Positions 1 to 64,000 of a stretch of 64,000 nucleotides of DNA are shown piece by piece. A program made the position numbers and the translations under genes. Source of the stretch: an uncultured Rikenellaceae bacterium (GTDB taxonomy: Bacteria > Bacteroidota > Bacteroidia > Bacteroidales > VadinHA17); contig CAZNYS010000005.1 in NCBI GenBank assembly GCA_964577305.1, positions 36,193 to 100,192 on the forward strand, in the 5' to 3' direction. The notes beneath the pieces are model-generated. The model had not been told where the DNA came from and ran no database searches. It was given only the letters and a program-made list of their open reading frames with translations. Positions within the stretch are counted from its first letter, which is position 1; every line of letters starts with the position of its first letter.

Positions 1-1479
1 GAGTATCCCATATAATTCCTTTCCATCTGCATCAAGGTATTTAACAAGCTCGCTCCTTGTAATCTTCTTATTTTCAATCCATGGATTAAGATCTGTAAGT
101 TGTTTTATATTTTCAAATGCAGGATCCGAAACATAGAAATCCTCAGGCTTGTCTCCATCTGAAAGACTATAGAATAACTTGCTTCCGTCTTCCGACATCT
201 GCCATGATGAATACAGGTTTGAGTCTTTGACGAGGTCCCTGAATTGCCTGGTTTCAAGATCATATTCCACAAGGCCTCTTTCCCATTTATCCCTTGCTGA
301 ATAGCTCATGTACCATGAGCTCCCATCAGGCTTCCAGTCAACGATCCTGAGCCTGGGACTCTCTTCCTCATCTTCAGGCAGTTCATACACAAGCTCCATA
401 TCTTTGGTATCAATATCGATCATCCAGTATCCTTTTTTTGTTGAAGCCAGCACATATTGACCATCGGGGTTCCACCTCATAACTGAAAATTTTGCTTCCG
501 AGGTATCTTTCTTAACTACTTCGGTTGTATCAGAGGATATCTTTACTGCTTCCTTATCAAACACTGATCTGATGAATACATGATCTGAATCACTATATGC
601 ATACTTTGTCTTCGTGTCATCCCAGCTGATACTGATCCTCTTTTCAGATTTTTCCTTAAGTGTATCCACCATTGATGGCGTATCCAGGTCAATCATATAC
701 AAACCATAATCAGTACCACCACGCCTGTCATAGCTGGTTTTTTTCGGAACAAATTCAACAAATACCATTTTATTACCTTCTTCTGTCAGGGAAACATTTG
801 AATACCTGCCCTCAGGAAGTAATCGTTCAACACTTCCTGAACTGATATCCACTTTTACAGGGATTGAAAGTGAAGAATGGTTTTGAATCTCATCCCATTT
901 GAGGAAGGGCCTTTTTGAGTCATATACTGTAATAGGTCCTACAGTTGCTTCCCTGAATAATGAATCACCTTTGTTCTTCCAGTTTTCTGACCTGAGAGAA
1001 ATAATAAGATATTCACTATCAGGTGTCCACTCAAGCAAAGAGTTGGAAGCTATATCAAGGTCTGTCTTCAACTTTATGCTTTTTGTCCTGCCATTTGCTG
1101 TATTATGTATATACAACCTGAACTCACCTTCTTCATATGCCAGGCATGCAAGATCGCTCCCTCCGGGGCTCCATTTTAAACCTCCCATTATCTTCCCCGT
1201 ATCAAATATCATATCAGTTGCATCTTCTTTTGTGTCAATAATCACAATCTCACTTGTATAGGGAGCTACATAATTTGGATCACCGTATCTTCCATGATCA
1301 ATATTAAGGCGGTCTTTCCGTGCCCTTATGACGCCCGCAACCAACTGTCCATCATCGGTGATATCCATTGCACTGAAAGATTTTACATTCAGGACATCCT
1401 GGGAAGTAAATGAAGTTTTTTGAGAATAAATCCAGGATGGAAATAGAATAATTAATATAAGTAGGGTAATTTTTTTCAT
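1..1479 (-). CDS. S9 family serine peptidase (prolyl oligopeptidase / acylaminoacyl-peptidase type), N-terminal beta-propeller part; 3' end runs off the window
   Basis: Absent from the ORF track because it has no in-window stop. Manual translation of the minus strand from ATG 1479..1477 gives an open 493-codon frame: MKKITLLILIILFPSWIYSQ...RWNPDGQYVLAS...VDWKPDGSSWYMSY...LTDLNPWIENKKITRSELVKYLDADGKELYGIL. It has a signal peptide, repeated W-x-PDG propeller motifs, and the linker typical just before the S9 catalytic domain. The + strand ORFs 660..845 and 899..1261 are shadow ORFs. Confidence 0.7.
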   Translation of the reverse strand, partial: MKKITLLILIILFPSWIYSQKTSFTSQDVLNVKSFSAMDITDDGQLVAGVIRARKDRLNIDHGRYGDPNYVAPYTSEIVIIDTKEDATDMIFDTGKIMGGLKWSPGGSDLACLAYEEGEFRLYIHNTANGRTKSIKLKTDLDIASNSLLEWTPDSEYLIISLRSENWKNKGDSLFREATVGPITVYDSKRPFLKWDEIQNHSSLSIPVKVDISSGSVERLLPEGRYSNVSLTEEGNKMVFVEFVPKKTSYDRRGGTDYGLYMIDLDTPSMVDTLKEKSEKRISISWDDTKTKYAYSDSDHVFIRSVFDKEAVKISSDTTEVVKKDTSEAKFSVMRWNPDGQYVLASTKKGYWMIDIDTKDMELVYELPEDEEESPRLRIVDWKPDGSSWYMSYSARDKWERGLVEYDLETRQFRDLVKDSNLYSSWQMSEDGSKLFYSLSDGDKPEDFYVSDPAFENIKQLTDLNPWIENKKITRSELVKYLDADGKELYGIL

Positions 1480-1666
1480 AGAGGTCGTTTATTTAGTTAG
1501 ACTTTGGATCAATATTTGTATACTTAATGTATACTTAAATGTAAATTTAACAATTATAGATCAGGATTAAGAACCCTGGAAACTTAATAATTGTTAATTA
1601 AGGCATAAAGAATGCTTTTTATGAGTATATTTGATAACTTTGAATAAATCAATAAATTATACAAAT

Positions 1667-2377
1667 ATGAACTGGAAAATATTATTTATTCTACCTTTCT
1701 TAATATTCATTTTTCAGAGCAGCACCTCACAGGAAAAAGAAGAAATGATAAAAATTAAAGGTTATGTTAAAACTGCCGATGACAAACCAGTGGCCAATGC
1801 TTTTATATTTATTGACGGTAAAATACTTGATACTAAAACACGTACAAATGGCAGGTTTAAAGTAAGTATACCTGAGAGTTCAGAAAAACTCTCTGTATAT
1901 ACAATTGATAACCGGTTTGCTGAACTTGACATAAATGGCAGGAAAAATTTCAGTGTAACCATTTCTGAACCCCTTAATACAAACAAAATAATATCAGATG
2001 GTCATACTGAAAAACTTATCGATCTTGGCTACTATAAGATCCAGGCTGATAAGCTTACATCCAGCGTAGGTATAGTTGAATCAAAAGAAGGTGAGGATAA
2101 CTACTACAATGATATATATGAGATGATCAAAGGTGAGCTGCCGGGGGTATCAGTAATTGGTAACAGTATTACCATTAGGGGACCAGGATCACTGAGATCA
2201 AGCAACGAACCTCTGTTCGTAGTTAACGGAATGCCTGTTAACTCAGTGACTCACATTTCACCTGCAGCTGTTGAATCAATATCAGTGCTGAGAGGAGCCT
2301 CTGCAAATATGTACGGATCCCGGGGTTCAAATGGTGTAATCGTGATACAATTGAAAAGCGGTAACAAAAAAGAATAA
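1667..2377 (+). CDS. Stand-alone CarboxypepD_reg-like + TonB-dependent-receptor plug (SusC N-terminus-like) protein, no beta-barrel
   Basis: ATG at 1667 (MNWKILFILPF signal). GYVKTADDKPVANAFIFIDG is a carboxypeptidase-regulatory-like fold motif. ELPGVSVIGNSITIRGPGSLRSSNEPLFVVNGMPV...VESISVLRGASANMYGSRGSNGVIVIQLK matches the N-terminal plug of SusC/TBDRs. The ORF stops right after the GVIxI..K motif. Confidence 0.7.
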   Translation: MNWKILFILPFLIFIFQSSTSQEKEEMIKIKGYVKTADDKPVANAFIFIDGKILDTKTRTNGRFKVSIPESSEKLSVYTIDNRFAELDINGRKNFSVTISEPLNTNKIISDGHTEKLIDLGYYKIQADKLTSSVGIVESKEGEDNYYNDIYEMIKGELPGVSVIGNSITIRGPGSLRSSNEPLFVVNGMPVNSVTHISPAAVESISVLRGASANMYGSRGSNGVIVIQLKSGNKKE

Positions 2378-2439
2378 CTCTGTATTAGCTGTTATTTTTA
2401 ATAGACTGTTTTAAATATATTATCATTGAATTTTCATAT

Positions 2440-3147
2440 ATGAAGAACAGAGCGACAATTATTATTCTTGCAGCCTTTCTGGTTGCATTTCAACCATCCA
2501 CACAAAAGGAACAGGAAACCAGGAAAACAGTAAGCGGGCATGTGAAAACGCAATCAGGCGACCCTGTAAAGAGGGCCTTGCTTTTTGTTGACGGTATGAG
2601 CATTAACACAAATACCAACAGGAAAGGAAATTATAAGATTAGAATAAGAAAGGGCACCAGGACTATTGCTGTATATTCCGATTCCCGTGGTAGCGAGGAA
2701 GCACAGTACACAGGTCAGGACACCATTAATTTTGTCCTTTCGGGTTCATTTAATGCCAGAGTATCCATTCCACAGGAAGAAGAGGAATATGTTGATATAG
2801 GATACGGAAAGGTTAAGAGAGATAACTTAACCACAAGCGTTGGCAGCGTAAGTAAAGAAAAGATCAATCAGCCACATTATACTGATATTTACACCATGAT
2901 CCAGGGTGAAGTACCAGGAGTTACTGTCTCAGGTAACACGATAATCATAAGAGGTATCCATACCATTAATGCCAGCAACGAGCCACTCTTTGTTGTAGAT
3001 GGTGTTATAGCTAGTTCTATCTCACATATCAATCCAATGGACGTCGAATCGATTGATATATTAAAAGGTGCCTCCGCAACAATCTACGGTGTCAATGGAG
3101 CCAATGGTGTAATTCTCATCAATACCAAAAAAGCCAGAAGGAAATAA
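2440..3147 (+). CDS. Second stand-alone CarboxypepD_reg-like + TBDR plug protein (tandem paralog of 1667..2377)
   Basis: Same architecture: GHVKTQSGDPVKRALLFVDG; EVPGVTVSGNTIIIRGIHTINASNEPLFVVDGV...VESIDILKGASATIYGVNGANGVILINTKK. It ends at the same domain boundary as its neighbour. Confidence 0.7.
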   Translation: MKNRATIIILAAFLVAFQPSTQKEQETRKTVSGHVKTQSGDPVKRALLFVDGMSINTNTNRKGNYKIRIRKGTRTIAVYSDSRGSEEAQYTGQDTINFVLSGSFNARVSIPQEEEEYVDIGYGKVKRDNLTTSVGSVSKEKINQPHYTDIYTMIQGEVPGVTVSGNTIIIRGIHTINASNEPLFVVDGVIASSISHINPMDVESIDILKGASATIYGVNGANGVILINTKKARRK

Positions 3148-3165
3148 TAAGCAAAAAAGGATACA

Positions 3166-3957
3166 TTGAAAAGACGCGCATTTATAACAACGGGAAGCCT
3201 CGGTGCACTCGGACTTAGCTTAAGTGATATTTCTGTTGCTGAAAGTGCAGACAACAAACCTGCTGACAGCCGAAAGAAAATACTGATTTCAGGTGGTGGA
3301 TTAAATAAATCCTTTATCACTTATCTTAATAAGCTTATAGGTAAAAAGAAGCCCCGTTTGTGTTTTCTGCCCACGGCAGCTGCTGATGACCCGCGGGTAG
3401 CAGTTTACTGGTACCAACTATGTGCAGATCTTGATGTGGTACCATATGTACAGAATATGTTCATCACAAGTTATTACATGAAAGAATCTTTTGAAGATGT
3501 TTTGCTGTCAATGGACGGAATAGTTGTGGGCGGTGGAAATACTCTTAATATGCTTGCCATATGGAAAGCACAGGGTATAGATAAGGTTCTTTACAAAGCC
3601 TGGGAAAAAGGAATAATCCTCTCCGGGGGTAGTGCCGGTTCATTATGCTGGTTCGAGGAAGGTACAACGGATTCAAGGCCAAAGGTGCTTACGAAAATAG
3701 AATGCCTGGGATTTCTTGAAGGGTCTCACTCTCCACATTATGATGGCGAAGAAGAACGAAGACCCAGGTATCATAATCTTATAAAATCAGGTGAACTGAA
3801 ACCTGGCTATGCGGTGGATAATAATGCTGCAATCTTATTTATTGACAACAAAGTAAGCGAGGTAATTGCAAGCGATAATCATAGTAATGCATATTATGTC
3901 GAATTAGTAGATGGAGAGATAAAGGAAACGGTTCTCAAACCGGATAAAATCCTGTAA
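3166..3957 (+). CDS. Peptidase S51 (dipeptidase E / cyanophycinase-like, class-I glutamine amidotransferase fold) with twin-arginine signal
   Basis: N-terminus MKRRAFITTGSLGALGLS is Tat-like. GIVVGGGNTLNMLAIW and LSGGSAGSLCWFEEG resemble the S51 nucleophile-elbow region. Confidence 0.6.
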   Translation: MKRRAFITTGSLGALGLSLSDISVAESADNKPADSRKKILISGGGLNKSFITYLNKLIGKKKPRLCFLPTAAADDPRVAVYWYQLCADLDVVPYVQNMFITSYYMKESFEDVLLSMDGIVVGGGNTLNMLAIWKAQGIDKVLYKAWEKGIILSGGSAGSLCWFEEGTTDSRPKVLTKIECLGFLEGSHSPHYDGEEERRPRYHNLIKSGELKPGYAVDNNAAILFIDNKVSEVIASDNHSNAYYVELVDGEIKETVLKPDKIL

Positions 3958-3999
3958 CTAATTGAAATTTGAAATTAACTAACTGACCTACAGCCAAAT

Positions 4000-4935
4000 A
4001 TGAATCACAATACTGATAAAAAAATCAGGATTTTTGCCCCGGCAACAGTTTCCAATGTAGGGAGTGGTTTTGATATCATGGGATTTGCTATTGAAGGAAT
4101 CGGTGATACCATCGAAATGGATTTACGAAACGACTCTTTGTTCATGATAGAAAACGACACGGGTGAAACCCTGCCTGCTGATCCGGATGAAAATGTTATT
4201 TATCCCGTTATTAAAGCACTCCAGGAAGAGCTTGGAATTGATGTAGGTGTTAATATAAAATTTATTACAAAAATCAAACCCTGCAGTGGTATAGGATCAA
4301 GCGCTGCCAGCGCAGTGGCTGCTGCATATGGCTTTAACAAGCTCCTGGGAAACCCCCTGATCAAAAAAGAGCTGATAAGATATGCAATGGAAGGTGAAAG
4401 AATGGTAAGTGGTGCCGGCCATGCTGACAATATTGCACCATGCATGCTCGGTGGTTTTATCATTATCAGGTCATACCGCCCGCTTGATATAATAGAAATA
4501 CCATACCCCGAGACTATTTATTGTACTGTTGCATTACCCGATATTGCGATAAAAACTTCTGTTGGAAGATCTGTCCTTCAAAAATCACACTCATTAAAGA
4601 AGACAATAACACAAACAGGTAATGCAGCCGGACTGGTAGCAGGAATAATCACGGGGGATTTTGAACTGATCGGAAGATCAATGGTGGATGTAATAGCCGA
4701 ACCAAGGCGCAAAGATATGATCCCGGGATTTGATGACGTGCGTAAGGCTGCTACCGGGGCCGGCGCATTGGGATGCAATATTTCAGGGTCCGGACCGGCG
4801 GTCTTTGCCCTGTCAACAGAACCCGGAAAAGCCAGGGAAGCAGGTGAAGCCATGGTTGAAACATTCAAAAAGAATAAGCTCAGTTGCCAACTGTTCGTTT
4901 CACCTATCAGCAGGAAAGGTGTCTGTGAAATCTAA
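4000..4935 (+). CDS. thrB: Homoserine kinase
   Basis: GHMP kinase motifs: APATVSNVGSGFDIMG and PCSGIGSSAASAVAAAYG. About 311 aa, directly upstream of thrC. Confidence 0.85.
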   Translation: MNHNTDKKIRIFAPATVSNVGSGFDIMGFAIEGIGDTIEMDLRNDSLFMIENDTGETLPADPDENVIYPVIKALQEELGIDVGVNIKFITKIKPCSGIGSSAASAVAAAYGFNKLLGNPLIKKELIRYAMEGERMVSGAGHADNIAPCMLGGFIIIRSYRPLDIIEIPYPETIYCTVALPDIAIKTSVGRSVLQKSHSLKKTITQTGNAAGLVAGIITGDFELIGRSMVDVIAEPRRKDMIPGFDDVRKAATGAGALGCNISGSGPAVFALSTEPGKAREAGEAMVETFKKNKLSCQLFVSPISRKGVCEI

Positions 4936-4946
4936 TATCTTCATCC

Positions 4947-6227
4947 ATGAAATTCGTAAGTAGCAGGTACAAGTCCCGCCTGTTCAGCCTGAAAGATACT
5001 GTTTATGCCGGCCTTGCACCTGACGGAGGTCTTTTTATGCCGGAAAAGTACCCTCCTCTATCCCTGAGAAATTACAAAAACCAGGAGCACGAAATTTTTT
5101 CTCACATGGCTTTCAATCTCGCAAAACCATACCTTGAAGAAGATATGGATGACCATACCATAAGAAAAATAGTTACCGAGGCCTTTGATTTTGAAATTCC
5201 CCTCAAAAAGATAAAGGAAGATATCTATACCCTCGAATTATTTCATGGCCCTACGCTGGCCTTTAAGGATATTGGAGCGAGATTTATGGCAAAGCTGATG
5301 GCTGAATTAAACTGGGATAATGAAGATATAACTATCCTTGTAGCCACCTCAGGCGATACAGGTGGAGCTGTAGCATCCGGGTTTCACAGAATAGAGAATA
5401 TTAAAGTGGTAGTGCTTTATCCCGCAGGCAAAGTGAGTAAATTCCAGGAAAAACAGTTTACTACACTGGGTGATAATATTGACTGCCTGGCTGTTGATGG
5501 TAGTTTTGATGATTGCCAGAGGCTGGTGAAGGAAGCTTTTATAGATAATGAACTCAGAAAAAAACGCAAACTGACATCGGCCAACTCAATAAATATTGGC
5601 AGATGGCTGCCCCAGTCATTCTACTATAGCTGGGGTTTGCTAAAGTGGGTAAAAGAAAATCCCAGCATATTACCGGTTGTATCTGTACCAAGTGGTAATT
5701 ACGGAAACCTCACAGCAGGTATGCTGGCGTATGAATCGGGTATGCCATTTACGGGGTTTATTGCCGCTTCAAACATTAATAATACTATTCCCCTGTACCT
5801 GCGGTCAGGCATCTTTGAACCCAAGGAATCTGTGCAGACTATAACCAATGCAATGGATGTAGGTAATCCTTCAAACTTCGAAAGGATGAAATATATTGGC
5901 GGGACATGGAAAAATATCAATGAACTTGTATCTGCTTATGAATTCCGAGACCAGGAAATACTTAAGTGTATAGAGAGAGTATATGATGAAACCGGTTATA
6001 TCCTTGAACCACATAGTGCCACAGGATATATGGCGCTTGAAAAATCAAAACGTAAAGGCTTCTTTATAGCTACCGCTCACCCTGTGAAATTTCTTGATGT
6101 AATCCCCGAAAAGATCAGGGAACAGGTTGAGCTACCTTCTCATTTCAGCAAATTTGAGACTGAAGGGTCATCACTGGGCATGTCAGGTAATTACTTTGAT
6201 TTCAGGGAATATCTTATAAAAGGCTAA
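4947..6227 (+). CDS. thrC: Threonine synthase
   Basis: PLP-lysine motif FHGPTLAFKDIGARF; ATSGDTGGA; 426 aa; follows thrB. Confidence 0.88.
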   Translation: MKFVSSRYKSRLFSLKDTVYAGLAPDGGLFMPEKYPPLSLRNYKNQEHEIFSHMAFNLAKPYLEEDMDDHTIRKIVTEAFDFEIPLKKIKEDIYTLELFHGPTLAFKDIGARFMAKLMAELNWDNEDITILVATSGDTGGAVASGFHRIENIKVVVLYPAGKVSKFQEKQFTTLGDNIDCLAVDGSFDDCQRLVKEAFIDNELRKKRKLTSANSINIGRWLPQSFYYSWGLLKWVKENPSILPVVSVPSGNYGNLTAGMLAYESGMPFTGFIAASNINNTIPLYLRSGIFEPKESVQTITNAMDVGNPSNFERMKYIGGTWKNINELVSAYEFRDQEILKCIERVYDETGYILEPHSATGYMALEKSKRKGFFIATAHPVKFLDVIPEKIREQVELPSHFSKFETEGSSLGMSGNYFDFREYLIKG

Positions 6228-6232
6228 GGTCC

Positions 6233-6254
6233 CGAAAAAGCATATGCTTTTTCG
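6233..6254 (+). terminator. Perfect 22-nt palindrome hairpin after thrC
   Basis: cgaaaaagcatatgctttttcg begins 6 nt after the thrC stop. No long T-run follows, which is common in Bacteroidota. Confidence 0.5.
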
Positions 6255-6349
6255 AGGATTCTCGAATCGAAGATTCGGAACTGAGGCTAAGGCTAAGAAA
6301 AATTGCTTGTTGTTCAAATCGAGAATTGCTGTAACGTCATGTGTCAGCA

Positions 6350-6430
6350 TGACAAATTACGCTCTGCTTACGCAGAGCAAATTACACGAGCAAAGCGAGC
6401 CAATTACGCGAACACAGTGAGCAAATTACA
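6350..6430. repeat. Four phased (g)CAAATTAC / CCAATTAC motifs (ATTAC at 6356, 6381, 6403, 6425; spacing 25/22/22 nt) with interspersed hairpins
   Basis: Read directly: gaCAAATTACgctctgcttacgcagaGCAAATTACacgagcaaagcgaGCCAATTACgcgaacacagtgaGCAAATTAC. gctctgcttacgcagagc is a perfect 7-bp hairpin. Confidence 0.6.
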
Positions 6431-6519
6431 TTATTTTTTAAAAAAATTTGGATTATTCAAAAACATGTATTAAGTTTGTATTGCAAACTATATTATATTA
6501 CAATTTAAATAACATCGCC

Positions 6520-7149
6520 ATGAAAAATAATTTAACCGGAAAAACACTTGAGAGAAATACCTACAGAATGATTTACCGTGATGGTATTTTTGATCTCGCA
6601 TTTGGATCAATGTTTATTATATACAGCATAAATATGTACCTGGATATTAATAATATTGACACATCATTATTTATGAGAATCCTGATAGTCCCGGTTGTTC
6701 TTATTCTTGCCGCAATAAAGCTCCTCATTACCCAGAAAAGGATAGGATACGTGAAATTCAAACGAAGCAGGAACAGGAAAAAACTGATCAGTTTTATTAT
6801 CGCTACAGCAGCTCTTGTTTTTACAACAATCATTTACATACTGGCTGCAGGAGGTAAAATAAACTCATCGGACGGAAATGAATGGATTTCCCTGCTTATT
6901 GAATTCGTATTCCTTGTGTCTGTTTTTTTCCTGTTGGCGTATTATACCGATTATTATAAATTCTATATTATCGGGCTTGCCATGGGTTTTGGTTCTCCTG
7001 TATCCATCTATCTTGAACCTTATCTTGGTACAAGGTATTACGGACTGGCATTGTTGTTTATCGTTGGGACAGTACTCATAGTATCAGGTATAATACTGTT
7101 AATCAATCTTTTAAACCAATTCCCAAAAAATCCCGATTATGAAGACTAA
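6520..7149 (+). CDS. Multi-pass membrane protein of unknown function
   Basis: ATG at 6520 (MKNNLTGK) is the more plausible start within track ORF 6448..7149. It has several hydrophobic helices. The 3' end overlaps the downstream regulator by 11 nt, consistent with an operon. Confidence 0.6.
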   Translation: MKNNLTGKTLERNTYRMIYRDGIFDLAFGSMFIIYSINMYLDINNIDTSLFMRILIVPVVLILAAIKLLITQKRIGYVKFKRSRNRKKLISFIIATAALVFTTIIYILAAGGKINSSDGNEWISLLIEFVFLVSVFFLLAYYTDYYKFYIIGLAMGFGSPVSIYLEPYLGTRYYGLALLFIVGTVLIVSGIILLINLLNQFPKNPDYED

Positions 7150-7450
7150 TCCAGACTTTTCAATCATAGCCGGTATCAACAAGCTTATACATGAACCGGC
7201 ACGCATGGCAATTATCAGCCTGTTATCAGTAGTTGAAGAAGCCGATTTTATCTTTCTTATGAACAGTACCGGCCTTACACAGGGAAACCTTTCTTCACAC
7301 CTTGCCAGACTGGAAGAAGCAGGATATGTTGAAATCGAAAAGACATTCAAAGGCAAACGGCCTCATACTGTTGCCAGGATTACAGATTCAGGTCAAAGAG
7401 AACTGGATCTTTACCTGAAAACCATAAAGGCATTCTTAAACTACTTCTGA
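7139..7450 (+). CDS. Winged-helix (ArsR/MarR-like) transcriptional regulator
   Basis: 103 aa. IHEPARMAIISLL...LTQGNLSSHLARLEEAGYVEIEK is a typical wHTH recognition helix plus wing. Confidence 0.6.
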   Translation: MKTNPDFSIIAGINKLIHEPARMAIISLLSVVEEADFIFLMNSTGLTQGNLSSHLARLEEAGYVEIEKTFKGKRPHTVARITDSGQRELDLYLKTIKAFLNYF

Positions 7451-7475
7451 TATTGCATCGTAGGATTGAAAATTT

Positions 7476-7521
7476 AAGATTAACGATTTTAGAATTTCTT
7501 GAATCTTAAATCGTTAATCTT
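7476..7521. terminator. Bidirectional hairpin between convergent genes
   Basis: aagattaacgattt (7476..7489) is perfectly complementary to aaatcgttaatctt (7508..7521): a 14-bp stem. Confidence 0.6.
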
Positions 7522-7534
7522 ATATCTTATATCA

Positions 7535-9859
7535 TCATCTTCCTGAAGTATTAACAGTGAATTCAAACTCTTCGGGCGGTTCTGCCCCCATCAGGTGTTT
7601 GACAAAATAATCCCAGCGTCTGCGCATCATATACGGTTCATTACTGAAACCATGGCCCCTGTTTGGAAATAATATCAGGTCAAAGTCCTTATTAGCTGCA
7701 ATTAACTCATTTACAACCAGCAGCGTGTTATAGAATGGTACATTGGTATCCATTGTCCCGTGAGCAAGCAATAATTTCCCTTTAAGGTTGCCTGCCAGCA
7801 GCTGGTTTGCCTGGTTGTCATAATTGGTAGCTCCATCAGGATATTCTTCAAGTAATCCCTGCCATTTCTCACCCCAGTCATCTTCATAGTTCCTGTTATC
7901 ATGGTTACCAGCACAACTGACAGCCACCTTAAAGAAATCAGGATATCTCAGAATGGCATCGGTAGAAGCAAAACCTCCGCCTGAACTTCCATATATTCCA
8001 ACTTTATCTATATCAATCCATTTATGTCTTTCGGCCAGTTGTTTCATCCCTGTTATCTGGTCGGGCAGGCCATTATCCCCCATATTGCCGTAATATGTTT
8101 CGTGGAAGGATTTAGACCTCATCGGTGTACCCATTGCATTTATAGCCACAACGATAAATCCCAGTTCTGCAATTGCCTGGTTGTCGCCTCTTGAAGCATA
8201 AAAATTCATTGATCGAACGCTGCTTGACTGTGGTCCCGGGTAGATATAATTTATTATCGGGTACTTTTTTGACTCGTCGAAATCAGACGGTTTAAACATA
8301 AGTCCGTACAGGTCTGTTTCGCCGTCTCGTGCTTTCACACTGAAAGGAACAGGTGGCACCCATCCCCCGGCAATTAATTCAGAGATATCTGCCTTTTCCA
8401 GGTCGAGAACGGCATCGTTTTCAATATCCCTGAGAATTGTTACAGGTGGCTCCACAGGTGTTGAATAGCTGTCAACAAAATACGAACCATCAGGGCTGAG
8501 GGAAATACTGTGAAATGCACTGTCTGGTGTATGAAGCATGAATTCTGATCCATCAGTTCTGACGCTGTAGAGGTACTGGAAGTATGGATTACCGGGTTCG
8601 CGACCGGCACCGGTAAAGTATATGGTTTTCTTATCCTTATCTATATAAAGTACATCCAATACTCTCCACTCTCCTTCGGTTATCTGGTTTTTCAATTCAC
8701 CTGATGCAAGATCATGCAAATAAAGATGCCCCCAGTCGCTTTTTTGTGAATACCAGATAAACTCATTTGTTTCAGGCAATATATGCCAGTTTATCATATT
8801 ATGGCCCGATTCAAAAAAAGTTTCTTCAGTCTCTTCGAAAATATCCCCCACTCCACCTGTATACGGATCAGCAACTCTCATGATTTCATTCTTATGATCC
8901 CTTGATGTTGAAACGAAAGCCAGTAACGACCCGTCGGGGCTCCATTCAACATCAGCGAATTCTCCACCTCCTGTTACTATGTGATCAGCTATTGTTGACC
9001 TGTGCTGGTCAGGTTCCATCTTCAATCTTACAACTTTCTGATTATCTAAATGAATAACCACCCTGTGTATCCTGAATATTACGCTGTCTTCCGGCAAAGG
9101 ATATTTCCATATTTCCGGTACCGGATGTCCGACATTTGTTGTTGCAAGGTACATTTCACCCACCCCTCTGCCATCATGCTGAAATGTGGCTATCATACGC
9201 GAATCGGGCGACCATAAAAGCACCGGAGTTTCCCTTCGGGCCCAGCCTGCATTATTGGTGGCATATCCGAAATCCTCAATCCCGTCATAAGTAAGCTGGG
9301 TTTCCCTCCCCGAGTTAAGGTCTCTTACCCAGAGGTTATAATCCCTGATAAAAGCTGCTTTTGACTTATCGGGTGATAATACAGCATTCCTGGTATCATA
9401 GTTATTATCATCCTCTTTACTTAATACATTCTCATTTATGTTGTAACTAAATCCCTGCCCTTCAATACTGAAAGAAACAGATTCCAGGTCTTCAGAAAAA
9501 GTAACAGATCTGAATGGAAGTTCATAAGCTTTGAAATCTTTCCCCAGTTCACCAGAAAGCTGGTCTGCCAGCTTCTCATGATCAAAAGCTGTTATGCGTT
9601 CCATAGCTTCGGCATTGACAAGTATAAATTCATTACCATCCGGTATATGGTTGAGGTACCAGAAATGATTGTCATCTATCCACTGTGGCCTGACATCAGC
9701 ATTGTAGACCAATTGCGAGGTATGGGCTGTAAGCATGTTCTCAGCCCTCCTGTAATCACTTTCCTTTATTGCTTTAACACTGTGGTCGTTAACACAGCTA
9801 ACTGCCAGAAGAATTATTATTCCGGCGCTGATAAGAAAAGGTTTAAAAATTGTTTTCAT
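7535..9859 (-). CDS. Dipeptidyl-peptidase IV-like S9B serine peptidase
   Basis: 774 aa; signal peptide; DPPIV-type N-terminal propeller; catalytic GxSxGG (VGIYGSSGGGFAS); C-terminal HGTMDTNV and FPNRGHGF (Asp/His region). Confidence 0.85.
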   Translation of the reverse strand: MKTIFKPFLISAGIIILLAVSCVNDHSVKAIKESDYRRAENMLTAHTSQLVYNADVRPQWIDDNHFWYLNHIPDGNEFILVNAEAMERITAFDHEKLADQLSGELGKDFKAYELPFRSVTFSEDLESVSFSIEGQGFSYNINENVLSKEDDNNYDTRNAVLSPDKSKAAFIRDYNLWVRDLNSGRETQLTYDGIEDFGYATNNAGWARRETPVLLWSPDSRMIATFQHDGRGVGEMYLATTNVGHPVPEIWKYPLPEDSVIFRIHRVVIHLDNQKVVRLKMEPDQHRSTIADHIVTGGGEFADVEWSPDGSLLAFVSTSRDHKNEIMRVADPYTGGVGDIFEETEETFFESGHNMINWHILPETNEFIWYSQKSDWGHLYLHDLASGELKNQITEGEWRVLDVLYIDKDKKTIYFTGAGREPGNPYFQYLYSVRTDGSEFMLHTPDSAFHSISLSPDGSYFVDSYSTPVEPPVTILRDIENDAVLDLEKADISELIAGGWVPPVPFSVKARDGETDLYGLMFKPSDFDESKKYPIINYIYPGPQSSSVRSMNFYASRGDNQAIAELGFIVVAINAMGTPMRSKSFHETYYGNMGDNGLPDQITGMKQLAERHKWIDIDKVGIYGSSGGGFASTDAILRYPDFFKVAVSCAGNHDNRNYEDDWGEKWQGLLEEYPDGATNYDNQANQLLAGNLKGKLLLAHGTMDTNVPFYNTLLVVNELIAANKDFDLILFPNRGHGFSNEPYMMRRRWDYFVKHLMGAEPPEEFEFTVNTSGR

Positions 9860-9983
9860 AACATTTGCAAATTAAATTTCAGGATTTACTTTGAAAGTTA
9901 AGAATAAAATGAATACTTCAATATGTTAAATAAAATAGGTCAAAAAATGTATCTTAGGCATGTTAAAATAAAAAGATAATATA

Positions 9984-11216
9984 ATGAACAGATTACTTAT
10001 TCTTATTATGTCAGGAATACTGGTCCTGTCATACTCATGCGGAACCAGGGATCAGTCAGGCAAGAAACTGGAGGTTGAAAATTACTTTTCAGTTGACAGT
10101 TCTGAGATAGCTGTAATGGCATATTACATGGCCAGGAATAATTATGCACCGGAAGAAATACCGGTTGGAAATCTAACCCACATAATTTTTTCATTCACTG
10201 AAGTGATAGACAATAAGATGGCTTTTAAGCATCCTGAATCAGGGGAAAATCTCAGGCAACTGGTAATACAAAGACAAAGGAACCCTGGCCTGAAAGTAAT
10301 GGTCGCGTGCGGCGGATGGGGCGGATCGGGTGGATTCTCAGATATGGCTGCTACCGTGGAAAGTCGTATAATATTTGTTGAAAGCGTAATTGATTTTATC
10401 AATGAATATGATCTTGACGGATTGGATATAGATTGGGAATATCCGGGTTTACCGGGTATAGGTAATCCTTACCGGCCTGAAGACAAAGAGAATTTTACAG
10501 CTCTTATGAAAGAATTAAGGGAAGCAATGGACGCAACAGGGAAAAAGCTTACTCTTACATTTGCGGCAGCAGGATGGGATAAATATTTCGATAATATTGA
10601 AACTGTTGAAGTAATGAAATACGCTGATTATATAAATCTAATGACATATGACTTTGTTGGCGGAAATCAACCTTATACTGCCCACCATACAAACCTTGGC
10701 CTTATAAGCCTTGACGACCTGAAAGGGACTGCTTACATGCAACATATCAATAACAGCATAATAAATAAGGATGAACCGGACTGGCAGCCCAGATCGATAG
10801 AAGGAATAGTGAATTTCTGTCTTGGACTTGGTGTCGATAAAGAACAGGTAGTAATAGGAGCTGCTTTTTATGGCAAGTCATGGAAGGTGAAAACGACAGA
10901 AAACAACGGTCTTTACCAGGCTGCCGAAGGTACCCAGAAGGGATGGGCATCATATGCTGCCATACGGGATAGTATGGAGAATAAGAATGGTTATACAAGG
11001 TTCTGGGACGAAAAAGCAAAAGCACCGTATATTTTCAATATGTCTGACAGCTTATTCATCACATATGATGATACCGTATCGGTAAGGCTTAAAGCCAGGT
11101 ATGCAATTGACAATAATCTGGGCGGCATTATGTTCTGGGAGCAGTCGCAGGACACGAAAAAGGAACACAGTCTGCTGGATATAATCTTTGACGAGGCGGG
11201 AAATGGTGAGAAGTGA
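9984..11216 (+). CDS. Glycoside hydrolase family 18 (chitinase / endo-beta-N-acetylglucosaminidase-like) lipoprotein
   Basis: GH18 catalytic motif DGLDIDWEYPG; lipobox LVLSYSCG. Confidence 0.85.
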   Translation: MNRLLILIMSGILVLSYSCGTRDQSGKKLEVENYFSVDSSEIAVMAYYMARNNYAPEEIPVGNLTHIIFSFTEVIDNKMAFKHPESGENLRQLVIQRQRNPGLKVMVACGGWGGSGGFSDMAATVESRIIFVESVIDFINEYDLDGLDIDWEYPGLPGIGNPYRPEDKENFTALMKELREAMDATGKKLTLTFAAAGWDKYFDNIETVEVMKYADYINLMTYDFVGGNQPYTAHHTNLGLISLDDLKGTAYMQHINNSIINKDEPDWQPRSIEGIVNFCLGLGVDKEQVVIGAAFYGKSWKVKTTENNGLYQAAEGTQKGWASYAAIRDSMENKNGYTRFWDEKAKAPYIFNMSDSLFITYDDTVSVRLKARYAIDNNLGGIMFWEQSQDTKKEHSLLDIIFDEAGNGEK

Positions 11217-11226
11217 ACCACTCGAT

Positions 11227-11404
11227 GGGGCTGTCTCATAAGTCCTCTAACTACCCCCTCCTCGACCTTACGGTCGGGATACCCCTCCTTTCAAAAGGAG
11301 GGGAAATGGCTGATATACAATACTATAACTTTCTCCTCCTCTTTAGAGGAGGAGTACCCTGACCGACAGGTCAGGGGGAGGTGGTAGACTTATGAGACAG
11401 CCCC
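11227..11404. repeat. 178-bp nested palindromic element: 18-bp perfect outer stem enclosing four hairpins
   Basis: The outer stem is ggggctgtctcataagtc (11227..11244) pairing with gacttatgagacagcccc (11387..11404). The inner hairpins are at 11263..11276 (cgacc/ggtcg), 11282..11303 (cccctcctt/aaggagggg), 11333..11354 (ctcctcctc/gaggaggag) and 11357..11376 (ccctgacc/ggtcaggg). The element fills the convergent intergenic space. Confidence 0.8.
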
Positions 11405-11417
11405 AATCAAGATGAGA

Positions 11418-11810
11418 CTAGAACAACTCCTTGGGGAATAGCACATCCTCTCCTTTTATGGCACCGTGCAAACGGTAATATACTTCTCCGGTGTTTGATT
11501 CAAGAAAAAAGTTCCACTGGTTAATCCCCGGGGTTTCTGAATGCGTCCTCCTCAGATAAAGTCTTTCATTAATATTTAATTCCAGCTCACCATTCACATA
11601 AATACCTATTTTACCATAATTGGATTCCATTGTGGTTTTCAGCCAGACGACATCAGGATCAAGCAATCCTTCACCTTCAACACGACGGTAATCAAGTAAA
11701 TTACCCACATACTTGCGTGTAACCATAAGCTGTTCCTCCTGAAAGCCAGGCTCACTGACCGAGCAGGCATTAATTATCACTAAAATCATTATAAGTCCAG
11801 CGATCTTCAT
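11418..11810 (-). CDS. Small lipoprotein, unknown function
   Basis: 130 aa; signal plus lipobox (VIINACS); no recognisable motif. Confidence 0.55.
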   Translation of the reverse strand: MKIAGLIMILVIINACSVSEPGFQEEQLMVTRKYVGNLLDYRRVEGEGLLDPDVVWLKTTMESNYGKIGIYVNGELELNINERLYLRRTHSETPGINQWNFFLESNTGEVYYRLHGAIKGEDVLFPKELF

Positions 11811-12112
11811 ATTTTTAAAATCATAACAATTAATATCAAATTTAAGAACTTCTGGTAAATATTTAAAATTCTTATTTATTTGAATGAAACAAGAGGATTA
11901 AACCTGAAATAATCCAGGAGTGCTCTGACCGAGATAATGCTTTTAGACACTCCATTAAATCCAGTGTAATTCTGCATTAATTTATGTGTAAATAAAATTC
12001 CAATTATCAATGTAAAATCATATATTTGTTTAATAAGTTCATATATGATTACTTTATGTAAACAATGTTGAATATATTATTTGTGAGTTACACAACATTA
12101 AATCCTAAAGCC

Positions 12113-14434
12113 ATGAAATTCTTTTTAAGATCCTCCTTTCGAATTTACATCATTTTCCCTTTGCTACTAATGATGCTTGGCTCCTGTGGCCAGAAACTAA
12201 TCATCCTGGATCAGTATGCAAGACTTGATATAAGGGAAGCCGGAGAGAATAGTGTCAGGATCACTCTTGTACCAACTGGTTTTGAGAGGGAATTTCCCTA
12301 TACACCAGCTATTGCTGACCGCGAATATCCCGACGCTTCGATTAGTTTACACAGGCTGGGGAGAGCACTAAATAAAAAGGTGGGCAATCTATTAGTTGAG
12401 GTTGCCAATAATCCGCTCAAGGTAAAAGTAACCGATGAAGATGGTAGTGTTATTCAGGAATTAACCTTTCTGGAGAATGGAAGTATATCTTTCATGCTTG
12501 ATGAATATCCGGTACTAGGCATGGGAGAAGGAGGGCCCAGGATGGGCGAAGACTGGAAAAATGAACCAATAGAATTTGACCGAAGAGGAAGATTGCATAA
12601 AATGGAACCGCGCTGGCAGTCAAATGCATATGGATCACGTAATCCTGTTGCCATGCTTGTCGGCACAGGAGGGTGGGGAATATTTGTAGCCACGCCATGG
12701 GTTCAGGTTGATCTTAGTAATGAAAAGCAGGGACAGTTTATCCCGAGAAGTTCCTTGAACCCTGAGAACGAAAAGCAAACTCAGAAAAACCAGCAACAGA
12801 ATACCGGGAAAGGAGTACCTCCTCCTGAATATGAAATTCCAGGAGTATACGATCTTTATATTTTTGATGCCAATAACCCTGCAAATCTAATGAAAGACCT
12901 GTCAGGAATTGCTGGCCAGGCTGTTATGCCTCCCAAATGGTCCCTCGGCTATATGCAATCTCACAGGACTCTTGAAGATGAGGACCAGATGATAGAAATA
13001 GTGGAAACCTTCAGGGAAAAACAAATACCTGTTGATGCTGTAATCTATCTCGGAACAGGATTCTGCCCAAGAGGATGGAATACTAAACAGCCTTCTTTCG
13101 ACTTTAATCCTGAAGTTTTTAAGCGGGATCCTTCTGAAGTAATTAATGATCTTCACGATCTGAATGTGAAAGTTTCCGTACACATTGTACCATGGGATCG
13201 CGATAAACTTCCAACACTGCATGGATCAATACCACCAAAGCATGGTGAAGAGCTTGATGAGTCTCATATACTTAACTACTGGAAACAACATATTGAACTG
13301 GTGAACAGCGGCATTGATGCATGGTGGCCAGATGAGGGTGACTGGTTTAATCTTCATGAGCGTATGAATAGACATCAAATGTACTATCAGGGCCCAATAT
13401 ACACTACCCCAGATGTCCGTCCATGGAGTCTGCATCGCAATGGTCACCTGGGTATAGCGCGATGGGGTGGTTGGGTATGGTCAGGTGATACTCAATCATC
13501 ATGGAAAACTCTGGAAGGGCAGATCGCAGTGGGTATAAATCATTCCCTGAGTCTGTCACCCTACTGGGGTTCTGATATTGGAGGTTTTTATCCGGGAGAG
13601 AATTACACAGGGGAGATGTACGCTCGCTGGTTTCAATTCGGTGCATTCTGCCCATCATTCCGTTCACATGGAAGGACATGGTGGACATCCCTCCCGTGGG
13701 GATTCGGCCTGAGTGAAATGGGGCCGCTGGAAAACAGGGGAAAAGAACCGAGTATTACTGAGCTTAACAATCCAACTATTGAACCTGTTTGCAGACAATA
13801 TGATGAACTTAGATATCAGCTGCTTACTTATAACTATACTCTTGCCTGGGAAGCTCGTCAGACAGGTATGCCTTTTATGAGGGCAATGTGGCTTCATTAT
13901 CCGGATGATAAAATTGCCATAGGAAACGGAAGGCAGTATCTTTGGGGAAGAGACATGCTTATAGCTCCTGTATTTGAACCAAATGCAACCCAATGGGAAG
14001 TATATCTTCCAGAAGGGAAATGGTACGATTGGTTTACAAACAGCATCCATGACGGTGGTCAGACAATTTCACGGAAGGTCGATCTTACGATCATGCCTAT
14101 ATATGTCAGGGCCGGAGCTATTATTCCATTTGATCCTATAAGACAATATGTTGATGAGGAAGTTCCAGATCCTGTTACAATAAGAATCTATACAGGCAAT
14201 GATGGAAACTACACTCTTTATGAAGATGACGGAATTAGTAATGAATATCTTGAAGGAGAATACAGTCTTACTAATTTCACATGGCAGGATAGTAACAGAA
14301 AGTTGATTATTGAGCCAGAAGTGTCGACCAATCAATCGGAGTTTGGTGAAAAACTTTACAGGATTCTTATTTTGCCGGAAGGAATAACGAAAGATATAAT
14401 ATATAATGGAATACGTGAAGAATTTAATTTCTGA
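12113..14434 (+). CDS. Glycoside hydrolase family 31 (alpha-glycosidase)
   Basis: ATG at 12113 (MKFFLRSS signal) within track ORF 12065..14434. GH31 motifs KWSLGYMQSHRT, AWWPDEGDW (nucleophile region), GSDIGGF (acid/base region), RSHG. Confidence 0.8.
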   Translation: MKFFLRSSFRIYIIFPLLLMMLGSCGQKLIILDQYARLDIREAGENSVRITLVPTGFEREFPYTPAIADREYPDASISLHRLGRALNKKVGNLLVEVANNPLKVKVTDEDGSVIQELTFLENGSISFMLDEYPVLGMGEGGPRMGEDWKNEPIEFDRRGRLHKMEPRWQSNAYGSRNPVAMLVGTGGWGIFVATPWVQVDLSNEKQGQFIPRSSLNPENEKQTQKNQQQNTGKGVPPPEYEIPGVYDLYIFDANNPANLMKDLSGIAGQAVMPPKWSLGYMQSHRTLEDEDQMIEIVETFREKQIPVDAVIYLGTGFCPRGWNTKQPSFDFNPEVFKRDPSEVINDLHDLNVKVSVHIVPWDRDKLPTLHGSIPPKHGEELDESHILNYWKQHIELVNSGIDAWWPDEGDWFNLHERMNRHQMYYQGPIYTTPDVRPWSLHRNGHLGIARWGGWVWSGDTQSSWKTLEGQIAVGINHSLSLSPYWGSDIGGFYPGENYTGEMYARWFQFGAFCPSFRSHGRTWWTSLPWGFGLSEMGPLENRGKEPSITELNNPTIEPVCRQYDELRYQLLTYNYTLAWEARQTGMPFMRAMWLHYPDDKIAIGNGRQYLWGRDMLIAPVFEPNATQWEVYLPEGKWYDWFTNSIHDGGQTISRKVDLTIMPIYVRAGAIIPFDPIRQYVDEEVPDPVTIRIYTGNDGNYTLYEDDGISNEYLEGEYSLTNFTWQDSNRKLIIEPEVSTNQSEFGEKLYRILILPEGITKDIIYNGIREEFNF

Positions 14435-14491
14435 TTTATTTAAAAATTTCTCTTTGGTATCCGTAATAACCCAAACTGTAAAATATTCAAT

Positions 14492-16435
14492 ATGAAAAGA
14501 AATTCGATATTTAGTATTGTTTATCTATTCCTTGGTATACTTATCGTAAGTGTTGGATGTAATAGTGCCAGAATGGATGATTATGATTACCCTATAAGGC
14601 CGGTCCCTTTTACTGATGTTGAAATAAAAGATGATTTCTGGGCACAAAGGATGAAAACCAATCATGAAGTTACTATTCCCCTTGCGCTAAATAAAATAAT
14701 AAACGATGGAAGGCTGGGAGACGACGAACGGTTTGCTGATCGTTTTATGGATGTATTTAAAGTTGTTGAAGGAGTATGTTATTCCCTGCATACATTCCCT
14801 GATCCCAGGTTGGAAAACTATGTTGATTCAATCATCTGGCTTATTGGATTGGCTCAGGAAGATGATGGATATTTGTACTGTCATCCCCGTATCGGTCACA
14901 AAAGATGGGTACGAACCCATGTATCAACTCATGAGCTCTATAATATGGGACTTCTGCATGAAGCAGCAGTTGCCCATTATCAACTTACAGGAAAAAGAAA
15001 CCTCTTGGACATTGCTATTAAGAATGCTGACCTGATAATAGATGAATTGGGTCCAGGAAAATTTGAAACTTACCCGGGTCATCAGGGAATATGTATGGGT
15101 CTTACAAAATTATACCGTGTGACAGGTGATAAAAGGTATCTGGAACAGGCCAGGTATTTTCTTGATACAAGGGGTGTCGACAGTGTCGGGAAACCTCCCA
15201 TCCGGTATAGCTCTGAAAAGACTACCTACAATCAGTCACATAAACCAGTTATTGATCAGACTGAGGCTGTTGGGCATGCGGTGAGGGCATTATATATGTA
15301 TGCAGGAATTGCTGATGTTGCAGCCCTGTCTGGTGATAGTGCCTATATGAATGCTATTGATCGGATATGGGAAGATTTCACCGGCAAAAAGTTATATATT
15401 ACAGGTGGTGCAGGCTCCAAAGGTGGTAATGAGGGCTTCGGACCTCCATACGAACTCCCCAATTCAACCGCTTATTGTGAAACCTGTGCTGGAGTTGCCA
15501 ATGTGTTCTGGAATCACAGACTTTTTCTTTTACATGGTGAAGCTAAGTATATAGATGTTATGGAACGTTCGCTATATAATAATGTATTATCAGGTATATC
15601 TCTGACGGGGGACAGTTTCTTTTACACAAACCGCCTGGAATCGAATGGCAGGGATGCCCGGAGAGAATGGTTCACATGGTCGTGCTGCCCGACAAATATA
15701 GTGCGGTTAATGCCTTGCCTGCCAGGTTATATATATGCTTACGATGAGGATGATATTTATGTTAATCTTTTTGTGAGCAGTGAGACTTCAATTAATCTTG
15801 GTGGTAACGCAGTTGGTTTAAACCAGGTCAGTGGTTTCCCATGGAGTGGTAATGTAAAACTGGAACTCAGTCCTGAAAAGCCATGTGAATTCAGTTTACG
15901 TGTTAGGATACCCGGATGGTCATTAGACCAACCTGTTCCAGGTGATCTATATACATTTGTTGATGAAGCCAGAGATATGCCAGTTCTGAAAGTGAACGGT
16001 GAACAATATCCTGTTACTATGGATAAGGGTTATACAGTTGTAACCAGGAAATGGAGAGAGGGAGATATTGTTGAACTGGATTTACCAATGGAAATAAGAA
16101 AAATCAAATCACACCCTAAGATAGAAGCAAATAAAAGCAGTCTGGCACTTCAGCGTGGGCCTCTTGTTTATTGTGCAGAGTGGCCGGATTATGATGATAA
16201 ATGTGTTTTTGATATAATCATTGATGAAAAGACAACATTAAATGCTGAACACAGGCCAGATTTACTTGGAGGACTAACTGTAATTACGGGTGAGGCCAAG
16301 GGCAGTAAGCGTTTACTTAATGGTAGTCCGGTTATTTATGATAAAGATTTTACAGCGATTCCTTATTATGCATGGGCCCATCGTGGTGAAGGTCAAATGA
16401 TAGTTTGGTTTGATGAAGGTCCCGCAGGAAATTAA
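14492..16435 (+). CDS. Glycoside hydrolase family 127 (DUF1680, beta-L-arabinofuranosidase-like)
   Basis: 647 aa. YCETCA and WSCCPTNIVR cysteine motifs are characteristic of the HypBA1 family. Confidence 0.75.
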   Translation: MKRNSIFSIVYLFLGILIVSVGCNSARMDDYDYPIRPVPFTDVEIKDDFWAQRMKTNHEVTIPLALNKIINDGRLGDDERFADRFMDVFKVVEGVCYSLHTFPDPRLENYVDSIIWLIGLAQEDDGYLYCHPRIGHKRWVRTHVSTHELYNMGLLHEAAVAHYQLTGKRNLLDIAIKNADLIIDELGPGKFETYPGHQGICMGLTKLYRVTGDKRYLEQARYFLDTRGVDSVGKPPIRYSSEKTTYNQSHKPVIDQTEAVGHAVRALYMYAGIADVAALSGDSAYMNAIDRIWEDFTGKKLYITGGAGSKGGNEGFGPPYELPNSTAYCETCAGVANVFWNHRLFLLHGEAKYIDVMERSLYNNVLSGISLTGDSFFYTNRLESNGRDARREWFTWSCCPTNIVRLMPCLPGYIYAYDEDDIYVNLFVSSETSINLGGNAVGLNQVSGFPWSGNVKLELSPEKPCEFSLRVRIPGWSLDQPVPGDLYTFVDEARDMPVLKVNGEQYPVTMDKGYTVVTRKWREGDIVELDLPMEIRKIKSHPKIEANKSSLALQRGPLVYCAEWPDYDDKCVFDIIIDEKTTLNAEHRPDLLGGLTVITGEAKGSKRLLNGSPVIYDKDFTAIPYYAWAHRGEGQMIVWFDEGPAGN

Positions 16436-16503
16436 AGGATTCTGTTCCATTTAATAAATCCTATACATTTCAGGTTAGAATGTTTGTATTAAAAAGAAAG
16501 CAA

Positions 16504-16534
16504 AAGAAAGGGCTCTGCAATAGAGCCCTTTCTT
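16504..16534. terminator. Bidirectional hairpin between convergent GH127 and GH31 genes
   Basis: aagaaagggctct gcaat agagccctttctt: 13-bp perfect stem, 5-nt loop. Confidence 0.7.
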
Positions 16535-16592
16535 ACCCAATCTAAACCCCATGATCAACCCGAATCATGAACCTAAATTCATATATCCAATA

Positions 16593-18842
16593 TTACTCTT
16601 TAAAATTAACTGCTAATCTTTCACCTTTATATTCTACATTCTTTTCAATAGTACTATCTGAAATCACTTCAATTAATAAGCTTTTACTTATCCCGTGCTC
16701 GGTTTCATTGTTTGCATAAGGTTCTATGATTAAGATTTTATCATTATCATACCATTGAAATACAGTCCGGAAAAACTCGCTATTTTTATAATCGTTGCTT
16801 ATTCCATCATCCTCATACATTTTAAATACTCCATCAGCACCTGTATATATTTTAATGGTTACAGGTTTATCACTGGGTTCGTCAACATATTGTCTGACAG
16901 GATCCAATGGTATTATACTTCCTGCCTTTACGAAAAGAGGAATAGTTGATAAATCTGCATATACATTAACATAAGTTTTACCGTAATACCTGCGTTTTGA
17001 CCAGAATCCGTACCATAAGCCTTCAGGTAGATAAACATCTCTGTTAACTGCGCCTTCCCTGGTTATCGGTGCAACTAATATATTCTCTCCCCATAGATAT
17101 TCATCCTCACATTTAACTGCATATGGATCATCAGGATAATGTAACCATAAAGCCCTCATGATTGGTAAGCCGGTATCATAATTCTCCCTGGCCGCTGAGT
17201 ATACATAAGGAATCAAACGATATCGCAATTCAAGATATTTCTTACATATTGGTTCAATTTTTTCATTCAATAATTTACTTGAGTCAGGAGCAGTAGATCC
17301 CGTGTGGGTAGGCACTACCTCATTGGGGCCCATATCCCCAGTGCTCCATCCCCATGGCCTGTGAAGGTACCATAACCTTCCATGGGATCTGAATAACGGA
17401 GTGAAAGCTGCAAACTGGAACCAGCGAGCATATAATTCTCCGGAATACTCTGACGTTGGTGTAAACCCGCCTATGTCAGTCCCCCAGTAGGGTGAAGCGC
17501 TGAGAGAAGCATTAATACCTACAGCTACGTGTGCCTTTAATGTAGCCCATAATGAAAAAACATCTCCCGACCATATCCAACCACCGAATTTCTGCATGCC
17601 TGCATAACCCGTTCTGTGTAAACTGAATGGGCGTATATCAGGTTGTTCAAGTAATGATCCCTCATAATAGATCATATGTCTTGTAAGCCTGCCATCAACT
17701 GGAAGACCATCACCATCATCAGGCCACCATCCTTCTATACCTGTACTCAATACTTCCTTGTGCATCTGCCAGTAATTATATGCATAATCCATCCCTTTAT
17801 CAGTTTCTGGAGGTTTCATTTCTCCATGTAATGAATTAGGAGCTCTGTTAACATGCAGGACAATCTTAAAATTATCCTCATGCAAACGATCAATCATCTC
17901 CTGTGGTTTGTCAAATGCTTCAGGATTAAACTCTACTGTTCCATGTCCCTTATTCCAACCAATAGGGCAATATCCTGTCCCCAGATAAATAAGTGCATCA
18001 CATGGTAATTTTTTCGAGCGGAAAATTCTTGCTGTCTCCATTACTTCTTCAGGACCCCTTGCTAAAGTGCGATGACTCTGCATATATCCAAAAGCCCATT
18101 TAGGGGGCAGAGGAGCTCTTCCTGTAATAAGATTGTATTCAGATATCGCTCTTCCAGGATAATCTAGCCTAGTTATAAACAAATCAATTGGTAAGGTGCT
18201 TTCCTTATCCATCTTTGAATTTTCACGGGGTATATATAATCCTTCTTCATTTCTTAGGTCAAAACTTCCACTATAAGGACGATGGAAAAAGATAGAAGAT
18301 CCTTCTGTATCTATAAGGAAAGGTACCGGTATTTTTGAACCCCAGATTTGATATTCATGTGCCCGGTGTCCCTTATCCATAGATTCATAACTGCCATTTT
18401 TGTTAAGTTTCTGGCCACCACTTCCAAGCCCGTATATTGGTTTATTGCTTTTTAGGAATTTTACAACACCTTCTTCTGTTATGGTAATTCTCTGGAATTC
18501 CTTACCTGAACTATCATATAATGATACTAAGACAGGATTATTACTTATTCTACCAGTAAAAACCCCAATTCTGAAGGTTTTTGCTTCATCGTTGAGGGTT
18601 TTTGCTTTGAATTCAGGACCAGCCCATTTCTGTTTTCCCAATACAAGATCCTGCTTCAATGGTATTACATTACCAGATATATCCATCGGCAAGAATGTCA
18701 TACGAATACTATAATCACTTATAGCTGTAATGGACAATTCAAGATTTTCGTCCATAATCTTAATAGGATTCTGAGCTGATATATTTTGTACTAGCAATAT
18801 TAATAATGCAATAAATGAATGCAATCTCTTTATTGTTATCAT
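16593..18842 (-). CDS. Glycoside hydrolase family 31 (second, diverged paralog)
   Basis: KWAFGYMQSHRT, GWWPDDGDG, GTDIGGF, RSHG; signal peptide. Confidence 0.8.
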   Translation of the reverse strand: MITIKRLHSFIALLILLVQNISAQNPIKIMDENLELSITAISDYSIRMTFLPMDISGNVIPLKQDLVLGKQKWAGPEFKAKTLNDEAKTFRIGVFTGRISNNPVLVSLYDSSGKEFQRITITEEGVVKFLKSNKPIYGLGSGGQKLNKNGSYESMDKGHRAHEYQIWGSKIPVPFLIDTEGSSIFFHRPYSGSFDLRNEEGLYIPRENSKMDKESTLPIDLFITRLDYPGRAISEYNLITGRAPLPPKWAFGYMQSHRTLARGPEEVMETARIFRSKKLPCDALIYLGTGYCPIGWNKGHGTVEFNPEAFDKPQEMIDRLHEDNFKIVLHVNRAPNSLHGEMKPPETDKGMDYAYNYWQMHKEVLSTGIEGWWPDDGDGLPVDGRLTRHMIYYEGSLLEQPDIRPFSLHRTGYAGMQKFGGWIWSGDVFSLWATLKAHVAVGINASLSASPYWGTDIGGFTPTSEYSGELYARWFQFAAFTPLFRSHGRLWYLHRPWGWSTGDMGPNEVVPTHTGSTAPDSSKLLNEKIEPICKKYLELRYRLIPYVYSAARENYDTGLPIMRALWLHYPDDPYAVKCEDEYLWGENILVAPITREGAVNRDVYLPEGLWYGFWSKRRYYGKTYVNVYADLSTIPLFVKAGSIIPLDPVRQYVDEPSDKPVTIKIYTGADGVFKMYEDDGISNDYKNSEFFRTVFQWYDNDKILIIEPYANNETEHGISKSLLIEVISDSTIEKNVEYKGERLAVNFKE

Positions 18843-18864
18843 TGCTTTCTATTTTAAGAAATAG

Positions 18865-18900
18865 CGAAAACCTGGCCCAATTGAAATACTGGACCAGGTT
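18865..18900 (-). terminator. Hairpin with T-run after the SusD-like gene (minus-strand orientation)
   Basis: aacctgg...ccaggtt stem (18869..18900). On the minus strand it is followed by tttt. Confidence 0.45.
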
Positions 18901-18912
18901 CATTATTAACAT

Positions 18913-20529
18913 TTAGTAACCCGGATTTTGTGTTAAATTAGGATTTTTATTCAATTCATCTTCAGGAATCGGGAAAAGACTCCTGTGATCACCATTAGGA
19001 CGGTGTGATAACCATGATTTTGTTGTAAAAACCTCGAATCTTATCATATCCTGCCTGCGACGGGCTTCCTGTGCAAACTCCCATCCTAATTCATCCAGAA
19101 ACCTTCCGAATAATACATCTTCCCCTCCTTCAATCTCAACTAAGACTCCTTCTTCTACATAACCATAATTATAAGAGCTTCCCTGCATTAAATCTTCACC
19201 GGTAACAACAGCCTTTGAAGGGTTGTCTTTAAATGCTCTTTCCCTTACCTGGGTAACCAAAGCAGCTGCATCATCAGCAAGTCCTGTCCTCAATAAGCAT
19301 TCTGCTTTCATCATAAGAATATCTCCGTATCTGAATACAGGAACATCATTGCTTAAATGAGCATCAGCTCCCATTTTAAACTCAAATTTTCCCAAACGGT
19401 AACCTTCCATTTCACCTGCCTCGAATATCCCCCTGAGTTCATTCTTAAACTGAAGAGGAGTAACATTATCGAGCATTGAACGGATTGTATCACCACTTGT
19501 TGAAATCATATAACCTGATATCCAGCTATCTTCAAGTCTGGTGTCATCAGGATCATACGTATCAATAAACTGAGGAATACCACAACTGCCTCCATATCCC
19601 CATGGTGGTGCTTTGAAATTCCACACTGACTGAGTGGAGCTTGGTAGTGTTTTTAAATGGGTTCGAAAGTTCATTCCATAAATTTCATCAAAAGGAACAG
19701 TAAAAATCAATTCGCATGAATTTTGGTTCTCGGTAATAAAACAATCACTAAAATTATTTTCAAGCTGATAGGCATCTGAGGCGATTATATCATTACACTC
19801 TGAAATACATTCAGCCCACTTAGCATTACCGGTATATACTTCAGCATTGAGATACATTTTTGCCAGCAATGCCTTGGCAGCCCATTTATTCCAACGCGCA
19901 TAAGTCACAGGACTAACCTCCTCGGAAAGATAAATCAGACTTTCATTAATCTGGCTTACAATAAAATCAAAAACCTCAGTTCTGGTATTTTGTTCAGGTA
20001 AATATCCTTCTTCTATATCGTACATTGTGGTAACCGGAATGTTCCCAAACGCGTCACATAAAATATACAAATAAAATGCTCTTGCTACTTTCAATTCGGA
20101 TAGGGCTGAATTACTTAATTCCTCATTAAGGGGAATAATACCTTCTTCAATCTGATAAATAGCCCTGTTGCAGTTTGTTATTCCCATGTAACATCTGTCC
20201 CATAGGCCGTTTGTATGGCTCTGTAGTGATGTCCAGGTATGCTCATGCATTCTTTGGTAAACACCACCATCATACCATCCTCTGGGTCGTGAACAGGTTG
20301 CAACTTCATCAGAACATTCTTCCATTGTATCGAAATAGCCATGCCATCCATGGTATACATCTCTCAGAGTAGAGTATGCAGGTCCCATTAGAGATGGTAA
20401 GTCTTTAGCCTCAGGAGTAAACTGCTCTGCTGTCAAATCAGAAAACACTTCCTCACTCAAATCAGTACATGAACTCATAGTTATTATGAGTACAGCTACT
20501 GTAAGAATAATATATTTAATAGATTTCAT
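18913..20529 (-). CDS. SusD/RagB family nutrient-binding outer-membrane lipoprotein
   Basis: 538 aa; lipobox (ITMSSCT); TPR-like helical SusD features; immediately downstream of the SusC-like gene. Confidence 0.85.
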   Translation of the reverse strand: MKSIKYIILTVAVLIITMSSCTDLSEEVFSDLTAEQFTPEAKDLPSLMGPAYSTLRDVYHGWHGYFDTMEECSDEVATCSRPRGWYDGGVYQRMHEHTWTSLQSHTNGLWDRCYMGITNCNRAIYQIEEGIIPLNEELSNSALSELKVARAFYLYILCDAFGNIPVTTMYDIEEGYLPEQNTRTEVFDFIVSQINESLIYLSEEVSPVTYARWNKWAAKALLAKMYLNAEVYTGNAKWAECISECNDIIASDAYQLENNFSDCFITENQNSCELIFTVPFDEIYGMNFRTHLKTLPSSTQSVWNFKAPPWGYGGSCGIPQFIDTYDPDDTRLEDSWISGYMISTSGDTIRSMLDNVTPLQFKNELRGIFEAGEMEGYRLGKFEFKMGADAHLSNDVPVFRYGDILMMKAECLLRTGLADDAAALVTQVRERAFKDNPSKAVVTGEDLMQGSSYNYGYVEEGVLVEIEGGEDVLFGRFLDELGWEFAQEARRRQDMIRFEVFTTKSWLSHRPNGDHRSLFPIPEDELNKNPNLTQNPGY

Positions 20530-20552
20530 TTTTATAATAGTTTTATTAGCGA

Positions 20553-23500
20553 TTAAAAAGTAATATTAAATCCAAGAGTATAAGTTCTTGTTGTAGGATA
20601 TTTATCGAGTGGGTCATTCCCTGGAGAAAGGCCATTTCTATTTACTTCCGGGTCAATTCCTGAATAACCTGTAAAGGTCATTAGGTTGAGAACCGATACG
20701 TATATATTTGCGTTTTTAATGAAACTTATTGATTTAACATTAAAATCATAGCCAAGTGTTACGTTATCTATTTTCCAGTAATCGCCATCTTCAATATAAT
20801 AGCTAGTATAATCCTGAATATCTGCCAGCCTGACTTTGCCAAAAACCAGATCTAAACCTGATTTAAGATTATTATAATTTGAAAGTGCAGCTGGATTTTC
20901 AAAAAACATCCTTTGGAAATTAAGGATTTGGAATCCAAAGGCACCCCTCATGTTAATTTCAAGCTCAAAGTTCTTATATTTAAATTTATTATTCCAACTG
21001 GCATAATGTTTCGGCAAACCATTACCTAAAACCTGCATGTCATCAGGTGTTTTATCGGCACTGGCAACAAGCTCACCGTCAGAATTTTCGATTATCCAAT
21101 AACCATCTTCATCAATATCAACAACCTTCCACCCCCAAAAATTTCCAATTGGTTCTCCTACCTTAACCCTATGGGTGCTTGCTTGAATTGGTGGCGTTGT
21201 ATATCCGGTATCGAAGAAATCATTTGTTGTCTCATAGAGATCATTACTTAAAGAAATAAGCTTATTCTTATTAGTTGAGTAGGTAATTAAGGATACCCAT
21301 TCAAAATTCATTGTCTTTACGGGAATTATTTTCAACATAGACTCAATACCCCTGTTTTCAATTTGTCCTACGTTAGCAATAATTGAGCTATAAAGATATG
21401 GAGGTGTAGGCACCTGGTAATTCCATAGCATGTCCTTGGTTAATCTATAGTAATAATCAAGAGTAAAATTGATCTTGCTATTCAAAAATACCATATCCAC
21501 CCCAATATTCGTTTCTACTTTTTTCTCCCACCTTAGGTCTGGATTAGGATTACTCGCAGGTGTAATCTCTTTTATCCATTCACCGTTAACCAAAACATTG
21601 CTTCCATAGGAGAGCCGTGTTAAAGATAAGTAGGGATCTGTTGGAATAGTCCCTGTAACTCCGTATCCGGCTCTTAGTTTCAGGTCATCAAACAGATTTA
21701 CATTTTCCATAAAGGACTCTTCCGTTAAGCGCCATCCAAATGATATTGCAGGAAACATTCCCCATTTATGATTCTCGCCAAATTTTGAAGATCCTTCATA
21801 CCTTAAGCTAGCGAGTAATAAATATTTATCTTTATAATTATAATTCAACCTGCCAAAAAACCCCACAAGCTTTGATAAGCTGCGATAACTATCCATATCA
21901 GCTTTCCCGACCAGTAATGCCCCGCCTAATTCAAGGTTATCAAATGTGAATTCATCAGCAGGGAAATCATAATTTGAAGCCTCAAATTGCTCATACAAAT
22001 ATTCTTGGTAACTATATCCTCCCAACAAAGATATTCTGTGATTGTCAATTATCTTGTTATATTCAGTAGTAAATTCAAGTAGGTTTTCATTATGATTCCT
22101 GTAATCACGTGAGGCATAACCAGTCTGGCCAAGATTCAGGGATTCTGGATTTTCGGAAGTTCTGTAGAATGCTCTTTCCTGGTCCCTTTGATATCTGGAG
22201 AGCAGTAATTTTGATTCTAAACCAGTAAAAGGTCTAAGCGATATACTGCCATAAAATCTCATAACCCTTGCCTTGCTGTAACCAGTAGCCTCTTCCAACA
22301 AGGATACAGGATTGTCATACATATATATTCCACGATTGATCCAGTTGCCGTCATCATCCTTTACTCTGTCAGTTGGATTCCTCCTTATCGCCTGGTTATA
22401 AGCATAACTATTAAAGCTTCCTCCTCCTGTTGTACCTGGATGTTCTTCAAATTTACCATTGAACCCGGCATTTATCCTTAAAACATTATCGAACATAGAA
22501 TGATTAATGTCCAGTCTGCCGTTTAATTGATTAACTCCGGATTTAATGAATATCCCCTGGTCGCTTCTGGTATTAACAGATGCTATATAGTTCGATGTAT
22601 TACTACCTCCTTTAAGAGAGAAGTTATTCATATAACTTACAGGATGGTCTCTCATTATTGCATCAATCCAATCTGTACTATATCCATGATCTATCAAAGA
22701 CATGCCCTCCTCGGAATTTAATCTTCTATAGTCTTCAGCATCAAGTAATTCTGGTTTGCGTGCAATCGTTTGAAAGTTTACATAACCATTGTATTCAATT
22801 GTCGTTGGTGTTACACCCCTGACCTTCTTTGTCGTGATCAGGATCACTCCATTTGTTCCACGGGTTCCGTAAATTGCGGCTGCAGAACCATCTTTTAATA
22901 CATCAATAGATTCAATATCCTGGGGAGCAACAGTATTGAGTTCACCCGGGATACCATCAATGAGTACCAGTGGTGATGTACTTGAAAAGATAGATGTAAT
23001 TCCCCTAAGCATGATCTGTGAATCATCTGTCGGATCTCCACTTGGACTGGTGATCGATAAACCGGCAACTTTGCCCTGAATTAGTTGTCCGGCATCTTTT
23101 ACAGTTCCTACATTAAAGTCCTCCGCTTTAACACTTGATATTGCCGTAGTAACTTCTTCTTTCTTCAAAGTTCCATAACCAATTACTACTATTTCATCAA
23201 TCCCCAGAACATCCTCTTCCATGGTTAGATTAATTACTGACTGATTTCCAATTTCTACACGAATTGTTTTCATTCCTACAAAAGAAAAAACCAGGTATTG
23301 TGAAGTATTATCTACCTCGATAGAGTATGTACCATCCGAGTTGGTGTTAACCCCCGTTAAAGTACCTTCAACAGTAATTGTTACTCCCGGTATGGGAGTA
23401 CCATCCACTCCTGTTACTGTTCCTGTTATCATGCGACTTTGGGCTGAAACAATGCTAATTGAACACATGATAATTAATGTGAATAGCACTATGCGTTTAC

Positions 23501-23561
23501 AGGCTTTTTGAAGCCATTCTTTATAGTAGCTATTACTGCGATAAAATCTAAAATTTGTCAT
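20553..23561 (-). CDS. SusC-like TonB-dependent outer-membrane receptor
   Basis: 1002 aa. CarboxypepD_reg N-terminus (ITGTVTGVDGTPIPGVTITVEG), plug (IESIDVLKDGSAAAIYGTRGTNGVILITTKK), C-terminal barrel ending in F. Confidence 0.9.
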   Translation of the reverse strand: MTNFRFYRSNSYYKEWLQKACKRIVLFTLIIMCSISIVSAQSRMITGTVTGVDGTPIPGVTITVEGTLTGVNTNSDGTYSIEVDNTSQYLVFSFVGMKTIRVEIGNQSVINLTMEEDVLGIDEIVVIGYGTLKKEEVTTAISSVKAEDFNVGTVKDAGQLIQGKVAGLSITSPSGDPTDDSQIMLRGITSIFSSTSPLVLIDGIPGELNTVAPQDIESIDVLKDGSAAAIYGTRGTNGVILITTKKVRGVTPTTIEYNGYVNFQTIARKPELLDAEDYRRLNSEEGMSLIDHGYSTDWIDAIMRDHPVSYMNNFSLKGGSNTSNYIASVNTRSDQGIFIKSGVNQLNGRLDINHSMFDNVLRINAGFNGKFEEHPGTTGGGSFNSYAYNQAIRRNPTDRVKDDDGNWINRGIYMYDNPVSLLEEATGYSKARVMRFYGSISLRPFTGLESKLLLSRYQRDQERAFYRTSENPESLNLGQTGYASRDYRNHNENLLEFTTEYNKIIDNHRISLLGGYSYQEYLYEQFEASNYDFPADEFTFDNLELGGALLVGKADMDSYRSLSKLVGFFGRLNYNYKDKYLLLASLRYEGSSKFGENHKWGMFPAISFGWRLTEESFMENVNLFDDLKLRAGYGVTGTIPTDPYLSLTRLSYGSNVLVNGEWIKEITPASNPNPDLRWEKKVETNIGVDMVFLNSKINFTLDYYYRLTKDMLWNYQVPTPPYLYSSIIANVGQIENRGIESMLKIIPVKTMNFEWVSLITYSTNKNKLISLSNDLYETTNDFFDTGYTTPPIQASTHRVKVGEPIGNFWGWKVVDIDEDGYWIIENSDGELVASADKTPDDMQVLGNGLPKHYASWNNKFKYKNFELEINMRGAFGFQILNFQRMFFENPAALSNYNNLKSGLDLVFGKVRLADIQDYTSYYIEDGDYWKIDNVTLGYDFNVKSISFIKNANIYVSVLNLMTFTGYSGIDPEVNRNGLSPGNDPLDKYPTTRTYTLGFNITF

Positions 23562-23905
23562 AAATTATTTAATTAGGTTTAGTAATAAGATTGATTATAA
23601 AAAGTCATTGAATCACATATTTTTATTATACTTATTAATTTGACATAGCTTAAATAAACCTTGTTGAATTATATGAATCCCCTTTCCTTATTGGGTACAA
23701 TTTAAAATAATATATTGATAATTCAAAATATTATTACATGAAATAATTAATGTTTTTGGTATATCAGGTTATGTGAAGTTATGCAGTCAGAAATTCAAGA
23801 GATTAAATATCAATTTATTATAATTTGTATTATATTTAATATAAAATTAGTCCTGGAAAATGGTGCTGAATTCATGAGAAAAACTTTCTTGAAATATAAT
23901 AAACA

Positions 23906-25246
23906 TTAGTTCATCAAAGAAGGCAATGCAGTGGTAATAAAGGGCACATAGGTTATCATCAGTTGGACAACAACCATAATCAGCAAGAATCGTAAGACAT
24001 AAGGCACCATTGAGGAGATACTTGTCCTGCCAACAGCACTGGCTACAAAAAGTGTAGTTCCCACGGGTGGAGTAACCAATCCTATTATCATGTTTGCAAC
24101 AACCATCACTCCGAAATGAACAGCGGCTAGACCCGTATCCATTCCTATTGCTGCGCTGATAGGAAGAAGAACCGGCACAACTATTAATAAACCAGGTGCA
24201 ACATCTATGAACATTCCAAAAATCAATAAGAATATATTGAGAAAGATTAGCACCAGTATTTTCCTGAGAAGGAAGAATGTATCTTGGGAAATGTCCGTGG
24301 TAAATGTATGAATTATTGCATCGCATGTACCCAGCAGGCCGTTTGTAATAATCTCCGGGGCTTTACCGATACCCAGTGTCCATGCGAATAGACTTGCAAC
24401 TGCCAGGAGGAAACTTAAAGCAGCAGTAGTTTTTGCTGCAGAAACAAATAACCTTGGTAAATCTTTAATTTTTAATTGCTTATAAAGGAAAAGACTTATT
24501 ATGAGCGCATATACAACTGCAACAGCAGAAGCTTCTGTTGCAGTAAAAATGCCACCCATTATCCCACCAAAAATAATTACTGCCAGGAAAAGTGCCGGTA
24601 ATGATTTACGGGTACTTTTCAACTTTTCACCTAAAGTGGATTTCTTTTCAATACTTACTGAAAATTTTCTCCCTATGAATTTGCTTACACCCATTAAACC
24701 CAATCCAATAAGAATTCCAGGACCTACACCTGCAATAAATAGTTTCTCAATTGACACATTAGCAGTTGTTCCGTAAATAAGAAGCGGGATACTTGGCGGT
24801 ATTAATGCTCCTGTAGTACCTGCACAGGCAGCCAGTGCTGTTGAATATGGCCGGGAGTATCCGTTCTTTTCCAGGGCAGGGATCATCATACCCCCAATAG
24901 CAGCACATGTTGCTGCAGAAGCTCCTGATACTGCTCCGAACATCTGGGATGATACAACTGTTACAACCGGTAAGCCTGAACGTTTGTGTCCCAGGTAAGA
25001 TTTTACAAAATCTATGAGTTTCTGGGATAATCCACCCTGGCTCATGATCTCACCTGCCAGGATAAAAAATGGTACCGCAAGAAAGGCATAGAAATTTGAT
25101 AATGACCTCGATGTTTCCAGTGCGATCATTAATGGGTCTATACCGATATATAAAAGGGCAGCCAGTGATGACAATAACATGCAATATGCTATAGGGACAT
25201 TCAGAAAAAGAAGTATAATGAATACTATTACAAGTATTAATATCAT
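23906..25246 (-). CDS. dctM: TRAP transporter large permease subunit (DctM family)
   Basis: The start is taken as the internal Met (MILILVIVFIILLF) at 25246, 1 nt after the dctQ stop; the track start at 25381 would overlap dctQ. Polytopic, about 446 aa. Confidence 0.8.
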   Translation of the reverse strand: MILILVIVFIILLFLNVPIAYCMLLSSLAALLYIGIDPLMIALETSRSLSNFYAFLAVPFFILAGEIMSQGGLSQKLIDFVKSYLGHKRSGLPVVTVVSSQMFGAVSGASAATCAAIGGMMIPALEKNGYSRPYSTALAACAGTTGALIPPSIPLLIYGTTANVSIEKLFIAGVGPGILIGLGLMGVSKFIGRKFSVSIEKKSTLGEKLKSTRKSLPALFLAVIIFGGIMGGIFTATEASAVAVVYALIISLFLYKQLKIKDLPRLFVSAAKTTAALSFLLAVASLFAWTLGIGKAPEIITNGLLGTCDAIIHTFTTDISQDTFFLLRKILVLIFLNIFLLIFGMFIDVAPGLLIVVPVLLPISAAIGMDTGLAAVHFGVMVVANMIIGLVTPPVGTTLFVASAVGRTSISSMVPYVLRFLLIMVVVQLMITYVPFITTALPSLMN

Positions 25247-25247
25247 A

Positions 25248-25700
25248 TTATATTGATTTAACTGTTTGCAGGAAATCCCTTGCTCCATAAATAAGCATAA
25301 AAATGCAGCCTGCCGGACAAGCTCCATATACCAGTGCACGACTAACCTCCATAGCCGGCATAATCCAACTTCGTATTCCAATCGTAACTTCAGTACTGAA
25401 AAAGAGAAGAAGCACTATAGCTGACAGGCCTATTGCCTTACTTATAAGCATAAACGTTATCAAGGCTTTCCCTTTCAGCTTTCTGGAGAGATAATCAAAA
25501 ACATAATGTGCATTTTCCCTCACAGCAACAGCTGCACCAAGGAAAGTCAGCCATACCATCAATACCTGTACTAATTCATCTGCCCAGTAAATGGAAAACT
25601 TAAGAATAAATCTGCAGAATACGTTTGTCGCCATTGTAAGTGACATCACAGCAAGTATAATGAACAAAAGATAATCTAGTGTTTTATCGATAATTTTCAT
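25248..25700 (-). CDS. dctQ: TRAP transporter small permease subunit (DctQ family)
   Basis: 150 aa, four hydrophobic helices, positioned between the DctP and DctM genes. Confidence 0.75.
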   Translation of the reverse strand: MKIIDKTLDYLLFIILAVMSLTMATNVFCRFILKFSIYWADELVQVLMVWLTFLGAAVAVRENAHYVFDYLSRKLKGKALITFMLISKAIGLSAIVLLLFFSTEVTIGIRSWIMPAMEVSRALVYGACPAGCIFMLIYGARDFLQTVKSI

Positions 25701-25724
25701 GTTTCTTATATCCTGTATGGTATT

Positions 25725-26795
25725 TCACTTTTTATCATAATTAAGATAATCACCTGCCTGTGATTTAATTTCTTCAAGCAACTCTAATGGAAGTTCCGGA
25801 TTTTCTGACAAATACTCATCAACAAACCTATCTGCTCTTTCAATAAAGGGCTTTTTATCTTCAATAGCATTTACAACAACATTATTTTGTATCATCTCTT
25901 CAAGGGAATGTTTGGTTGTCTCCGTCCAGATATTGTCAAATAATGGTATGATTATCTGAGATACCTCATTTATCCTGTCCCTATATTTCTTATCCAGTGA
26001 ATTGAACCACTTCTCATTTACAACTAGGATATGCTGGTTCGCAAAATGTTCTGTAAGCGTGAAGCAATTACATCCTGTTTCATAATATTTATAAGAGATA
26101 AATATCCTGGCACTGTTCTCAGCTCCGTCAACTACTCCGGTTTTAAGTCCCTGGAAAAGCTCAGAATGCGGTATTGGTGTTGCCGTGGCTCCAAGTGCAT
26201 TGATTGAATTTATCATAACCGGGCTTTCCATAACACGGATTTTCATTCCCTTCAGGTCATCAGGTGTTTGAATACAACCCTTCCCTTCCTTTTGTTTATA
26301 GAACATATTTCGGAATCCTGTACTGTAAAACCCTAGGCCTAAAAGTTTCTTGGCCCTTAATCTATCAAGAAATTTTCTTCCCGTATCACCATAAAGAACT
26401 CTCTGATGATGTTCTTCGGTGATAAAAAGGTATGGAAGGTCAAGCAGACTAAATGCCGGGTCAATAGTGGTAATAACGGATGAGTTTATCTGTACCATTT
26501 CCACTATACCGAAATAACAGTTCTCCAGCAACTGCCTCTCGGTACCAATCATTCCCTGATCATAAAATACAACCTCAATTTCCCCTTCCTCGATGCCATG
26601 CTCTTTTGATTCTTTTTCAATCTCTTGCTTAAAAAGATTTGATACCTCCCATATCTTGCTGTCAAAATTAAGTTCAGTGGCCAGTCTGAATCTTAATTTT
26701 GGACCTGTCACTTTGGAATCATCAGTGCCTGTATTAATGTCTTTGCAACCAGCTAAAATCAGTATAACAAAAGATAAAAAAATAGTTCTTCCCAT
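25725..26795 (-). CDS. dctP: TRAP transporter periplasmic solute-binding protein (DctP family), lipoprotein
   Basis: 356 aa; lipobox LAGC; DctP-like length and context. Ligand unknown. Confidence 0.75.
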   Translation of the reverse strand: MGRTIFLSFVILILAGCKDINTGTDDSKVTGPKLRFRLATELNFDSKIWEVSNLFKQEIEKESKEHGIEEGEIEVVFYDQGMIGTERQLLENCYFGIVEMVQINSSVITTIDPAFSLLDLPYLFITEEHHQRVLYGDTGRKFLDRLRAKKLLGLGFYSTGFRNMFYKQKEGKGCIQTPDDLKGMKIRVMESPVMINSINALGATATPIPHSELFQGLKTGVVDGAENSARIFISYKYYETGCNCFTLTEHFANQHILVVNEKWFNSLDKKYRDRINEVSQIIIPLFDNIWTETTKHSLEEMIQNNVVVNAIEDKKPFIERADRFVDEYLSENPELPLELLEEIKSQAGDYLNYDKK

Positions 26796-26801
26796 ATTTA
26801 C

Positions 26802-27455
26802 CTACTCGCTTTCGATTACGGCTTTCATAGACCTTGCCATTGATTCCAGTATAATATAGCATGATGCAGCACCTGCATCAATAAAACCCAGAGACCTTTC
26901 TCCCAGTCTGGCTGACCGGCCCTTTTTTGCTATCATTTCTTTTGTTGAATTCATACCTTCTCTTGCTCCACTTGCCATATCACTGAGAACAACATCAAAG
27001 CTGTTTCCACTTTTTATGCTTTCTTCCAATGATACTGCAGCAGGCACTAGTGCATCAATAAGCGTTTTATCACCAGGGCTTGCACCACATATCTCTAAAG
27101 TTGATTCTATTGCTGCTTTTAGCATTTCATTGAAGGTTGAGGCAGTAATCCTGTCTTTATTCCTGGATTGCTCATAAAACGTTTCGAAAAAAGTTCCATA
27201 GATCGGACCCATCGCACCCCCTATCTCCATCAATAACACTTCTCCTATTATCCTGAAACCATCTGAAAGAGAAGTATCCTCATTTAGTTTCTGTTCTGCG
27301 AGTGCAAATCCCTTACTCATATTGACCCCATGATCTCCATCCCCAATCTGACCATCTAGTTCACTAAGGTATTGTCTATTTTTCCTGATAGAATTTATAA
27401 TATCCTTAATTACCTGGTATCCCTTTTTATTGTTAATCCATTCTGTTTTTCCCAT
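26802..27455 (-). CDS. dhaL: Dihydroxyacetone-kinase family, ADP/ATP-binding subunit DhaL
   Basis: DGQIGDGDHGVNM motif; 217 aa. Confidence 0.85.
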   Translation of the reverse strand: MGKTEWINNKKGYQVIKDIINSIRKNRQYLSELDGQIGDGDHGVNMSKGFALAEQKLNEDTSLSDGFRIIGEVLLMEIGGAMGPIYGTFFETFYEQSRNKDRITASTFNEMLKAAIESTLEICGASPGDKTLIDALVPAAVSLEESIKSGNSFDVVLSDMASGAREGMNSTKEMIAKKGRSARLGERSLGFIDAGAASCYIILESMARSMKAVIESE

Positions 27456-28454
27456 CTAAAACTGTTTAAAATGAACGGCATCAGCTGGATAGTCTACAAG
27501 TGTCTTCAGTTCATCGTCTAACTTCATGATAGTCAATGTAACACCCATCATATCAAGGGAGGTGAAGAAATCACCGACATAAGACTTGTATGTACCAATA
27601 CCTTGATTAGAGAGAATTGCCTTCACTTTACTGTGGAAAACATATAATTCCATTAAAGGTGTAGCTCCTAATCCGGATACCAGTACTACTACTTCATCTC
27701 CCTTAATAAAGGGAAGATCAGGTAGAACAATATCTGTGCAGACTTTTGCCATTTCATCTGCAGTTTTTAAATCAGAAACCGCAATACCTGGTTCTCCATG
27801 GTGCCCAATTCCCACTTCCATTTTCCCGGGTTCAATAGTGAAGTTAGGTTTACCAACTGAAGGTATTGTACAGGGTGTAAGGCCAATACCTATACTGCGG
27901 GTATAGTCAATTGCTTTTTGGGCAGCCGCTATCACTTCATCAAGTGAAGCACCTGTAGCTGCCTTTGCACCTCCAACTTTCCACATTAAAACCTCACCTG
28001 CCACTCCTCTCCTTTTTTCACGCTCGGTGATTGGTGCTGAGGGTACATCATCATTGGCTATAACAGTTTTCACGGTAATTCCTTCCTTTTCTGCCTGTTT
28101 CCTGGCTATCTTCACGTTCATATTATCCCCGGAATAATTTCCATACAGGCAGGCCACACCCTGACCACTGTCTGCTGCCTTAAACGCATCGTAGAATGAC
28201 TTTGCAGTCGGCGAGGTAAAAATTTCACCTACAGCTACAGCATCAACCATATTTTTACCAAGGTAACCTATAAAAGCAGGTTTATGCCCTGAGCCTCCTC
28301 CTGTAACTATTCCTACCTTTCCTTTTACTGGAGCTTCTAGGTATTTTAGTACTCTTAAATTTTTTGTTCCTGCTACCATTTTCTCGTTAGCTGCTTTAAA
28401 ACCTGCAACCATTTCGTCGACCAGATAATCCGGATCATTAATAATTCTCTGCAT
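27456..28454 (-). CDS. dhaK: Dihydroxyacetone-kinase family, substrate-binding subunit DhaK
   Basis: TGGGSGHKPAF and VGIGHHGEPG motifs; 332 aa; abuts dhaL with no gap. Confidence 0.85.
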   Translation of the reverse strand: MQRIINDPDYLVDEMVAGFKAANEKMVAGTKNLRVLKYLEAPVKGKVGIVTGGGSGHKPAFIGYLGKNMVDAVAVGEIFTSPTAKSFYDAFKAADSGQGVACLYGNYSGDNMNVKIARKQAEKEGITVKTVIANDDVPSAPITEREKRRGVAGEVLMWKVGGAKAATGASLDEVIAAAQKAIDYTRSIGIGLTPCTIPSVGKPNFTIEPGKMEVGIGHHGEPGIAVSDLKTADEMAKVCTDIVLPDLPFIKGDEVVVLVSGLGATPLMELYVFHSKVKAILSNQGIGTYKSYVGDFFTSLDMMGVTLTIMKLDDELKTLVDYPADAVHFKQF

Positions 28455-28465
28455 GGTGTTTATTT

Positions 28466-28885
28466 CTAAGTTTTCTGATCAGGGAATTCCACGTCTTCAT
28501 AATACAGGTAATCATCAAGGGTAGCAGGAGGGATAAAAACACATATTATCTTCATATCCTTGTATCCATCATTGCGTACCATATGAATTGATCCTGGCTT
28601 AAAGAGTACTGCAGTACCTGCCCTGATCTCACTGACATTACCATTTATATATACTTTACCGGCACCACTGGCAATATAGATCAACTCTTCCATTTCGGGA
28701 TGGGCATGTGCCGGCTTTACGGTATTACCGGGCTTAATTATCACAGTATTAAGGGAAAAGTTCGTGCTGAGGTCCATATCAGGGGTTATTAACCATTTCA
28801 GCGACCTACCCTGAAGTTCCTTAGCCTCGATCCTGTCTTCATAGATAATATTTTTCATACTTGCATATTTAGTGATAAAGGGCAA
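28466..28885 (-). CDS. Cupin-domain protein
   Basis: HAHPEMEELIYIASG...G(x)5...H pattern (cupin motifs 1 and 2). The start may be the internal Met at 28858. Confidence 0.6.
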   Translation of the reverse strand: MPFITKYASMKNIIYEDRIEAKELQGRSLKWLITPDMDLSTNFSLNTVIIKPGNTVKPAHAHPEMEELIYIASGAGKVYINGNVSEIRAGTAVLFKPGSIHMVRNDGYKDMKIICVFIPPATLDDYLYYEDVEFPDQKT

Positions 28886-29876
28886 CTTCCCCTTTAACTT
28901 GGTTTGAGCTTAAAATATAATCTATTGATTTGTAAGTGAAAATTTTCGTCTGAGTTGGCCCCACTCCTTTTTCTACAACCTGTTTTTTGATTTTACCGCT
29001 CGGTGTTCCTTCATAGACAAATAAATTAAGAGCTCTGTCTCCCCTTCGATTTCCAACAACCACAGAAGGTTTCCCACTAAAGGTTCCAGCGCTCAGTCCA
29101 TGACCGAACTCCAAAACCGACTGGTAAATCCTTTTCCATCCTTCACGTTCTTTAATATATACATTTAAAGTATCTCCATGAAAAGGCTCGATGGTGATTA
29201 ATTCCTTTATTTCGTCATCATTAATATCGAAAAATACAAATTCACTCACCTCATTTTCAAACAATACGGTCATTGCCCAGTCTGAATTAAATCCGGGTGC
29301 TATTTCAAAAATACCTTCTTTACCTGATATATATATTGCCTCTGTACCCGTAAGGTTTGCTTTAATCATGCCATGATTGCGGGTCACATTATTAATAAAC
29401 TTTTTGGGTTCATCATGCAGATTACCTTGCTGATCTAGAGGGATAATATACAATTCGCCAGGCAAACTCCAATCTTCAGGATATTTTTTGAAAACACTCA
29501 CGGAGGCTGCAAACAACCAGTTGACATTGTCTACGGTAAGGATTTCGCAACGGTGAGCAAAAGGAAGATCGATTAATTTTTTTGTATGCCAATCCCCTTT
29601 CCTTTCCTCATGCAGGTATATAGCTGCTTCTGCCCCTTTAAAAGGAGGAAAGAGGCCCATTACTGATACAAGCCTTTTATTATCACCCGGAACAATAACC
29701 ATGCACATGGTCCCTCCGGGTCCATTAGATATTTTTACCATTTCGCTTTCTTCCAACCCAATAAGGTAAAACGGGTATTCTCCCTCTGAACCAACACCAT
29801 AATAAATCTGCCCGTTGAAATCGAGTACATCAACTGTATATACCTGGGGCAAATTAGTTATTATAGTCTTTTTCAT
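28869..29876 (-). CDS. Hypothetical protein, probably a beta-propeller-like repeat fold
   Basis: 335 aa; no signal peptide; repetitive beta-rich sequence. It overlaps the upstream gene by 4 nt. Confidence 0.5.
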   Translation of the reverse strand: MKKTIITNLPQVYTVDVLDFNGQIYYGVGSEGEYPFYLIGLEESEMVKISNGPGGTMCMVIVPGDNKRLVSVMGLFPPFKGAEAAIYLHEERKGDWHTKKLIDLPFAHRCEILTVDNVNWLFAASVSVFKKYPEDWSLPGELYIIPLDQQGNLHDEPKKFINNVTRNHGMIKANLTGTEAIYISGKEGIFEIAPGFNSDWAMTVLFENEVSEFVFFDINDDEIKELITIEPFHGDTLNVYIKEREGWKRIYQSVLEFGHGLSAGTFSGKPSVVVGNRRGDRALNLFVYEGTPSGKIKKQVVEKGVGPTQTKIFTYKSIDYILSSNQVKGEVALYH

Positions 29877-30346
29877 TCTTTATCTTTTTGCTGTTTTGCT
29901 CCTGTATATTCCCTTTCGATTTCATAAATTCTATCAATCTTAGTCTGAGACCTTCCTCCCGGAACATAACGAACTGATATCCATACTTTAACTAACCTTT
30001 TAGCTATTTCATCACTGACAACTTTAGCTCCCATAGTCAGGATATTTGCATTATTACTGAGTATCGATCTTTCAACAGAATATTCATCCGTACACGTTAC
30101 GGCATAAGCACCAGGTACCTTGTTGGCAGCTAGGCACATACCAAGTCCTGTACCGCATAACAGTACAGCCCTGTCATGTTTCCCTTCTGTAACAGCCCTG
30201 GCAACTATGTATGCGGTATTGGCATATATGATATCATCACTACCGTAATCCTCAACCTCGAATCCCAATGAAGAAATATATTCTATTAATACCTTTTTAA
30301 GAGCTGAAGCATTTGGATCACAACCTATTGCTATTGGTTTGTTCAT
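29873..30346 (-). CDS. RpiB/LacA/LacB family sugar-phosphate isomerase
   Basis: IAIGCDPNA...LLCGTGLGMCLAANKVPG signature; 157 aa. Confidence 0.8.
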   Translation of the reverse strand: MNKPIAIGCDPNASALKKVLIEYISSLGFEVEDYGSDDIIYANTAYIVARAVTEGKHDRAVLLCGTGLGMCLAANKVPGAYAVTCTDEYSVERSILSNNANILTMGAKVVSDEIAKRLVKVWISVRYVPGGRSQTKIDRIYEIEREYTGAKQQKDKE

Positions 30347-31038
30347 AATTCAGACAATATCTCCCTTACCCTGTTAAGGCCTGTCCTTCCACTATTATAT
30401 ACAGGCACCTTAATGTCCTTTAAAAAAGGTTCAAGAGCACTCATTGATACCTGTGCCATGGTTATTACATCCACCTTATCTGAAAGTTTCTCAATCTCTG
30501 ATAAGAGGATTTCATTATGCATATCCACATTACCCGTTTTGATTTTTTCAAATGCCTCACTGGAAAGTACTGTGGTTATTTCTATTTTTTTTCCTGCTTC
30601 CTCTGCTGCAATGTTTAATAATCGTTCTGAAGGAATTACGGTTGATGGTACCGTTGCCAGTAATCCTATTCTGGACCCTTCAGAAACAGCTATATCCATC
30701 ATAGGACGGTCTATCTGAACCATTGGTATATCAATCAGGGGACGGGCGACTTCCACTGCCCTGCTGAAAGTTGAACATGCAAGCAAAATAAGATCTACAC
30801 CAGCCTCCTGGAGAAAGTGAGCATACGTAGTAAATTTAAAAAAATTGACCTTTGGTATAACACCTGGTTTCTGCATGAAATTCAGGTTCTGAACGGTGTC
30901 ATCTATATGATGAACAACTGTTACTTCAGGGATAATCTCTTGAATGAAAGGTTCCACACTCTTTGATGAAATTAAAGCGGCATGTATTATACCCAATGTT
31001 TTGTTGCTAAGATCTTTCATAAAAATATTTCTAAACAA
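30343..31038 (-). CDS. Asp/Glu/hydantoin-racemase superfamily protein (single-cysteine variant)
   Basis: LILLACSTF (first catalytic-Cys motif) is present. The position of the second motif reads VITMAQVSM, with no Cys. About 225-231 aa. Confidence 0.55.
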   Translation of the reverse strand: MFRNIFMKDLSNKTLGIIHAALISSKSVEPFIQEIIPEVTVVHHIDDTVQNLNFMQKPGVIPKVNFFKFTTYAHFLQEAGVDLILLACSTFSRAVEVARPLIDIPMVQIDRPMMDIAVSEGSRIGLLATVPSTVIPSERLLNIAAEEAGKKIEITTVLSSEAFEKIKTGNVDMHNEILLSEIEKLSDKVDVITMAQVSMSALEPFLKDIKVPVYNSGRTGLNRVREILSEL

Positions 31039-31570
31039 ATATGTTAATATATTTTACTGTATCACTAACTGGAATAATCTGATGAGTCTCAAGTGCATTG
31101 AAATACAGAGCATCTCCTTTATTCATATGATAATCAATATCTCCTACCTGAAACTTCATGGATCCTTCAATTACATAAATGAATTCTTCACCAACATGCG
31201 ATAAATGATGCTCTTTTACCTCCCCCTTCCTGACGACAAAAAGGAATGGTTGCATTCTTTTACCATGATATTCTGAAGCAAAAGGAAATATATTATATCC
31301 ACGCTCCGTAAGCACAGTTTCATTCTCAGAAGTACCGGAAGAAACAAGGATTGATCCGTAATTACCATTTTTCTCCAATAGAGCAGAAACTCTGGTACCA
31401 AGTGCATCCGCAAGTTTTATAAGAGTAGCAACAGATGGAAATACCTTATTAGTTTCAATTTTTGATATCATACTCTTCGATAAATTACATTTATCAGATA
31501 TCTCCTGGATAGTACGATTCTGGCTGATTCTTAATTTTCTAATAAGAGTGCCTAATTTTATTTCGTTCAT
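31031..31570 (-). CDS. XRE-family HTH transcriptional regulator with C-terminal cupin sensor domain
   Basis: N-terminal HTH_3 (LGTLIRKLRISQNRTIQEISDKCNLSKSMISKIE) and C-terminal cupin (EEFIYVIEGSMKF...GDALYF). First gene of the operon. Confidence 0.8.
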   Translation of the reverse strand: MNEIKLGTLIRKLRISQNRTIQEISDKCNLSKSMISKIETNKVFPSVATLIKLADALGTRVSALLEKNGNYGSILVSSGTSENETVLTERGYNIFPFASEYHGKRMQPFLFVVRKGEVKEHHLSHVGEEFIYVIEGSMKFQVGDIDYHMNKGDALYFNALETHQIIPVSDTVKYINIFV

Positions 31571-31792
31571 TGAATTTAATAAAAGTTGTTAATTATATGT
31601 CAACATAGTTTCTTTAACAAATATAATATTTTATAACAATCTACAAAAATAAAATAAATGTTAATATTCCTCAAAGATTAGATTTAATAATCACTCAAAC
31701 TATTATGAATCATGAAGATTTAAATAAAGGATATGAGGTTTGCAGACTATTTAATCTATAAATAATATAGTCTGAGGATTATGATTTTTCTT

Positions 31793-32014
31793 TTATATCT
31801 GGATATCTTCAGGTTTAATATCTTCCTTATTACCTGCATCTGGAGGGGTTGAGCTTAACACTCCGTTTTCATCAACATAAGCGATCATATCATCAAGACC
31901 GCTCTTTTTTTCGTTATCTTTTTTGGCTAATCTCTTCTTTTCTTTCTCTTTTCTTTTCTTAGCCTTTTTATTTCTTACATCTTTCTTTTTAAATGTTTCC
32001 TGTGATCTTCCCAT
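31793..32014 (-). CDS. Small lysine-rich basic protein, unknown function
   Basis: 73 aa; KKAKKRKEKEKKRLAKK tract. Coding status is not proven. Confidence 0.4.
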   Translation of the reverse strand: MGRSQETFKKKDVRNKKAKKRKEKEKKRLAKKDNEKKSGLDDMIAYVDENGVLSSTPPDAGNKEDIKPEDIQI

Positions 32015-32069
32015 AATAATTCTTTAGCACATTTAAATAATAATTATCTGCCTACAAACACTTTATTGC

Positions 32070-32936
32070 TCAATCACCGAAGAAATCAATATTATCTTTC
32101 AACATATGTTTTAGCTTGGAAAGACCATTACTTCTTATTTGCCTGACCCTTTCGGATGACATTCCGTATTTAGAAGCTATATCCTGTAGCGACCATGTTG
32201 TATTACTGTCGAGGCCGAAAGACAGGTTTAATATGGCAGCTTCCCGCTGATTAAGCTTTGCCAGTGCTCTCCTTATATTTATATTAAGTGATTCATTCAT
32301 CAGGCTGGTATCAGGGGGTGATATATTATCGTTCTGTACGGTATCGTACAGGCTGAAATTACTGTCATTATCGCCTCCTACAGGCATATCAAAAGAAACC
32401 TGCCTGTTTTTGATCCTGTTGGCTGTTTCTATGTTCTCATTCTTCACGTCGAGGAAAATGGCAATCTCATCATCTGTTGGCTCCCTCTCAAATACCTGTT
32501 CAAGATATGGAATTGCCTTTTTGATTTTATTGATTGCAGCAATCCTGTTAAGGGGTAAACGAACAATCCTTGTCTGGTCTGATACGGCCTGCACAATCGA
32601 CTGGCGTATCCACCATACAGCATAAGATATAAATTTGAAACCCCTGGAGGCATCAAATAAACGGGCAGCTTTAACCAGGCCTATATTGCCTTCATTTATA
32701 AGATCAGGCAATGACAGGCCCTGATTCTGATACTGTTTGGCAACTGATATTACAAACCTCAGATTGGCTAGTACCAGCTTTTCAAGCGCTTCATTATCAC
32801 CCTTCCTGATACTTGCCGCTAATTCAACTTCTTCTTCAGCACTTACCATAGGATAATTGCTTATTTCATTGAAATACCTGTTTATTGATTCCTCATTCCG
32901 TGGAGTTAATTGCTTTGTAATTACCAGTTGCCGCAT
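32070..32936 (-). CDS. rpoD: Primary RNA polymerase sigma factor (Bacteroidota short sigma-70 / sigma-A)
   Basis: 288 aa; regions 2-4 recognisable (NLRFVISVAKQYQNQGLSLPDLINEGNIGLVKAARLFD; YAVWWIRQSI; SSERVRQIRSNGLSKLK). Confidence 0.9.
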   Translation of the reverse strand: MRQLVITKQLTPRNEESINRYFNEISNYPMVSAEEEVELAASIRKGDNEALEKLVLANLRFVISVAKQYQNQGLSLPDLINEGNIGLVKAARLFDASRGFKFISYAVWWIRQSIVQAVSDQTRIVRLPLNRIAAINKIKKAIPYLEQVFEREPTDDEIAIFLDVKNENIETANRIKNRQVSFDMPVGGDNDSNFSLYDTVQNDNISPPDTSLMNESLNINIRRALAKLNQREAAILNLSFGLDSNTTWSLQDIASKYGMSSERVRQIRSNGLSKLKHMLKDNIDFFGD

Positions 32937-32945
32937 TAATATATT

Positions 32946-34022
32946 TTAAGTGTCATTTTCAGCTTTCCGATAACCCCTTTTCAGGTCATCAAATATTTTT
33001 CTGACAGTTGTAATCTTTTTTATTTTCCCTGCATTGGTACCGGTAAAAGCAAAACCATCATCCATTTTACCGTTAAACGCAGACAGTAAAGCATCTGCAA
33101 TACAATAACGGGTGGTTTTAGGATTACATGATTTAATGCAATTAAAACTGCAGCTTGCCGGTCTTCTTTTTCCCTCTCCGGCTTCAAGCAGGAACTTGTT
33201 ATAAATTGCTCTTCCCGGCATACCAACCGGACTATTAATGATCTGAATATCTGCTGTCTTTGCCCTTATAAATGCTTCCTTAAATTCAGGAGAAGCATCG
33301 CATTCCTCAGTCGCAATAAATCGTGTTCCCATTTGCACGGCAGAAGCACCACGTTTCATTATGCGAAACATATCTTTGCCGGTGTAAATTCCTCCGGCAG
33401 CAATAACCGGTATTTCCCTGTTAAATTTAACTTTCATCTCCCGTACCACTTCGAGTACATCTGAAACAAGCTTTTCAAGTCTGTTTTCTTTATTCTGGAT
33501 CTGATCAGCCTTGAATCCCAGGTGACCACCTGCTTTAGGTCCTTCTACAACAAATGCATCGGGTAAATAATCGTAATTCTGTTTCCACTTTTGCGATATT
33601 ATAGAAGCTGCCCGCGCGGAGGATACGATGGGAACAAGTTTCGTTTTTATTCCCTTCTCTAGATATTTTGGTAAATCCAGTGGTAATCCTGCACCTGCGA
33701 ATATTATATCTATACCCTCCTCTATAGAGGTTTTTACCATATCTGAAAAATTAGTAATCACAGACATAATATTTACGCCCAGCACACCATCTGTAAGTTT
33801 ACGTGCTTTTCTTATTTCATTGCGAATAGCATCGATATGATTTTGGCGACGGCTTTTCTGTTTGTCTTTACTTAAAAACCCTATACCTACCGTGGAAATA
33901 ACTCCAACACCTCCCATATTAGCCACTGAAGATGCAAGACCTGAAAGGGAAATGCCAATACCCATTCCGCCCTGTATGACCGGAACGGGTATTTTTAGGT
34001 CCCCTATTTTAAATGAATTCAA
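32946..34022 (-). CDS. Nitronate monooxygenase / FabK-like FMN oxidoreductase
   Basis: PVIQGGMGIGIS, IPVIAAGGI and VQMGTRF motifs of the NMO/2-nitropropane dioxygenase fold. Confidence 0.7.
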   Translation of the reverse strand: MNSFKIGDLKIPVPVIQGGMGIGISLSGLASSVANMGGVGVISTVGIGFLSKDKQKSRRQNHIDAIRNEIRKARKLTDGVLGVNIMSVITNFSDMVKTSIEEGIDIIFAGAGLPLDLPKYLEKGIKTKLVPIVSSARAASIISQKWKQNYDYLPDAFVVEGPKAGGHLGFKADQIQNKENRLEKLVSDVLEVVREMKVKFNREIPVIAAGGIYTGKDMFRIMKRGASAVQMGTRFIATEECDASPEFKEAFIRAKTADIQIINSPVGMPGRAIYNKFLLEAGEGKRRPASCSFNCIKSCNPKTTRYCIADALLSAFNGKMDDGFAFTGTNAGKIKKITTVRKIFDDLKRGYRKAENDT

Positions 34023-34040
34023 ATTATACCTCTTAATTAT

Positions 34041-34238
34041 CTAAGCCGTTTTCACATCATAAGCCACCAGACCCTTATCTCCCTGCTTTACTTCAAAAAC
34101 GACCTCCTGGTCTGTTTCCAGCACCTCATAAGAATCCAATAAACCTGTCCGGTGTACAAATATGTCTTCCCCGCTTTCAGATTTGATGAAGCCAAATCCT
34201 TTGGTCTCATCATACCACTTCACTTTTCCTTTAAACAT
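34041..34238 (-). CDS. Cold-shock domain protein
   Basis: GKVKWYDETKGFGFI and IFVH RNP motifs; 65 aa. Confidence 0.9.
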   Translation of the reverse strand: MFKGKVKWYDETKGFGFIKSESGEDIFVHRTGLLDSYEVLETDQEVVFEVKQGDKGLVAYDVKTA

Positions 34239-34255
34239 TATTCTGTAATTGAATA

Positions 34256-34510
34256 TTAATATCTTGTTTTCCTCGGCTTTGCCTCATTAACAACTATTTC
34301 CCTGTTTTCTAATTCAGATCCGTTTAGATCTTTTATCGCTTTATTGGCTTCTTTGTCATTTTCCATTTCTACAAAGCCATAGCCCTTGCTTCTGCCACTG
34401 AACTTGTCTACAATAATTTTTGCAGAACTAACAGTTCCATATTCTTCGAATACTTTTTGAAGATCATCTTCATTAACCTTAAAATCAAGGTTACCTACAT
34501 AAATGTTCAT
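34256..34510 (-). CDS. RRM (RNP-1) RNA-binding protein
   Basis: NIYVGNL (RNP2) and KGYGFVEM (RNP1); 84 aa. Confidence 0.9.
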   Translation of the reverse strand: MNIYVGNLDFKVNEDDLQKVFEEYGTVSSAKIIVDKFSGRSKGYGFVEMENDKEANKAIKDLNGSELENREIVVNEAKPRKTRY

Positions 34511-34957
34511 TTTGTTTTTTTGTTTAATTAATTACATCCATAATACCGGGTCAGATTTAATGCCCTGGCAGGATCCTTTTCTGAGACTGTTTAATTACTG
34601 GTCAAAGTAACGGCTCCTGCCCAAAACACAGATTCATAAGAACCTGGCATTATGATTACTTATAAAATTTAGGATTTAGAAAAAAGTGCCGGGATTAATA
34701 ATAAGTATAAGATAAATTTGTTTAAAAGCGCTGTTCTCAAATCAGAAATTTTGGCAAAGATACGATTAATAATCCAGAATACATCTATTTATGTCATTAT
34801 TATCCTCTTTATTATGCTGTCATCCTGGTGGACCTGTCCCAACCGAAGTACCTGGAAACAGGTATCTATTACTTTTTTTTAATAGCTTCCTGACAAAATA
34901 TTTATTAACTTTATACGTATTATAATATGTATTTAAAACATTAAAATACTACCCAAA

Positions 34958-35998
34958 ATGAAAAGGTTCGTTGTATTTTTAACGGTTATTCTGGTTTTCT
35001 TAACCTGGGGATGCTCAAAGGTCGAAACTGAAACACTGAATCTGAAAGATTCCCTGGAGAGGAATGTTGCAGATTTAAACAATGCTGTAAATTATATATC
35101 AACAACAAAAGGTTACCAGATGTTAAGTGCGAGTTCTTCTGCTTTGAAATCTGAAGAAAGTTTTAATGACAGCATATCACTTGATCTTATTGCCGGCATT
35201 TATGACTTCAAGCCCGACCTGTGTCATTATCATATGTTTTTTATCCCTTACAGGCTCTTCGAGAAGACTGGTGAAAGTGAGCAGATGGTTGTTAACATGC
35301 CACACAAGCTTGTCTTTCATCCAATGTACCTTTATAATATCAATCCGTTCGATTCACTGCTTGAAAATAATTTCACCATCAGCGCTTCTGATTACCATTG
35401 CTATTATTCCTGGTTCAATCAGTATGATTATAAACTTACAGCAGGTTTTACTCTTGACTCAGAAGATATAGGCAGCCTCGATGTTACATCAGTTGGGAAT
35501 AATGAATCAGGTCTTTCATATTCTTCGGAATATATATTTAATGAGGGTTATAAAATAAGCGTTGGTTTCCTGTCGGGCGATTCTACGGTTTCATCTTTTG
35601 CCCTTACTCATAATGATGAGATACTGATAGAGGAGACTATGATCAGGGTCAGGCAGGATTTTCAAAATGATAGAGAAAAAAAATATATTCTCACAATTGG
35701 GAATATTGATATTGTTAAAGGAACAGGAATAGATTCCATTCAGGTATACCTCGACGGTGTGCTTCAGCAAAATGCAGCTGCCGTAATAGACGATACCACG
35801 TATATGGGTGCTTCCATATGCCATACAAGGAATATACTGCTTACCTTTGATGATGGCAGTACTGCAAAGCTCAGTGAGTTAATAAAACCGGCGAAACAAG
35901 CCCTGGCAACACTTGTAGATTCGCTTCACAGCATGAATTTTGCCACTTATGTAGTCAACTATATTGCTATTAGTATTTACTATCATTTTTACTATTGA
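34958..35998 (+). CDS. Hypothetical lipoprotein
   Basis: Signal plus lipobox (LTWGCS); 346 aa; no recognisable motif. Confidence 0.55.
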   Translation: MKRFVVFLTVILVFLTWGCSKVETETLNLKDSLERNVADLNNAVNYISTTKGYQMLSASSSALKSEESFNDSISLDLIAGIYDFKPDLCHYHMFFIPYRLFEKTGESEQMVVNMPHKLVFHPMYLYNINPFDSLLENNFTISASDYHCYYSWFNQYDYKLTAGFTLDSEDIGSLDVTSVGNNESGLSYSSEYIFNEGYKISVGFLSGDSTVSSFALTHNDEILIEETMIRVRQDFQNDREKKYILTIGNIDIVKGTGIDSIQVYLDGVLQQNAAAVIDDTTYMGASICHTRNILLTFDDGSTAKLSELIKPAKQALATLVDSLHSMNFATYVVNYIAISIYYHFYY

Positions 35999-36307
35999 GA
36001 AAGCTGGCCTGCAGCAACTGCAGTTGGATGGCTTGCTATTGCGCGAATGTGGGGAAGCCACTAATTTATAGTACCTCTGCTTCAGTAAAAGTATCTACTT
36101 AAAATAGAATATCAATTGTCTGTTATGCAAGGTATAAAGGTGACACTTTATTAAATTCATTGACCAACGGACAAATAAATTGATAATCGCACCATAGTCT
36201 TTGACAAAGGGTTATGAACTGTTATCAGTAAATCATAAATTTGGTAGATGTAATAAGAGCTGACATGTTATTTTGTCTTGGAGCCATTATTGGTATTGAA
36301 ATTAAAG

Positions 36308-36790
36308 ATGAACCAAATTAATAGTTTAATAATTGAGCAAACTTCTAAAACTCCACAAATTGATCTGAATCATTTAAGTGGTGAACTAATGCTATCCGGC
36401 AAATCAATCCCTGAGAATGCCGCAAAAATTTACGAACCCGTTTTAAACTGGGTGAAAGAGTACAGTCTTCACGCCAGGCCAATCACCAATTTAAGGCTTA
36501 ACCTGGACTATTTCAATACATCAACGTCAATATGGATTTCAAAAATAATCAAAGCCCTTAACTGTACCAATAATCCTGATTATCTTTTAATGGTGCATCT
36601 GTATATACCCCTGGAAGAATATGAAGATATGACCGAATTTGATGATCTAAGTGATGCGTTCAACCCGATAACAAGTATTTTGCATAATACAACTTCATGT
36701 GTTGGGTTAAAACTTCATGCCATTAACGATAATTCTGAAATAGTCGAAGATGCGCTGGTACTATTGCAAACTGATAAATTAGCGGATTAA
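36308..36790 (+). CDS. DUF1987 / SiaC-like protein
   Basis: ATG at 36308. The N-terminus (TSKTPQIDLNHLSGELMLSGKSIPENAAKIYEPVLNWVKEY) resembles the DUF1987 (SiaC) family. Confidence 0.5.
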   Translation: MNQINSLIIEQTSKTPQIDLNHLSGELMLSGKSIPENAAKIYEPVLNWVKEYSLHARPITNLRLNLDYFNTSTSIWISKIIKALNCTNNPDYLLMVHLYIPLEEYEDMTEFDDLSDAFNPITSILHNTTSCVGLKLHAINDNSEIVEDALVLLQTDKLAD

Positions 36791-37152
36791 ATGATAACAA
36801 GCCGGGAAGAAGATATTGTTACCTGTTCATGTTTATTATAGGCGGATTGCATTATAAAATTTAAGCTCCTTCCCTATTCCAAAAGTTATATGCCAATGAT
36901 GAAAATCTGACAATTGTCAAAAATCCATTATTCACTTCCAAGACGAAAGGGAATGAAAAAGAGTTTGAAAGAGTATTATTATATTATTGTTGACTGATAA
37001 GTGATAATATCTCAAAAAAAAAATTATATTTGAATATAGAAATAAACAAATCGTAGAATAAACTCTTAAATACAACCAAGATACTTGCATAGGAATTTCA
37101 TAAATAAATTCATTATAGATCAAATTAAAATCAACTTTTAAAATAAAGACCT

Positions 37153-37641
37153 ATGAAAAAATTCCTGTTTAAAAGTTTAAGTGTACTTATGGCATTTGTA
37201 TTACTTGTTGCACAAAGTCATGTACTGTCAGCCAAACCAATTAATGCCGGCATACCAAGCATGGAAGAATCGGTTTTTACTCTTGATCAGAATGCTCTTG
37301 ATGTAGCTTTAAGCGATTTGAATGAACTTGACAACTACCTTTCCCTGAATGAAGGTGTAACCTATGCAGATCTTGAAGCTGCAGGCAGTGATCTTATAAC
37401 AAATATCAGTGATATTGCTGCTCCGATGGGTATGGCACAGGATGGAGATGAACTGCTTGGAATTCCTGCTTTCTGGTGGGGGTGTGTTCTTGGATGGGTT
37501 GGTTGGCTATTGGTATATGTCCTTACTGATAAAGACAAAGTACAAACCAAACAAGCATTTCATGGCTGCCTGATTAGTTCAGCGATTAGCGTTGCTTTTT
37601 CAGTTGTTTATTGGGTAGTGCTTGCAGGTGAGCTTTATTAA
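37153..37641 (+). CDS. Exported/membrane protein, unknown function
   Basis: Signal peptide and two C-terminal hydrophobic helices; 162 aa. Confidence 0.5.
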   Translation: MKKFLFKSLSVLMAFVLLVAQSHVLSAKPINAGIPSMEESVFTLDQNALDVALSDLNELDNYLSLNEGVTYADLEAAGSDLITNISDIAAPMGMAQDGDELLGIPAFWWGCVLGWVGWLLVYVLTDKDKVQTKQAFHGCLISSAISVAFSVVYWVVLAGELY

Positions 37642-37712
37642 TACATACTGGAGGACAAAAACCTGTATTAATCTAAAGTTAATATAGACAATCAAGAATA
37701 TTTATTACAAGT

Positions 37713-37748
37713 AAAAGATGCCTGCAATTTATGCGGCATCTTTTGTTT
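37713..37748 (+). terminator. Intrinsic terminator
   Basis: aaaagatgcc (37713..37722) pairs with ggcatctttt (37735..37744), followed by a T-rich run. Confidence 0.65.
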
Positions 37749-37790
37749 ATCTAATTAATACTGTTTTAATTTGGTGTGAAATCATTTCAG

Positions 37791-38468
37791 ATGTTAAAAC
37801 GTTTTTCCATTTCACTGCTGGCATTCCTGGTTTTATACGGAGCCGGCTTCAGCCAGGATTATTTCAGGATTCAGGCAGATATTACTGTTAAAATAAGTAG
37901 TAGCGACGGTACGAAAAGCCTGACCAGAGGAACTGTTTACTATGATAAAAACATTAAAGAATTGATTTATGATATCTCTTTCCCTCGAAACGAAAAATGG
38001 TTAAGCAAGGATACCAGCCTTTATAAGTACAATAAAGACAGTCTGATACAGAGAATTACAATTCCCTCTATCAACGAATTCACTGTTTTCCACCTGGCAC
38101 TTAATTCAGGATTGAATGATTATGGACTGAAAAAATCGAACTATAATATCAGTAAGGTTGAAAAACAAGGTGACCTGGTATTGTCATACTGGAAAATTCC
38201 GGATCAATTAAATCTTACTATGGACCATGTGGTAATTGCCAAAAAAAATAACAGGCTTGAAAGCGTAGTTATTGTTGGGGAAAACCAGGAAATTTTAAGT
38301 AAACAGTTCTTCAGAAACTATATTACAATCGATGCATTTGAATTTCCAGGTCAAATTGTGCAGATTCTGTACGACAGCTCCGGCGGGGAAAATTACCAGG
38401 TGACGGATTTCGGTAATATTAAAATCAATGATATGACAAACGCCGAGTTATATCATTTCAAACTTTGA
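37791..38468 (+). CDS. Exported protein, possibly a LolA-like fold (weak)
   Basis: ATG at 37791 (MLKRFSISLLAF signal). Size and beta-rich composition fit; there is no firm motif. Confidence 0.45.
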   Translation: MLKRFSISLLAFLVLYGAGFSQDYFRIQADITVKISSSDGTKSLTRGTVYYDKNIKELIYDISFPRNEKWLSKDTSLYKYNKDSLIQRITIPSINEFTVFHLALNSGLNDYGLKKSNYNISKVEKQGDLVLSYWKIPDQLNLTMDHVVIAKKNNRLESVVIVGENQEILSKQFFRNYITIDAFEFPGQIVQILYDSSGGENYQVTDFGNIKINDMTNAELYHFKL

Positions 38469-38476
38469 AGAATATT

Positions 38477-38887
38477 ATGAATAAGAGAATTTCTGTTATT
38501 AGTTTTCTTATCATCCTTAATCTGATTTTTGTTTTTGAGCTTAATGGTCAACCGATAGCCGATCAGGAGCTTAAAACATTATTTACTTCAGCTGATACTG
38601 AACACCAGGATTACGCAAAACCACTCAGAAAATCAGAAAATGAAATTGATATTACTATCTCCACTGTTTTCTTATTTTACAAAACCTTTATTTCCTCACA
38701 GGATATGCCTAAATGCATTTTTACCCCCTCTTGTTCGGAATATGCCGTTGAGGCATTTCAAAAAAAAGGCTTGTTCATTGGCTGGCTGAGCACTTTTGAC
38801 CGGTTATCACGTTGCCATGGCCTGGTTAAACCAGATCATTATCCTTTTGATTTCGAAAAAAAGCGTTTCTATGATCCTGTTAAATAA
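38477..38887 (+). CDS. YidD-like (membrane protein insertion efficiency factor, DUF37) domain protein with N-terminal extension
   Basis: FYKTFISSQDMPKCIFTPSCSEYAVEAF...RLSRCH matches the YidD Cys motif (CxFxPSCSxY). About 136 aa, versus about 75-85 aa for a canonical YidD. Confidence 0.65.
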   Translation: MNKRISVISFLIILNLIFVFELNGQPIADQELKTLFTSADTEHQDYAKPLRKSENEIDITISTVFLFYKTFISSQDMPKCIFTPSCSEYAVEAFQKKGLFIGWLSTFDRLSRCHGLVKPDHYPFDFEKKRFYDPVK

Positions 38888-39713
38888 GAAAATTTCCTTT
38901 ACCGTTTTTTTTGCCTGCGCATTAATCTTCCCGGCAAGCTCACAGGAAAACCTTCTGGATTATGATAATTCCCTGAAATTTGCCAGGTACCTGAAGTCGA
39001 CCATGCAATATAATTTTGCTATGGAAGAGTATGAAAGGCTGAATTTTTTATGGCCCGGAGATACTACAATAAACCTCGAACTGGTGCAGACTTACAGGTT
39101 GAATAATCAATGCAACAGGCTGGAGCCTTCATTCGGGTTGCTGAAGAAGAACATTTTTCAGTATCATTCATTAAAGTCTGCGAAAGAATATCTGGCGTTT
39201 TCATTAACATGTAAAGCAGCACCAGAGAGGTTCTCTGATATTTCATCCCTCCTTAAGCCACCTGAGAGAAGTTTTTATGAATTAAGTTATTTCTGGGTAA
39301 CTCAGAGATACGATTCGGCCTTTCTTTATTGCCGGGAAAATAAAGATTTAATCATGGCTAATAATCCGGATTTATACCGGTTAACTTATGATTTTGAACA
39401 CGAAAAATACAAAAGCCCTGCTCTCGCCGTAATAATGTCGGCAGTGATCCCCGGCAGCGGTAAGGCATATTCAAAAAGATGGGGTGATGCTCTTGTTTCT
39501 TTCCTTTTTATAGGCACAAATGCTTATACATCGTACCGTGCTTTTAATAAGAAAGGAATAAAAAGCGTCAATGGCTGGATCTTTGGCAGTATAGCATTTA
39601 GTTTCTACTCCGCTAACCTCTGGGGATCAGCCAGGGCTGCAAAAACCTATAATTCCCAAATGCAAAAAAGGTACCAGGACAATGCTGAAAATATTATATA
39701 TAATTCTTTTTAG
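38871..39713 (+). CDS. Exported helical-repeat protein with C-terminal PGSG-x-Y membrane module
   Basis: ATG at 38871 (MILLNKKISF signal). C-terminal VIPGSGKAYSKRWGDALVSFLFIG plus a second helix. Overlaps both neighbours. Confidence 0.5.
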   Translation: MILLNKKISFTVFFACALIFPASSQENLLDYDNSLKFARYLKSTMQYNFAMEEYERLNFLWPGDTTINLELVQTYRLNNQCNRLEPSFGLLKKNIFQYHSLKSAKEYLAFSLTCKAAPERFSDISSLLKPPERSFYELSYFWVTQRYDSAFLYCRENKDLIMANNPDLYRLTYDFEHEKYKSPALAVIMSAVIPGSGKAYSKRWGDALVSFLFIGTNAYTSYRAFNKKGIKSVNGWIFGSIAFSFYSANLWGSARAAKTYNSQMQKRYQDNAENIIYNSF

Positions 39714-40536
39714 CCTGTGCCTGATTCCCACTGCAGGGGCTCAGGACATTCATCAACTGAATGAATTTGCCGATGAACAGTTCGATAAGGGAAATTATCA
39801 GCTTGCTCTTAAAGAATACCAGCGTATCCTCTTTTTTGACAACCAGCATGAATATAATGAGCTATATTCCAAAATTGCCTCTATTCATTACCTGATGAGC
39901 GATTTCGATAATGCCCTGAAATATTATGATCTTGCAATTCGGATTGAAAATAACGACAGCATTAAATTTGAGTTAATATTAAACAAGGCATTATGTAATT
40001 TTAAACTTAACAGGTACCTGATAGCACTGAATGAACTATTTGACCTGCCTGATCATTCCTCCGAATATCTCCACAATAAGAAAAATATTTACCTTGGTAT
40101 ATGCTATTTCGGTCTCTCTGATTATGATAATTCCCGTGAATATTTCTCAGAATTACTCGATTCAGCCGGCACAAAAAAAGTTAATAACCTGTTTGCTGAT
40201 TTTGAGCGTTTCAGTAAGAAATTCAGGCCTGGAAAAGTTGAACTGATGAGCATGCTTTTACCGGGACTGGGCCAGATATACACCGGTGAAATATTCAGTG
40301 GTTTTAATTCATTTTTTTTAATTTCCGGTGTTACGGTTTATGCTGCAATTACAGCAGTGAATTATACTCTTTTCGATGGCCTCCTGGTTTTGTCATCATG
40401 GTTTTACAGGTATTACTCGGGAGGCTTCACCAATGCCCGAAATTTTGCTGTTCAAAAAATAGAAAACGAAAAAACCAGCGTTTATTCCGAAATATTTACT
40501 GTAATTGAAAAATACCAAAATAAAGCAATAGAATGA
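39682..40536 (+). CDS. TPR-repeat protein with C-terminal PGLGQIY membrane module
   Basis: TPR-like YQLALKEYQRIL and ALKYYDLAI. LLPGLGQIYTGEIFSGF plus TM helices, paralogous in design to the preceding gene. Confidence 0.55.
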   Translation: MLKILYIILFSLCLIPTAGAQDIHQLNEFADEQFDKGNYQLALKEYQRILFFDNQHEYNELYSKIASIHYLMSDFDNALKYYDLAIRIENNDSIKFELILNKALCNFKLNRYLIALNELFDLPDHSSEYLHNKKNIYLGICYFGLSDYDNSREYFSELLDSAGTKKVNNLFADFERFSKKFRPGKVELMSMLLPGLGQIYTGEIFSGFNSFFLISGVTVYAAITAVNYTLFDGLLVLSSWFYRYYSGGFTNARNFAVQKIENEKTSVYSEIFTVIEKYQNKAIE

Positions 40537-41291
40537 TCTGTAATAAACCTTCAGGGCGCATTTTAACCAGCCTGATAATTTTGCTGTTCTATATAACTAA
40601 TGAATTATCAGGTTTAAATAATACAGAAAAAAGCTTTGACGAAATATTTAATCTCATTTATAACCAGCAGTTTAATGAAGCACACCTTGAACTGATACGG
40701 TCAAAAAATAAATTGGATAAATGGGAGTACCACATACTTAATTTAGACCTGTTATGGTGGGAAGCAATTTCAGGTAATTCCAAAGAGGACTTTGCACGCT
40801 TTGAATCAGCTTTAGATAATTACTCTTCAGATTTAAAACAAAACCATAGCCCTGATAGCCTGGAAGAATTAATAAACCTGAGTTATTCGTTCAGATTGGC
40901 AACATTAAAGGGCAATCTCTTTCTCATGATGTTGGATTTCCTGAGAATTAACCACATTATTCAGCGATTTGAAATCGATAGATTAACAATGGAACAACAG
41001 GAGATTTTTAAGATTTACCTGGCCCTGTTCAGCATTGGTAAGAGCAAATTGTTATTCAATAGCTCCAGGTTAAGGGAAGAAGGCATTGAAATCCTGGAAA
41101 GCAGTATTACTTCCTCGAACCATGTTTATCAAACCATTTCATGCTATTTCCTGTCAAAAATATACCTTGAACTGGACCAATCACCTGGAAAAGCAAGGAT
41201 TTATTGTGAACAGTTATGCAAGTCCTATCCCGCCAATAAGATCTTCATTTACAACCTTGAATTATGCAGAGGCATGGATTCCAGTATGTAG
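40533..41291 (+). CDS. Hypothetical exported helical protein
   Basis: 4-nt overlap with the upstream gene (ATGA); signal-like N-terminus; no motif recognised. Confidence 0.5.
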   Translation: MICNKPSGRILTSLIILLFYITNELSGLNNTEKSFDEIFNLIYNQQFNEAHLELIRSKNKLDKWEYHILNLDLLWWEAISGNSKEDFARFESALDNYSSDLKQNHSPDSLEELINLSYSFRLATLKGNLFLMMLDFLRINHIIQRFEIDRLTMEQQEIFKIYLALFSIGKSKLLFNSSRLREEGIEILESSITSSNHVYQTISCYFLSKIYLELDQSPGKARIYCEQLCKSYPANKIFIYNLELCRGMDSSM

Positions 41292-41409
41292 TGTAGCATA
41301 ACCCGTTAGCAAATCTTGAGAATCATAAGTATTATTCCCCCCTGAAAACCATTGAATCAAAATTGCCGTATCCTTCCAGGCTATAGTCCTACTCATTTTA
41401 ACGATCTAC

Positions 41410-41672
41410 AACCACTTTTCAGTGGTTTTTGTGATATCTCATGCGGGGCGAATCATTCATAAAGGGCGCGGAAAAATTCATCACCCTTCGATTGTCTTTA
41501 TATGTTATATAACTTCCTTTTCACCCCTGCCGGGGTGTAATGGCTTTAAGGACACCGATTTATCCACAGGTGTGACTGTGGCTATTGCTTTTTACCACCT
41601 CCGGTGGTATTGATAACAAAATAAGCCCCGCGAGGGGCTTAAAAACAATAGCCCAAGTTTCACACCGTGGTT
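41410..41672. repeat. Repeat-family copy A: conserved ~78-nt core plus a unique GC-rich multi-stem 3' domain
   Basis: The core at 41414..41492 matches copy B with 3 mismatches and copy C with 1 mismatch, by manual alignment. Downstream there are nested stems. 41564..41575 pairs with 41660..41670, and 41580..41587 pairs with 41646..41653. A hairpin lies at 41595..41607. A second hairpin at 41623..41640 has a GCGA loop. Confidence 0.8.
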
Positions 41673-41732
41673 AAAAATCAAAAAATACTACCAGTTGTAC
41701 TTTAATATTGCTATTGACCTCATAATTAGCAA

Positions 41733-44069
41733 TTAACGATCAATATCGTTATCAATCAACCTGTAATCCCATTTTGTTGTGTTCATCGGGGGAGGATCAT
41801 TCATCATTATTTTCTCAACAAAATAATTACATATTCTTCTCTCTCCGTACTCACCGCCCCACTCATGTCCTTTACCGGGTAACACCAGGAAATCAAAATC
41901 CTTATTTGCCTTAATAAGTGCATCAACAACCTGGTAAGTTGAGGAGGGATCGACATTCTGATCCAACTCACCTACAATAAGGAAGAGGTCACCCTCTAAT
42001 CTGTAAGCGTTGTCAACGTTAGAGCTTTCGGAGTATTCTTTGCCTACCGGCCAGCCCATCCATTGCTCATTCCACCATATTTTATCCATACGATTATCAT
42101 GGCACCCGCATATGGAAACGGCAACCTTGTAGAATTCAGGATGGAACAGCACTGCTCCCGTAGAGTTCTGTCCTCCGGCTGATTTTCCGTATATACCTAC
42201 TTTATTTATATCCATATAAGGATGTGATGAAGCTGCATCCTTAATCCATAATATCCTGTCGGGAAAACCGGCATCCCCGATATTTTTCCAGCACACATCA
42301 TGAAACGCCTTGGATCGGTTTGATGTACCCATGCCGTCTATCATCACAATAATAAAACCCAGTTCTGTAAGCGATTGCCGGCACCGGTTATAATATTCAG
42401 AAAAGCCCTTTGGCACATGACTTCCATGAGGTCCTGCATAAATATATTCTATCACCGGATACTTCCTGGAGGGATCAAAATTTGAAGGTTTAAGAATCAT
42501 ACCCCATATATCTGTTTTATTATCCCGTCCTGTTGATTTAAACACTTCCGGCAATGTCCAACCTGTAGCCAGCAAACGGCTTATATCAGCTTTCTCCAAT
42601 TCCATTAACTGTTCCCCCGTTTGCGCATCACGTAATACTGCTTTCGGGGGCATATCAACTCTTGACCATGAATCCACAAAGTACTTCTTATCAGGTGAAA
42701 AGCTGACTCTGTGGTTACCATCGCCTTCAGTCAGATGCTGAAGTCCTGTCCCGTCAAAATCAATGCTGTATAGATGAAGTAAATAAGGATCGCCGGGCTC
42801 TTTACCGCTTGCCTCGAATAATACTGTCCTGTTTTCTTCATCAACATCAATAACCCTGCGCACCACCCATTCTCCTTTTGTAATCTGATTCTTTACCTTA
42901 CCGGTGATCCCGTCAATAAGATAAAGATGATTCCATCCGTCTCTCTCTGATGCCCAGATTATCTCTTTACCATCATTGACATCATGCCTGTATCTCTTAC
43001 CGCTGTAATCAATGAAAGTATCAGCTGTTTCATCAATAAGAACTTTAGTTTCATTGTTAACCGCATTCATCTCTATAACCTGATACCTCTGATGCCCTCT
43101 CTTGTTATATTCAAATGTCAGGGCCCTGCTGTCTTTCCTCCAGCTAAACTCTTCAACTGAATACTGATTAGGTATTAATTCATCACAGCTTGCGATCATT
43201 TCTTCCTTATCCACATCAAAAATTCGCGGGTAATACTGCCTGAGGGCATCTCCTGGTTTATAATAGTGAATGCTTGTATGCCTGGGCTGTGACTGGTCTT
43301 CAGGAGAAGATTCAATATAATGTACCAGGTGCTCTTCGGTTGGTTGTACCAGGCATGACATAATCTTTTTTGAATCAGGTGACCAGATAATGTATGACGA
43401 ATAGTAAAGGCCAAGGCCTCCATCAAAACTTATCTGCCTTGCTTCTCCGCCTGACTTGTCCCTGACAAACAGGTTAAAGTCCTTAATAAACGCTTCATAC
43501 TTACCATCAGGTGATTCTACCGGCCTGTTAGCAAGTTCATTCCTTCTCTGCATTGACCATGGTTGTGTTCTTCGAGCGCTATAAGGTTCCCCCTTTTCTA
43601 TTTTATAGTTTGACAGGTTGCAGGTCCAGTTATACCCTTCACTTACAAAACTTATTTCTTTTAAATCATCAGAAAAGTTCAGGTCAGCAATACTTTCAGC
43701 CTCAGGCGTGATTTTCTTGCCCATTATCTCTGAGAGTCGGCCCGTAAGTTTATCAATGTCAAATGCTTCTTTCTTAATCCTTTTACCGGCATCTACCAGG
43801 TAAAACCTGTCACCATCTTCAGTCAGAACATTATACCAGAAAACAGCTTTGTTGCCAATCCAATTCGGTCTGAAATCGCCATGTAGGACCTTGTCAGTCG
43901 TAAGTGATTTAAAATCCTCATATCTCTTATAGGAATCATGTAATTCCTGGGCTGATATATTTGCCGGGATTAAAGCAGGGAACAAAGTCAACAATAATAT
44001 TGTTACAACAATCTTAAGATCAGGGTTTTTAAATTGCATTATTGAGTTTTTTAATTCTTTAATATTCAC
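41733..44069 (-). CDS. Dipeptidyl-peptidase IV-like S9B serine peptidase (second copy)
   Basis: 778 aa. DPPIV-type propeller, GxSxGG (VGIYGKSAGGQNS), VGELDQNV and LPGKGHEW. Paralog of 7535..9859. Confidence 0.85.
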   Translation of the reverse strand: MNIKELKNSIMQFKNPDLKIVVTILLLTLFPALIPANISAQELHDSYKRYEDFKSLTTDKVLHGDFRPNWIGNKAVFWYNVLTEDGDRFYLVDAGKRIKKEAFDIDKLTGRLSEIMGKKITPEAESIADLNFSDDLKEISFVSEGYNWTCNLSNYKIEKGEPYSARRTQPWSMQRRNELANRPVESPDGKYEAFIKDFNLFVRDKSGGEARQISFDGGLGLYYSSYIIWSPDSKKIMSCLVQPTEEHLVHYIESSPEDQSQPRHTSIHYYKPGDALRQYYPRIFDVDKEEMIASCDELIPNQYSVEEFSWRKDSRALTFEYNKRGHQRYQVIEMNAVNNETKVLIDETADTFIDYSGKRYRHDVNDGKEIIWASERDGWNHLYLIDGITGKVKNQITKGEWVVRRVIDVDEENRTVLFEASGKEPGDPYLLHLYSIDFDGTGLQHLTEGDGNHRVSFSPDKKYFVDSWSRVDMPPKAVLRDAQTGEQLMELEKADISRLLATGWTLPEVFKSTGRDNKTDIWGMILKPSNFDPSRKYPVIEYIYAGPHGSHVPKGFSEYYNRCRQSLTELGFIIVMIDGMGTSNRSKAFHDVCWKNIGDAGFPDRILWIKDAASSHPYMDINKVGIYGKSAGGQNSTGAVLFHPEFYKVAVSICGCHDNRMDKIWWNEQWMGWPVGKEYSESSNVDNAYRLEGDLFLIVGELDQNVDPSSTYQVVDALIKANKDFDFLVLPGKGHEWGGEYGERRICNYFVEKIMMNDPPPMNTTKWDYRLIDNDIDR

Positions 44070-44097
44070 TAATTATAATACACTCAGGATATTATTT

Positions 44098-46869
44098 TTA
44101 AAATCCTAGAGACACCGCTGTATTATCACCTGATACCGTGATATCAGCTATCCAGTTACCATCAATGACTTTATGCATGGTAATTTTCTTTCTGTCAATT
44201 TTCAACTCCGGGATCAGTCCCTGGTAATTCTCCACGTAAATTCTTGTTTTATGAGGTTTTCCGTACCTGTTTTCAATAATAAAGCTAATAGAGTTAAGTT
44301 CCTTATTCACCGAGATAATGTCATCTTTCTTAAACCCATCCCTGTTAAGTTCTACCTGTGCCCTGATATCATCGGTAACCAGTGCAAACCTGTTCCTGAC
44401 ACCGTCTTTGGGTATTATCCTGAATCCTTCACTGTCATGCTCAAGTATTCCTCCGTATGATATCCATCCGAATAGCGGATCATTAGTAAGAACAGTGCGG
44501 ACAGTACGTGTTGTTGCCCCCAGCCCCAGATCTATCTCACCATCATAAAACCAGGCCCCCCTGTCAACTTCCTTCCTTATCCATGCCCTGCCATGCTTGG
44601 ATTCCATAAAAGCCCATCCAACGGCTCCGTCATTTTCTTCCCCGGGGGCCCAGTAACCATAATCAGACTCCGGTGTTCCCGTATTCATAAGCGACCACGA
44701 GCTAAGGTAAGATGCATATCCGAGCTGGAGCCAGTCATTCGGATCATCAGCGAAATGTATACCATAGTCAAGTATTGACCTCCCACCCATCATCGACATA
44801 TAACTGAGGCAATGCATGTCTGAGCTGCTGGTAAAGTCACTCCCCAAAAGGAAATATTTTGTTTCAAGCCATCCTCTTACCGCCAGACCGGCATAGTGCT
44901 GTCGATCCATGAAATCGCGTGCATCAGATCTCCTGACCACAGGATGTGACCGCCAGATCTTTTTATTTCTGTCATACCATGAAGTGGTGTCTGGCTCCAT
45001 CTCATGCAGCGACCCGTACCTGGCAAAGGCATATGATGACTCAAAAGCCGTTCTGTCAATTGCGTACTCCGACCTGAAAGGATACTTGTCATCATATACC
45101 GCATATTTAACCTTCTTCTCATACTCTGCTCTTAACCATTCAGCATCTTCTTCCCGACCTTCTTCCATGAGGTCATTTATCAGTTTTTCAATTACCAGCT
45201 CGTTATAACATCCCCACTTGTATGTATCATAATAAGGTAATATGTCGTAAGGATACCTGAAATATGCTTTTGCTGTCTGATATGCCCTTTCGAGATAACC
45301 GTCGGCATTAAGATAATTAACCTTTTCGGGATACATCTTCGCTATCTGATACATATGATAATATAACATAACAATATGGGGGTAATCATATGACCTCCAC
45401 ACATGCAGTATTTCCTTTCCTGTGGTATCGGGTTCCCTGGGTTTCCACTCCCTTGCCTCTTTCCAGTTAGGCACACCATAAATGCCGTAAGGATAGGGAT
45501 CATCCTTGTCTGTTCTCTGTAATCCATTCCAGACGAAATTCTCAAGGTAATATTCTACAGCCTGTATTTCTTTATCATCAGGATAGTAGACATTCTTTGC
45601 TGCCAGGAATGGCGCTTTACAAAGAGCCGGATCATCACAGGCAAGGACATATCCCCACCAACCATCATAACCGTCTGTGTTGTCAGGACCCCTCAACACA
45701 CTGTTCTTCATATCATAAACTGAGAACAGTCCGTTATACCATTTTGAGGTATCTCTGTGTTGCTGGCTGTTAATAAGGAATGAAGCCCTTTTCTTGAGCA
45801 TTGTTTCAACAGGTTCGGTAGAAAAGAATTCAAGATATGTTTTTGCCCCGCTACCGTAATTAATAGTAAGCATGTTCTCTCCCAGCTTATTAAATTTCAC
45901 CTCATAAATGAAATGATCCGGCTGTTTCTCACCGATAAATCTGATCTCCGTCTTATCCGGAAACTCAGCCGTTATGGATTCAATATCATTTTTCGTATGA
46001 AGCGAAAACTGTGCTTTGAGATCTGAAGGGATGGTCATTCCAGGGACAACGCGTATATCAAACAAACCTTCCTCGTAAAGGATATCACGCATGTCATCCC
46101 AGCTGTCAGCCCACCTGAATCTGAAACCGTATGAAACAGATCCATTCCCGGGAAGCAATTCAATACTGGTATGTTCCTGCCTCCATGTCCCGCTCCCGAC
46201 TGCATTACCGGATACTGCTGAACAGATATAAGCATTGTACTGACGGTTACTGTTGTCAAAATATTCAAGTTTGGTTCCTTCTTTTGGTAATACCATTATA
46301 AAAGGCCCCTCCCCTGATGGCCTGGTAAAATACAGAAATGAACCATATCCTGAAATGTAGTGATGTTTTGTGAAACACCGTTCAAAAATATATTCAGGTT
46401 CTTCCCCTGATGGTCTTCTCCAGGGCAGACCTAATGCAAGATCACCTATTGTTACAGGCTGGTCCAATCCCGTTGAAATTATTATATCAAGGTCTATTGC
46501 GTCCTTGTGGAGCTTGTAGACCTGTTTCATCCTGAGACTGTTTTTATTTGATGCAAGGACGGTAACTTCAGTTTTGTCTCCTGTAATTAACCGTGTACTG
46601 TCATGATGGAAATCAATCCAGCCGCTGTCACCTGTCTTGTAGATAAGCCTTGATACTCCCCATGGCCTGTTCCTTATTACATCGGCAAGATATGGATCGG
46701 CCGGATCGGTGAGGGAAATAATCCCGTAACTTGAAATCTCGCCTTTAACTTCATTATTCTCAAGTATAAAGCTTTTTTCCTGCCCGGATACCGGAACTAA
46801 GAGAGATAATACCAGATTCACCAAAAAAAGTGTCTGGATAAACCGGAAAAGGTGTTTGATTTTTTTCAT
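44098..46869 (-). CDS. Large (923 aa) secreted protein of unknown function, candidate glycan-active enzyme
   Basis: Signal peptide. Long blocks shared with 48892..51618, e.g. TYLEFFSTEPVET, VLRGPDNTDG, DRTAFESSYAF. No catalytic motif I can name. Confidence 0.7.
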   Translation of the reverse strand: MKKIKHLFRFIQTLFLVNLVLSLLVPVSGQEKSFILENNEVKGEISSYGIISLTDPADPYLADVIRNRPWGVSRLIYKTGDSGWIDFHHDSTRLITGDKTEVTVLASNKNSLRMKQVYKLHKDAIDLDIIISTGLDQPVTIGDLALGLPWRRPSGEEPEYIFERCFTKHHYISGYGSFLYFTRPSGEGPFIMVLPKEGTKLEYFDNSNRQYNAYICSAVSGNAVGSGTWRQEHTSIELLPGNGSVSYGFRFRWADSWDDMRDILYEEGLFDIRVVPGMTIPSDLKAQFSLHTKNDIESITAEFPDKTEIRFIGEKQPDHFIYEVKFNKLGENMLTINYGSGAKTYLEFFSTEPVETMLKKRASFLINSQQHRDTSKWYNGLFSVYDMKNSVLRGPDNTDGYDGWWGYVLACDDPALCKAPFLAAKNVYYPDDKEIQAVEYYLENFVWNGLQRTDKDDPYPYGIYGVPNWKEAREWKPREPDTTGKEILHVWRSYDYPHIVMLYYHMYQIAKMYPEKVNYLNADGYLERAYQTAKAYFRYPYDILPYYDTYKWGCYNELVIEKLINDLMEEGREEDAEWLRAEYEKKVKYAVYDDKYPFRSEYAIDRTAFESSYAFARYGSLHEMEPDTTSWYDRNKKIWRSHPVVRRSDARDFMDRQHYAGLAVRGWLETKYFLLGSDFTSSSDMHCLSYMSMMGGRSILDYGIHFADDPNDWLQLGYASYLSSWSLMNTGTPESDYGYWAPGEENDGAVGWAFMESKHGRAWIRKEVDRGAWFYDGEIDLGLGATTRTVRTVLTNDPLFGWISYGGILEHDSEGFRIIPKDGVRNRFALVTDDIRAQVELNRDGFKKDDIISVNKELNSISFIIENRYGKPHKTRIYVENYQGLIPELKIDRKKITMHKVIDGNWIADITVSGDNTAVSLGF

Positions 46870-46947
46870 GGTTATTTAAAATAATTTTGTTTGTCAATTT
46901 TAGGATATTTCTTATCAAAGCGGAGGTGGCATATGAGTGAAAAGAAT

Positions 46948-55436: not shown

Positions 55437-55825
55437 GTCACACATCATTAGTAGACAGGTGGCATTCAGCACCCCTTTTCAGTGGTTTTTGTGATATTAT
55501 AGTCGAGATAAACCATCTCAAAAGGGCCTGGAAAATACAGCACCCTTCGACTCTTCGGACCTTCACTCTGTGTAGGTCCTCAGGCTCAGGGACCCCTGGT
55601 CTGTGTAAATATTTTTGTTCCGTGCCAGTTTAAAGTTGCATCGCTGCCAAATAACCTCGTCCCTCTTTTAGATTAACGATTTTAGGTATATTCTTCCACT
55701 CATGCAGGTTAGGTCCACCAGCCAAAGGTCCCTGAGCTAAACGGGTAATAAAGTCAACCCATTGCATAAAGCCATAAAACTACAAGTAGCCAGTCAGAGC
55801 GGTAACTAATAGTCGAAGGGTGAGG
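55437..55825. repeat. Repeat-family copy D: diverged core, IR-bracketed segment inverted relative to copy B, 12-bp long-range stem
   Basis: The core lies at 55470..55552. IR-L is ctcagggacc (55585..55594) and IR-R is ggtccctgag (55727..55736). cacccttcgact (55541..55552) is perfectly complementary to agtcgaagggtg (55811..55822). Confidence 0.8.
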
Positions 55826-55937
55826 CTATTTGAGATAAATAATAATGATTTTTACAATCACTATTAATCCCACAGTTTATTAATGGAGCCATTCGCGTTA
55901 ATTCGTCCTAATCAGCGCTAATTCGTGTAACCTGGAA

Positions 55938-56051
55938 TTACCTCGGCCTCCGGCCTTCGAAAAACTCAGTTACCCAATCGTCATGTTTGTTGTCTTTCTG
56001 GCGGTAGCTGATGAAGATGTCGTAATTGTATCCTTCGATTATACTTGCCAT
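55938..56051 (-). pseudogene. Orphan 5' fragment of a TIR-domain gene (37 codons then stop)
   Basis: Manual translation gives MASIIEGYNYDIFISYRQKDNKHDDWVTEFFEGRRPR*. The intact gene at 55394 begins MASLIPGYEYDIFVSYRQKDNKHDGWVTRFVNN. The fragment's ATG lies 3 nt after the stop of the upstream TPR gene. Confidence 0.7.
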
Positions 56052-56054
56052 TTT

Positions 56055-57965
56055 TTATTCGCTTTTCTGATCGGCAACAGCCTTTTTTGCTGCTTCGAGA
56101 TGAAGGAATGCTTCATGGTTATAAATCGCATTTCCCATTCTTAAGTCCCAGCTCTTTTGCAGAATATCATGAGCTTCCTGGTATTTACCCTGCTTATAAA
56201 GTCCCCAGCCTTTTGTATCCAGGTAGAGATAATTGTCAGGGCTTAATTCCAGAGCCTTTTCAATGAGTTCCAGGCCTTCCTTTATATTCAGGTCATTATC
56301 TATCAGTAAATATGCAAAATCATTTATTATCAATGGATTTTCAGGCTCCAGCGAGAGGGCCTGGTGGTAATATTCTTCCGCTTCATCAAATAGTCCGGCA
56401 TCCCAATATACGCTCCCCAGGTCTGAAGCTATATCTGCATCAGATGCCGAATTTTCTTTAAGGGCAGAAATATATTTCTCAATATATTCATCTGCTGCCC
56501 TGGTTTTTCCTGTGCTCAATGCCAGGATAGTCTGCCTGTTAAGAAGAAGAGGATCACCGGGGAAATCCTTTTCTGCTCTTTTGTATAGTTTCTTTTCTCT
56601 TCTGTACTCTCCGGTTTCATGATATGCTATTCCAAGCTCGGTATAGCTATAAATCCATGGAGGTTTAACGCCTACTTTATCATAAAGTTCAATAGTTTTT
56701 TCAAATTCAGGGATTGCTTTATCATATTGATCTAATTTATTGTAGCAATAACCCAGGATATATTGGTACATCGGTGATTGTTCATCAATCTTAAGTGCCT
56801 GTTTAATGTGCTTGATCTCTTCTTCGGTCGTTTCAAAATAATTGGCATATAACCAATCTGTCATAATCTTCAGACGAATCGGCATCAAATCTCTTTTCCT
56901 GTAAATCCGCAGGCACCACTTTTTTGCCTCTTCATATAATCCCTGGTTTCCATATGAGATTGCAATCCACCCTTCAGCAGCGGTAAAATTTGAGTCTGCT
57001 TCCAATGCTTGCTGGTACCAGTTCCTCGCTGTCGGATAATTCCTTTCGTGGAAAGCTTGATTACCATAAATAAAATACCTGTATGCTCCAGGATTATTTG
57101 AAACGGAATAATTCCTGAATTCAACAGGCAACTCGCTTACTAATTTATTTATTATAAGAAAATCCCTAACCTCTCTTTTAAGGGAATCAATTACCTGAAA
57201 GATCATCTCTTCCCTGGCTTGTCCGTTAATTTCAAAAGATTTAAAAATCTCCTCTGTCTTTGAATCAACTAATTGAGCATTTACACGAATTGTTCCACCT
57301 GCCTGTTTAATAGTGCCGTAAATAAAAATATTTGCTTCAAGTTTCTGTGAGATATTACTGGCTATAGAAGGTGTGATTGAAGCATAATTAACAAGATCTT
57401 TGCCCTGTAGAAGATTGTTTATTGTTTCTGTTTGCCTGACTTTCAATTCTTCAGAGTTTGTTAAAGATGTTATTAATTCATTTTGAATACCCTCCTGCCA
57501 GACATTCCAGGTTGTATCATTAGTCATATTCTGAAATGGCATTACAGCAATCGAAATTTTACCTTTCGACCTGAGTTGCTCCAAATTATCACGCTTGAAT
57601 ATTTTTGGATAGACAAGAATAATTACTGCAATTAGCAAAACAGCTATAATGATGTCACTTACCTTCAGTTTCCTTTGAGCTGGTTTTGAAACTGCTTCTT
57701 TCTCCCTGTTAACCTTCGCCGGCTTTGTTTTCTGGATACCCTTTGGTGTGACATCAAATATCCAGCTGAAGATTACTGCAAACGGAAATCCAATTATCAG
57801 CAACACAATAATCATAGTTGGAGTCCAGTCGGGCAGATTCAACGGCTCAACAATGTTGTTACTGAGCTCAATGATCACATAGGCAGCTGCCGCGTACATT
57901 GCTATTACACGGAAGACTTTTCGCCTTTTCAGTTCCTGCCAGAAGTTATGAGGTTTTTCAGGCAT
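56055..57965 (-). CDS. Transmembrane TolB-N-like + TPR repeat protein (paralog of the TIR protein's sensor half, no TIR)
   Basis: N-terminal FWQELKRRKVFRVIAMYAAAAYVIIE membrane module; ISIAVMPFQNMTNDTTWNVWQEG; TPR repeats to the C-terminus. Confidence 0.75.
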   Translation of the reverse strand: MPEKPHNFWQELKRRKVFRVIAMYAAAAYVIIELSNNIVEPLNLPDWTPTMIIVLLIIGFPFAVIFSWIFDVTPKGIQKTKPAKVNREKEAVSKPAQRKLKVSDIIIAVLLIAVIILVYPKIFKRDNLEQLRSKGKISIAVMPFQNMTNDTTWNVWQEGIQNELITSLTNSEELKVRQTETINNLLQGKDLVNYASITPSIASNISQKLEANIFIYGTIKQAGGTIRVNAQLVDSKTEEIFKSFEINGQAREEMIFQVIDSLKREVRDFLIINKLVSELPVEFRNYSVSNNPGAYRYFIYGNQAFHERNYPTARNWYQQALEADSNFTAAEGWIAISYGNQGLYEEAKKWCLRIYRKRDLMPIRLKIMTDWLYANYFETTEEEIKHIKQALKIDEQSPMYQYILGYCYNKLDQYDKAIPEFEKTIELYDKVGVKPPWIYSYTELGIAYHETGEYRREKKLYKRAEKDFPGDPLLLNRQTILALSTGKTRAADEYIEKYISALKENSASDADIASDLGSVYWDAGLFDEAEEYYHQALSLEPENPLIINDFAYLLIDNDLNIKEGLELIEKALELSPDNYLYLDTKGWGLYKQGKYQEAHDILQKSWDLRMGNAIYNHEAFLHLEAAKKAVADQKSE

Positions 57966-58023
57966 TTTATGTTGGATTGGATATGTAAATATAAATCAAG
58001 CAATTATCAAAGTCAAATAAAAA

Positions 58024-58090
58024 GCCACCCATCAATTAAGACAGGTGGCATTCAGCCCCCCTTTTCAGTGGTTTTTGTGATATTATATCA
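58024..58090. repeat. Repeat-family copy E (shortest: hairpin + first ~25 nt of core)
   Basis: gccacccatcaattaagacaggtggcattcagccccccttttcagtggtttttgtgatattat shares the hairpin and the 5' core with copies C and D. Confidence 0.7.
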
Positions 58091-58210
58091 TAAGAGGAAC
58101 CCTTACATGGAACTAAGTATAATGTCCACCTGTCCAATACCTATAGTAAACGGACGGACGGACAACTGAGACTTGTATATCCTCTATCCATGATAGCAGG
58201 ATTTTAGTAA

Positions 58211-58239
58211 ATAAAAATCACCTGTCAGGTTACAGGTGA
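58211..58239 (-). terminator. Intrinsic terminator after the TPR gene fragment
   Basis: Minus strand: tcacctgt aacctg acaggtga followed by tttttattt. Confidence 0.65.
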
Positions 58240-58271
58240 CTCTTGTATTTAAAATATGTTAGTTGTTGCAT

Positions 58272-58724
58272 TTAATGTTCGCTTTTGGGGTTAGCAACAG
58301 CCTTTTTTGCTTCTTCTAGGTGGAGATCTAATTCGTAGAAATATATAGGTTTTAAAGAATCAGCTTTCACAAGGAATTTAAGTGCTTCTATATATTTGCC
58401 CTGCTTGAATAATCCCCAGCCTTTGGTGTCAAGATAAATGTAATTATCAGGTTGGCTTTCAAGAGCCCTATTTATAAGCTCCATTCCTTCATCGATATTC
58501 CTTTCATTATCGATCAGGAAATAAGCCAGTCTACTATACCTGCCTGGCTTTTCAGGTTCTAATGTGAGAGCTTTACGATAATATTCCTCTGCTTTATCAA
58601 GATTACCTGCCTCAGAATAAATTCTTGCAAGGTTTGACGCAATGTTGGCCTCAGGTATAGAATTTTCTATTTGGATAGATTTATATTTTTCAATATATTC
58701 ATTTTTACCTCCTGTTTTACACAA
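58272..58724 (-). pseudogene. 5'-truncated TPR paralog (matches only the C-terminal ~140 aa of 56055..57965)
   Basis: EYIEKY...AEEYYRKALTLEPE...DNYIYLDTKGWGLFKQGKY...LEEAKKAVANPKSE is colinear with EYIEKY...AEEYYHQALSLEPE...DNYLYLDTKGWGLYKQGKY...LEAAKKAVADQKSE. There is no membrane or N-terminal part. Confidence 0.65.
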
Positions 58725-58888
58725 TCAAAAATACTTAAAAGTGTCTAAGAGGGTCTGACGTGTCTACAAAGTAGATGAATTTAAGCAGATTTAAATATAT
58801 AATTATTTATTTTTAAATTATAAGCAGGGAAAAAGCTAATCAGTTCATCTCCTGCTCAACCTGAGGTTCATAATTCCTTTCCCCCCTG

Positions 58889-59869
58889 TCAGAGCCTGAA
58901 GAGTTGTTCAGCATTTTTCCCAAGGATTCCTTCTTTCTGTTTATCCGGGATATCTAACTGATTAATACTTGATATCATCTTACTAATGCTGCCGATCTGG
59001 TGCGGATAATCGCTACCTGCAAGAAGATGATCAGCGCCTGCAAAATCAAGAGCCAGTTTAAGAGCATTCAGATCAAAATTAACGGTATCGTAATAGAAAT
59101 CCTTAAGGTATTCGCTGGGGGGTCTGTTAATATTTTTTCTGTTTTGGGGGAATGCTTCGTACCCTCTGTCAAACCGTTCAGCCAGGTATGGAACTGCTCC
59201 TCCCAGGTGGCCTAATACCCATTTTATTCTGGGGAATCTTTCCGTCACCCCGCTGAAAACCAGATGGGCTGCAGCAAGTGTGGTATCGGCAAGGAATCCA
59301 ACCAGTGGCATTAACATGAATTCTTCCATCACCTCCACGCCAATTGGAAAAGTCGGATGAATAAAGAACACAACTTCAAGTTCATTTGCCTTTTCATACA
59401 TTGTCCAGAACCTTCTGTCACTCAGGGAAACTCCATTTGCATTGCTGTATAATGCCACTCCTTTCAGTTTCAATTCAGAAATCACACGTTTGAGTTCAGT
59501 CACACATGAACCGGGGTCATTTAATGGGAGTGTGCCCATACAGGGAAAGTAATCGCCATGATCATCCTGGATGCTGGCAAGATTATCATTCACCAACCTG
59601 CTCAATTCAGCGGATCGTTTCGATGATTCAATAAGGGTGCCGGGGCATGTGAAGGATATTAATTGTTTGTTGACTTTCATTTTATCAAGAACCGTTTTCC
59701 TGACATCGATTGATCTGTGGCCCGGTACGAGAATATTATAATCCCCTGGTGAATGTAACACCGGATTATTATCAGCATCGTAAGTTACCCTGTATGCACT
59801 GGGACCGGCTTTAATCGCTTCGACATACTCCATCGGGTAGAAGTGATTATGAATATCAATAATTGGCAT
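58889..59869 (-). CDS. Amidohydrolase_2 / ACMSD-family metal-dependent hydrolase or decarboxylase
   Basis: IDIHNHF, FIHP, GHLGG and GSDYPH metal-ligand pattern; 326 aa. Confidence 0.75.
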   Translation of the reverse strand: MPIIDIHNHFYPMEYVEAIKAGPSAYRVTYDADNNPVLHSPGDYNILVPGHRSIDVRKTVLDKMKVNKQLISFTCPGTLIESSKRSAELSRLVNDNLASIQDDHGDYFPCMGTLPLNDPGSCVTELKRVISELKLKGVALYSNANGVSLSDRRFWTMYEKANELEVVFFIHPTFPIGVEVMEEFMLMPLVGFLADTTLAAAHLVFSGVTERFPRIKWVLGHLGGAVPYLAERFDRGYEAFPQNRKNINRPPSEYLKDFYYDTVNFDLNALKLALDFAGADHLLAGSDYPHQIGSISKMISSINQLDIPDKQKEGILGKNAEQLFRL

Positions 59870-61220
59870 TATCTCGGTTTTTTAAAGTTTGTATTTTTAA
59901 CCATATATAATAGACCGGTATACCTGCGAGCACCAGCAGAAGGCCTGAAATGCTATCTTTAGGTTCTAAAAGTATCTGGTTTATGACAATTATAAAAGAA
60001 AACAATGAGAATAGTAACGGAATCACTTTATTCCCTTTTACCTTAAATCCAGGGTTTATCCCTGGCCTCTTTCTTATTATGATCAGTCCGATTGCCATGA
60101 ACCCGAAAAATAACCATTCAGTATAAACCACCCTTGTAAAAAGCTCCCTGTAAGTGCCGGTAAGAATAAGTATTGAGGCCCATAAGGCCTGAAGGATAAT
60201 TGCCCTGAAAGGGGTCTTAAAGCGGTGATGAATTGATCCCATCCATTTGAATAACAGGCCGTCCCTTGTCATGGCATAATAGACTCTCGGGCCGGCAAGA
60301 ATTACACCATTTACTGCACTGAAGGTTGAAAGGATAACCAGGCCCGCCATCAATCCCCCTCCGCTAAATCCGAATATTACCTCAGCTGCATCAGCTGCAA
60401 TCCTTGTTGAGGAGGCAACTTTTTCCACTGGCAACAAATACATGTATAAAGTATTCATGGCAATATAGCAGGCTGTAACTATTAAGGTTCCTATAATCAA
60501 CGCCCTTGGGATTGTTTTTTGGGGTTCCCTGGTTTCACCTGAACTATAGGTTACCATATGCCATCCACCGAATGCAAATAAACCTGCTATCATAGCACCG
60601 AGGAAATTCTTTAAACTAATTCTTTCGGTCAGGATATCAGGTCCAGCGAAATGTTCCGGCACTTGCGAGCCGAATGCAAATCCGATGATGATCAATAACA
60701 AAATTGAGGATATCTTTAATATTGTAGAAAAATACTGAAGGGCACTTCCCTGCCTGACACCTAAGAAATTAACTGCCGATAGCATCCATATACATACTAT
60801 TGCCACAAATTTGATTTCCATATCATTTATAGGAAAGAAATAAGCAACATAGCGGGCGAATATTACTGCAATAGCAGCTATTATTCCGGTATGCATTATC
60901 CAGAACATTGCCCATCCCCACAGAAAGCCAAGCAAAGGAGAGAAAGCCTCCTTCAGATATACATAAACTCCACCAGACTCCTTAAATAGGGTGGCAAATT
61001 CAGCACATATCAGCGCCCCGAAAAGTGTTAATATCCCGGCAGCAGACCAGACGATTATTACCCCAGGAACTGAAGGAACCAAGCCTGTAACAGAAGATGG
61101 TTGTACAAAGATGGAAGAACCGATAATTATACCAACTACCAGTGCAATTGCCTGAGGAAGGCCGATCGCCCTGCGTAATTCAATGGAATTGTTCTTGCTC
61201 ATAAACGCCAACAGGATCAT
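59856..61220 (-). CDS. APC-superfamily amino acid permease
   Basis: About 12 TM helices; N-terminal GIIIGSSIF-type motif. Overlaps the downstream amidohydrolase by 14 nt. Confidence 0.75.
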   Translation of the reverse strand: MILLAFMSKNNSIELRRAIGLPQAIALVVGIIIGSSIFVQPSSVTGLVPSVPGVIIVWSAAGILTLFGALICAEFATLFKESGGVYVYLKEAFSPLLGFLWGWAMFWIMHTGIIAAIAVIFARYVAYFFPINDMEIKFVAIVCIWMLSAVNFLGVRQGSALQYFSTILKISSILLLIIIGFAFGSQVPEHFAGPDILTERISLKNFLGAMIAGLFAFGGWHMVTYSSGETREPQKTIPRALIIGTLIVTACYIAMNTLYMYLLPVEKVASSTRIAADAAEVIFGFSGGGLMAGLVILSTFSAVNGVILAGPRVYYAMTRDGLLFKWMGSIHHRFKTPFRAIILQALWASILILTGTYRELFTRVVYTEWLFFGFMAIGLIIIRKRPGINPGFKVKGNKVIPLLFSLFSFIIVINQILLEPKDSISGLLLVLAGIPVYYIWLKIQTLKNRDNANY

Positions 61221-61477
61221 TTGATTAATTGAATCCGAAAATAATAATTCTCAGGTCAATTTAAAGTTTATATAGCTAATTAATGAAATATTGATTTGAT
61301 CCCTGTTATCTGGAAAGACAAATTATTTATGACACATCTTGAATTAGAAGTATGTATTAAAACTTCCATACTGTATCTAAACCTTTTACCAATCCAAGTC
61401 AGAATAGTCTGAAGACTTACACTCAATATGTTTCGGGGAAATTTGGGGAAAAAATTCAATATATTTCCTGTGGCAGT

Positions 61478-61507
61478 TTTGTTTTTTTAAATATATTCTT
61501 ACTTTTG
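61478..61507 (+). promoter_or_regulatory. Candidate Bacteroidota promoter for the trp leader (-33 TTTG, -7 TAnnTTTG)
   Basis: TTTG at 61478..61481 and TACTTTTG at 61500..61507, with 18 nt between them and 24 nt before the leader ATG. Confidence 0.45.
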
Positions 61508-61530
61508 CTCTGTCAAACAACAAGGATATT

Positions 61531-61584
61531 ATGATATCAATGAATATGAACTGGTGGCTTTCCTGTTTTACGAACAAGTCGTGA
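61531..61584 (+). promoter_or_regulatory. Trp leader peptide ORF with tandem Trp codons (Bacteroid-trp-type attenuator)
   Basis: atg ata tca atg aat atg aac TGG TGG ctt tcc tgt ttt acg aac aag tcg tga = MISMNMNWWLSCFTNKS*. Confidence 0.75.
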
Positions 61585-61610
61585 AGTAGGGAAGTATACC
61601 TTTTTATATA

Positions 61611-61650
61611 ACATGAGGCCTCTCGTTTTCACGGGGGGCCTCATGTTTTT
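61611..61650 (+). terminator. Attenuator terminator upstream of trpE
   Basis: acatgaggcc (61611..61620) pairs with ggcctcatgt (61637..61646), followed by tttt. It lies 30 nt before the trpE ATG. Confidence 0.75.
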
Positions 61651-61679
61651 ACAGGCATTTATAATAAAATAATTGTGAT

Positions 61680-63065
61680 ATGTACACTATCAGAACAAAT
61701 TATGCAGGCCAGATGGCCGATACCCTGACCCCGGTAAGTATCTACCTTAAACTGAGGGATATCTACCCGGGATCAGTCCTGCTGGAGAGCACCGATTTTC
61801 ATCACCTGGAGAACTGTTTCTCATACATTGGCCTTGATCCCGTTGCAGGTATTTCGGTAAATGGATTTGATGTAAAAATGAAATGGGGAAGGAAAAGGGA
61901 AAATATTACGGCCAGGGCAAAAAATGAAATTCCTGGATTTATAGATAAATTCTTCAGAGGTTTCATGTTTGAAGGTGACACCAGCTCCTTTAACAGTTTC
62001 TTCGGTTACCTGGGATACGGAGCACTCACATATTTTGAGACCCTGGACCTTAAGAAGAGGATCGAAAATGAATATCCTGACCTGAGGTTTGATCTTCACA
62101 GGTTTGTCATTGCATTTAACCATATGAATGACGAGATAACCATCATTGAAAACCAGCCAGGGGGTGAGGAGAGCGGACTGGAAAAACTGATGGTGAATTT
62201 AAGGGATAAGCGATTGGGTCAGTACCGGTTCTCATCATACGGGGAGGTGGAATCTAATATGTCCGACCAGCAATACATGGACCTGGTAAGCAAGGCGAAA
62301 GACCATTGTAGGAGGGGGGATGTGTTCCAGCTGGTTCTCTCGAGGAGTTTCAGAAGGAGGTTCTGGGGTGATGAGTTCAATGTATACAGGTGCCTCAGGT
62401 CACTTAATCCCTCCCCGTATCTGTTCTATTTTGACTATGGCAGCTTCAGGATATTTGGCTCATCACCAGAGTCACAGATAATTATTAAAGATGGTATTGC
62501 CAGTATTAATCCTATTGCAGGAACATTCGGCAGAACCGGTGATGATGAAAAGGATAAGGAGCTATCAGTACGTCTTTCCGAGGATCCGAAAGAAAATGCT
62601 GAGCATGTAATGCTTGTCGACCTGGCAAGGAATGACCTGAGCCGGAGCTCGAGTGAGGTAAAGGTCGAATCCTTCAGGGAAATACATTTCTATTCACATG
62701 TGATACATATAGTGTCAAAGGTTACAGGCAAGATTGATCCCGGTGTAAGCGACCTCAAGGTAATAGGTGATACTTTCCCGGCAGGGACTCTCTCCGGAGC
62801 GCCAAAATTCAGGGCGATGGAGCTGATTGACAATTATGAGCCGACAGCCAGGGGTTTCTACGGGGGTTGCATAGGTATGATAGGAGTTGCCGGGGGAGCT
62901 AACCTCGCTATAACGATCCGGTCATTCATGAGCAGGAACAATGTTCTTTATTACCAGGCAGGTGCCGGGATCGTGGAACGATCCGAAGAAAAAAAAGAGC
63001 TTGAGGAAGTATATAATAAGCTTGCTGCACTGGAAAAGGCTGTTGATAAAGCAACCGATATATAG
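61680..63065 (+). CDS. trpE: Anthranilate synthase component I
   Basis: 461 aa; chorismate-binding motifs (LSRSF, NPSPY, GAGIV); followed by trpG. Confidence 0.9.
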   Translation: MYTIRTNYAGQMADTLTPVSIYLKLRDIYPGSVLLESTDFHHLENCFSYIGLDPVAGISVNGFDVKMKWGRKRENITARAKNEIPGFIDKFFRGFMFEGDTSSFNSFFGYLGYGALTYFETLDLKKRIENEYPDLRFDLHRFVIAFNHMNDEITIIENQPGGEESGLEKLMVNLRDKRLGQYRFSSYGEVESNMSDQQYMDLVSKAKDHCRRGDVFQLVLSRSFRRRFWGDEFNVYRCLRSLNPSPYLFYFDYGSFRIFGSSPESQIIIKDGIASINPIAGTFGRTGDDEKDKELSVRLSEDPKENAEHVMLVDLARNDLSRSSSEVKVESFREIHFYSHVIHIVSKVTGKIDPGVSDLKVIGDTFPAGTLSGAPKFRAMELIDNYEPTARGFYGGCIGMIGVAGGANLAITIRSFMSRNNVLYYQAGAGIVERSEEKKELEEVYNKLAALEKAVDKATDI

Positions 63066-63073
63066 GCAGAAAA

Positions 63074-63670
63074 ATGAAGATAATAGTAATTGATAACTAC
63101 GATTCATTCACCTTCAACCTTGTTCAAATGGCACAAAAGATCTCTGGGAGCAAGGTGGATGTGGTGAGAAATGACAGAGTCACGCAGGGTATGATCGACA
63201 GGTACGATAGCATTATACTCTCTCCCGGCCCGGGAATACCCTCCGAAGCAGGAGATCTACTAAAAATAATAGAGGATTATGCAGGAAAGAAAGAAATTTT
63301 TGGGGTATGCCTTGGCATGCAGGCTATCGGTGAAGTGTTCGGAGCCACTCTTGAAAACCTGGAATCGGTTTTTCATGGTGTGGCAACCGATATTCTCGTC
63401 TCGGAACCTGTCGATTATATATTCAGGGATATCCCTCCAAGGTTTAAAGGTGGCAGGTATCACTCCTGGGTGGTCTCAGGAAATGATATCCCCGGATGCC
63501 TGTCGATAACTTCATCGGATGAAGAAGGAAGGATAATGTCATTGTCTCATAAGGAAATGAATGTCAGGGGTGTACAGTTTCATCCCGAATCTGTTCTGAC
63601 GCCTTTTGGTACGAAAATCCTGTCAAACTGGATCTCAGCAACCTCCAGTGATAGGAGTGGCTGGAGTTGA
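63074..63670 (+). CDS. trpG: Anthranilate synthase component II (glutamine amidotransferase)
   Basis: IFGVCLGMQAI (catalytic Cys) and VQFHPES (His/Glu); 198 aa. Confidence 0.9.
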   Translation: MKIIVIDNYDSFTFNLVQMAQKISGSKVDVVRNDRVTQGMIDRYDSIILSPGPGIPSEAGDLLKIIEDYAGKKEIFGVCLGMQAIGEVFGATLENLESVFHGVATDILVSEPVDYIFRDIPPRFKGGRYHSWVVSGNDIPGCLSITSSDEEGRIMSLSHKEMNVRGVQFHPESVLTPFGTKILSNWISATSSDRSGWS

Positions 63671-63705
63671 ATCAACACTTATAATGATATTAAACTATTA
63701 AAAAT

Positions 63706-64000: not shown

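Follow-up and report, generated by a model that had tools for sequence, protein, structure and literature searches.

Is the 178-bp palindrome that separates two convergent genes in this uncultured Rikenellaceae bacterium a mobile element, an ornate terminator or a structured RNA? The palindrome occupies positions 11227-11404 of the stretch of DNA that was analyzed (64,000 nucleotides, hereafter the window, to which all unlabeled coordinates refer). A preliminary description of the sequence had preferred a MITE (miniature inverted-repeat transposable element) or foldback element and offered a cruciform or cloverleaf RNA as the alternative. From the sequence comparisons reported below we conclude, with a probability of about 0.87, that the window element is one copy of a multi-copy, non-coding MITE of the IS1182 type.

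Architecture and gene context

The features of the locus are as follows.

9984-11216, plus strand: upstream convergent gene, glycoside hydrolase family 18 (GH18; Pfam PF00704, E 2e-73); synteny kept in relatives
11217-11226: residual spacer between the GH18 stop and the element, accactcgat, 10 nt
11227-11244, plus strand: left terminal inverted repeat GGGGCTGTCTCATAAGTC, IS1182-type end; exact match, fits the IS1182-family end consensus RRGGYTGTCYCAWAAG
11263-11276: hairpin A, left arm, CGACC-TTAC-GGTCG; stem cgacc/ggtcg 11263-11267/11272-11276
11282-11303: hairpin C, CCCCTCCTTT-CA-AAAGGAGGGG; stem 11282-11291/11294-11303 (repeat finder)
11304-11332: AT-rich non-palindromic center
11333-11354: hairpin B, CTCCTCCTCT-TT-AGAGGAGGAG; stem 11333-11342/11345-11354 (repeat finder)
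11357-11376: hairpin D, CCCTGACC-GACA-GGTCAGGG, hypervariable in the family; stem 11357-11364/11369-11376 (repeat finder)
11387-11404, minus strand: right terminal inverted repeat, exact reverse complement of the left one; exact match
11405-11417: residual spacer from the element to the 130-aa ORF stop, aatcaagatgaga, 13 nt
11418-11810, minus strand: downstream convergent gene, 130-aa protein with a signal-peptide-like N-terminus; ORF of the same length at the same position in relatives

The 178-bp element thus combines perfect 18-bp terminal inverted repeats with four internal hairpins and an AT-rich center, and in these respects the preliminary description was accurate: the two terminal repeats are exact, and all four hairpins are present in the sequence, the three longer ones being recovered by a repeat finder. 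The terminal repeat matched nothing else in the 64 kb when up to 3 mismatches were allowed (0.01 matches expected by chance). The arms had been called mirror images of each other, and beyond the terminal repeats they do contain inverted copies of 52 nt (75% complementary) and 32 nt (84%); the flanks ctcgat and atcaag continue the palindrome imperfectly, as had also been noted. Single-strand folding gave -112 kcal/mol for the plus strand and -120 kcal/mol for the minus strand, with z about -12 relative to shuffled sequences.

The Shine-Dalgarno-like AAGGAGG tracts, described earlier as sequestered, do lie within stems. Hairpin C holds an AGGAGG tract with an ATG (11306-11308) 4 nt behind it, and the frame that starts there, the sole ATG-started frame inside the element, has 18 codons. 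Only one ORF of at least 60 aa touches the element (10991-11239, minus strand, 82 aa), and it lies almost wholly within the GH18 gene. An Rfam scan of the region with permissive E-values gave a best score of 22 bits against a threshold of 80 and returned only chance-level miRNA and sRNA matches.

The element fills the gap between the two convergent genes, as had been claimed, and no second hairpin is left between their stop codons. Part of the left residual spacer is complementary to the right one, and the two could be the remnant of a targeted hairpin. The 130-aa protein gave no match in a Pfam search. A terminator scan made no call in the element, and neither the foldback nor any internal hairpin is followed by a U-run on either strand. 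Without a U-run, present in multiple copies and missing from the spacer of relatives, the element does not have the properties of an intrinsic bidirectional terminator.

A family of copies at unrelated loci

To find copies elsewhere, metagenome contigs were scanned with an interior pattern consisting of hairpin A and the start of the next hairpin. This returned 29 stretches, four of which (L118, L119, L127 and L143) were unrelated chance matches and were set aside. The copy number was among the things that the preliminary description had proposed to check. Nine loci, including the window's own, carry copies that are 89-98% identical to the window element and have the same ends, and about ten loci carry diverged members, all with different flanks. 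The full-length close copies are at L121, L123/125/126, L129, L133/139/144, L138 and L142. Identity to the window copy was 98.3% for L138 and L121 (over 178 nt), 94.4% for L123/125/126, 93.3% for L133/139 and L129, and 89% for L142. Two close copies, L134/140 and L131, are cut down. The homology shared between copies begins exactly at the GGGG of the left terminal repeat. The diverged members are at L145, L146, L122, L136, L141, L137, L135, L124/132, L128 and L120, and several of them end in the canonical IS1182-like GAGGCTGTCTCAAAAGTG. Two family copies, L121 and L142, occur on one 176-kb contig. Furthermore, contigs of the JGI metagenomes 3300031355, 3300032029 and 3300031643 encode the identical GH18 protein, and all of them have the element.

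One MITE copy, in L131 (ca. 310-420), appears to lie within a piece of a second copy or to be joined to one. The sequence on its left, ...CCCCCTGACGCTCACTTCGTTCGGTCAGGGTA, corresponds to the hairpin-D region of a copy like that of L142, and the junction falls at the base of a hairpin.

The locus in relatives

Five contigs from relatives were compared, representing four distinct spacer sequences; their GH18 proteins are 79-87% identical to that of the window, and those with NCBI names are Bacteroidales MAGs. The gene order DPP-IV peptidase, GH18, 130-aa ORF is kept in all five. The orthologous spacers between GH18 and the 130-aa ORF, 111-185 nt long, contain no copy of the element and have other palindromes instead. 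An empty site could not be reconstructed from these spacers, which are too diverged to align.

The palindromes in the spacers of the relatives are themselves of more than one kind. A different long palindrome built of GGTTTGAA/GGTTTGAAC units (GGTTTGAAGGTTTGAACGTTTGAT ... ATCAAACGATCAAACC) was seen at L147 3731-3915, L148 3719-3873, L150 2271-2430 and L151 2245-2404, and L149 has yet another that is distinct from this type. The spacer appears to be a hot spot for the turnover of palindromic elements.

The terminal repeats are IS1182-family ends

Nine annotated IS1182 elements were fetched and their ends located. In the Bacillota and Bacteroidota members the ends are AAGGGGCTGTCCCAAAAG and AAGAGGCTGTCCCAAAAG in a Paenibacillus element, AAAGAGGTTGTCCCAAAAG in ISBce1, TGAGGTTGTGTCAAAACG in ISBf3, AAAGAGGCTGTCCGAAAAG in a Bernardetia element and GAAGAGGCTGTCTCAAAAG in ISMsp1, the last being compared with the window element as GAGGCTGTCTCAAAAG. 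The window end GGGGCTGTCTCATAAG matched ISMsp1 and the Paenibacillus element at 14 of 16 positions, and diverged members of the MITE family matched the ISMsp1 end at 16 of 16. The window element has the end form RRGGYTGTCYCAAAAG that is found in the fetched Bacillota and Bacteroidota members, and the derived IS1182 end consensus matches just the two ends of the element in the whole 64 kb. The resemblance to ISMsp1, ISBf3, ISBce1 and the Bernardetia and Paenibacillus elements is confined to the terminal 16 nt; these annotated elements differ in being 1.7-1.85 kb long, in encoding a transposase with DUF772 and DDE_Tnp_1_6 domains and in having interiors unrelated to the MITE. A comparison of the interior with the fetched IS sequences likewise gave no match; the link to the IS family lies in 16-24 nt at the ends.

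Potential autonomous partners with the same ends were found outside the window's genome, in three places. In the Bacteroidales MAG Tobar15.5-16.5m-G9 (L017, L042, L056), the left end of a multi-copy IS1182-type element reads the same, for 24 nt, as the right end of the window element with its flanking base (11382-11405). In that MAG GGGGCTGTCTCATAAGTCTACCA has at least 5 copies, which run into contig ends, and 145 nt after it an ORF begins with MSTTRSKVVFKDYNNKQNLLLPPSFEE; against residues 4-25 of the ISMsp1 transposase this peptide shows 64% identity (E 2e-7, single comparison). A Chlorobiota MAG (L102) has the exact 18-mer followed by the hairpin-plus-T-run typical of IS1182 ends and then by the N-terminus of an IS1182 transposase. 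In L091, from Paenibacillus phyllosphaerae, a decayed transposase of ca. 1.1 kb lies between the 18-mer and a degenerate inverted copy of it; the transposase fragments matched Pfam DUF772 and, below the curated cut-off, DDE_Tnp_1_6, and by tblastn they matched genes annotated as IS1182-family transposase in 1,620 plasmid records. A search of the 64-kb window found no transposase, and a protein search with the 54-aa transposase N-terminus of L102 yielded no candidates.

The IS1016 group of IS1595, which has GGGgctg ends, was considered as the parent and dropped, since the transposase fragments beside the 18-mer are of the IS1182 type. The AGGAGG-N4-ATG of hairpin C could be imagined as a relic of the ribosome-binding site of a parent transposase. 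This is speculation only: L102 has GGAGG before its start codon, but the Bacteroidales IS has none there and the ATG is lost in diverged copies.

Most of the annotated IS1182 elements that were compared (L113-L117; L102 1080-1110) have, at one end or at both, a terminal repeat that pairs with a nearby complement and is followed by a T-run. Such ends resemble terminator hairpins.

Taken together, the element has terminal inverted repeats, 178 bp without coding capacity, multiple copies, a presence/absence pattern and a partner with the same ends, as a MITE should. The preferred reading of the preliminary description is borne out by copies at unrelated loci, by the absence from the orthologous spacer and by IS1182-family ends. 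It had also named a match to a known MITE family as a result that would tell against its reading; the ends do place the element in a known IS family, but no previously named MITE family was found. As far as could be found, this is a previously unnamed Bacteroidales MITE family of the IS1182 type. The element is an ordinary mobile element and not a new RNA or regulatory device, and in annotation the spacer should carry the label of a mobile-element copy and not that of a regulatory RNA or unusual terminator.

The finding extends known biology and introduces no new principle. IS1182-derived MITEs have already been reported in Methanosarcina (PMC3852290). The Methanosarcina acetivorans MITEs, with ISMac2 as their partner (Kamoun et al. 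2013, PMC3852290), resemble the window element in being non-autonomous and assigned to an IS1182 partner. They are 160-169 bp long, with inverted repeats of 25-26 bp and direct repeats of 4 or 0 bp (PMC3852290). They differ in being archaeal and in that no nested four-hairpin interior is reported for them; this comparison is one of descriptions and not of sequences.

The same 18-bp end in several phyla

The exact 18-mer was scanned in one genome per bacterial species, which gave at least 109 loci. About 17 exact matches are expected by chance in the 596 Gb and two strands, so some single matches may be noise. Three observations show that most are not. Among the loci listed, the 18-mer marks the outer boundary of short repeated elements, with unique sequence beyond it and an inner sequence that varies with lineage. 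At many loci a complete element of 118-450 bp is closed by an inverted copy with 0-4 mismatches, and several MAGs have many copies, often at contig ends. The hosts listed are Peribacillus, Gottfriedia, the Bacillus cereus group, Paenibacillus and several Bacteroidales and Saprospiraceae MAGs, together with Kapaibacteria, Ignavibacteria, Chlorobiota and Leptotrichia. The interiors of the other 18-mer-bounded elements are unrelated to that of the window element. Clustering of ORFs across the 109 listed loci revealed no recurrent transposase beside the small elements, which indicates that they are non-autonomous. A single 18-bp end is common to many small elements that are otherwise unrelated; they occur in Bacillota, Bacteroidota, Chlorobiota and Ignavibacteria/Kapaibacteria, always at gene 3' ends.

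Other searches with the end sequence were less productive. Viral contigs contained no match to the 18-mer, and BLAST of the minimal repeat-loop-repeat palindrome against plasmids gave 10 weak, uninformative records. When the end was searched as text in the literature, its 13-mers occurred in no paper and its 11-mers matched human and other unrelated primers.

A minimal repeat-loop-repeat palindrome of the 18-mer, 44-45 bp long, was observed in Bacillales and one Bacteroidota MAG (L002 7027-7071; L064 4368-4411; L010, L055, L076 and L100). The L002 copy, with an A-rich stretch before it and a T-run after it, resembles an ordinary bidirectional terminator, and some such 'terminators' may be minimal derivatives of IS1182 ends. 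Hairpins of the form CCCCTC...GAGGGG, similar to the polypyrimidine/polypurine hairpins B and C of the window element, were also seen in unrelated 18-mer MITE families of Kapaibacterium (L028, L048, L104) and Saprospiraceae (L108).

Target sites and mode of insertion

A target-site duplication was sought at about 36 complete elements and in two aligned families, and none was found. Within the aligned families homology runs exactly from GGGG to CCCC, and no direct repeat flanks any copy. The absence of a duplication agrees with the insertion mode of IS1272 and TnSha1, members of the IS1182 family that insert into terminator hairpins by blunt cuts, cause no duplication and delete the target in part (Furi et al. 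2016, PMC4923244). Their target hairpins are terminators confirmed by RNA-seq (PMC4923244). Palindrome targeting by other IS1182-family members is attributed to the Siguier 2015 review, as cited in PMC4923244.

The positions of the copies relative to genes were also determined. In the window family, convergent genes flank 8 of 15 loci and tandem genes flank the others, and most copies start 3-60 nt after a stop codon. For all families together (42 elements, with crude ORF calling) none was in an ORF, and 15 were between convergent, 18 between tandem and 2 between divergent genes. A gene 3' end adjoins 33 of the 35 classified elements, and many of the 42 start within about 50 nt of a stop codon. 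The flanks showed marginally more complementarity than permuted flanks (-3.68 vs -2.92 kcal/mol, p = 0.048).

The three bases outside the GGGG are non-random in the window family: G, then T/A, then T/A, often GTA or GAT (window 11224-11226, L138, L129, L145, L131). They form no direct repeat; a weak 3-nt extension of the ends or a target preference would account for them.

To judge from the identity of the ends, an IS1182-type transposase would recognize the 18-bp terminal repeats. The element most likely inserted into the hairpin of a terminator common to the convergent GH18 and 130-aa genes, in the manner of IS1272 and TnSha1. Such an insertion would make no target duplication and would remove part of the target, and the presence of only 10 and 13 nt of spacer would follow from this partial deletion. 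The window element shares with the staphylococcal IS1272 and TnSha1 (PMC4923244) the IS family as judged by end sequence, the lack of a visible target duplication, a position of the kind that transcription-terminator hairpins occupy and the small remaining spacer that partial target deletion would leave. It differs from them in having no transposase, in its length of 178 bp and in its Bacteroidales host, and at the window locus we infer hairpin insertion from the gene context and the 23 nt of remaining spacer. As to its origin, the arms are homologous over a long distance, which suggests that an inverted duplication of one IS end gave rise to the element.

The occurrence of the 18-bp end on many unrelated elements, at gene 3' ends and across phyla, suggests that the hairpin targeting known from staphylococcal IS1272 is general in the IS1182 family. 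If it is, IS1182-derived MITEs may contribute widely to the turnover of 3' UTRs and terminators, as a source of change that has been little catalogued.

Conservation of the interior and alternative explanations

An alignment of 10 family members, 82-98% identical overall, revealed an uneven distribution of changes. Hairpin B is invariant at 18 of 22 positions and hairpin C at 16 of 22, and only 6 nt in one of the two were fixed by the search pattern; the left terminal repeat is invariant at just 7 of 18. The two hairpins with their GGAGG/CCTCC, Shine-Dalgarno-like tracts are therefore conserved more than the terminal repeats. This is a point against the MITE explanation, as it is not predicted for a purely selfish element. 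Within the interior, diverged copies vary most in the AT-rich center. The stem of hairpin A is kept by paired changes in diverged copies (L146: CGGCC..GGCCG), and hairpin D is swapped for CCCCCGAGTACTCGGGGG or CCCTGACTGAACGAAGTGAGCGTCAGGG in otherwise near-identical copies, with pairing always kept. The conservation of hairpins B and C could come from transposase binding or from the young age of the copies. That the conserved interior consists of transposase binding sites or has an RNA function at the level of the host is possible but unproven.

The variants of hairpin D were compared in the window (11357-11376), L126, L139, L129, L142 and L145. The forms CCCTGACCGACAGGTCAGGG, CCCCCGAGTACTCGGGGG and CCCTGACTGAACGAAGTGAGCGTCAGGG occur in copies that are 93-98% identical elsewhere, and each is a GC-rich hairpin.

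Both convergent mRNAs probably end in the very stable foldback, which could plausibly act as exonuclease barrier or weak terminator. This leads to the strongest of the alternatives, which is compatible with the MITE explanation: the element would be an exapted MITE that is now kept as the 3' end, terminator or stabilizer of both mRNAs, and the conserved GGAGG/CCTCC hairpins would act at the RNA level. It would account for an element that fills the whole spacer with no other hairpin between the stop codons, for the location of family copies at gene 3' ends throughout, for hairpins B and C that are nearly invariant while terminal repeats and center drift, and for the pairing that hairpins A and D retain despite sequence change. 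The missing U-run after the foldback or internal hairpins on either strand and the negative terminator scan speak against it, as do the other possible sources of the conservation of B and C, namely transposase binding, young copies and the 6 nt required by the search pattern. We regard exaptation, including its RNA-level component, as a tentative proposal with perhaps one chance in three or somewhat less.

A bolder generalization, which we consider doubtful, is that IS1182-type MITEs are cross-phylum 'mobile terminators' that home to terminator hairpins, delete them and substitute their own foldback, leaving host genes reliant on them for the formation of 3' ends. If this were true, host or transposase selection would be acting on the nearly invariant GGAGG/CCTCC hairpins and on the hypervariable hairpin D, which would then serve as functional RNA or DNA modules and not be neutral filler.

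Small palindromic repeats in intergenic regions are also known from REPIN/REP sequences and the Correia elements of Neisseria, which are often located at gene 3' ends and can influence termination or the stability of mRNA. REPINs, which are species-specific, require RAYT tyrosine transposases, and Correia elements duplicate a TA target. Neither group has the ends of the window element. An element of the REP/REPIN type, moved by a RAYT (IS200-like tyrosine transposase) and not by a DDE transposase, would explain why a palindromic repeat lies between genes, at their 3' ends, and shows no target duplications, and the GTA that precedes several copies gives a junction GTAGGGG recalling the GTAG of REP sequences. 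Other 18-mer families, however, have no GTA in their flanks, the same ends bound transposase-carrying IS1182 elements, the element, with its 178 nt and complex interior, does not resemble a REP doublet, and the 18-mer is common to several phyla whereas REP sequences are species-specific; this makes a REP/REPIN origin very improbable.

Least probable of all is the origin in situ, at this locus, of a structured RNA gene or an ornate bidirectional terminator, for which the extreme stability (z about -12) and the site between convergent genes would speak, but which is contradicted by many near-identical copies at unrelated loci, by the orthologous spacers of relatives without the element and by the absence of an Rfam match and a U-run. 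The copies at unrelated loci exclude the single-copy ornate terminator that the preliminary description had named as the result that would overturn its reading, and with no matching Rfam family its cruciform or cloverleaf RNA is not needed to explain the element.

The window contains a second palindrome at 7476-7521, AAGATTAACGATTTTAGAAT ... AATCTTAAATCGTTAATCTT. It has an exact 20-mer, AAGATTAACGATTTAAGATT, in common with DNA that abuts the MITE copy of L136 (ca. 3885-3915), where the DNA with this 20-mer seems to replace one end of the copy. This palindrome may represent a further family of small repeats, in the same genome or in a related one.

Follow-up and report, generated by a model that had tools for sequence, protein, structure and literature searches.

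Ten genes in the genome of an uncultured Rikenellaceae bacterium form a real operon, the most likely function of which is to import an acidic sugar and convert it to a small ketose for phosphorylation by a dihydroxyacetone-type kinase. The substrate is most likely a small anionic sugar, a keto- or urono-type sugar acid with five or six carbons. As a tentative best model, about which considerable doubt is warranted, carbonyl-shifting isomerases would be followed by cleavage of a C–C bond by a β-propeller (with a cupin) to yield dihydroxyacetone (DHA), which DhaK/DhaL would convert to DHAP.

Organization of the operon

In the 64-kb window, the whole stretch of DNA that was analyzed, ten co-oriented genes follow one another on the minus strand from 31570 to 23906 (open reading frame listing, as well as Pfam and NCBIfam scans), with intergenic distances, from the XRE-cupin regulator to DctM, of 10, −4, −4, 10, 11, 0, 6, 24, and −3 nt. 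An earlier note had described ten tightly spaced genes in one orientation, and both this description (gaps of −4 to 24 nt) and its ten family assignments hold. Nine of the ten proteins belong to named families, the tenth being a 335-residue protein. On the basis of spacing and synteny only, the genes are predicted to be co-transcribed. The features are as follows.

31618..31651, minus strand: putative promoter region, two Bacteroidetes-type −7 motifs (TAnnTTTG; pattern search)
31031..31570, minus strand: XRE-family HTH regulator with a C-terminal cupin domain, 179 aa, first gene of the operon (Pfam: HTH_3, 47.9 bits; Cupin_2, 48.9 bits)
30343..31020, minus strand: Rac, Asp/Glu-racemase-fold protein, 225 aa (PF01177, 54.3 bits)
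29873..30346, minus strand: RpiB/LacAB-family isomerase, 157 aa (PF02502, 141.6 bits)
28869..29876, minus strand: UNK, predicted seven-bladed β-propeller, 335 aa (AF2/Foldseek; no Pfam or NCBIfam family)
28466..28858, minus strand: small monocupin, 130 aa from its ATG (Cupin_2, 60.2 bits)
27456..28454, minus strand: DhaK, substrate-binding subunit of a two-subunit dihydroxyacetone-type kinase, 332 aa (Dak1, 365.7 bits)
26802..27455, minus strand: DhaL, nucleotide-binding subunit, 217 aa (Dak2, 172.5 bits)
25725..26795, minus strand: DctP-type TRAP solute-binding lipoprotein, 356 aa (PF03480, 191.7 bits)
25248..25700, minus strand: DctQ, TRAP small membrane subunit (PF04290, 85.1 bits)
23906..25246, minus strand: DctM, TRAP large membrane subunit (PF06808, 344.6 bits; TIGR00786, 358 bits)
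16593..23561, minus strand: context, SusC, SusD, and GH31, probably their own transcription unit (Pfam)
20553-23561, minus strand: SusC, directly downstream of the operon (Pfam)
18913-20529, minus strand: SusD (Pfam)
16593-18842, minus strand: GH31 (Pfam)

The start of DctM was refined by start-codon analysis to an ATG overlapping the stop codon of DctQ; the 491-residue frame starting at TTG is over-extended, its Pfam match beginning only at residue 51. The TTG at 31038 proposed earlier as the start of Rac is probably too far upstream, the ATG being the start of a 225-residue protein (P0121) that 24 public contigs encode at 100% identity. The ATG of the small cupin is also the one used in the JGI gene call. 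The two TAnnTTTG motifs start at 31651 and 31625, 55–81 nt upstream of the ATG of the regulator, and since chance alone would produce approximately five of them in 8.8 kb (a rough estimate), only their position is suggestive of a promoter.

An AT-rich gap of 344 nt separates the end of DctM from the SusC gene. In locus L002 the operon is preceded by a SusC/SusD/GH31 set of the same kind (62–69% identity), and GH31 also adjoins Rac in several metagenome loci. The glycoside hydrolases found beside the module are highly varied, including GH31, GH3, GH39, GH95, GH127, GH16, and GH92.

Conservation and modular structure

The order Rac–RpiB–propeller–cupin–DhaK–DhaL is also seen in Bacteroidota, Verrucomicrobiota, and unplaced metagenome contigs, in no fewer than 30 independent cases (genomes or contigs), and this arrangement is not due to chance. 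The operon is a mosaic of two fused modules, with the transporter, the XRE-cupin regulator, and Rac, usually accompanied by the small cupin, forming the front end, and the RpiB-like isomerase, the propeller, and DhaK/DhaL the back end. Both modules are found separately with other partners, so that the single ten-gene unit envisaged in the earlier note resolves into two. Elsewhere a GntP permease and tartronate-semialdehyde reductase (TSAR) accompany the back end, and the partners of the front end are a split transketolase, TSAR, and glycerate kinase. Across the variants, front-end orthologs retain 67% (DctP), 65% (regulator), 70% (Rac), and 54–77% (MFS) identity; orthologs of the regulator precede Rac in L002, L007, and L086 (62–65% identity), and DctP is 67% identical to that of L086.

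Among 80 propeller loci, DhaK and DhaL together are present in 41 and RpiB in 40, while a TSAR that is a GarR equivalog (469 bits, cut-off 397) directly flanks the propeller in 46. The reductase found with Rac, split transketolase, and glycerate kinase is 67% identical to this propeller-flanking one. TSAR is absent from all 17 propeller loci containing Rac, the dehydrogenase and Rac co-occur in none of the 80, and no glycerate kinase was found in any of them. In half of the loci of the propeller family the reductase is present and the cupin absent. The cupin accompanies Rac in 16 of 17 loci. In the distant locus L174, a reductase with the same Pfam domains overlaps the start of the propeller by 8 nt; a CUT1 ABC transporter adjoins the pair, and an oligogalacturonate lyase of family PL22 follows ~2 kb downstream. 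Loci L086 and L091 combine Rac with Fe-ADH, LarA, and glycerate kinase, lacking any cleavage enzyme, and in L089 Rac and the cupin are located ~2.4 kb downstream of a YiaK equivalog.

The median identities to the proteins of the window, in the Rac/cupin versus the GntP/reductase variant, are 71% and 67% for DhaK, 46% and 43% for DhaL, 48% and 46% for the propeller, and 64% and 41% for RpiB. Judged by these values, of these four proteins only the RpiB-like one diverges by variant. The hybrid locus L006, with an RpiB of the type found here together with GntP and the reductase, blurs this correlation.

Transport and phosphorylation

DctP carries a lipobox (LAGC, read from the translation), and its conserved arginine (GFRNMF) aligns with that in GARSLY of 4p1l, so the carboxylate-binding residue is kept. 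Its 15 best PDB matches are all TRAP binding proteins, which we take, from the depositors' work, to bind hexuronates. In other genomes the same enzymes are served by an ACS-family MFS permease or by GntP, which together with TRAP make three types of anion-sugar transporter. These exchanges, as well as the arginine and the closest PDB relatives, support the earlier suggestion of an acidic ligand, and the imported compound is probably an acid.

In the PDB, DhaK is closest to the L. lactis (3ct4, 246.6 bits) and E. coli (1oi2, 221.5 bits) proteins. The alignment shows that His56, Asp109, and His218 of the latter, presumably the DHA-binding residues, are conserved, and the residues of DhaK do not hint at a substrate bigger than DHA. 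DhaL (TIGR02365, 178.5 bits, cut-off 138.3) keeps the Mg/nucleotide-binding aspartate motif, DxxxGDGDHG, aligned with 2btd from E. coli. No third kinase gene is conserved across ~40 DhaK/DhaL loci, and neither DhaM, the absence of which had been pointed out before, nor HPr is encoded in the window or in the compared loci. Because this PTS partner is missing, ATP is presumably the phosphoryl donor.

The isomerases, the propeller, and the small cupin

The RpiB-like protein scores 139.8 bits on PRK05571 (cut-off 135) and 133.5 bits on the NCBIfam DerI model, under its cut-off of 240. Its best PDB match is Brucella RpiB (5ifz), presumably EryI of the erythritol pathway, with which it shares an LSNNA motif. 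The cysteine of the CGTG motif and Arg133 are kept, while His99, His10, and Arg137 of the E. coli enzyme are replaced by Ser, Pro, and Lys, respectively. The anion-site residues compared, which we take to bind phosphate, are thus partly kept here and lost in the other operon variant, and the histidine presumably responsible for ring opening is absent in 30 of 30 orthologs. As far as its sequence tells, the protein is EryI/DerI-like with an altered anion site.

Rac has more than 1276 homologs, the top 120 at 65–87% identity. Its AF2 model (pLDDT 90) superimposes on Glu/Asp racemases with a Foldseek TM of ~0.75 at no more than 20% identity. It has exactly one cysteine, as noted before, placed in the first catalytic motif (LACSTF), while the second catalytic position reads AQVSMS; in the family, only this Cys82 of the CSTF motif is invariant. 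We propose that Rac uses one-base chemistry adjacent to the carboxylate group of the imported acid, as an isomerase, an epimerase, or a lyase.

The AF2 model of UNK (pLDDT 91, all-β) confidently predicts a seven-bladed β-propeller. The earlier note had already called it an unknown propeller, and there is now a lead: the only enzyme among its top structural matches is the fungal aldos-2-ulose dehydratase (AUDH, 4a7z; TMq 0.75, E 3e-9), a propeller-cupin enzyme that acts on the C3 enolate of 2-keto sugars. The two share the propeller fold, but at ~14% identity and with PF22301 matched by 15 of 27 family members, all below threshold, UNK would be a remote AUDH/FG-GAP relative at the level of the fold only. 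Its family has 59 invariant residues, five of them His. The small cupin has the canonical His/His/Glu...His metal motif (HAHPEMEE...G and PGSIHMVRN, read from the translation). Natural fusions join the propeller to the cupin (P0400, locus L173) and to RpiB (P0028). We propose that UNK is a metal-dependent, enediolate-forming C–C lyase, with the small cupin as its partner.

Proposed pathway and alternatives

With no oxidoreductase among the ten genes, a redox-neutral route is expected. The reactions that we infer for Rac, the RpiB-like protein, the propeller, and the cupin, as well as DHA as the kinase substrate and the chain length, would combine as follows. The acid would be taken up by DctP and DctQM and sensed by the XRE-cupin regulator; Rac and the RpiB-like isomerase would use one-base enediol chemistry to shift the carbonyl along the chain or epimerize it, giving a 2-ketose-type acid, HOCH2-CO-CHOH-CHOH-...-COO-. 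The AUDH-like propeller and the cupin would stabilize a metal-bound C2–C3 enediolate, and retro-aldol cleavage of the C3–C4 bond would release DHA and a short acid-aldehyde, which would be glyoxylate if the acid has five carbons and tartronate semialdehyde if it has six. DHA would then be converted to DHAP by DhaK/DhaL, presumably at the expense of ATP, so that gene order would be pathway order. Sister operons would exchange the entry (GntP and TSAR for TRAP, Rac, and cupin) or the exit (split transketolase, reductase, and glycerate kinase for propeller, RpiB, and DhaKL). A C5 substrate of the TRAP/MFS–Rac systems would let the transketolase variant yield tartronate semialdehyde and would explain why TSAR is missing from the 17 loci with Rac.

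Several points count against this retro-aldol model. The operon itself accounts neither for the fate of glyoxylate or tartronate semialdehyde nor for the role of the cupin, different chain lengths are needed to reconcile the transketolase and propeller variants, L086 and L091 are unaccounted for, and the hybrid L006 blurs the correlation of RpiB with the variant. The varied neighboring glycoside hydrolases indicate no particular acid sugar, the link to AUDH is one of fold, and we know of no β-propeller retro-aldolase. The 5ifz match, the DerI score, and Arg133 would suit a route through erythrulose.

The latter, the main rival and a rather unlikely one, is essentially the reading of the earlier note. 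A 2-keto sugar acid, e.g., ascorbate-derived 2-oxo-L-threo-pentonate, would be imported, Rac would move its carbonyl to give a 3-keto (β-keto) acid, the propeller and/or the cupin would decarboxylate it to a tetrulose (erythrulose), DhaK/DhaL would phosphorylate the tetrulose as LerK/DerK do, and the RpiB-like enzyme would form erythrose-4-phosphate, with the cupin as a possible LerI analog; in the GntP variant, a β-hydroxyacid dehydrogenase would produce the same 3-keto acid from an aldonate. DhaK-family erythrulose kinases and the decarboxylation of β-keto acids to ketoses (SgbH/UlaD, OtnC) are established precedents, and YiaK, an equivalog of which lies near Rac in L089, converts a 2,3-diketo acid to a 3-keto acid. 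Absence of the ring-opening histidine is what acyclic tetrose phosphates would predict, and release of CO2 would leave nothing over in an operon with neither an oxidoreductase nor an acid-fragment enzyme. The mutual exclusion of Rac and the dehydrogenase fits alternative sources of one intermediate, glycerate kinase is missing from the propeller loci, and plants are documented to contain 2-oxo-L-threo-pentonate (C5H8O6) as a metabolite (PMC6225978). However, the RpiB–propeller fusion would couple non-consecutive steps, RpiB, but not the kinase preceding it in this route, varies between variants, and the phosphate-binding residues are incomplete. Oxidation of an aldonate would be ad hoc for a GarR equivalog so close to the reductase linked to transketolase and glycerate kinase, and DhaK gives no hint of a substrate above the size of DHA. 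The order given in the earlier note, in which the kinase precedes RpiB, is questionable, both fusions placing RpiB beside the propeller step, although erythrulose to erythrose-4-phosphate is a live rival.

An unsaturated-uronate (5-keto-4-deoxyuronate, DKI) pathway assembled from non-orthologous parts is improbable. The cupin would linearize unsaturated uronates like KdgF, the RpiB-like enzyme would convert DKI to DKII like streptococcal DhuI, and both families have these precedents in DKI metabolism; Rac and the propeller would form or epimerize an unsaturated or 4-substituted uronate, DhaK/DhaL would phosphorylate the HOCH2-CO end of DKII, and the reductase of the sister variants would lead to KDPG. 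The presumed hexuronate binding of the DctP relatives, the PL22 near the L174 pair, and the chemical fit of a single-base racemase fold to β-elimination at C4/C5 are consistent with it. Apart from that PL22, no polysaccharide lyase, GH88, or GH105 occurs in the window or the neighbor-annotated loci, neither KdgF nor DhuI was named among the PDB entries matched in sequence by the cupin and the RpiB-like protein, the finishing reductase is missing from the operon, and the TSAR, glycerate kinase, and transketolase links are left unaccounted for. A literal split AUDH, with the propeller dehydrating an anhydrofructose-like or osone-like 2-keto sugar or sugar acid, possibly supplied by neighboring GH31 enzymes, the cupin isomerizing the enone as in the fungal enzyme, and DhaK/DhaL phosphorylating the hydroxymethyl-ketone, is very improbable. 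The structural match, the sub-threshold PF22301 scores, and the propeller-then-cupin order and fusion, which mirror the AUDH domains, speak for it, and GH31, a family that includes the α-glucan lyases making anhydrofructose, adjoins the operon. Yet the GH31 proteins of the window best match dextranase- and α-xylosidase-type enzymes, with no α-glucan lyase among the named matches, anhydrofructose is neutral and would suit neither the transporters nor the DctP arginine, phosphorylation of its dehydration product would not lead to a central metabolite, and half of the loci have a reductase in place of the cupin. There is a similarly slim chance that two independent modules are merely adjacent and co-regulated, with TRAP, regulator, Rac, and cupin handling a C3 acid (hydroxypyruvate, tartronate semialdehyde, or glycerate type), and RpiB, propeller, and DhaKL a neutral ketose. 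Each module does occur alone, and Rac repeatedly lies beside glycerate kinase, TSAR, and a weakly Hyi-like (sub-threshold) TIM barrel, the classical glycerate-pathway set; against this, at least 30 loci alternate front- and back-end genes in fixed order with overlapping stop and start codons, P0400 fuses a front-end to a back-end marker, and the substitution of Rac/cupin by GntP/reductase implies one pathway with alternative entries.

Retro-aldol cleavage to DHA is our tentative best model. In the searched literature, no characterized pathway matching the operon was found, in line with the earlier note. Genome context, in a way that note had not foreseen, links the system with C3 acids, namely tartronate semialdehyde and glycerate. 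The propeller family is large and uncharacterized, with ~270–430 sequence clusters (273 at E ≤ 1e-30) in 317 species genomes. The operon is widely conserved among plant-glycan-degrading bacteria, in which we propose that it may serve as a catabolic pathway associated with polysaccharide-utilization loci.

Organization of the operon

The ORF listing bears out the earlier reading of ten consecutive co-oriented genes, which lie next to a short additional ORF:
31570–23906, minus strand, ten-gene operon encoding an XRE-cupin regulator, the racemase-fold protein Rac, an RpiB-like protein, a 335-residue propeller, a cupin, DhaK, DhaL, DctP, DctQ and DctM
31797–32018, minus strand, 73-residue lysine-rich ORF (MGRSQETFKKKDVRNKKAKKRKEKEKKRLAKK...), between a sigma-70 gene and the regulator gene of the operon

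After the gene starts had been adjusted to public gene calls and exact-match proteins, the spacings between neighboring genes came to 10, −4, −4, 10, 11, 0, 6, 24 and −3 nt, and we infer that the ten genes are co-transcribed. DctM is followed by an AT-rich stretch of 344 nt and then by a SusC/SusD/GH31 unit in the same orientation. Two Bacteroidetes-type −7 motifs, located 55–81 nt upstream of the regulator gene, are suggestive, and only suggestive, of a promoter; scans for sigma-70 promoters and intrinsic terminators performed no better than on shuffled sequence. The 73-residue ORF is called as a gene, has no Pfam match, and is present on three public contigs identical to the window (L083–L085).

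In Pfam and NCBIfam searches, nine of the ten products fall in the families named in the earlier note, and the remaining one, the 335-residue protein that it had listed as unknown, matches no family in either database. Its statement that no described pathway has this gene set also held in a full-text literature search, which did not cover the 2020 paper of Stack et al. and which found no description of the sister clusters either. We rate the operon as a transporter-linked sugar-acid catabolic operon that includes an uncharacterized enzyme family and a re-purposed superfamily member.

Transporter, kinase, isomerase, Rac and cupin

The TRAP transporter is complete, comprising a family-7 solute-binding protein (PF03480, 191.7 bits), a small subunit with 4 TM segments (PF04290, 85.1) and a large one with 12 (PF06808, 344.6), all above the cut-offs; the NCBIfam models NF037995 and TIGR00786 are matched as well. 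DctP has a lipobox, and its GFRNMF segment, aligned with GARSLY of 4p1l and GSRSFY of 4x8r, keeps the conserved arginine, which in TRAP binding proteins pairs with the carboxylate of the ligand. The best 15 PDB matches of DctP are TRAP binding proteins that, following their depositors, we take to bind glucuronate or galacturonate. DctQ and DctM score far under the equivalog cut-offs of the YiaM and YiaN models.

The nearest relatives of DhaK and DhaL are split kinases of the PTS type, from L. lactis and E. coli. In alignments with E. coli 1uoe and 1oi2, L. lactis 3ct4 and E. coli DhaL 2btd, the motifs GGGSGH, YxGD, GxHGEPG and DxxxGDxDHG are all kept: the Dak1 protein has the His that forms the hemiaminal as well as the catalytic His/Asp pair, and the Dak2 protein has the Asp-rich Mg/nucleotide site. 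The DhaL model TIGR02365 is exceeded (178.5 against 138.3 bits), but the DhaK model TIGR02363 is not reached (345.9 against 406.25). The absence of DhaM extends beyond the window: in about 40 loci no conserved third gene accompanies DhaK/DhaL, their downstream neighbor being GntP, DctP or an unrelated gene, and neither the window nor the loci encode an HPr homologue.

The RpiB-like protein belongs to its family by PF02502 (141.6 bits) and PRK05571 (139.8, cut-off 135), and the catalytic Cys of the CGTG motif is conserved in 30 of 30 orthologues. Against the E. coli RpiB sequence, His99 is replaced by Ser, His10 by Pro and Arg137 by Lys, with Arg133 kept; the Arg133 equivalent is Gly in the orthologues of the GntP-containing variant (V2, described below). 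We take His99 of the E. coli enzyme to open the sugar ring and His10, Arg133 and Arg137 to form the phosphate site. In addition to these substitutions, the score with TIGR01120 (111.3, cut-off 138.65) places the protein outside RpiB proper, and that with NF051858 (133.5, cut-off 240) outside DerI/EryI. Its best PDB match is Brucella RpiB (5ifz), with which it has an LSNNA motif in common.

Rac is a member of the Asp/Glu/hydantoin racemase superfamily (PF01177, 54.3 bits, cut-off 31), and its predicted two-domain α/β fold resembles Glu/Asp racemases with Foldseek TM scores of 0.70–0.77. It has exactly one cysteine, as the earlier note had it, located in the first catalytic motif. This residue (CSTF) is invariant, and the second catalytic position reads AQVSMS in 24 of 24 aligned members; lacking the second Cys, Rac is therefore not to be filed as a racemase. 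The protein, which has more than 1276 homologues, is unusually conserved, with 65–87% identity across phyla and many invariant polar residues, and its sequence would fit a one-base enzyme (a 1,2-proton-shift isomerase, eliminase or decarboxylase). The cupin (PF07883, 60.2 bits) carries both canonical metal motifs, HAHPEMEELIYIASG and GTAVLFKPGSIHMVRN, with the His, His, Glu and His ligands, and tracks Rac in its occurrence among 80 propeller loci.

The propeller family

An alignment of 27 homologues of the propeller contains 59 invariant positions, including five His and several Glu, Asp and Arg residues, as well as an FG-GAP-like DxDxDG...ELxTIEPFHG motif. The AlphaFold model is all-β and confident (pLDDT 91). 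In a Foldseek search of the PDB, the model matches the seven-bladed fold of fungal aldos-2-ulose dehydratase (AUDH, 4a7z; TMq 0.75, E 3.3e-9), which is the sole enzyme among the top matches; the EPTP propellers of LGI1 score equally, and the fold match alone is therefore not specific to AUDH. The AUDH propeller model PF22301 gives 15.5 bits for the window protein and 24.8 for the best-scoring relative tested (P0025), below the gathering score of 27; it is matched at E < 0.1 by 15 of the 27 family members, all sub-gathering. Sequence searches of the PDB linked no solved structure directly to the propeller, and 4a7z was not aligned with it in a profile search either. A WD40-like enzyme that rearranges 2,3-diketogulonate has reportedly been described for ascorbate by Stack and co-workers.

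The propeller is encoded in 317 of the species-representative genomes scanned, and an exhaustive profile search yielded 273 clusters (50% identity) at E <= 1e-30 and 679 at E <= 1e-3; the family also occurs in rumen, gut, wetland and freshwater metagenomes. Nearly all homologues are single-domain proteins of 330–350 residues. Three natural fusions exist, namely RpiB–propeller (P0028), propeller–cupin (P0400, in one lineage) and HAD-like–propeller (P0339). P0339, a protein of 624 residues from a low-GC organism in the representative library, has an N-terminal region that by eye resembles a Cof-type HAD phosphatase, which hints that in some lineages the substrate of the propeller may be made by dephosphorylating a sugar phosphate.

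Variants of the operon in other genomes

We compared 80 loci around propeller homologues and 90 around Rac homologues. Five variants are distinguished, the last three lacking the propeller:
V1, [XRE-cupin]-Rac-RpiB-propeller-cupin-DhaK-DhaL with a transporter (TRAP, ACS-type MFS or SSF protein), the arrangement of the window
V2, RpiB-DhaK-DhaL-GntP-propeller-reductase, with neither Rac nor cupin
V3, TRAP, XRE-cupin, Rac, Fe-alcohol dehydrogenase (Fe-ADH), LarA and glycerate kinase
V4, GntR, MFS, Rac and cupin, with a YiaK equivalog and a TIM-barrel isomerase about 2–4 kb upstream
V5, a sugar-epimerase-like TIM barrel, Rac, split transketolase, tartronate-semialdehyde reductase (TSAR), MFS and glycerate kinase

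V1 is also found in Bacteroidales, in Verrucomicrobiota and on unplaced metagenome contigs; one of its carriers among the Bacteroidales is the isolate Bacteroides oleiciplenus YIT 12058, whose locus L045 reads SusCD-GH3-GH39-Rac-RpiB-propeller-cupin-DhaKL-DctPQM. V2 occurs mostly in rumen and gut Bacteroidales, and V5 in at least 11 metagenome loci. In V4 locus L089, the YiaK equivalog (397 bits, cut-off 316) lies about 2.4 kb upstream of Rac and the cupin.

Table. Occurrence of genes in the 80 propeller loci
DhaK and DhaL: 41/80
RpiB: 40/80
Rac: 17/80
Cupin: 17/80
Reductase: 49/80
Reductase directly downstream of the propeller, either strand: 46/80
GntP: 31/80
Rac with reductase: 0/80
Cupin with reductase: 0/80
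Rac with GntP: 0/80

Rac and the cupin on one side and GntP and the reductase on the other are thus mutually exclusive partners of the back end (RpiB, propeller, DhaK/DhaL). NCBIfam equivalog models identify the reductase of the sister loci as TSAR (469 bits, cut-off 397). A locus from a distant part of the family encodes a reductase of the same Pfam domain composition, whose gene shares 8 nt with the start of the propeller gene; a CUT1 ABC transporter and GH51 are also encoded there, and a PL22 lyase follows about 2 kb downstream.

The front end (transporter, regulator, Rac, cupin) is orthologous across the variants. V3 proteins are 67% (DctP), 65% (regulator) and 70% (Rac) identical to those of the window, the MFS protein of V4 is 77% identical to that of the V1 locus L002, that of V5 is 54% identical to those of verrucomicrobial V1 loci, and the TSAR of V5 is 67% identical to that of V2. 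The window operon thus joins a front end to a back end, and each end has other partners in other loci. The interchangeable back ends number three, namely the propeller with DhaK/DhaL; transketolase, reductase and glycerate kinase; and Fe-ADH, LarA and glycerate kinase.

Several individual loci depart from, or add to, this scheme. The hybrid locus L006 (9550–15211) combines a V1-type RpiB, 60% identical to that of the window, with the propeller, DhaK, DhaL, GntP and reductase, and has neither Rac nor cupin, which shows that an exchange of the entry and exit modules does not depend on the type of RpiB. The V5-type operon, with a psicose-epimerase/IolO-like TIM barrel and an ACS-type MFS protein, is found in L112, L132, L148 (6336–11884), L166, L168 and others, often alongside GH31, GH3 or GH39; it is apparently undescribed and may be a transketolase-based route for the acid of the window operon. 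In L086 (1290–12771, a Sedimentisphaerales MAG, which we assign to Planctomycetota), TRAP, XRE-cupin and Rac are followed by Fe-ADH, a LarA equivalog (nickel-pincer racemase) and glycerate kinase, and in L091 (10001–14697) Rac and glycerate kinase are still paired, close to the same Fe-ADH. Neither of these two loci encodes a cleavage enzyme, and the proposed models leave both unexplained. In L173 (12453–14708), a sulfatase-rich locus where an SSF transporter takes the place of TRAP or MFS, a 751-residue gene call joins Dak2 (DhaL) and GH43 domains, representing either a real fusion or a missed stop/start.

Neighboring genes in the window

The following genes accompany the operon in the window:
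7535–9859, minus strand, DPP-IV/S9 peptidase (774 residues)
9984–11216, GH18
12065–14434, plus strand, GH31
14492–16435, plus strand, GH127
16593–18842, minus strand, GH31
41733–44069, minus strand, DPP-IV/S9 peptidase (778 residues)
44098–46869, minus strand, DUF5695 protein
46948–48642, GH39
48892–51618, plus strand, DUF5695 protein

The paralogous peptidase genes, 32 kb apart, flank a glycan-utilization region in which paralogous GH31 genes bracket GH127 (12065–18842). In the PDB, the minus-strand GH31 is matched best by an unnamed GH31 α-glycosidase (6jr6) and by α-xylosidases, not by sulfoquinovosidase; a GH31 or its remnant (a DUF5110 fragment in L086) adjoins Rac in other phyla too. GH39 is 51% identical to a GH39 directly upstream of Rac in other genomes and is flanked by the two divergent DUF5695 proteins of about 910 residues (region 44098–51618); this group may share a regulon with the operon, from which it is 15 kb distant. 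The associated GH families vary by genome, with GH31/GH127 in the window, GH3 and GH39 in Bacteroides, GH95 or GH16 in Verrucomicrobia, and GH92, GH43 and GH106 elsewhere.

Comparison with known systems

The closest known systems share the logic and some families of the operon, and its enzyme set is common to none of them. Of the signature enzymes of the yiaK-S, Otn, tetritol, apiose, hexuronate isomerase and sulfoquinovose pathways, Pfam and NCBIfam identify none among the ten products (YiaK, LyxK, SgbH, OtnK (DUF1537), OtnC, UxaC, UxuA/B, KduI/D, YihS/V/T, RLPs). The yiaK-S/ula system of E. coli (2,3-diketo-L-gulonate, L-ascorbate) also uses a keto-sugar-acid TRAP transporter (YiaMNO) and a cupin-like accessory protein (YiaL), and leads from an acid sugar to a phosphorylated ketose via keto-acid intermediates. 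Unlike it, the window operon has no YiaK reductase, FGGY kinase (LyxK), OMP-decarboxylase-type SgbH/UlaD or SgbU/SgbE epimerases, having instead the DhaK/DhaL kinase, racemase-fold enzyme, RpiB-like isomerase and propeller. The tetritol pathways of Mycobacterium smegmatis and Brucella (LerK/DerK, LerI, DerI/EryI) likewise combine a DhaK-family kinase with an RpiB-family isomerase lacking the ring-opening His. However, they start from neutral polyols via dehydrogenases, whereas the window operon starts from an imported anion and encodes no oxidoreductase; its kinase is split in two subunits, nearest to PTS-type DhaK/DhaL, and, to judge from the fusions, RpiB would precede the kinase rather than follow it.

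The sister operon V2 shares chemical logic with the Otn pathway for L-threonate and D-erythronate (LtnD, OtnI, OtnK, OtnC) and with the D-apionate pathways of the Gerlt laboratory, which were likewise found through transporter–enzyme co-location: a β-hydroxyacid-dehydrogenase-family enzyme, a 2-oxo/3-oxo shift, a kinase and a decarboxylase, ending at DHAP or erythrulose. It differs in having no DUF1537 kinase, class-II-aldolase-type decarboxylase or TIM-barrel OtnI, and its dehydrogenase scores as GarR rather than LtnD (204 against a cut-off of 350); the propeller, Rac and cupin have no counterpart in the Otn pathway. With the E. coli glycerate pathways (garPLRK/gudPD; gcl-hyi-glxR-glxK), the sister operons share an ACS-type MFS or other acid transporter, TSAR (GarR/GlxR equivalog) and glycerate kinase, but no GarL, GarD or Gcl homologues are present, and the window operon itself lacks the reductase and glycerate kinase. 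The pattern of isomerase, cleavage to a C3 unit and an acid-aldehyde, and reductase mirrors sulfo-EMP, and the split-transketolase variant V5 mirrors sulfo-TK, although the neighboring GH31 is not sulfoquinovosidase-like.

Proposed pathway and alternatives

Several features constrain the pathway. Since the window operon encodes no oxidoreductase, the pathway from the acid taken up to a metabolite of central metabolism should involve no net redox change. Median identities to the window proteins in V1 and V2 are 71 and 67% for DhaK, 46 and 43% for DhaL, 48 and 46% for the propeller, and 64 and 41% for RpiB; the kinase and propeller, being about equally similar in both variants, therefore probably do the same job in both, and RpiB may either act on a variant-specific upstream substrate or have diverged in function. 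The RpiB–propeller and propeller–cupin fusions and the constant order of the genes speak for RpiB, propeller and cupin catalyzing successive steps that precede the kinase reaction. TSAR accompanies the propeller, and TSAR, glycerate kinase and transketolase accompany Rac, which places short acid-aldehydes at the tartronate-semialdehyde/glycerate level in this metabolism.

The best model that we can offer is possible, if rather doubtful, and consists of isomerization, C–C cleavage by the propeller and phosphorylation of dihydroxyacetone. Rac and the RpiB-like enzyme would isomerize the imported acid to a 2-ketose-type acid; the propeller, assisted by the cupin, would form a metal-bound C2–C3 enediolate and break the C3–C4 bond, releasing dihydroxyacetone, which DhaK/DhaL would convert to DHAP. 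AUDH stabilizes the same kind of intermediate. If the acid of the TRAP/MFS–Rac systems is C5, the propeller route would yield dihydroxyacetone and glyoxylate and need no reductase, as in V1, and the transketolase route would yield xylulose-5-phosphate and tartronate semialdehyde, requiring a reductase and glycerate kinase, as in V5. With a C6 keto-uronate in the GntP variant, the products would be dihydroxyacetone and tartronate semialdehyde, with a reductase needed, as in V2. No other scheme that we found allows all annotations to be taken as they stand; still, this one postulates an unprecedented aldolase fold and leaves the chemistry of the cupin, as well as V3, unexplained.

A rather unlikely alternative, in essence the reading of the earlier note, has Rac converting a 2-keto acid to a 3-keto acid, which the propeller and cupin would decarboxylate to erythrulose; DhaK/DhaL would phosphorylate the latter and RpiB, acting as DerI, would give erythrose-4-phosphate. 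No fragment is left unaccounted for, the exclusivity of Rac and the dehydrogenase becomes two ways to one β-keto acid, and both the EryI-like features of RpiB and the YiaK equivalog near Rac in V4 fit; a candidate substrate, 2-oxo-L-threo-pentonate, occurs in plants (PMC6225978). However, this route conflicts with the fusions and with the way RpiB tracks the variant, and the GarR-equivalog enzyme must be re-assigned. A 5-keto-4-deoxyuronate (DKI) or unsaturated-uronate pathway is improbable. A literal split AUDH dehydratase/isomerase would share with 4a7z a seven-bladed propeller followed by a cupin, an order found fused in the bacterial family. AUDH, however, is a single fungal protein of about 900 residues, secreted or cytosolic, that includes a lectin domain and whose substrates, 1,5-anhydrofructose or glucosone, are neutral, whereas the bacterial propellers have about 335 residues and about 14% identity, with PF22301 sub-threshold, reside in anion-sugar operons and have a reductase in place of the cupin in about 60% of loci; we consider this reading highly improbable. 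That two unrelated modules are adjacent by chance deserves as little credence.

Other candidates were rejected. A sulfoquinovose pathway had been suggested by GH31, the anion TRAP and the YihU-like reductase, but the window GH31 is far closer to dextranase- and α-xylosidase-type enzymes than to YihQ, and the sister-locus reductase passes the cut-off for GarR, not that for sulfolactaldehyde reductase. Glyoxylate carboligase was considered for the missing step, but the TPP enzyme encoded close to one of the propeller loci resembles pyruvate oxidase/ALS and not Gcl. For the cupin as KdgF and the RpiB-like protein as DhuI, no entries so named were among the PDB sequence matches. An allantoin/ureide pathway uses the same families (racemase-fold, cupin, Ldh_2, Hyi-like, GlxR, GlxK), but amidohydrolases are absent and the cluster resides in glycan-degrading loci. 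Aceric acid, Kdo, Dha, apiose and 4-O-methylglucuronate were weighed on paper only, and none covers DhaK/DhaL, RpiB and TSAR together.

Implications

Taken as a whole, the loci might represent an undescribed modular family of sugar-acid pathways in Bacteroidota, Verrucomicrobiota, the Sedimentisphaerales MAG and a distant branch with Spirochaetia-labelled relatives. In this family, the propeller would be a cofactor-independent, metal-dependent C–C lyase (retro-aldolase or β-keto-acid decarboxylase) acting on keto sugar acids, Rac a carbonyl-shifting isomerase, and DhaK/DhaL a PTS-type kinase working without DhaM; we advance this combination of assignments tentatively. If the model holds, a sizeable orphan family gains a function and C–C lyases acting on sugars a new fold, and the operon would test how split DhaK/DhaL kinases work in PTS-poor phyla. 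Because the front end of transporter, regulator and Rac is orthologous across the variants, one ligand screen of DctP would constrain all of them at once. The existence of such an operon would not surprise a specialist; concrete, testable leads are nevertheless offered by the propeller family, by a split kinase that lacks DhaM and by the interchangeable modules.

We can speculate that the substrate could be an overlooked abundant plant acid, either a breakdown product of ascorbate (2-oxo-L-threo-pentonate, 2,3-diketogulonate) or an unusual side-chain uronate of hemicellulose or pectin. As the module lies within polysaccharide utilization loci, it bears on which plant or dietary components these bacteria harvest, and, if the proposal is true, it would point to a carbon source of gut and rumen Bacteroidales that is absent from current reconstructions of their metabolism.

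Follow-up and report, generated by a model that had tools for sequence, protein, structure and literature searches.

Two oppositely oriented segments as probable copies of a nested palindromic repeat associated with GIY-YIG nuclease genes

Two short segments, B (51846-51999) and D (55585-55736), lie in opposite orientation in the window, the whole 64-kb stretch of DNA that was analysed, and each is bounded by exact copies of CTCAGGGACC and GGTCCCTGAG. An earlier note on this DNA took the arrangement for a candidate invertible switch upstream of a TIR gene. A different explanation is probably the right one: B and D are diverged, non-autonomous copies of a nested palindromic repeat associated with GIY-YIG nuclease genes, their opposite orientation goes back to one old inversion of the loop, and both loci are fixed and do not act as a switch.

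According to this explanation, each element would consist of two repeat units placed head to head; their inner ends would be the inverted repeats that were first noticed, and the 120-160 nt between them would be the loop. The units would most likely be recognised as single-stranded-DNA hairpins by a GIY-YIG nuclease, by analogy with the Ssn/NTS system, after which the repeats would be maintained and multiply between genes as selfish or domesticated DNA. With an inverted arm at each end of the loop, recombination or template switching between these arms may now and then invert it, and gene conversion from one arm to the other would homogenise the flanks. A single inversion in the ancestor of the lineage of B and its relative L116 would have left B and D in opposite orientations.

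Two segments in opposite orientation

All the strings and coordinates reported in the earlier note proved correct on re-check. The arms of the repeats have 10 exact bases, with 13-14 of 15 positions matching, and they enclose a segment of about 130 bp (Table 1). The pattern CTCAGGGACC-N120-150-GGTCCCTGAG occurs twice in the window and not once in 100 shuffles. The 11-mer CGATGCAACTT is found in B at 51941-51951, and its complement is found in D at 55633-55643. B and D are the only two copies in the window and share 66% identity. A core repeat is present in five copies, at about 41393, 51730, 52847, 55453, and 58039.

Table 1. Features of the elements and their surroundings in the window. E1 and E2 are the halves of the loop; the canonical loop order was taken from L121 and L123.
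Feature	Positions	Strand	Remarks
Core repeat, copy A	41356..41491	+	ends in CACCCTTCGA; without a repeat-bounded segment
Core repeat, copy B	51693..51818	+	upstream of the element; homologous to A, C, D, and E (repeat search)
Outer half-unit CACCCTTCGA, copy B	51819..51828	+	motif census: five in the window, all at elements
F1 insert TGCGCCCTTCGGGCTTA, copy B	51829..51845	+	short hairpin between unit halves; predicted outer stem CCCT/AGGG, inner stem GCCC/GGGC
Left inverted repeat, B	51846..51860	+	CTCAGGGACCTTTGG; inner end CTCAGGGACC of the left unit plus TTTGG
Interior (loop), B	51861..51984	+	E1-to-E2, flipped relative to the GIY-YIG-adjacent order (alignment, identity matrix, tree)
Right inverted repeat, B	51985..51999	+	CCCAAGGTCCCTGAG; CCCAA plus GGTCCCTGAG
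Right flank, B	52000..52036	+	degenerate, ends TCGAAG; apparent remnant of the outer half-unit; matches no flank type
Core copy C and degenerate F1 unit (…CCTTCGGGCTTCCTCGAGATGAAG)	52810..52965	+	without a repeat-bounded segment; 3' region of the TIR-like/TPR gene
796-aa gene	53004..55394	-	downstream of D; TPR repeats (Pfam TPR families)
Core repeat, copy D	55416..55540	+	just upstream of the start (55394, minus strand) of the TIR-like/TPR gene
Outer half-unit CACCCTTCGA, copy D	55541..55550	+	pairs with 55813-55822
F1-like insert, D	55551..55584	+	hairpin GGACCT...AGGTCC (fold)
Left inverted repeat, D	55585..55599	+	CTCAGGGACCCCTGG; CTCAGGGACC plus CCTGG
Interior (loop), D	55600..55721	+	E2-to-E1, the order downstream of GIY-YIG genes in relatives
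Spurious 45-aa ORF	55630..55767	-	crosses the right D junction; marker of the unflipped state
Right inverted repeat, D	55722..55736	+	CCAAAGGTCCCTGAG; CCAAA plus GGTCCCTGAG
F2 flank, D	55737..55812	+	76-nt module homologous to F2 of L121 and L105
Outer half-unit TCGAAGGGTG, D	55813..55822	+	closes the nested palindrome
Relic of the original TIR-like 5' end	55962..56054	-	repeat of 80% identity; alignment with L104; tblastn
Core copy E	58002..58087	+	truncated after GATATTATA; full element at the orthologous site in L104

Does the interior of B run opposite to that of D, or could B be aligned equally well to both strands? The formal alignment gives a clear preference for the reverse complement: in a global alignment with B, reverse-complemented D scores 54 and forward D scores 5. 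For the interiors only, these values drop to 14 and 3, and 500 shuffles reach 12 at best. A repeat search found inverted matches between 51941-52000 and 55584-55643 (60 nt, 70%) and between 51846-51878 and 55704-55736 (33 nt, 88%). The opposite orientation of the two interiors is thus borne out.

The flanks had also been described as colinear. This holds on the left, where B and D share the core repeat; on the right, colinearity is weak because both flanks of the element are themselves palindromic (CACCCTTCGA ... TCGAAGGGTG). Two types of flank can be told apart in the B/D family. In F1, a variable hairpin interrupts the unit, as in CACCCTTCGATGCG-(hairpin)-CTTA-CTCAGGGACC; in the second type, F2, an insert of ~75 nt takes the place of the hairpin. 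Typed against relatives, the left flank of B is F1 (z 5.7 against F1 of L121), the left flank of D is weakly F1 (z 3.2), and the right flank of D is F2 (z 6.2 and 6.9 against F2 of L121 and L105). The right flank of B matches no type (z <= 1.5).

This typing favours a flip bounded by the inner repeats. A flip of the whole element at the outer CACCCTTCGA repeats was considered and is rejected, because the left flank of B does not resemble the right flank of D (z = -1.1). The suggestion that the segment has flipped at least once therefore stands: inverted matches, alignment, and flank typing agree that the interior is inverted relative to the core and the F1 flank.

A repeat unit shared across phyla and its nuclease neighbours

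What are the inverted repeats themselves? Each is the inner end of a conserved 22-nt unit, two copies of which stand head to head; the unit consists of CCCTTCGA, then 4-6 nt or a variable hairpin, and then CTCAGGGACC. A genome scan with the repeat pattern, in a set with one genome per species, gave 97 loci from many phyla, several genomes having multiple copies, where a rough estimate puts ~17 down to chance. The source genome is not part of this set, and only a Rikenellaceae MAG fragment (L092) came near it. The pattern is strongly multi-copy, for example, in two Bacteroidales MAGs, a Tessaracoccus MAG, and species of Plantibacter and Microbacterium. Conservation reaches beyond the searched pattern, the 10-mer being the end of a longer unit. 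In Plantibacter, 74 of 102 sites have the extended unit CCTTCG-N4-9-CTCAGGGACC; the two Bacteroidales MAGs have it at 18 of 19 and at 27 of 30 sites, Binatia at seven of eight, and Prolixibacteraceae at six of seven.

Mosaic repeats made of nested palindromes of the unit are found in Bacteroidota, Actinomycetota, Binatia, Sericytochromatia, Spirochaetota, and Alphaproteobacteria. Units are arranged in tandem arrays and in head-to-head pairs around a family-specific loop, which gives rise to nested palindromes; tandem arrays that lack any interior also occur. One MAG carries ten near-identical copies with perfect 26-nt arms and a 129-nt loop, all in one orientation relative to their flanks. The hairpin of F1 is retained although its stem sequences differ completely, and some of the inserts are nested units. 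Between distinct members of the B/D family, the interior is 58-87% conserved, which could mean that the loop has a function of its own. A full-text literature search for the repeat and unit sequences found no relevant paper.

Which genes accompany the units? When ORFs near units were clustered, a GIY-YIG protein of ~98 aa was the sole recurrent cross-phylum family with a recognisable domain (PF01541, E = 7e-21 for the 98-aa protein). By tblastn, GIY-YIG genes lie within ~100 nt of units in metagenome loci of the B/D family (L103, L119 with two genes, L120, and L107 with a fragment), and also in a Bacteroidota MAG (L018), a Sericytochromatia MAG (L033), and Microbacterium (L047). In two Bacteroidales MAGs, homologues with 83-85% identity form tandem arrays with a 693-bp period, in the order leader, GIY-YIG gene, F1, CTCAGGGACC, loop E2-to-E1, GGTCCCTGAG, F2. 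A third MAG (L123) carries just one copy, ordered in this way.

Units of this type also flank homologues from cultured Aquimarina rubra, Thermospira aquatica, Flavimarina, Sphingomonas parapaucimobilis, and Methylobacterium bullatum. The outer stem covaries, from CCCT/AGGG to CGCC/GGCG in Thermospira, where the unit reads GGTC-GCC-GAGTA(hairpin)GTATCGA-GGC-GACC. Loci in which repeats flank a single-domain GIY-YIG gene are L103, L119-L123, L018, L033, L047, L124-L126, L139, and L140. What directly adjoins the GIY-YIG genes in relatives is either the full element or simpler forms of it. By contrast, tblastn found no GIY-YIG gene in the 64-kb window; B and D are therefore regarded as non-autonomous copies. 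As ends of a unit that is found in many phyla and is tied to GIY-YIG genes, the repeats are not a recombination site private to these segments.

A TTGACA-N16-TAATAG block is conserved in the E1 half and is degenerate in B and D. It was considered as a possible outward promoter for the GIY-YIG gene and is kept as a side observation: a consensus scan of L121 made no call, the decay of the block in B and D speaks against it, and the promoter consensus of Bacteroidota is a different one.

To which family do the nucleases belong? NCBIfam has no model for these proteins and Pfam gives PF01541 only, while UPF0213 proteins are the best PDB matches (E = 4e-14). YazA of B. subtilis (E = 9e-10) is more distant than the alphaproteobacterial homologues (E = 2e-20).

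The architecture matches that of Ssn, a group of 94-aa single-domain GIY-YIG nucleases that are specific for single-stranded DNA (Chenal et al. 2025, Nat Commun 16:2388, PMC11893778). Ssn binds its oriented hairpin repeat (NTS/SRM) only when the DNA is single-stranded, and it cuts a few nt upstream of the repeat; repeats flank the ssn genes, and activity survives both removal and extension of the hairpin loop (PMC11893778). Here too, a single-domain GIY-YIG protein of ~94-100 aa is encoded between oriented hairpin repeats (repeat-gene-repeat), and the repeats are multi-copy, clustered, and intergenic. An xGTC-type tag stands beside the stem in both systems (GGTC-CCCT...AGGG here, CGTC-ATTCCCGCG...CGCGGGAAT in NTS), and conserved residues agree as well, with Y at 5/7 and 16/17 and E at 64 corresponding to Y6, Y17, and E64 of SsnA.

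Unlike NTS, however, the stem of the units is 4-7 bp and encloses a conserved TCGA...CTC internal loop, often with a nested variable hairpin or nested units, and the units form head-to-head pairs with loops of 20-160 nt. The SRM motif HGTCWYN(0-2)YYVSBRHN(0-5)WNVSBRGN(0-2)RNCYNB has no match in the window, nor at any GIY-YIG locus, whereas the canonical NTS used as a positive control was found. The repeat system may work in a manner resembling Ssn/SRM, and it is described as Ssn-like and not as a member because the SRM motif is absent, the dimensions of stem and loop differ, and the best solved relatives are UPF0213 proteins.

The units can also be compared with REP, BIME, and REPIN-RAYT systems. 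CGTC-tagged REPs are mostly head-to-head dimers and were described when no enzyme was known for them (Di Nocera 2013, PMC3733652), and in the REPIN-RAYT system the enzyme is a Y1 (RAYT) transposase (Bertels & Rainey 2011, PMC3116915). As in these systems, the units are short tagged palindromes, for the most part arranged as head-to-head dimers, some of which hold DNA between the two partners; their mosaic clusters are intergenic or lie in 3'-UTRs, and repeats flank a single-copy enzyme gene. However, the tag is GGTC and not the CGTC or GTAG of REP families, and the outer stem of 4-7 bp encloses a loop of at least 11 nt or a nested hairpin, whereas CGTC-tagged REPs have a stem of 8-9 bp and a loop of 4-5 nt. 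The unit thus falls outside the definition of a REP as a palindrome that has a GTAG or CGTC tag, a stem of 5-13 bp, and a short loop (PMC3733652). The loop halves do not form a palindrome, unlike those of a REPIN, and the associated gene encodes a GIY-YIG nuclease in place of a RAYT or other Y1 transposase.

Rearrangement history and competing readings

Every combination of flanks is found among the relatives: F1/F1 (L120), F2/F2 (L123), F1-E2/F2-E1 (L121), and F1-E1/F2-E2 (L116). In addition, half-elements made up of a flank and the E1 half are duplicated in tandem. This mixture of flanks and half-elements is the pattern expected of conversion and crossover between palindrome arms, and the sequences support such a history. 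Flank type alone is an unreliable marker of orientation because L120 (F1/F1) and L123 (F2/F2) show arm conversion; orientation was therefore called from flank type together with the core, z-score typing, and where the GIY-YIG gene lies.

When did the loop of B invert? In a neighbour-joining tree and alignment of the family interiors, only B and its sister L116 have F1 beside E1 and F2 beside E2; the E2-side flank of B itself cannot be typed. L106b was added on the strength of its 97% identity to L116. The GIY-YIG-adjacent order is found in D and the L104 group, as well as in L108, L114 (7623), L119, and L121 of the 181-nt class. F1 is present on both sides in L120, L107, and the second copy of L114. 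With B, L116, and L106b as the one clade that has the flipped state, a single old inversion is enough to explain it.

Small hairpin-loop inversions between short inverted repeats are well documented in plastid DNA, and mainly in organelle genomes. The history proposed for B is similar: a sporadic flip that needs no dedicated recombinase would be inherited in a fixed state afterwards. Plastid loops, however, measure a few to tens of nt, and the arms here would be the recognition units of a repeat family. The nuclease may raise the rate of loop inversion in this case.

Differences among relatives also bear on how D reached its present site. Locus L104 encodes a TPR protein of 636 aa that is 86% identical to that of the window, and a TIR-like protein whose first 199 residues are 86% identical. 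It carries an element upstream of the TPR gene, where the window has just core E truncated after GATATTATA, and it has no element at the site of D. In the window, D came in with a new 5' end for the TIR-like gene and left behind a 93-bp relic of the old one, which is now separated from the present gene by the D block and the new 5' end.

It is tempting to see the nuclease as the cause of these rearrangements. The CCCTTCGA...CTCAGGGACC units would then constitute an undescribed cross-phylum class of repeats associated with GIY-YIG nucleases, and the role of the nuclease would go beyond restricting single-stranded DNA. Its nicks at head-to-head units would drive rearrangement at unit boundaries, where loops would be inverted, arms converted, half-elements duplicated in tandem, and units inserted into the loops of others. 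If true, a GIY-YIG nuclease would be the engine of a mobile or invertible DNA element. We know of no characterised precedent for this in bacteria, and such a role is considered unlikely.

Could the element act as a structured RNA, such as a 3'-UTR stabiliser, a terminator, or a small RNA? The repeats and CACCCTTCGA/TCGAAGGGTG would then form helices, and the orientation of the loop would be irrelevant. Nested helices are indeed predicted (z = -2.5 for D and -2.1 for B), variable hairpins lie between conserved motifs, and B and C are located in the 3' regions of genes, like REP elements. However, the folds are only modestly better than those of shuffles, and Rfam returned nothing relevant for the whole window at gathering thresholds and no match over 51600-56000 even at E <= 10. 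Relative to the genes beside it, the element is found in either orientation, and the RNA of an inverted loop would be complementary. Units on either strand and head-to-head pairs fit recognition at the level of DNA, and SsnA does not bind RNA (PMC11893778). A function as RNA is thus improbable.

Transposition is an improbable explanation as well. A transposase would have moved the 150-bp segment, which inserted independently and in either orientation at a preferred target in the core-associated unit. The terminal inverted repeats, the small size, the occurrence of either orientation, and presence/absence differences among relatives are consistent with this, as are the TTA/TAA sequences beside the repeats in L120. 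However, no target-site duplication (direct repeats) flanks B or D, and the window holds just two copies, as divergent as noted above. The "terminal repeats" belong to a larger unit, which is also found in tandem arrays without an interior, and half-elements occur in tandem. No transposase recurrently adjoins the elements in the ORF clustering; the sole recurrent neighbour is the GIY-YIG nuclease. For the same two reasons, a lack of target-site duplications and of a transposase recurring beside the elements, they cannot be classed as MITEs derived from DDE transposons.

Orientation in assemblies and the question of a switch

Is D or B a working switch? In an active inverton, a recombinase encoded elsewhere would flip the CTCAGGGACC-bounded segment and thereby turn a promoter toward or away from the TIR-like/TPR gene. 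Exact 10-bp repeats around ~130 bp, interiors that are opposite relative to the same core and F1 flank, the location of D upstream of a gene, and a single TAnnTTTG inside D (TATTTTTG, 55610-55617) speak for such a switch. Bacteroidales invertons, reportedly treated by Jiang et al. in 2019 together with PhaseFinder, are invertible promoters. Segments B and D are similar to them in having short inverted repeats around 100-500 bp of intergenic DNA, and in showing two orientations among copies. Unlike these invertons, they show no orientation polymorphism within populations at the assembly level, no invertase in the window, and no supported promoter; one copy has no gene to regulate, and the repeats are a generic cross-phylum unit.

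The orientation of both loci was followed in independent JGI metagenome assemblies through exact-protein look-ups. The region 55395-56054 is identical to the window in six samples, and copy B is identical in the same six samples and in a seventh, L101, in which only B is covered. The 45-aa ORF at the D junction serves as a marker, since a flip of D would destroy it; it is indexed in 30 collection blocks, as is the adjacent 796-aa gene, and 23 contigs were read. Orientation was judged at the assembly level, and assemblies are consensus sequences in which a minority flipped subpopulation would stay hidden. Both orientations at one locus were not seen among the assemblies examined. The notion that both loci are switching thus fails in these assemblies, where each has a single orientation (six samples for D, six and L101 for B). 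With the same orientation in every assembly examined, the flip looks like an old rearrangement in repeat DNA and not a working switch.

The context of the segments points in the same direction. Copy B is bracketed by two convergent genes, whose stop codons are at 51618 and 52065, and therefore there is nothing for B to switch. TAnnTTTG was proposed as a -7-like promoter motif, but it is no commoner than chance: the window has 59 occurrences where 69 are expected. B lacks the motif, as had been observed earlier, and so do relatives. No recombinase was found among ~39 ORFs of the window scanned with Pfam, which agrees with the earlier reading of the sequence. The TIR assignment at the N-terminus of the 796-aa protein is itself weak (TIR_2, E = 0.016, 16 bits against a cutoff of 28).

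With one orientation in all assemblies examined, the flipped state in one clade only, B between convergent genes, an unconserved motif at chance frequency, no recombinase in the window, and ten MAG copies that share one orientation despite perfect 26-nt repeats, an active inverton is very improbable, and the proposed invertible promoter switch for the TIR-like gene is not supported. At the assembly level both loci are now fixed, and the segment is not a regulated promoter switch.

The inverton reading would have meant a phase switch on a TIR-like gene, and the evidence is against it. What the elements point to instead is a unit common to at least six bacterial phyla, which occurs in nested palindromes beside small GIY-YIG genes. 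This extends the 2025 discovery of Ssn/NTS to a class of repeats that the published search motif misses. Cultured carriers, namely Aquimarina rubra, Thermospira aquatica, and Flavimarina, are available for testing the pairing of nuclease and unit. Moreover, scans for invertons that rely on inverted repeats will return these elements as false positives, both in Bacteroidota and in other phyla.

The 5' end of the TIR-like gene and its surroundings

The label 'TIR gene' is weak for the 796-aa gene downstream of D, a window copy of the palindromic element. The full protein matches TPR families only (Pfam), and its N-terminal 165 aa match TIR_2 with E = 0.016 and 16 bits, against a cutoff of 28.

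How did this gene acquire its present start? The first 93 bp are found twice in the window, at 80% identity. The upstream copy directly adjoins the 636-aa TPR gene at its stop codon, and exactly the same junction is seen for the intact gene in L104, a related locus; thus, the present TIR-like gene has gained a new 5' end. This end came along with the element and core D, the copy of the shared core repeat beside it.

The C-terminus of the 636-aa TPR protein has a paralogous fragment in the same part of the window, a 150-aa TPR ORF (repeats D4 and D6). The region around it is a patchwork, where pieces of TPR genes occur in duplicate with core copies between them. Elsewhere, two adjoining ORFs of ~240 aa each both have a TonB-dependent receptor Plug domain and the barrel is absent from both; these ORFs may represent pieces of genes or a receptor with a frameshift.

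Positions of the features discussed, in the window and in compared loci
Feature	Position	Source
Plug-domain ORFs	1631-2377, 2440-3147	window
Inverted repeat	11226-11257 / 11374-11405	window
GC-rich hairpins	41500-41680	window
GC-rich hairpins	1860-1992	L092, Rikenellaceae fragment
Degenerate block in B	51895-51915	window
TIR-like gene	53004-55394 (minus strand)	window
93-bp copy, start of TIR-like gene	55305-55397	window
93-bp copy, upstream	55962-56054	window
150-aa TPR ORF	58272-58724	window
GIY-YIG gene and element	L121 1-3600, L122	Bacteroidales MAGs GCA_041686075.1, GCA_046482335.1
GIY-YIG open frame	5750-6408	L033, Sericytochromatia MAG

The conserved loop block and other palindromes

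The most conserved blocks of the element loop lie in its E1 half (for example in L108, L104 and L121, from other genomes) and read TTGACA-N16-TAATAG on the strand that leaves the loop across the repeat, in the direction of the GIY-YIG start. This block, which is degenerate in both B and D, might act as a promoter directed outward or as a site for protein binding.

Core copy A is followed downstream by a row of short GC-rich hairpins (CACCCCTGCCGGGGTG, CCACCTCCGGTGG, GCCCCGCGAGGGGC). They are found again beside the element in L092, at 75% identity, and look like another hairpin repeat family, a second and unrelated one. The inverted repeat directly after the GH18 gene (32 nt, 84% complementary, 116 nt enclosed) is one more palindromic intergenic element.

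GIY-YIG genes in relatives

L121 has three GIY-YIG genes inside 3.5 kb. Two of these, together with the element, constitute a 693-bp tandem repeat beside a TPR protein gene. Such amplification of a nuclease gene in tandem along with its repeats is unusual. In L033, an open frame with GIY-YIG sequence, defined from stop to stop with no start codon required, continues through an array of GGTCCCTGAG units and is read there as a repetitive 'QKVPEPS' tail. Where annotated GIY-YIG and hypothetical proteins have odd tails of low complexity, read-through translation of this kind is probably the explanation.

Follow-up and report, generated by a model that had tools for sequence, protein, structure and literature searches.

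A 5′ stub of a TIR-like gene behind a membrane TPR gene: a probable relic of gene loss in a Bacteroidales multigene family

An intact gene for a 636-residue membrane TPR protein lies within the window, the whole 64,000-nt stretch of DNA from an uncultured Bacteroidales species that was analysed here. Three nucleotides past the TAA of this gene, an ATG at position 56051 opens a reading frame of only 37 codons, whose first 31 codons resemble the start of a second, intact gene encoding a protein of 796 residues. The start of that gene, at 55394, lies 657 nt beyond the ATG of the stub, and all features at the locus are on the minus strand (Table 1). How did the stub arise, and does it still take part in anything? 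An initial annotation of this DNA had noted its start 3 nt past the TPR stop and its homology to the first 31 codons of the 796-aa gene, both of which the sequence confirmed, and had read the arrangement as a broken TPR/TIR tandem at a recombination hot spot or cassette-exchange system. Our analysis indicates that the stub is most probably a gene relic, left when a TIR-like gene was lost from a TPR/TIR tandem of a family that evolves by birth and death.

Table 1. Features of the locus, in window coordinates
Feature	Position	Strand	Description	Source
796-aa gene, intact	53004..55394	-	First 90 nt are the second copy of the direct repeat	
Tail module of repeat D	55423..55540	-	118 nt	Repeat families D1-D3, alignments
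MITE-like inverted-repeat element, core of repeat copy D	55541..55822	-	282 nt	
43-nt AT-rich motif	55889..55931	-	GTTACACGAATTAGCGCTGATTAGGACGAATTAACGCGAATGG; contains the near-palindrome AATTAGCGCTGATT	
Stub ORF	55938..56051	-	37 codons plus stop; encodes MASIIEGYNYDIFISYRQKDNKHDDWVTEFFEGRRPR*	ORF list, sequence
GC-rich tandem heptamer	55941..55955	-	GGCCGGA GGCCGAG G, run ggccggaggccgagg; lies where gene homology stops	
Codons 32-37 of the stub		-	Unrelated read-through in GC-rich sequence	
Relic part of the stub	55959-56051	-	Codons 1-31; 5′ end of a TIR-like gene	
Low-divergence tract versus L092	55987..56365	-	6 mismatches in 378 nt, 98.4% identical	
AAA spacer between TPR TAA and stub ATG	56052..56054	-	Conserved junction of the old tandem; same TAAAAAATG in L092	
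Membrane TPR gene, 636 aa, intact	56055..57965 (stop included)	-	Upstream partner of the former tandem	ORF list
Repeat copy E, tail-only	58006..58088	-	Intact terminator-like hairpin at 58024-58049	
5′-truncated TPR paralog	58272..58724	-	C-terminal 150 residues, from about codon 487 of the 636-aa gene onward	

The stub and the ancestral TPR/TIR tandem

The stub peptide matches about 90 family genes in related genomes, with E-values down to 1e-16, and has no Pfam match on its own. A repeat finder recovered its relationship to the 796-aa ORF as a direct repeat (55305-55397 versus 55962-56054) that is 80% identical over 93 nt and spans codons 1-31 of either ORF as well as the three bases before them. 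The repeats reported in the initial annotation are therefore real, but had been described as about 75% identical over about 85 nt. According to tblastn, the window contains only these two TIR-type 5′ ends. The stub retains 31 residues of a TIR-like domain that normally has roughly 200; it would be unable to make a functional domain and would at most be translated by coupling into a 37-residue peptide without a role.

Homology ends abruptly after codon 31. In local alignments against 80 family genes, the following 42 nt scored within the range of shuffled controls, 67 of 200 shuffles being as good. A frameshifted 'VEALKAELESTF', tried as a continuation of the homology, was rejected on the same grounds, its alignment score lying within the shuffles. 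The GC-rich stretch at this point, initially taken for a quasi-palindrome at 55943-55957, proved to be a tandem heptamer two positions away (Table 1); the TCGAAGG that precedes it appears to resemble a widespread GC-rich repeat motif.

The closest available relative is L092, a metagenome contig of 4,481 bp from JGI sample 3300011118. Its protein P0002 was the sole homolog of the 636-aa protein at 86% identity in a protein search, and the two TPR orthologs share 86% of their protein and 89% of their DNA sequence. In L092, the TPR gene is followed by TAA-AAA-ATG and then by an ORF that stays open for at least 734 codons, up to the end of the contig. This ORF starts with MASIIEGYNYDIFISYRQKDNK, has a TIR-like N-terminal domain and encodes PEGA and FGE-sulfatase-like domains further on. 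The same junction with a full-length gene behind it confirms the ancestral TPR/TIR tandem that the initial annotation had inferred, and supplies the intact arrangement that it had expected from a comparison of synteny. The intact tandem was found in this one relative, whose contig ends before the 3′ end of the gene; the more distant TPR homologs in L013, L093 and L095 (68-71% identical) have no TIR-like gene downstream.

What became of the rest of the lost gene? A tblastn search of the window with the L092 TIR-like protein returned the stub, at a level well above chance (80% over 35 residues, E = 2e-12), and otherwise just the paralogous domain in the 796-aa gene; no remnant of the PEGA/FGE body was present anywhere in the window. 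Given that there is also no homology past codon 31, the gene body was lost outright rather than split by an insertion. The stub thus has what is expected of a gene relic or truncated pseudogene, namely partial homology, an abrupt end and an intact ortholog in the same place in a relative. In the course of events that we favor, the ancestor carried the 636-aa TPR gene, TAA-AAA and a full-length gene encoding a cytoplasmic TIR-like domain, a membrane segment, and PEGA and FGE-sulfatase-like domains. The window lineage then lost everything 3′ of codon 31, probably through a non-homologous deletion or replacement, which left the 93-nt relic next to the heptamer duplication, the 43-nt motif, the 282-nt MITE-like element, the 118-nt tail and the 796-aa paralog.

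The designation of the N-terminal domain as TIR-like is based on its predicted fold, and sequence models did not recognize it as TIR. No Pfam TIR family matched at E ≤ 0.01, the NCBIfam model 'TIR-like protein FxsC' scored 18.6 bits against a cut-off of 130, and a profile built from 30 family members found no TIR match among PDB sequences. In contrast, an AlphaFold2 model of residues 1-205 of the 796-aa protein (57 homologs; pLDDT 87.6, pTM 0.87) had RUN1, TcpB/BtpA, RPP1, MyD88, SARM1 and TIR-APAZ as its top Foldseek matches in the PDB, with E-values of 1.6e-4 to about 2e-3 and TM-scores of 0.5-0.6 on the target; flavodoxin-like flavoproteins came next. The predicted domain thus appears to adopt the flavodoxin-like TIR fold. 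It carries a DIFISY strand-A motif and an invariant W-x-x-E, and E96 in the motif AWEHEF is invariant among the 57 homologs. Bacterial TIR proteins such as TcpB/BtpA, the Thoeris protein ThsB and the SPARTA TIR-APAZ share with this family the predicted fold of the N-terminal 205 residues, DIFISY and W-x-x-E. They differ from it in that the domain described here has no Pfam TIR match and no significant sequence match to a solved TIR structure, and is fused to a transmembrane segment and a periplasmic TolB_N-like/TPR (or PEGA/FGE) part. In some homologs a class-3 cyclase domain takes the place of the TIR-like module, and the 636-aa gene has the same body as the 796-aa gene without that module. 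A literature search on this TIR/TPR family in Bacteroidetes found nothing specific.

The downstream paralog and the intergenic DNA

An alternative reading makes the stub and the 796-aa gene two halves of a single TIR-like gene, into codon 31 of which a mobile repeat D was inserted together with a spare promoter and a spare 5′ end. The 564 nt between the repeats (55398-55961) would be such an insert, flanked by direct repeats as with gene-end elements that carry a replacement copy, and the TIR-like domain of the 796-aa protein is indeed 86% identical to that of the L092 gene, more than for any other family member in the comparison. The synonymous sites tell otherwise. Divergence at four-fold sites is 0.54 between the 796-aa gene and the L092 gene (0.71-0.82 in the first 80 codons), about three times the 0.19 between the flanking TPR orthologs. 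The C-terminal architectures also differ, PEGA plus FGE-sulfatase in the L092 gene versus TolB_N-like plus TPR in the 796-aa gene. Together, the four-fold-site divergence and the different architecture identify the 796-aa gene as a paralog of the lost gene, and the two-halves interpretation was rejected on the synonymous divergence. In addition, the N-terminal subtype differs between the two 5′ ends (MASIIEGYNY versus MASLIPGYEY), both subtypes being widespread in the family, and no integrase is found nearby. An insertion of repeat D into one gene, which the initial annotation had offered as one way of breaking the tandem, is accordingly highly improbable.

The 796-aa protein comprises the TIR-like N-terminal domain, a transmembrane segment, a TolB_N/CsgG-like region and TPR repeats. 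As a separate observation, its closest homolog is P0122 (71%), encoded on a contig with only 49 nt of upstream sequence.

Between the relic and this paralog, the DNA is composed of several recognizable modules. The stub does not end exactly where repeat D begins, as initially described: D starts at 55822, about 135 nt past the end of the homology. The first module after the heptamer is the 43-nt AT-rich motif, which recurs in another species (L094) as two collinear exact 15-mers (2201-2215 and 2229-2243), located upstream, at a distance of about 240 nt, of a family gene that encodes a 680-aa TPR paralog. An AT-rich spacer separates the motif from the inverted-repeat element that forms the core of D. 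This element has outer arms of 12 nt (CACCCTTCGACT and AGTCGAAGGGTG) and inner arms of about 22 nt (GCTCAGGGACCTTTGGCTGGTGG and CCAGGGGTCCCTGAGC). Its only ORF, of 45 aa (55630-55767), has no homolog or Pfam match on record. The 546-nt intergenic region that contains the core (55395-55940) has a folding z-score of -5.7.

The tail follows the core and stops 28 nt short of the ATG that opens the 796-aa gene. It contains the most conserved core of the repeat family, ATATCACAAAAACCACTGAAAAGGGG, and a decayed terminator-like hairpin with a T-run. Tails stand alone at 41410-41491, 52820-52968 and 58006-58088 of the window, and together with the inverted-repeat unit at 51699-52000. Tail and MITE-like unit are also present upstream of the TPR gene in L092 and at a paralogous locus, L159. 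The recurrence of the 43-nt motif, the MITE-like unit and the tail upstream of family genes demonstrates that the stub is fused to the ordinary upstream DNA of the next family gene. We do not claim the tail as a small-RNA gene: promoter-like sites were not above chance (26 versus 21.7 expected), including TTGAGA-16-TAATAT at 55521-55494, and the consensus hairpin of the tail showed no covariation. Rfam gave no match in the whole window at gathering thresholds and only chance-level matches in 51500-58800 at E ≤ 5, and the window contains no tRNA genes.

How widespread is the inverted-repeat unit? A blastn comparison of repeat copies A-E with 79 related loci returned two weak matches only and made the element seem lineage-specific, an impression that a later profile search corrected by finding more. 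With nhmmer, copies of the D core were detected as copy B in the window (51699-52000) and in many metagenome contigs, among them L159, L111, L132, L203, L092, L178, L185, L188, L190 (three copies), L198 and L214. Many other metagenome contigs carry the unit without the tail. Relative to the tail, it points one way in B/L203 and the other way in D/L092, which weakens the idea that D is a single structured RNA. The unit fits a MITE-like DNA element better, as it combines terminal inverted repeats, small size, an absence of coding capacity and many dispersed copies in either orientation; no target-site duplication was noticed in its flanks as read in the alignments.

In this respect D resembles MITEs and REP-type repeats such as Correia, RUP, BOX and ERIC, which are likewise small, non-coding and multicopy, have long terminal inverted repeats, occur in both orientations, lie in intergenic regions beside promoters or terminators and are associated with rearrangement breakpoints. 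It differs in two respects. The arms of D derive from a GC-rich motif, GGTCCCTGAG...TCGAAGGGTG, and 24-nt tandem arrays of these arm 10-mers are also seen in organisms that are unrelated and even rich in GC, on contigs with 36-75% GC that come from unrelated habitats. Moreover, the unit is coupled in this lineage to the conserved 118-nt tail with its terminator-like hairpin.

Recombination and population structure

Comparison with L092 provides evidence for recombination within the stub. Overall, the two TPR genes diverge by about 11%, but a low-divergence tract (Table 1), which includes an identical run of 230 nt, covers approximately the last 100 TPR codons, the junction and codons 1-21 of the stub. 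In these 21 codons 1 of 63 bases differs; over codons 1-22 the protein sequences agree completely (100%) and the DNA sequences at 97%. The next 26 nt, starting at 55986, already contain 8 mismatches, and beyond them homology is gone. Codons 23-31 (HDDWVTEFF versus GDRWVSEFV in L092) differ at 9 of 27 bases, above the level of the flanks, and this excess marks the stub as a mosaic with a history of more than one event. The tract is probably the trace of a recent recombination between lineages that ended inside the 5′ segment of the stub, and the conserved 5′ segment would therefore remain a substrate for ordinary homologous recombination.

Relative to L092, the locus is broken on both sides of the TPR gene, at 55959 and at 58078-58088. 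At the latter position, inside repeat copy E, homology to both L092 and the L159 locus ends, so that the gene has a breakpoint on this flank as well. The gene itself encodes an N-terminal transmembrane segment, a CsgG/FlgO/TolB_N-like region and TPR repeats (Pfam TPR families, CsgG and FlgO; NCBIfam TolB at a low score). Further upstream lies the 5′-truncated TPR paralog described in the initial annotation. It is real, encodes 150 aa, matches the 636-aa gene at 71% (repeat families D4 and D6) and has a terminator hairpin of its own at 58218-58239.

Does the species still rearrange this locus? Look-ups with two proteins covered 18 and 24 contigs, and 12 contigs, each from a different metagenome sample, were fetched and aligned. 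All 12 run collinearly through 55395-56054 as one block, at 99.83-100% identity. The 796-aa protein has one single sequence on 24 contigs; hybrids of the two 5′ repeats were therefore not among the sampled sequences, as the first residues of a hybrid would differ. The same data bear on the possibility that a metagenome assembler misjoined the stub and D at the repeat. Repeats of this region do break, and possibly misjoin, assemblies elsewhere, but the identical 55395-56054 sequence from 12 different samples, and 5′ repeats that at 80% identity are too divergent for k-mer collapse, make an assembly artefact exceedingly unlikely.

We also consider it unlikely that the locus is an active hot spot or cassette-exchange system, as the initial annotation proposed, in which the TIR 5′ segment and the tail/MITE modules serve as portable arms and genes are exchanged, lost or duplicated at an appreciable rate. 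Such a system would account for the breaks on both sides of the TPR gene, the repeat modules at gene boundaries, the end of the 98.4%-identical tract within the stub and the recurrence of 5′ stubs in relatives. It is at odds with the invariance of the stub-D-gene structure and of the 796-aa protein in the contigs described above, with 5′ repeats that are direct and only 80% identical, and with the scattered end points of the relatives' stubs (codons 19-40). Among the genes called within about 10 kb, none has a recombinase or transposase family on record; the products encoded from 43000 to beyond 64000 belong only to trp-operon, permease, amidohydrolase, TPR, Fib_succ_major, DUF5695, GH39 and peptidase S9 families. 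The more specific suggestion that the tandem broke through recombination between the paralogous 5′ ends fails on its expected product, which would be one hybrid gene and not a stub followed by D. What remains of the hot-spot idea is turnover at the level of the family.

The only alternative arrangement lies upstream of the TPR gene. In L007 and L009, homology to the window stops at 58078, within tail copy E, and beyond this junction come a tRNA, a complete repeat element and a PfkB gene, i.e. the 5′ part of the L159 paralog locus joined to this TPR gene. The L159 locus coexists with a window-type contig in one sample, and the point at which L159-like sequence gives way to window-like sequence lies within 146 nt that are identical in both paralogs. 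L007 and L009 could thus represent either a real recombinant strain, as an exchange system would produce, or an assembly chimera. No reciprocal product of this type of junction was seen among the contigs with the amidohydrolase gene, and some other assemblies simply end at the repeat.

Comparison with known exchange systems points the same way. The Bacteroides shufflons and other invertible clusters, such as those behind SusC/SusD phase variation, share with this locus a conserved 5′ segment repeated among paralogous envelope genes in Bacteroidota. They rely, however, on inverted repeats, a dedicated tyrosine recombinase and the presence of both orientations in one population, whereas here the repeats are direct, no recombinase was found and the assembled contigs hold one arrangement only. 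The orphan modules of Rhs/CDI polymorphic toxins are similar in that fragments lie downstream of a full-length family gene and share a short conserved segment for exchange. Those fragments are 3′ (C-terminal) cassettes with an immunity gene that can be recombined onto the main gene; in contrast, the fragment here is a 5′ end without a coding body, and no exchange was seen in the population.

Turnover of the family in related Bacteroidales

A scan of one genome per species turned up relatives of the TPR gene at 79 loci, every one of them from uncultured Bacteroidales or Bacteroidota. These loci contain 96 TIR-type starts, often in tight tandem arrays. Open frames of at least 700 codons follow 70 of the 96 starts, and early stops about 20; some of the latter come from MAGs with several frameshifted family genes and may be assembly errors. 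True 5′ stubs number eight, with homology ending at codons 19-40 and usually beside an unrelated gene, and this scatter of end points argues against a defined crossover or recombination site. Counts of 5′-only versus 3′-only fragments from chained tblastn matches were unreliable, as the divergent TPR region breaks the chains. The survey shows that the locus belongs to a birth-and-death multigene family of sediment Bacteroidales, in which tandem arrays, pseudogenes and 5′ stubs are common.

The stubs of the relatives also help to judge whether the short ORF could be functional, acting as a leader or regulatory peptide coupled to the TPR gene, or keeping ribosomes on the mRNA up to D. The ATG and the frame are intact, TAA-AAA-ATG is conserved with L092, and in the relatives the stub is often followed on the same strand by a gene within 100-300 nt. 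On the other hand, the recombination tract accounts for the conserved state of codons 1-21, the sequence of codons 32-37 is unrelated, the peptide has no family match, and the stubs of the relatives have degraded starts, in-frame stops and different lengths. We therefore regard a function as very doubtful, and return to the stub as a relic. Like other gene relics in bacterial birth-and-death families, it is a short 5′ fragment that matches intact paralogs and occupies the place of an intact gene in a relative, and frameshifted and truncated copies abound in its family. It differs from such relics in nothing essential; its start and frame are intact, and its first 21 codons have been refreshed by the recent recombination tract.

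As a routine relic, the stub matters little alone. It records that one uncultured Bacteroidales species lost a gene recently, and annotations should neither list it as a gene nor include it among TIR proteins. Its context is moderately interesting. The family is very large and arranged in tandem arrays, with fast birth and death, mosaic recombination tracts and repeated 5′ stubs; in each member, a signalling module in the cytoplasm (TIR-like, or in homologs a cyclase) is combined with a membrane segment and with a periplasmic sensor made of TolB_N-like and TPR parts. The intergenic MITE-like element is undescribed, and its GC-rich motif occurs across very different bacteria. The receptor family and the element are leads for studies of receptor families and small mobile repeats, neither being established as a new mechanism.

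The survey further suggests that the TIR-type 5′ end is a frequent site of small insertions and of deletion end points, a pattern to which detection bias may contribute. One could extend this to a scheme in which the conserved 5′ segment of about 90 nt and the tail/MITE modules serve both as portable homology arms and as targets for insertion, driving a rapid, selected turnover of envelope sensors shaped like Toll-like receptors, and in which GC-rich palindromic elements that land at codons ~11-31 open a recurrent route of switching a gene off and then deleting it. We consider this scheme improbable; the cases that would illustrate it, besides the window, are L076, L051 and L091. Two tandem genes of L076 carry a 45-nt GC-rich hairpin element in-frame at codon 23, and the same element is found at the end of the stub in L051. 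In L091, a 20-nt perfect palindrome lies within a 24-nt insertion after codon 11.

Modular TIR-like proteins and a mosaic tract at the stub

The intact 796-aa TIR-like gene and its homologs share a body composed of a transmembrane (TM) segment, a TolB_N-like region and TPR repeats, and this body carries a TIR-like N-terminal module, a class-3 adenylate/guanylate cyclase (PF00211) or no N-terminal module at all (see table). Body and N-terminal module together give a Toll-like-receptor-like topology, in which a single TM segment links a repeat sensor in the periplasm to a signalling domain in the cytoplasm. Several paralogs with the TM, TolB_N-like and TPR body can occur per genome, often as tandem arrays.

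At the truncated TIR-like stub, comparison with the closest available relative (contig L092) revealed a tract of low divergence: window 56365-55987 and L092 1964-2342 differ at only 6 positions in 378 nt, and outside this tract the two lineages are ~11% different. Its upstream border is a very divergent patch, with 15 differences in 52 nt (56418 to 56367). We read the 378 nt as a mosaic recombination tract, one end of which lies inside the stub.

Composite repeats and a duplicated tRNA end

The repeat family is composite, consisting of an inverted-repeat (MITE-like) unit of 150-175 nt, found in both orientations, that is joined to a tail of ~110 nt. The most conserved part is the tail core, ATATCACAAAAACCACTGAAAAGGGG, and the tail ends in most cases in a 10-bp hairpin and a T-run; it may act as a terminator module or encode a small RNA. 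Spurious ORFs arise from the element, such as MNFSAPFMNDSPRMR...

In L007, a contig joining a part resembling the paralogous locus L159 to the window's TPR gene, we noted a tRNA gene with a putative GTT anticodon (read by eye) and, ~130 nt past it, a direct repeat of the tRNA 3' end (GTCCTTCCTGGGGAGC), a duplication that resembles an old integration scar. Immediately beyond it comes a complete composite element, and the arrangement recurs in L009, a contig of the same kind, and in L159.

A further intergenic repeat (window 11227-11406) shows 89% identity to L007 4359-4499 and ~80% identity to two copies in contig L111 (3588-3795, 4618-4824).

Coordinates of the features compared (L, other contigs or related loci; P, homologous proteins)
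Feature	Locus	Position	Remarks
Proteins compared for modular N-terminus	window	53004-55394	homologs P0198, P0204, P0216, P0218, P0222, P0224, P0238
tRNA gene and direct repeat of its 3' end	L007	6690-6900	also L009, L159; read by eye
TIR-like 5' stubs	L057	1064 (+), 3623 (-)	
Hairpin element sites	L076	650, 3154	
Hairpin element site	L051	1963	
Hairpin element site	L091	13354	
Composite repeat	window	41410-41491, 51699-52000, 52820-52968, 55423-55822, 58006-58088	
Composite repeat	L159	8947-9289	
Composite repeat	L092	1-323	
Composite repeat	L111	5504-5829	
Composite repeat	L132	5389-5735	
Composite repeat	L203	2015-2334	
DUF5695 genes	window	44537-46131, 49588-51176	923 aa and 908 aa; opposite strands

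Hairpin insertions, a 24-nt unit and a gene duplication

TIR-like genes of other Bacteroidales carry insertions of small, GC-rich hairpin elements within their first 25 codons. The L076 element (GGGAGACAAGGAGCC..GGGGCGACG.AGTCCCGCGAAGCGGGA) lies in-frame in two tandem TIR-like genes, and the same element is present at the truncation point of the L051 stub; the L091 insertion, 24 nt long and placed after codon 11, includes a perfect palindrome of 20 nt. The two L057 stubs are oriented toward each other, ~2.5 kb apart, and downstream of each lies an unrelated gene whose start resembles a signal peptide.

In the metagenome scan (L096-L215), the arm motifs GGTCCCTGAG and TCGAAGGGTG of the inverted-repeat element each proved to be one half of a 24-nt unit, GGTCCCTGAGCTTGTCGAAGGGTG, a repeat termed near-universal here and of which we know no description. 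Among the matches listed, tandem arrays of this unit come from soil, freshwater, marine and gut samples, in contigs with GC contents of 36-75%.

The DUF5695 genes share ~65% DNA identity across 1.6 kb and lie on opposite strands, and therefore form a diverged inverted duplication; a GH39 gene sits between them.
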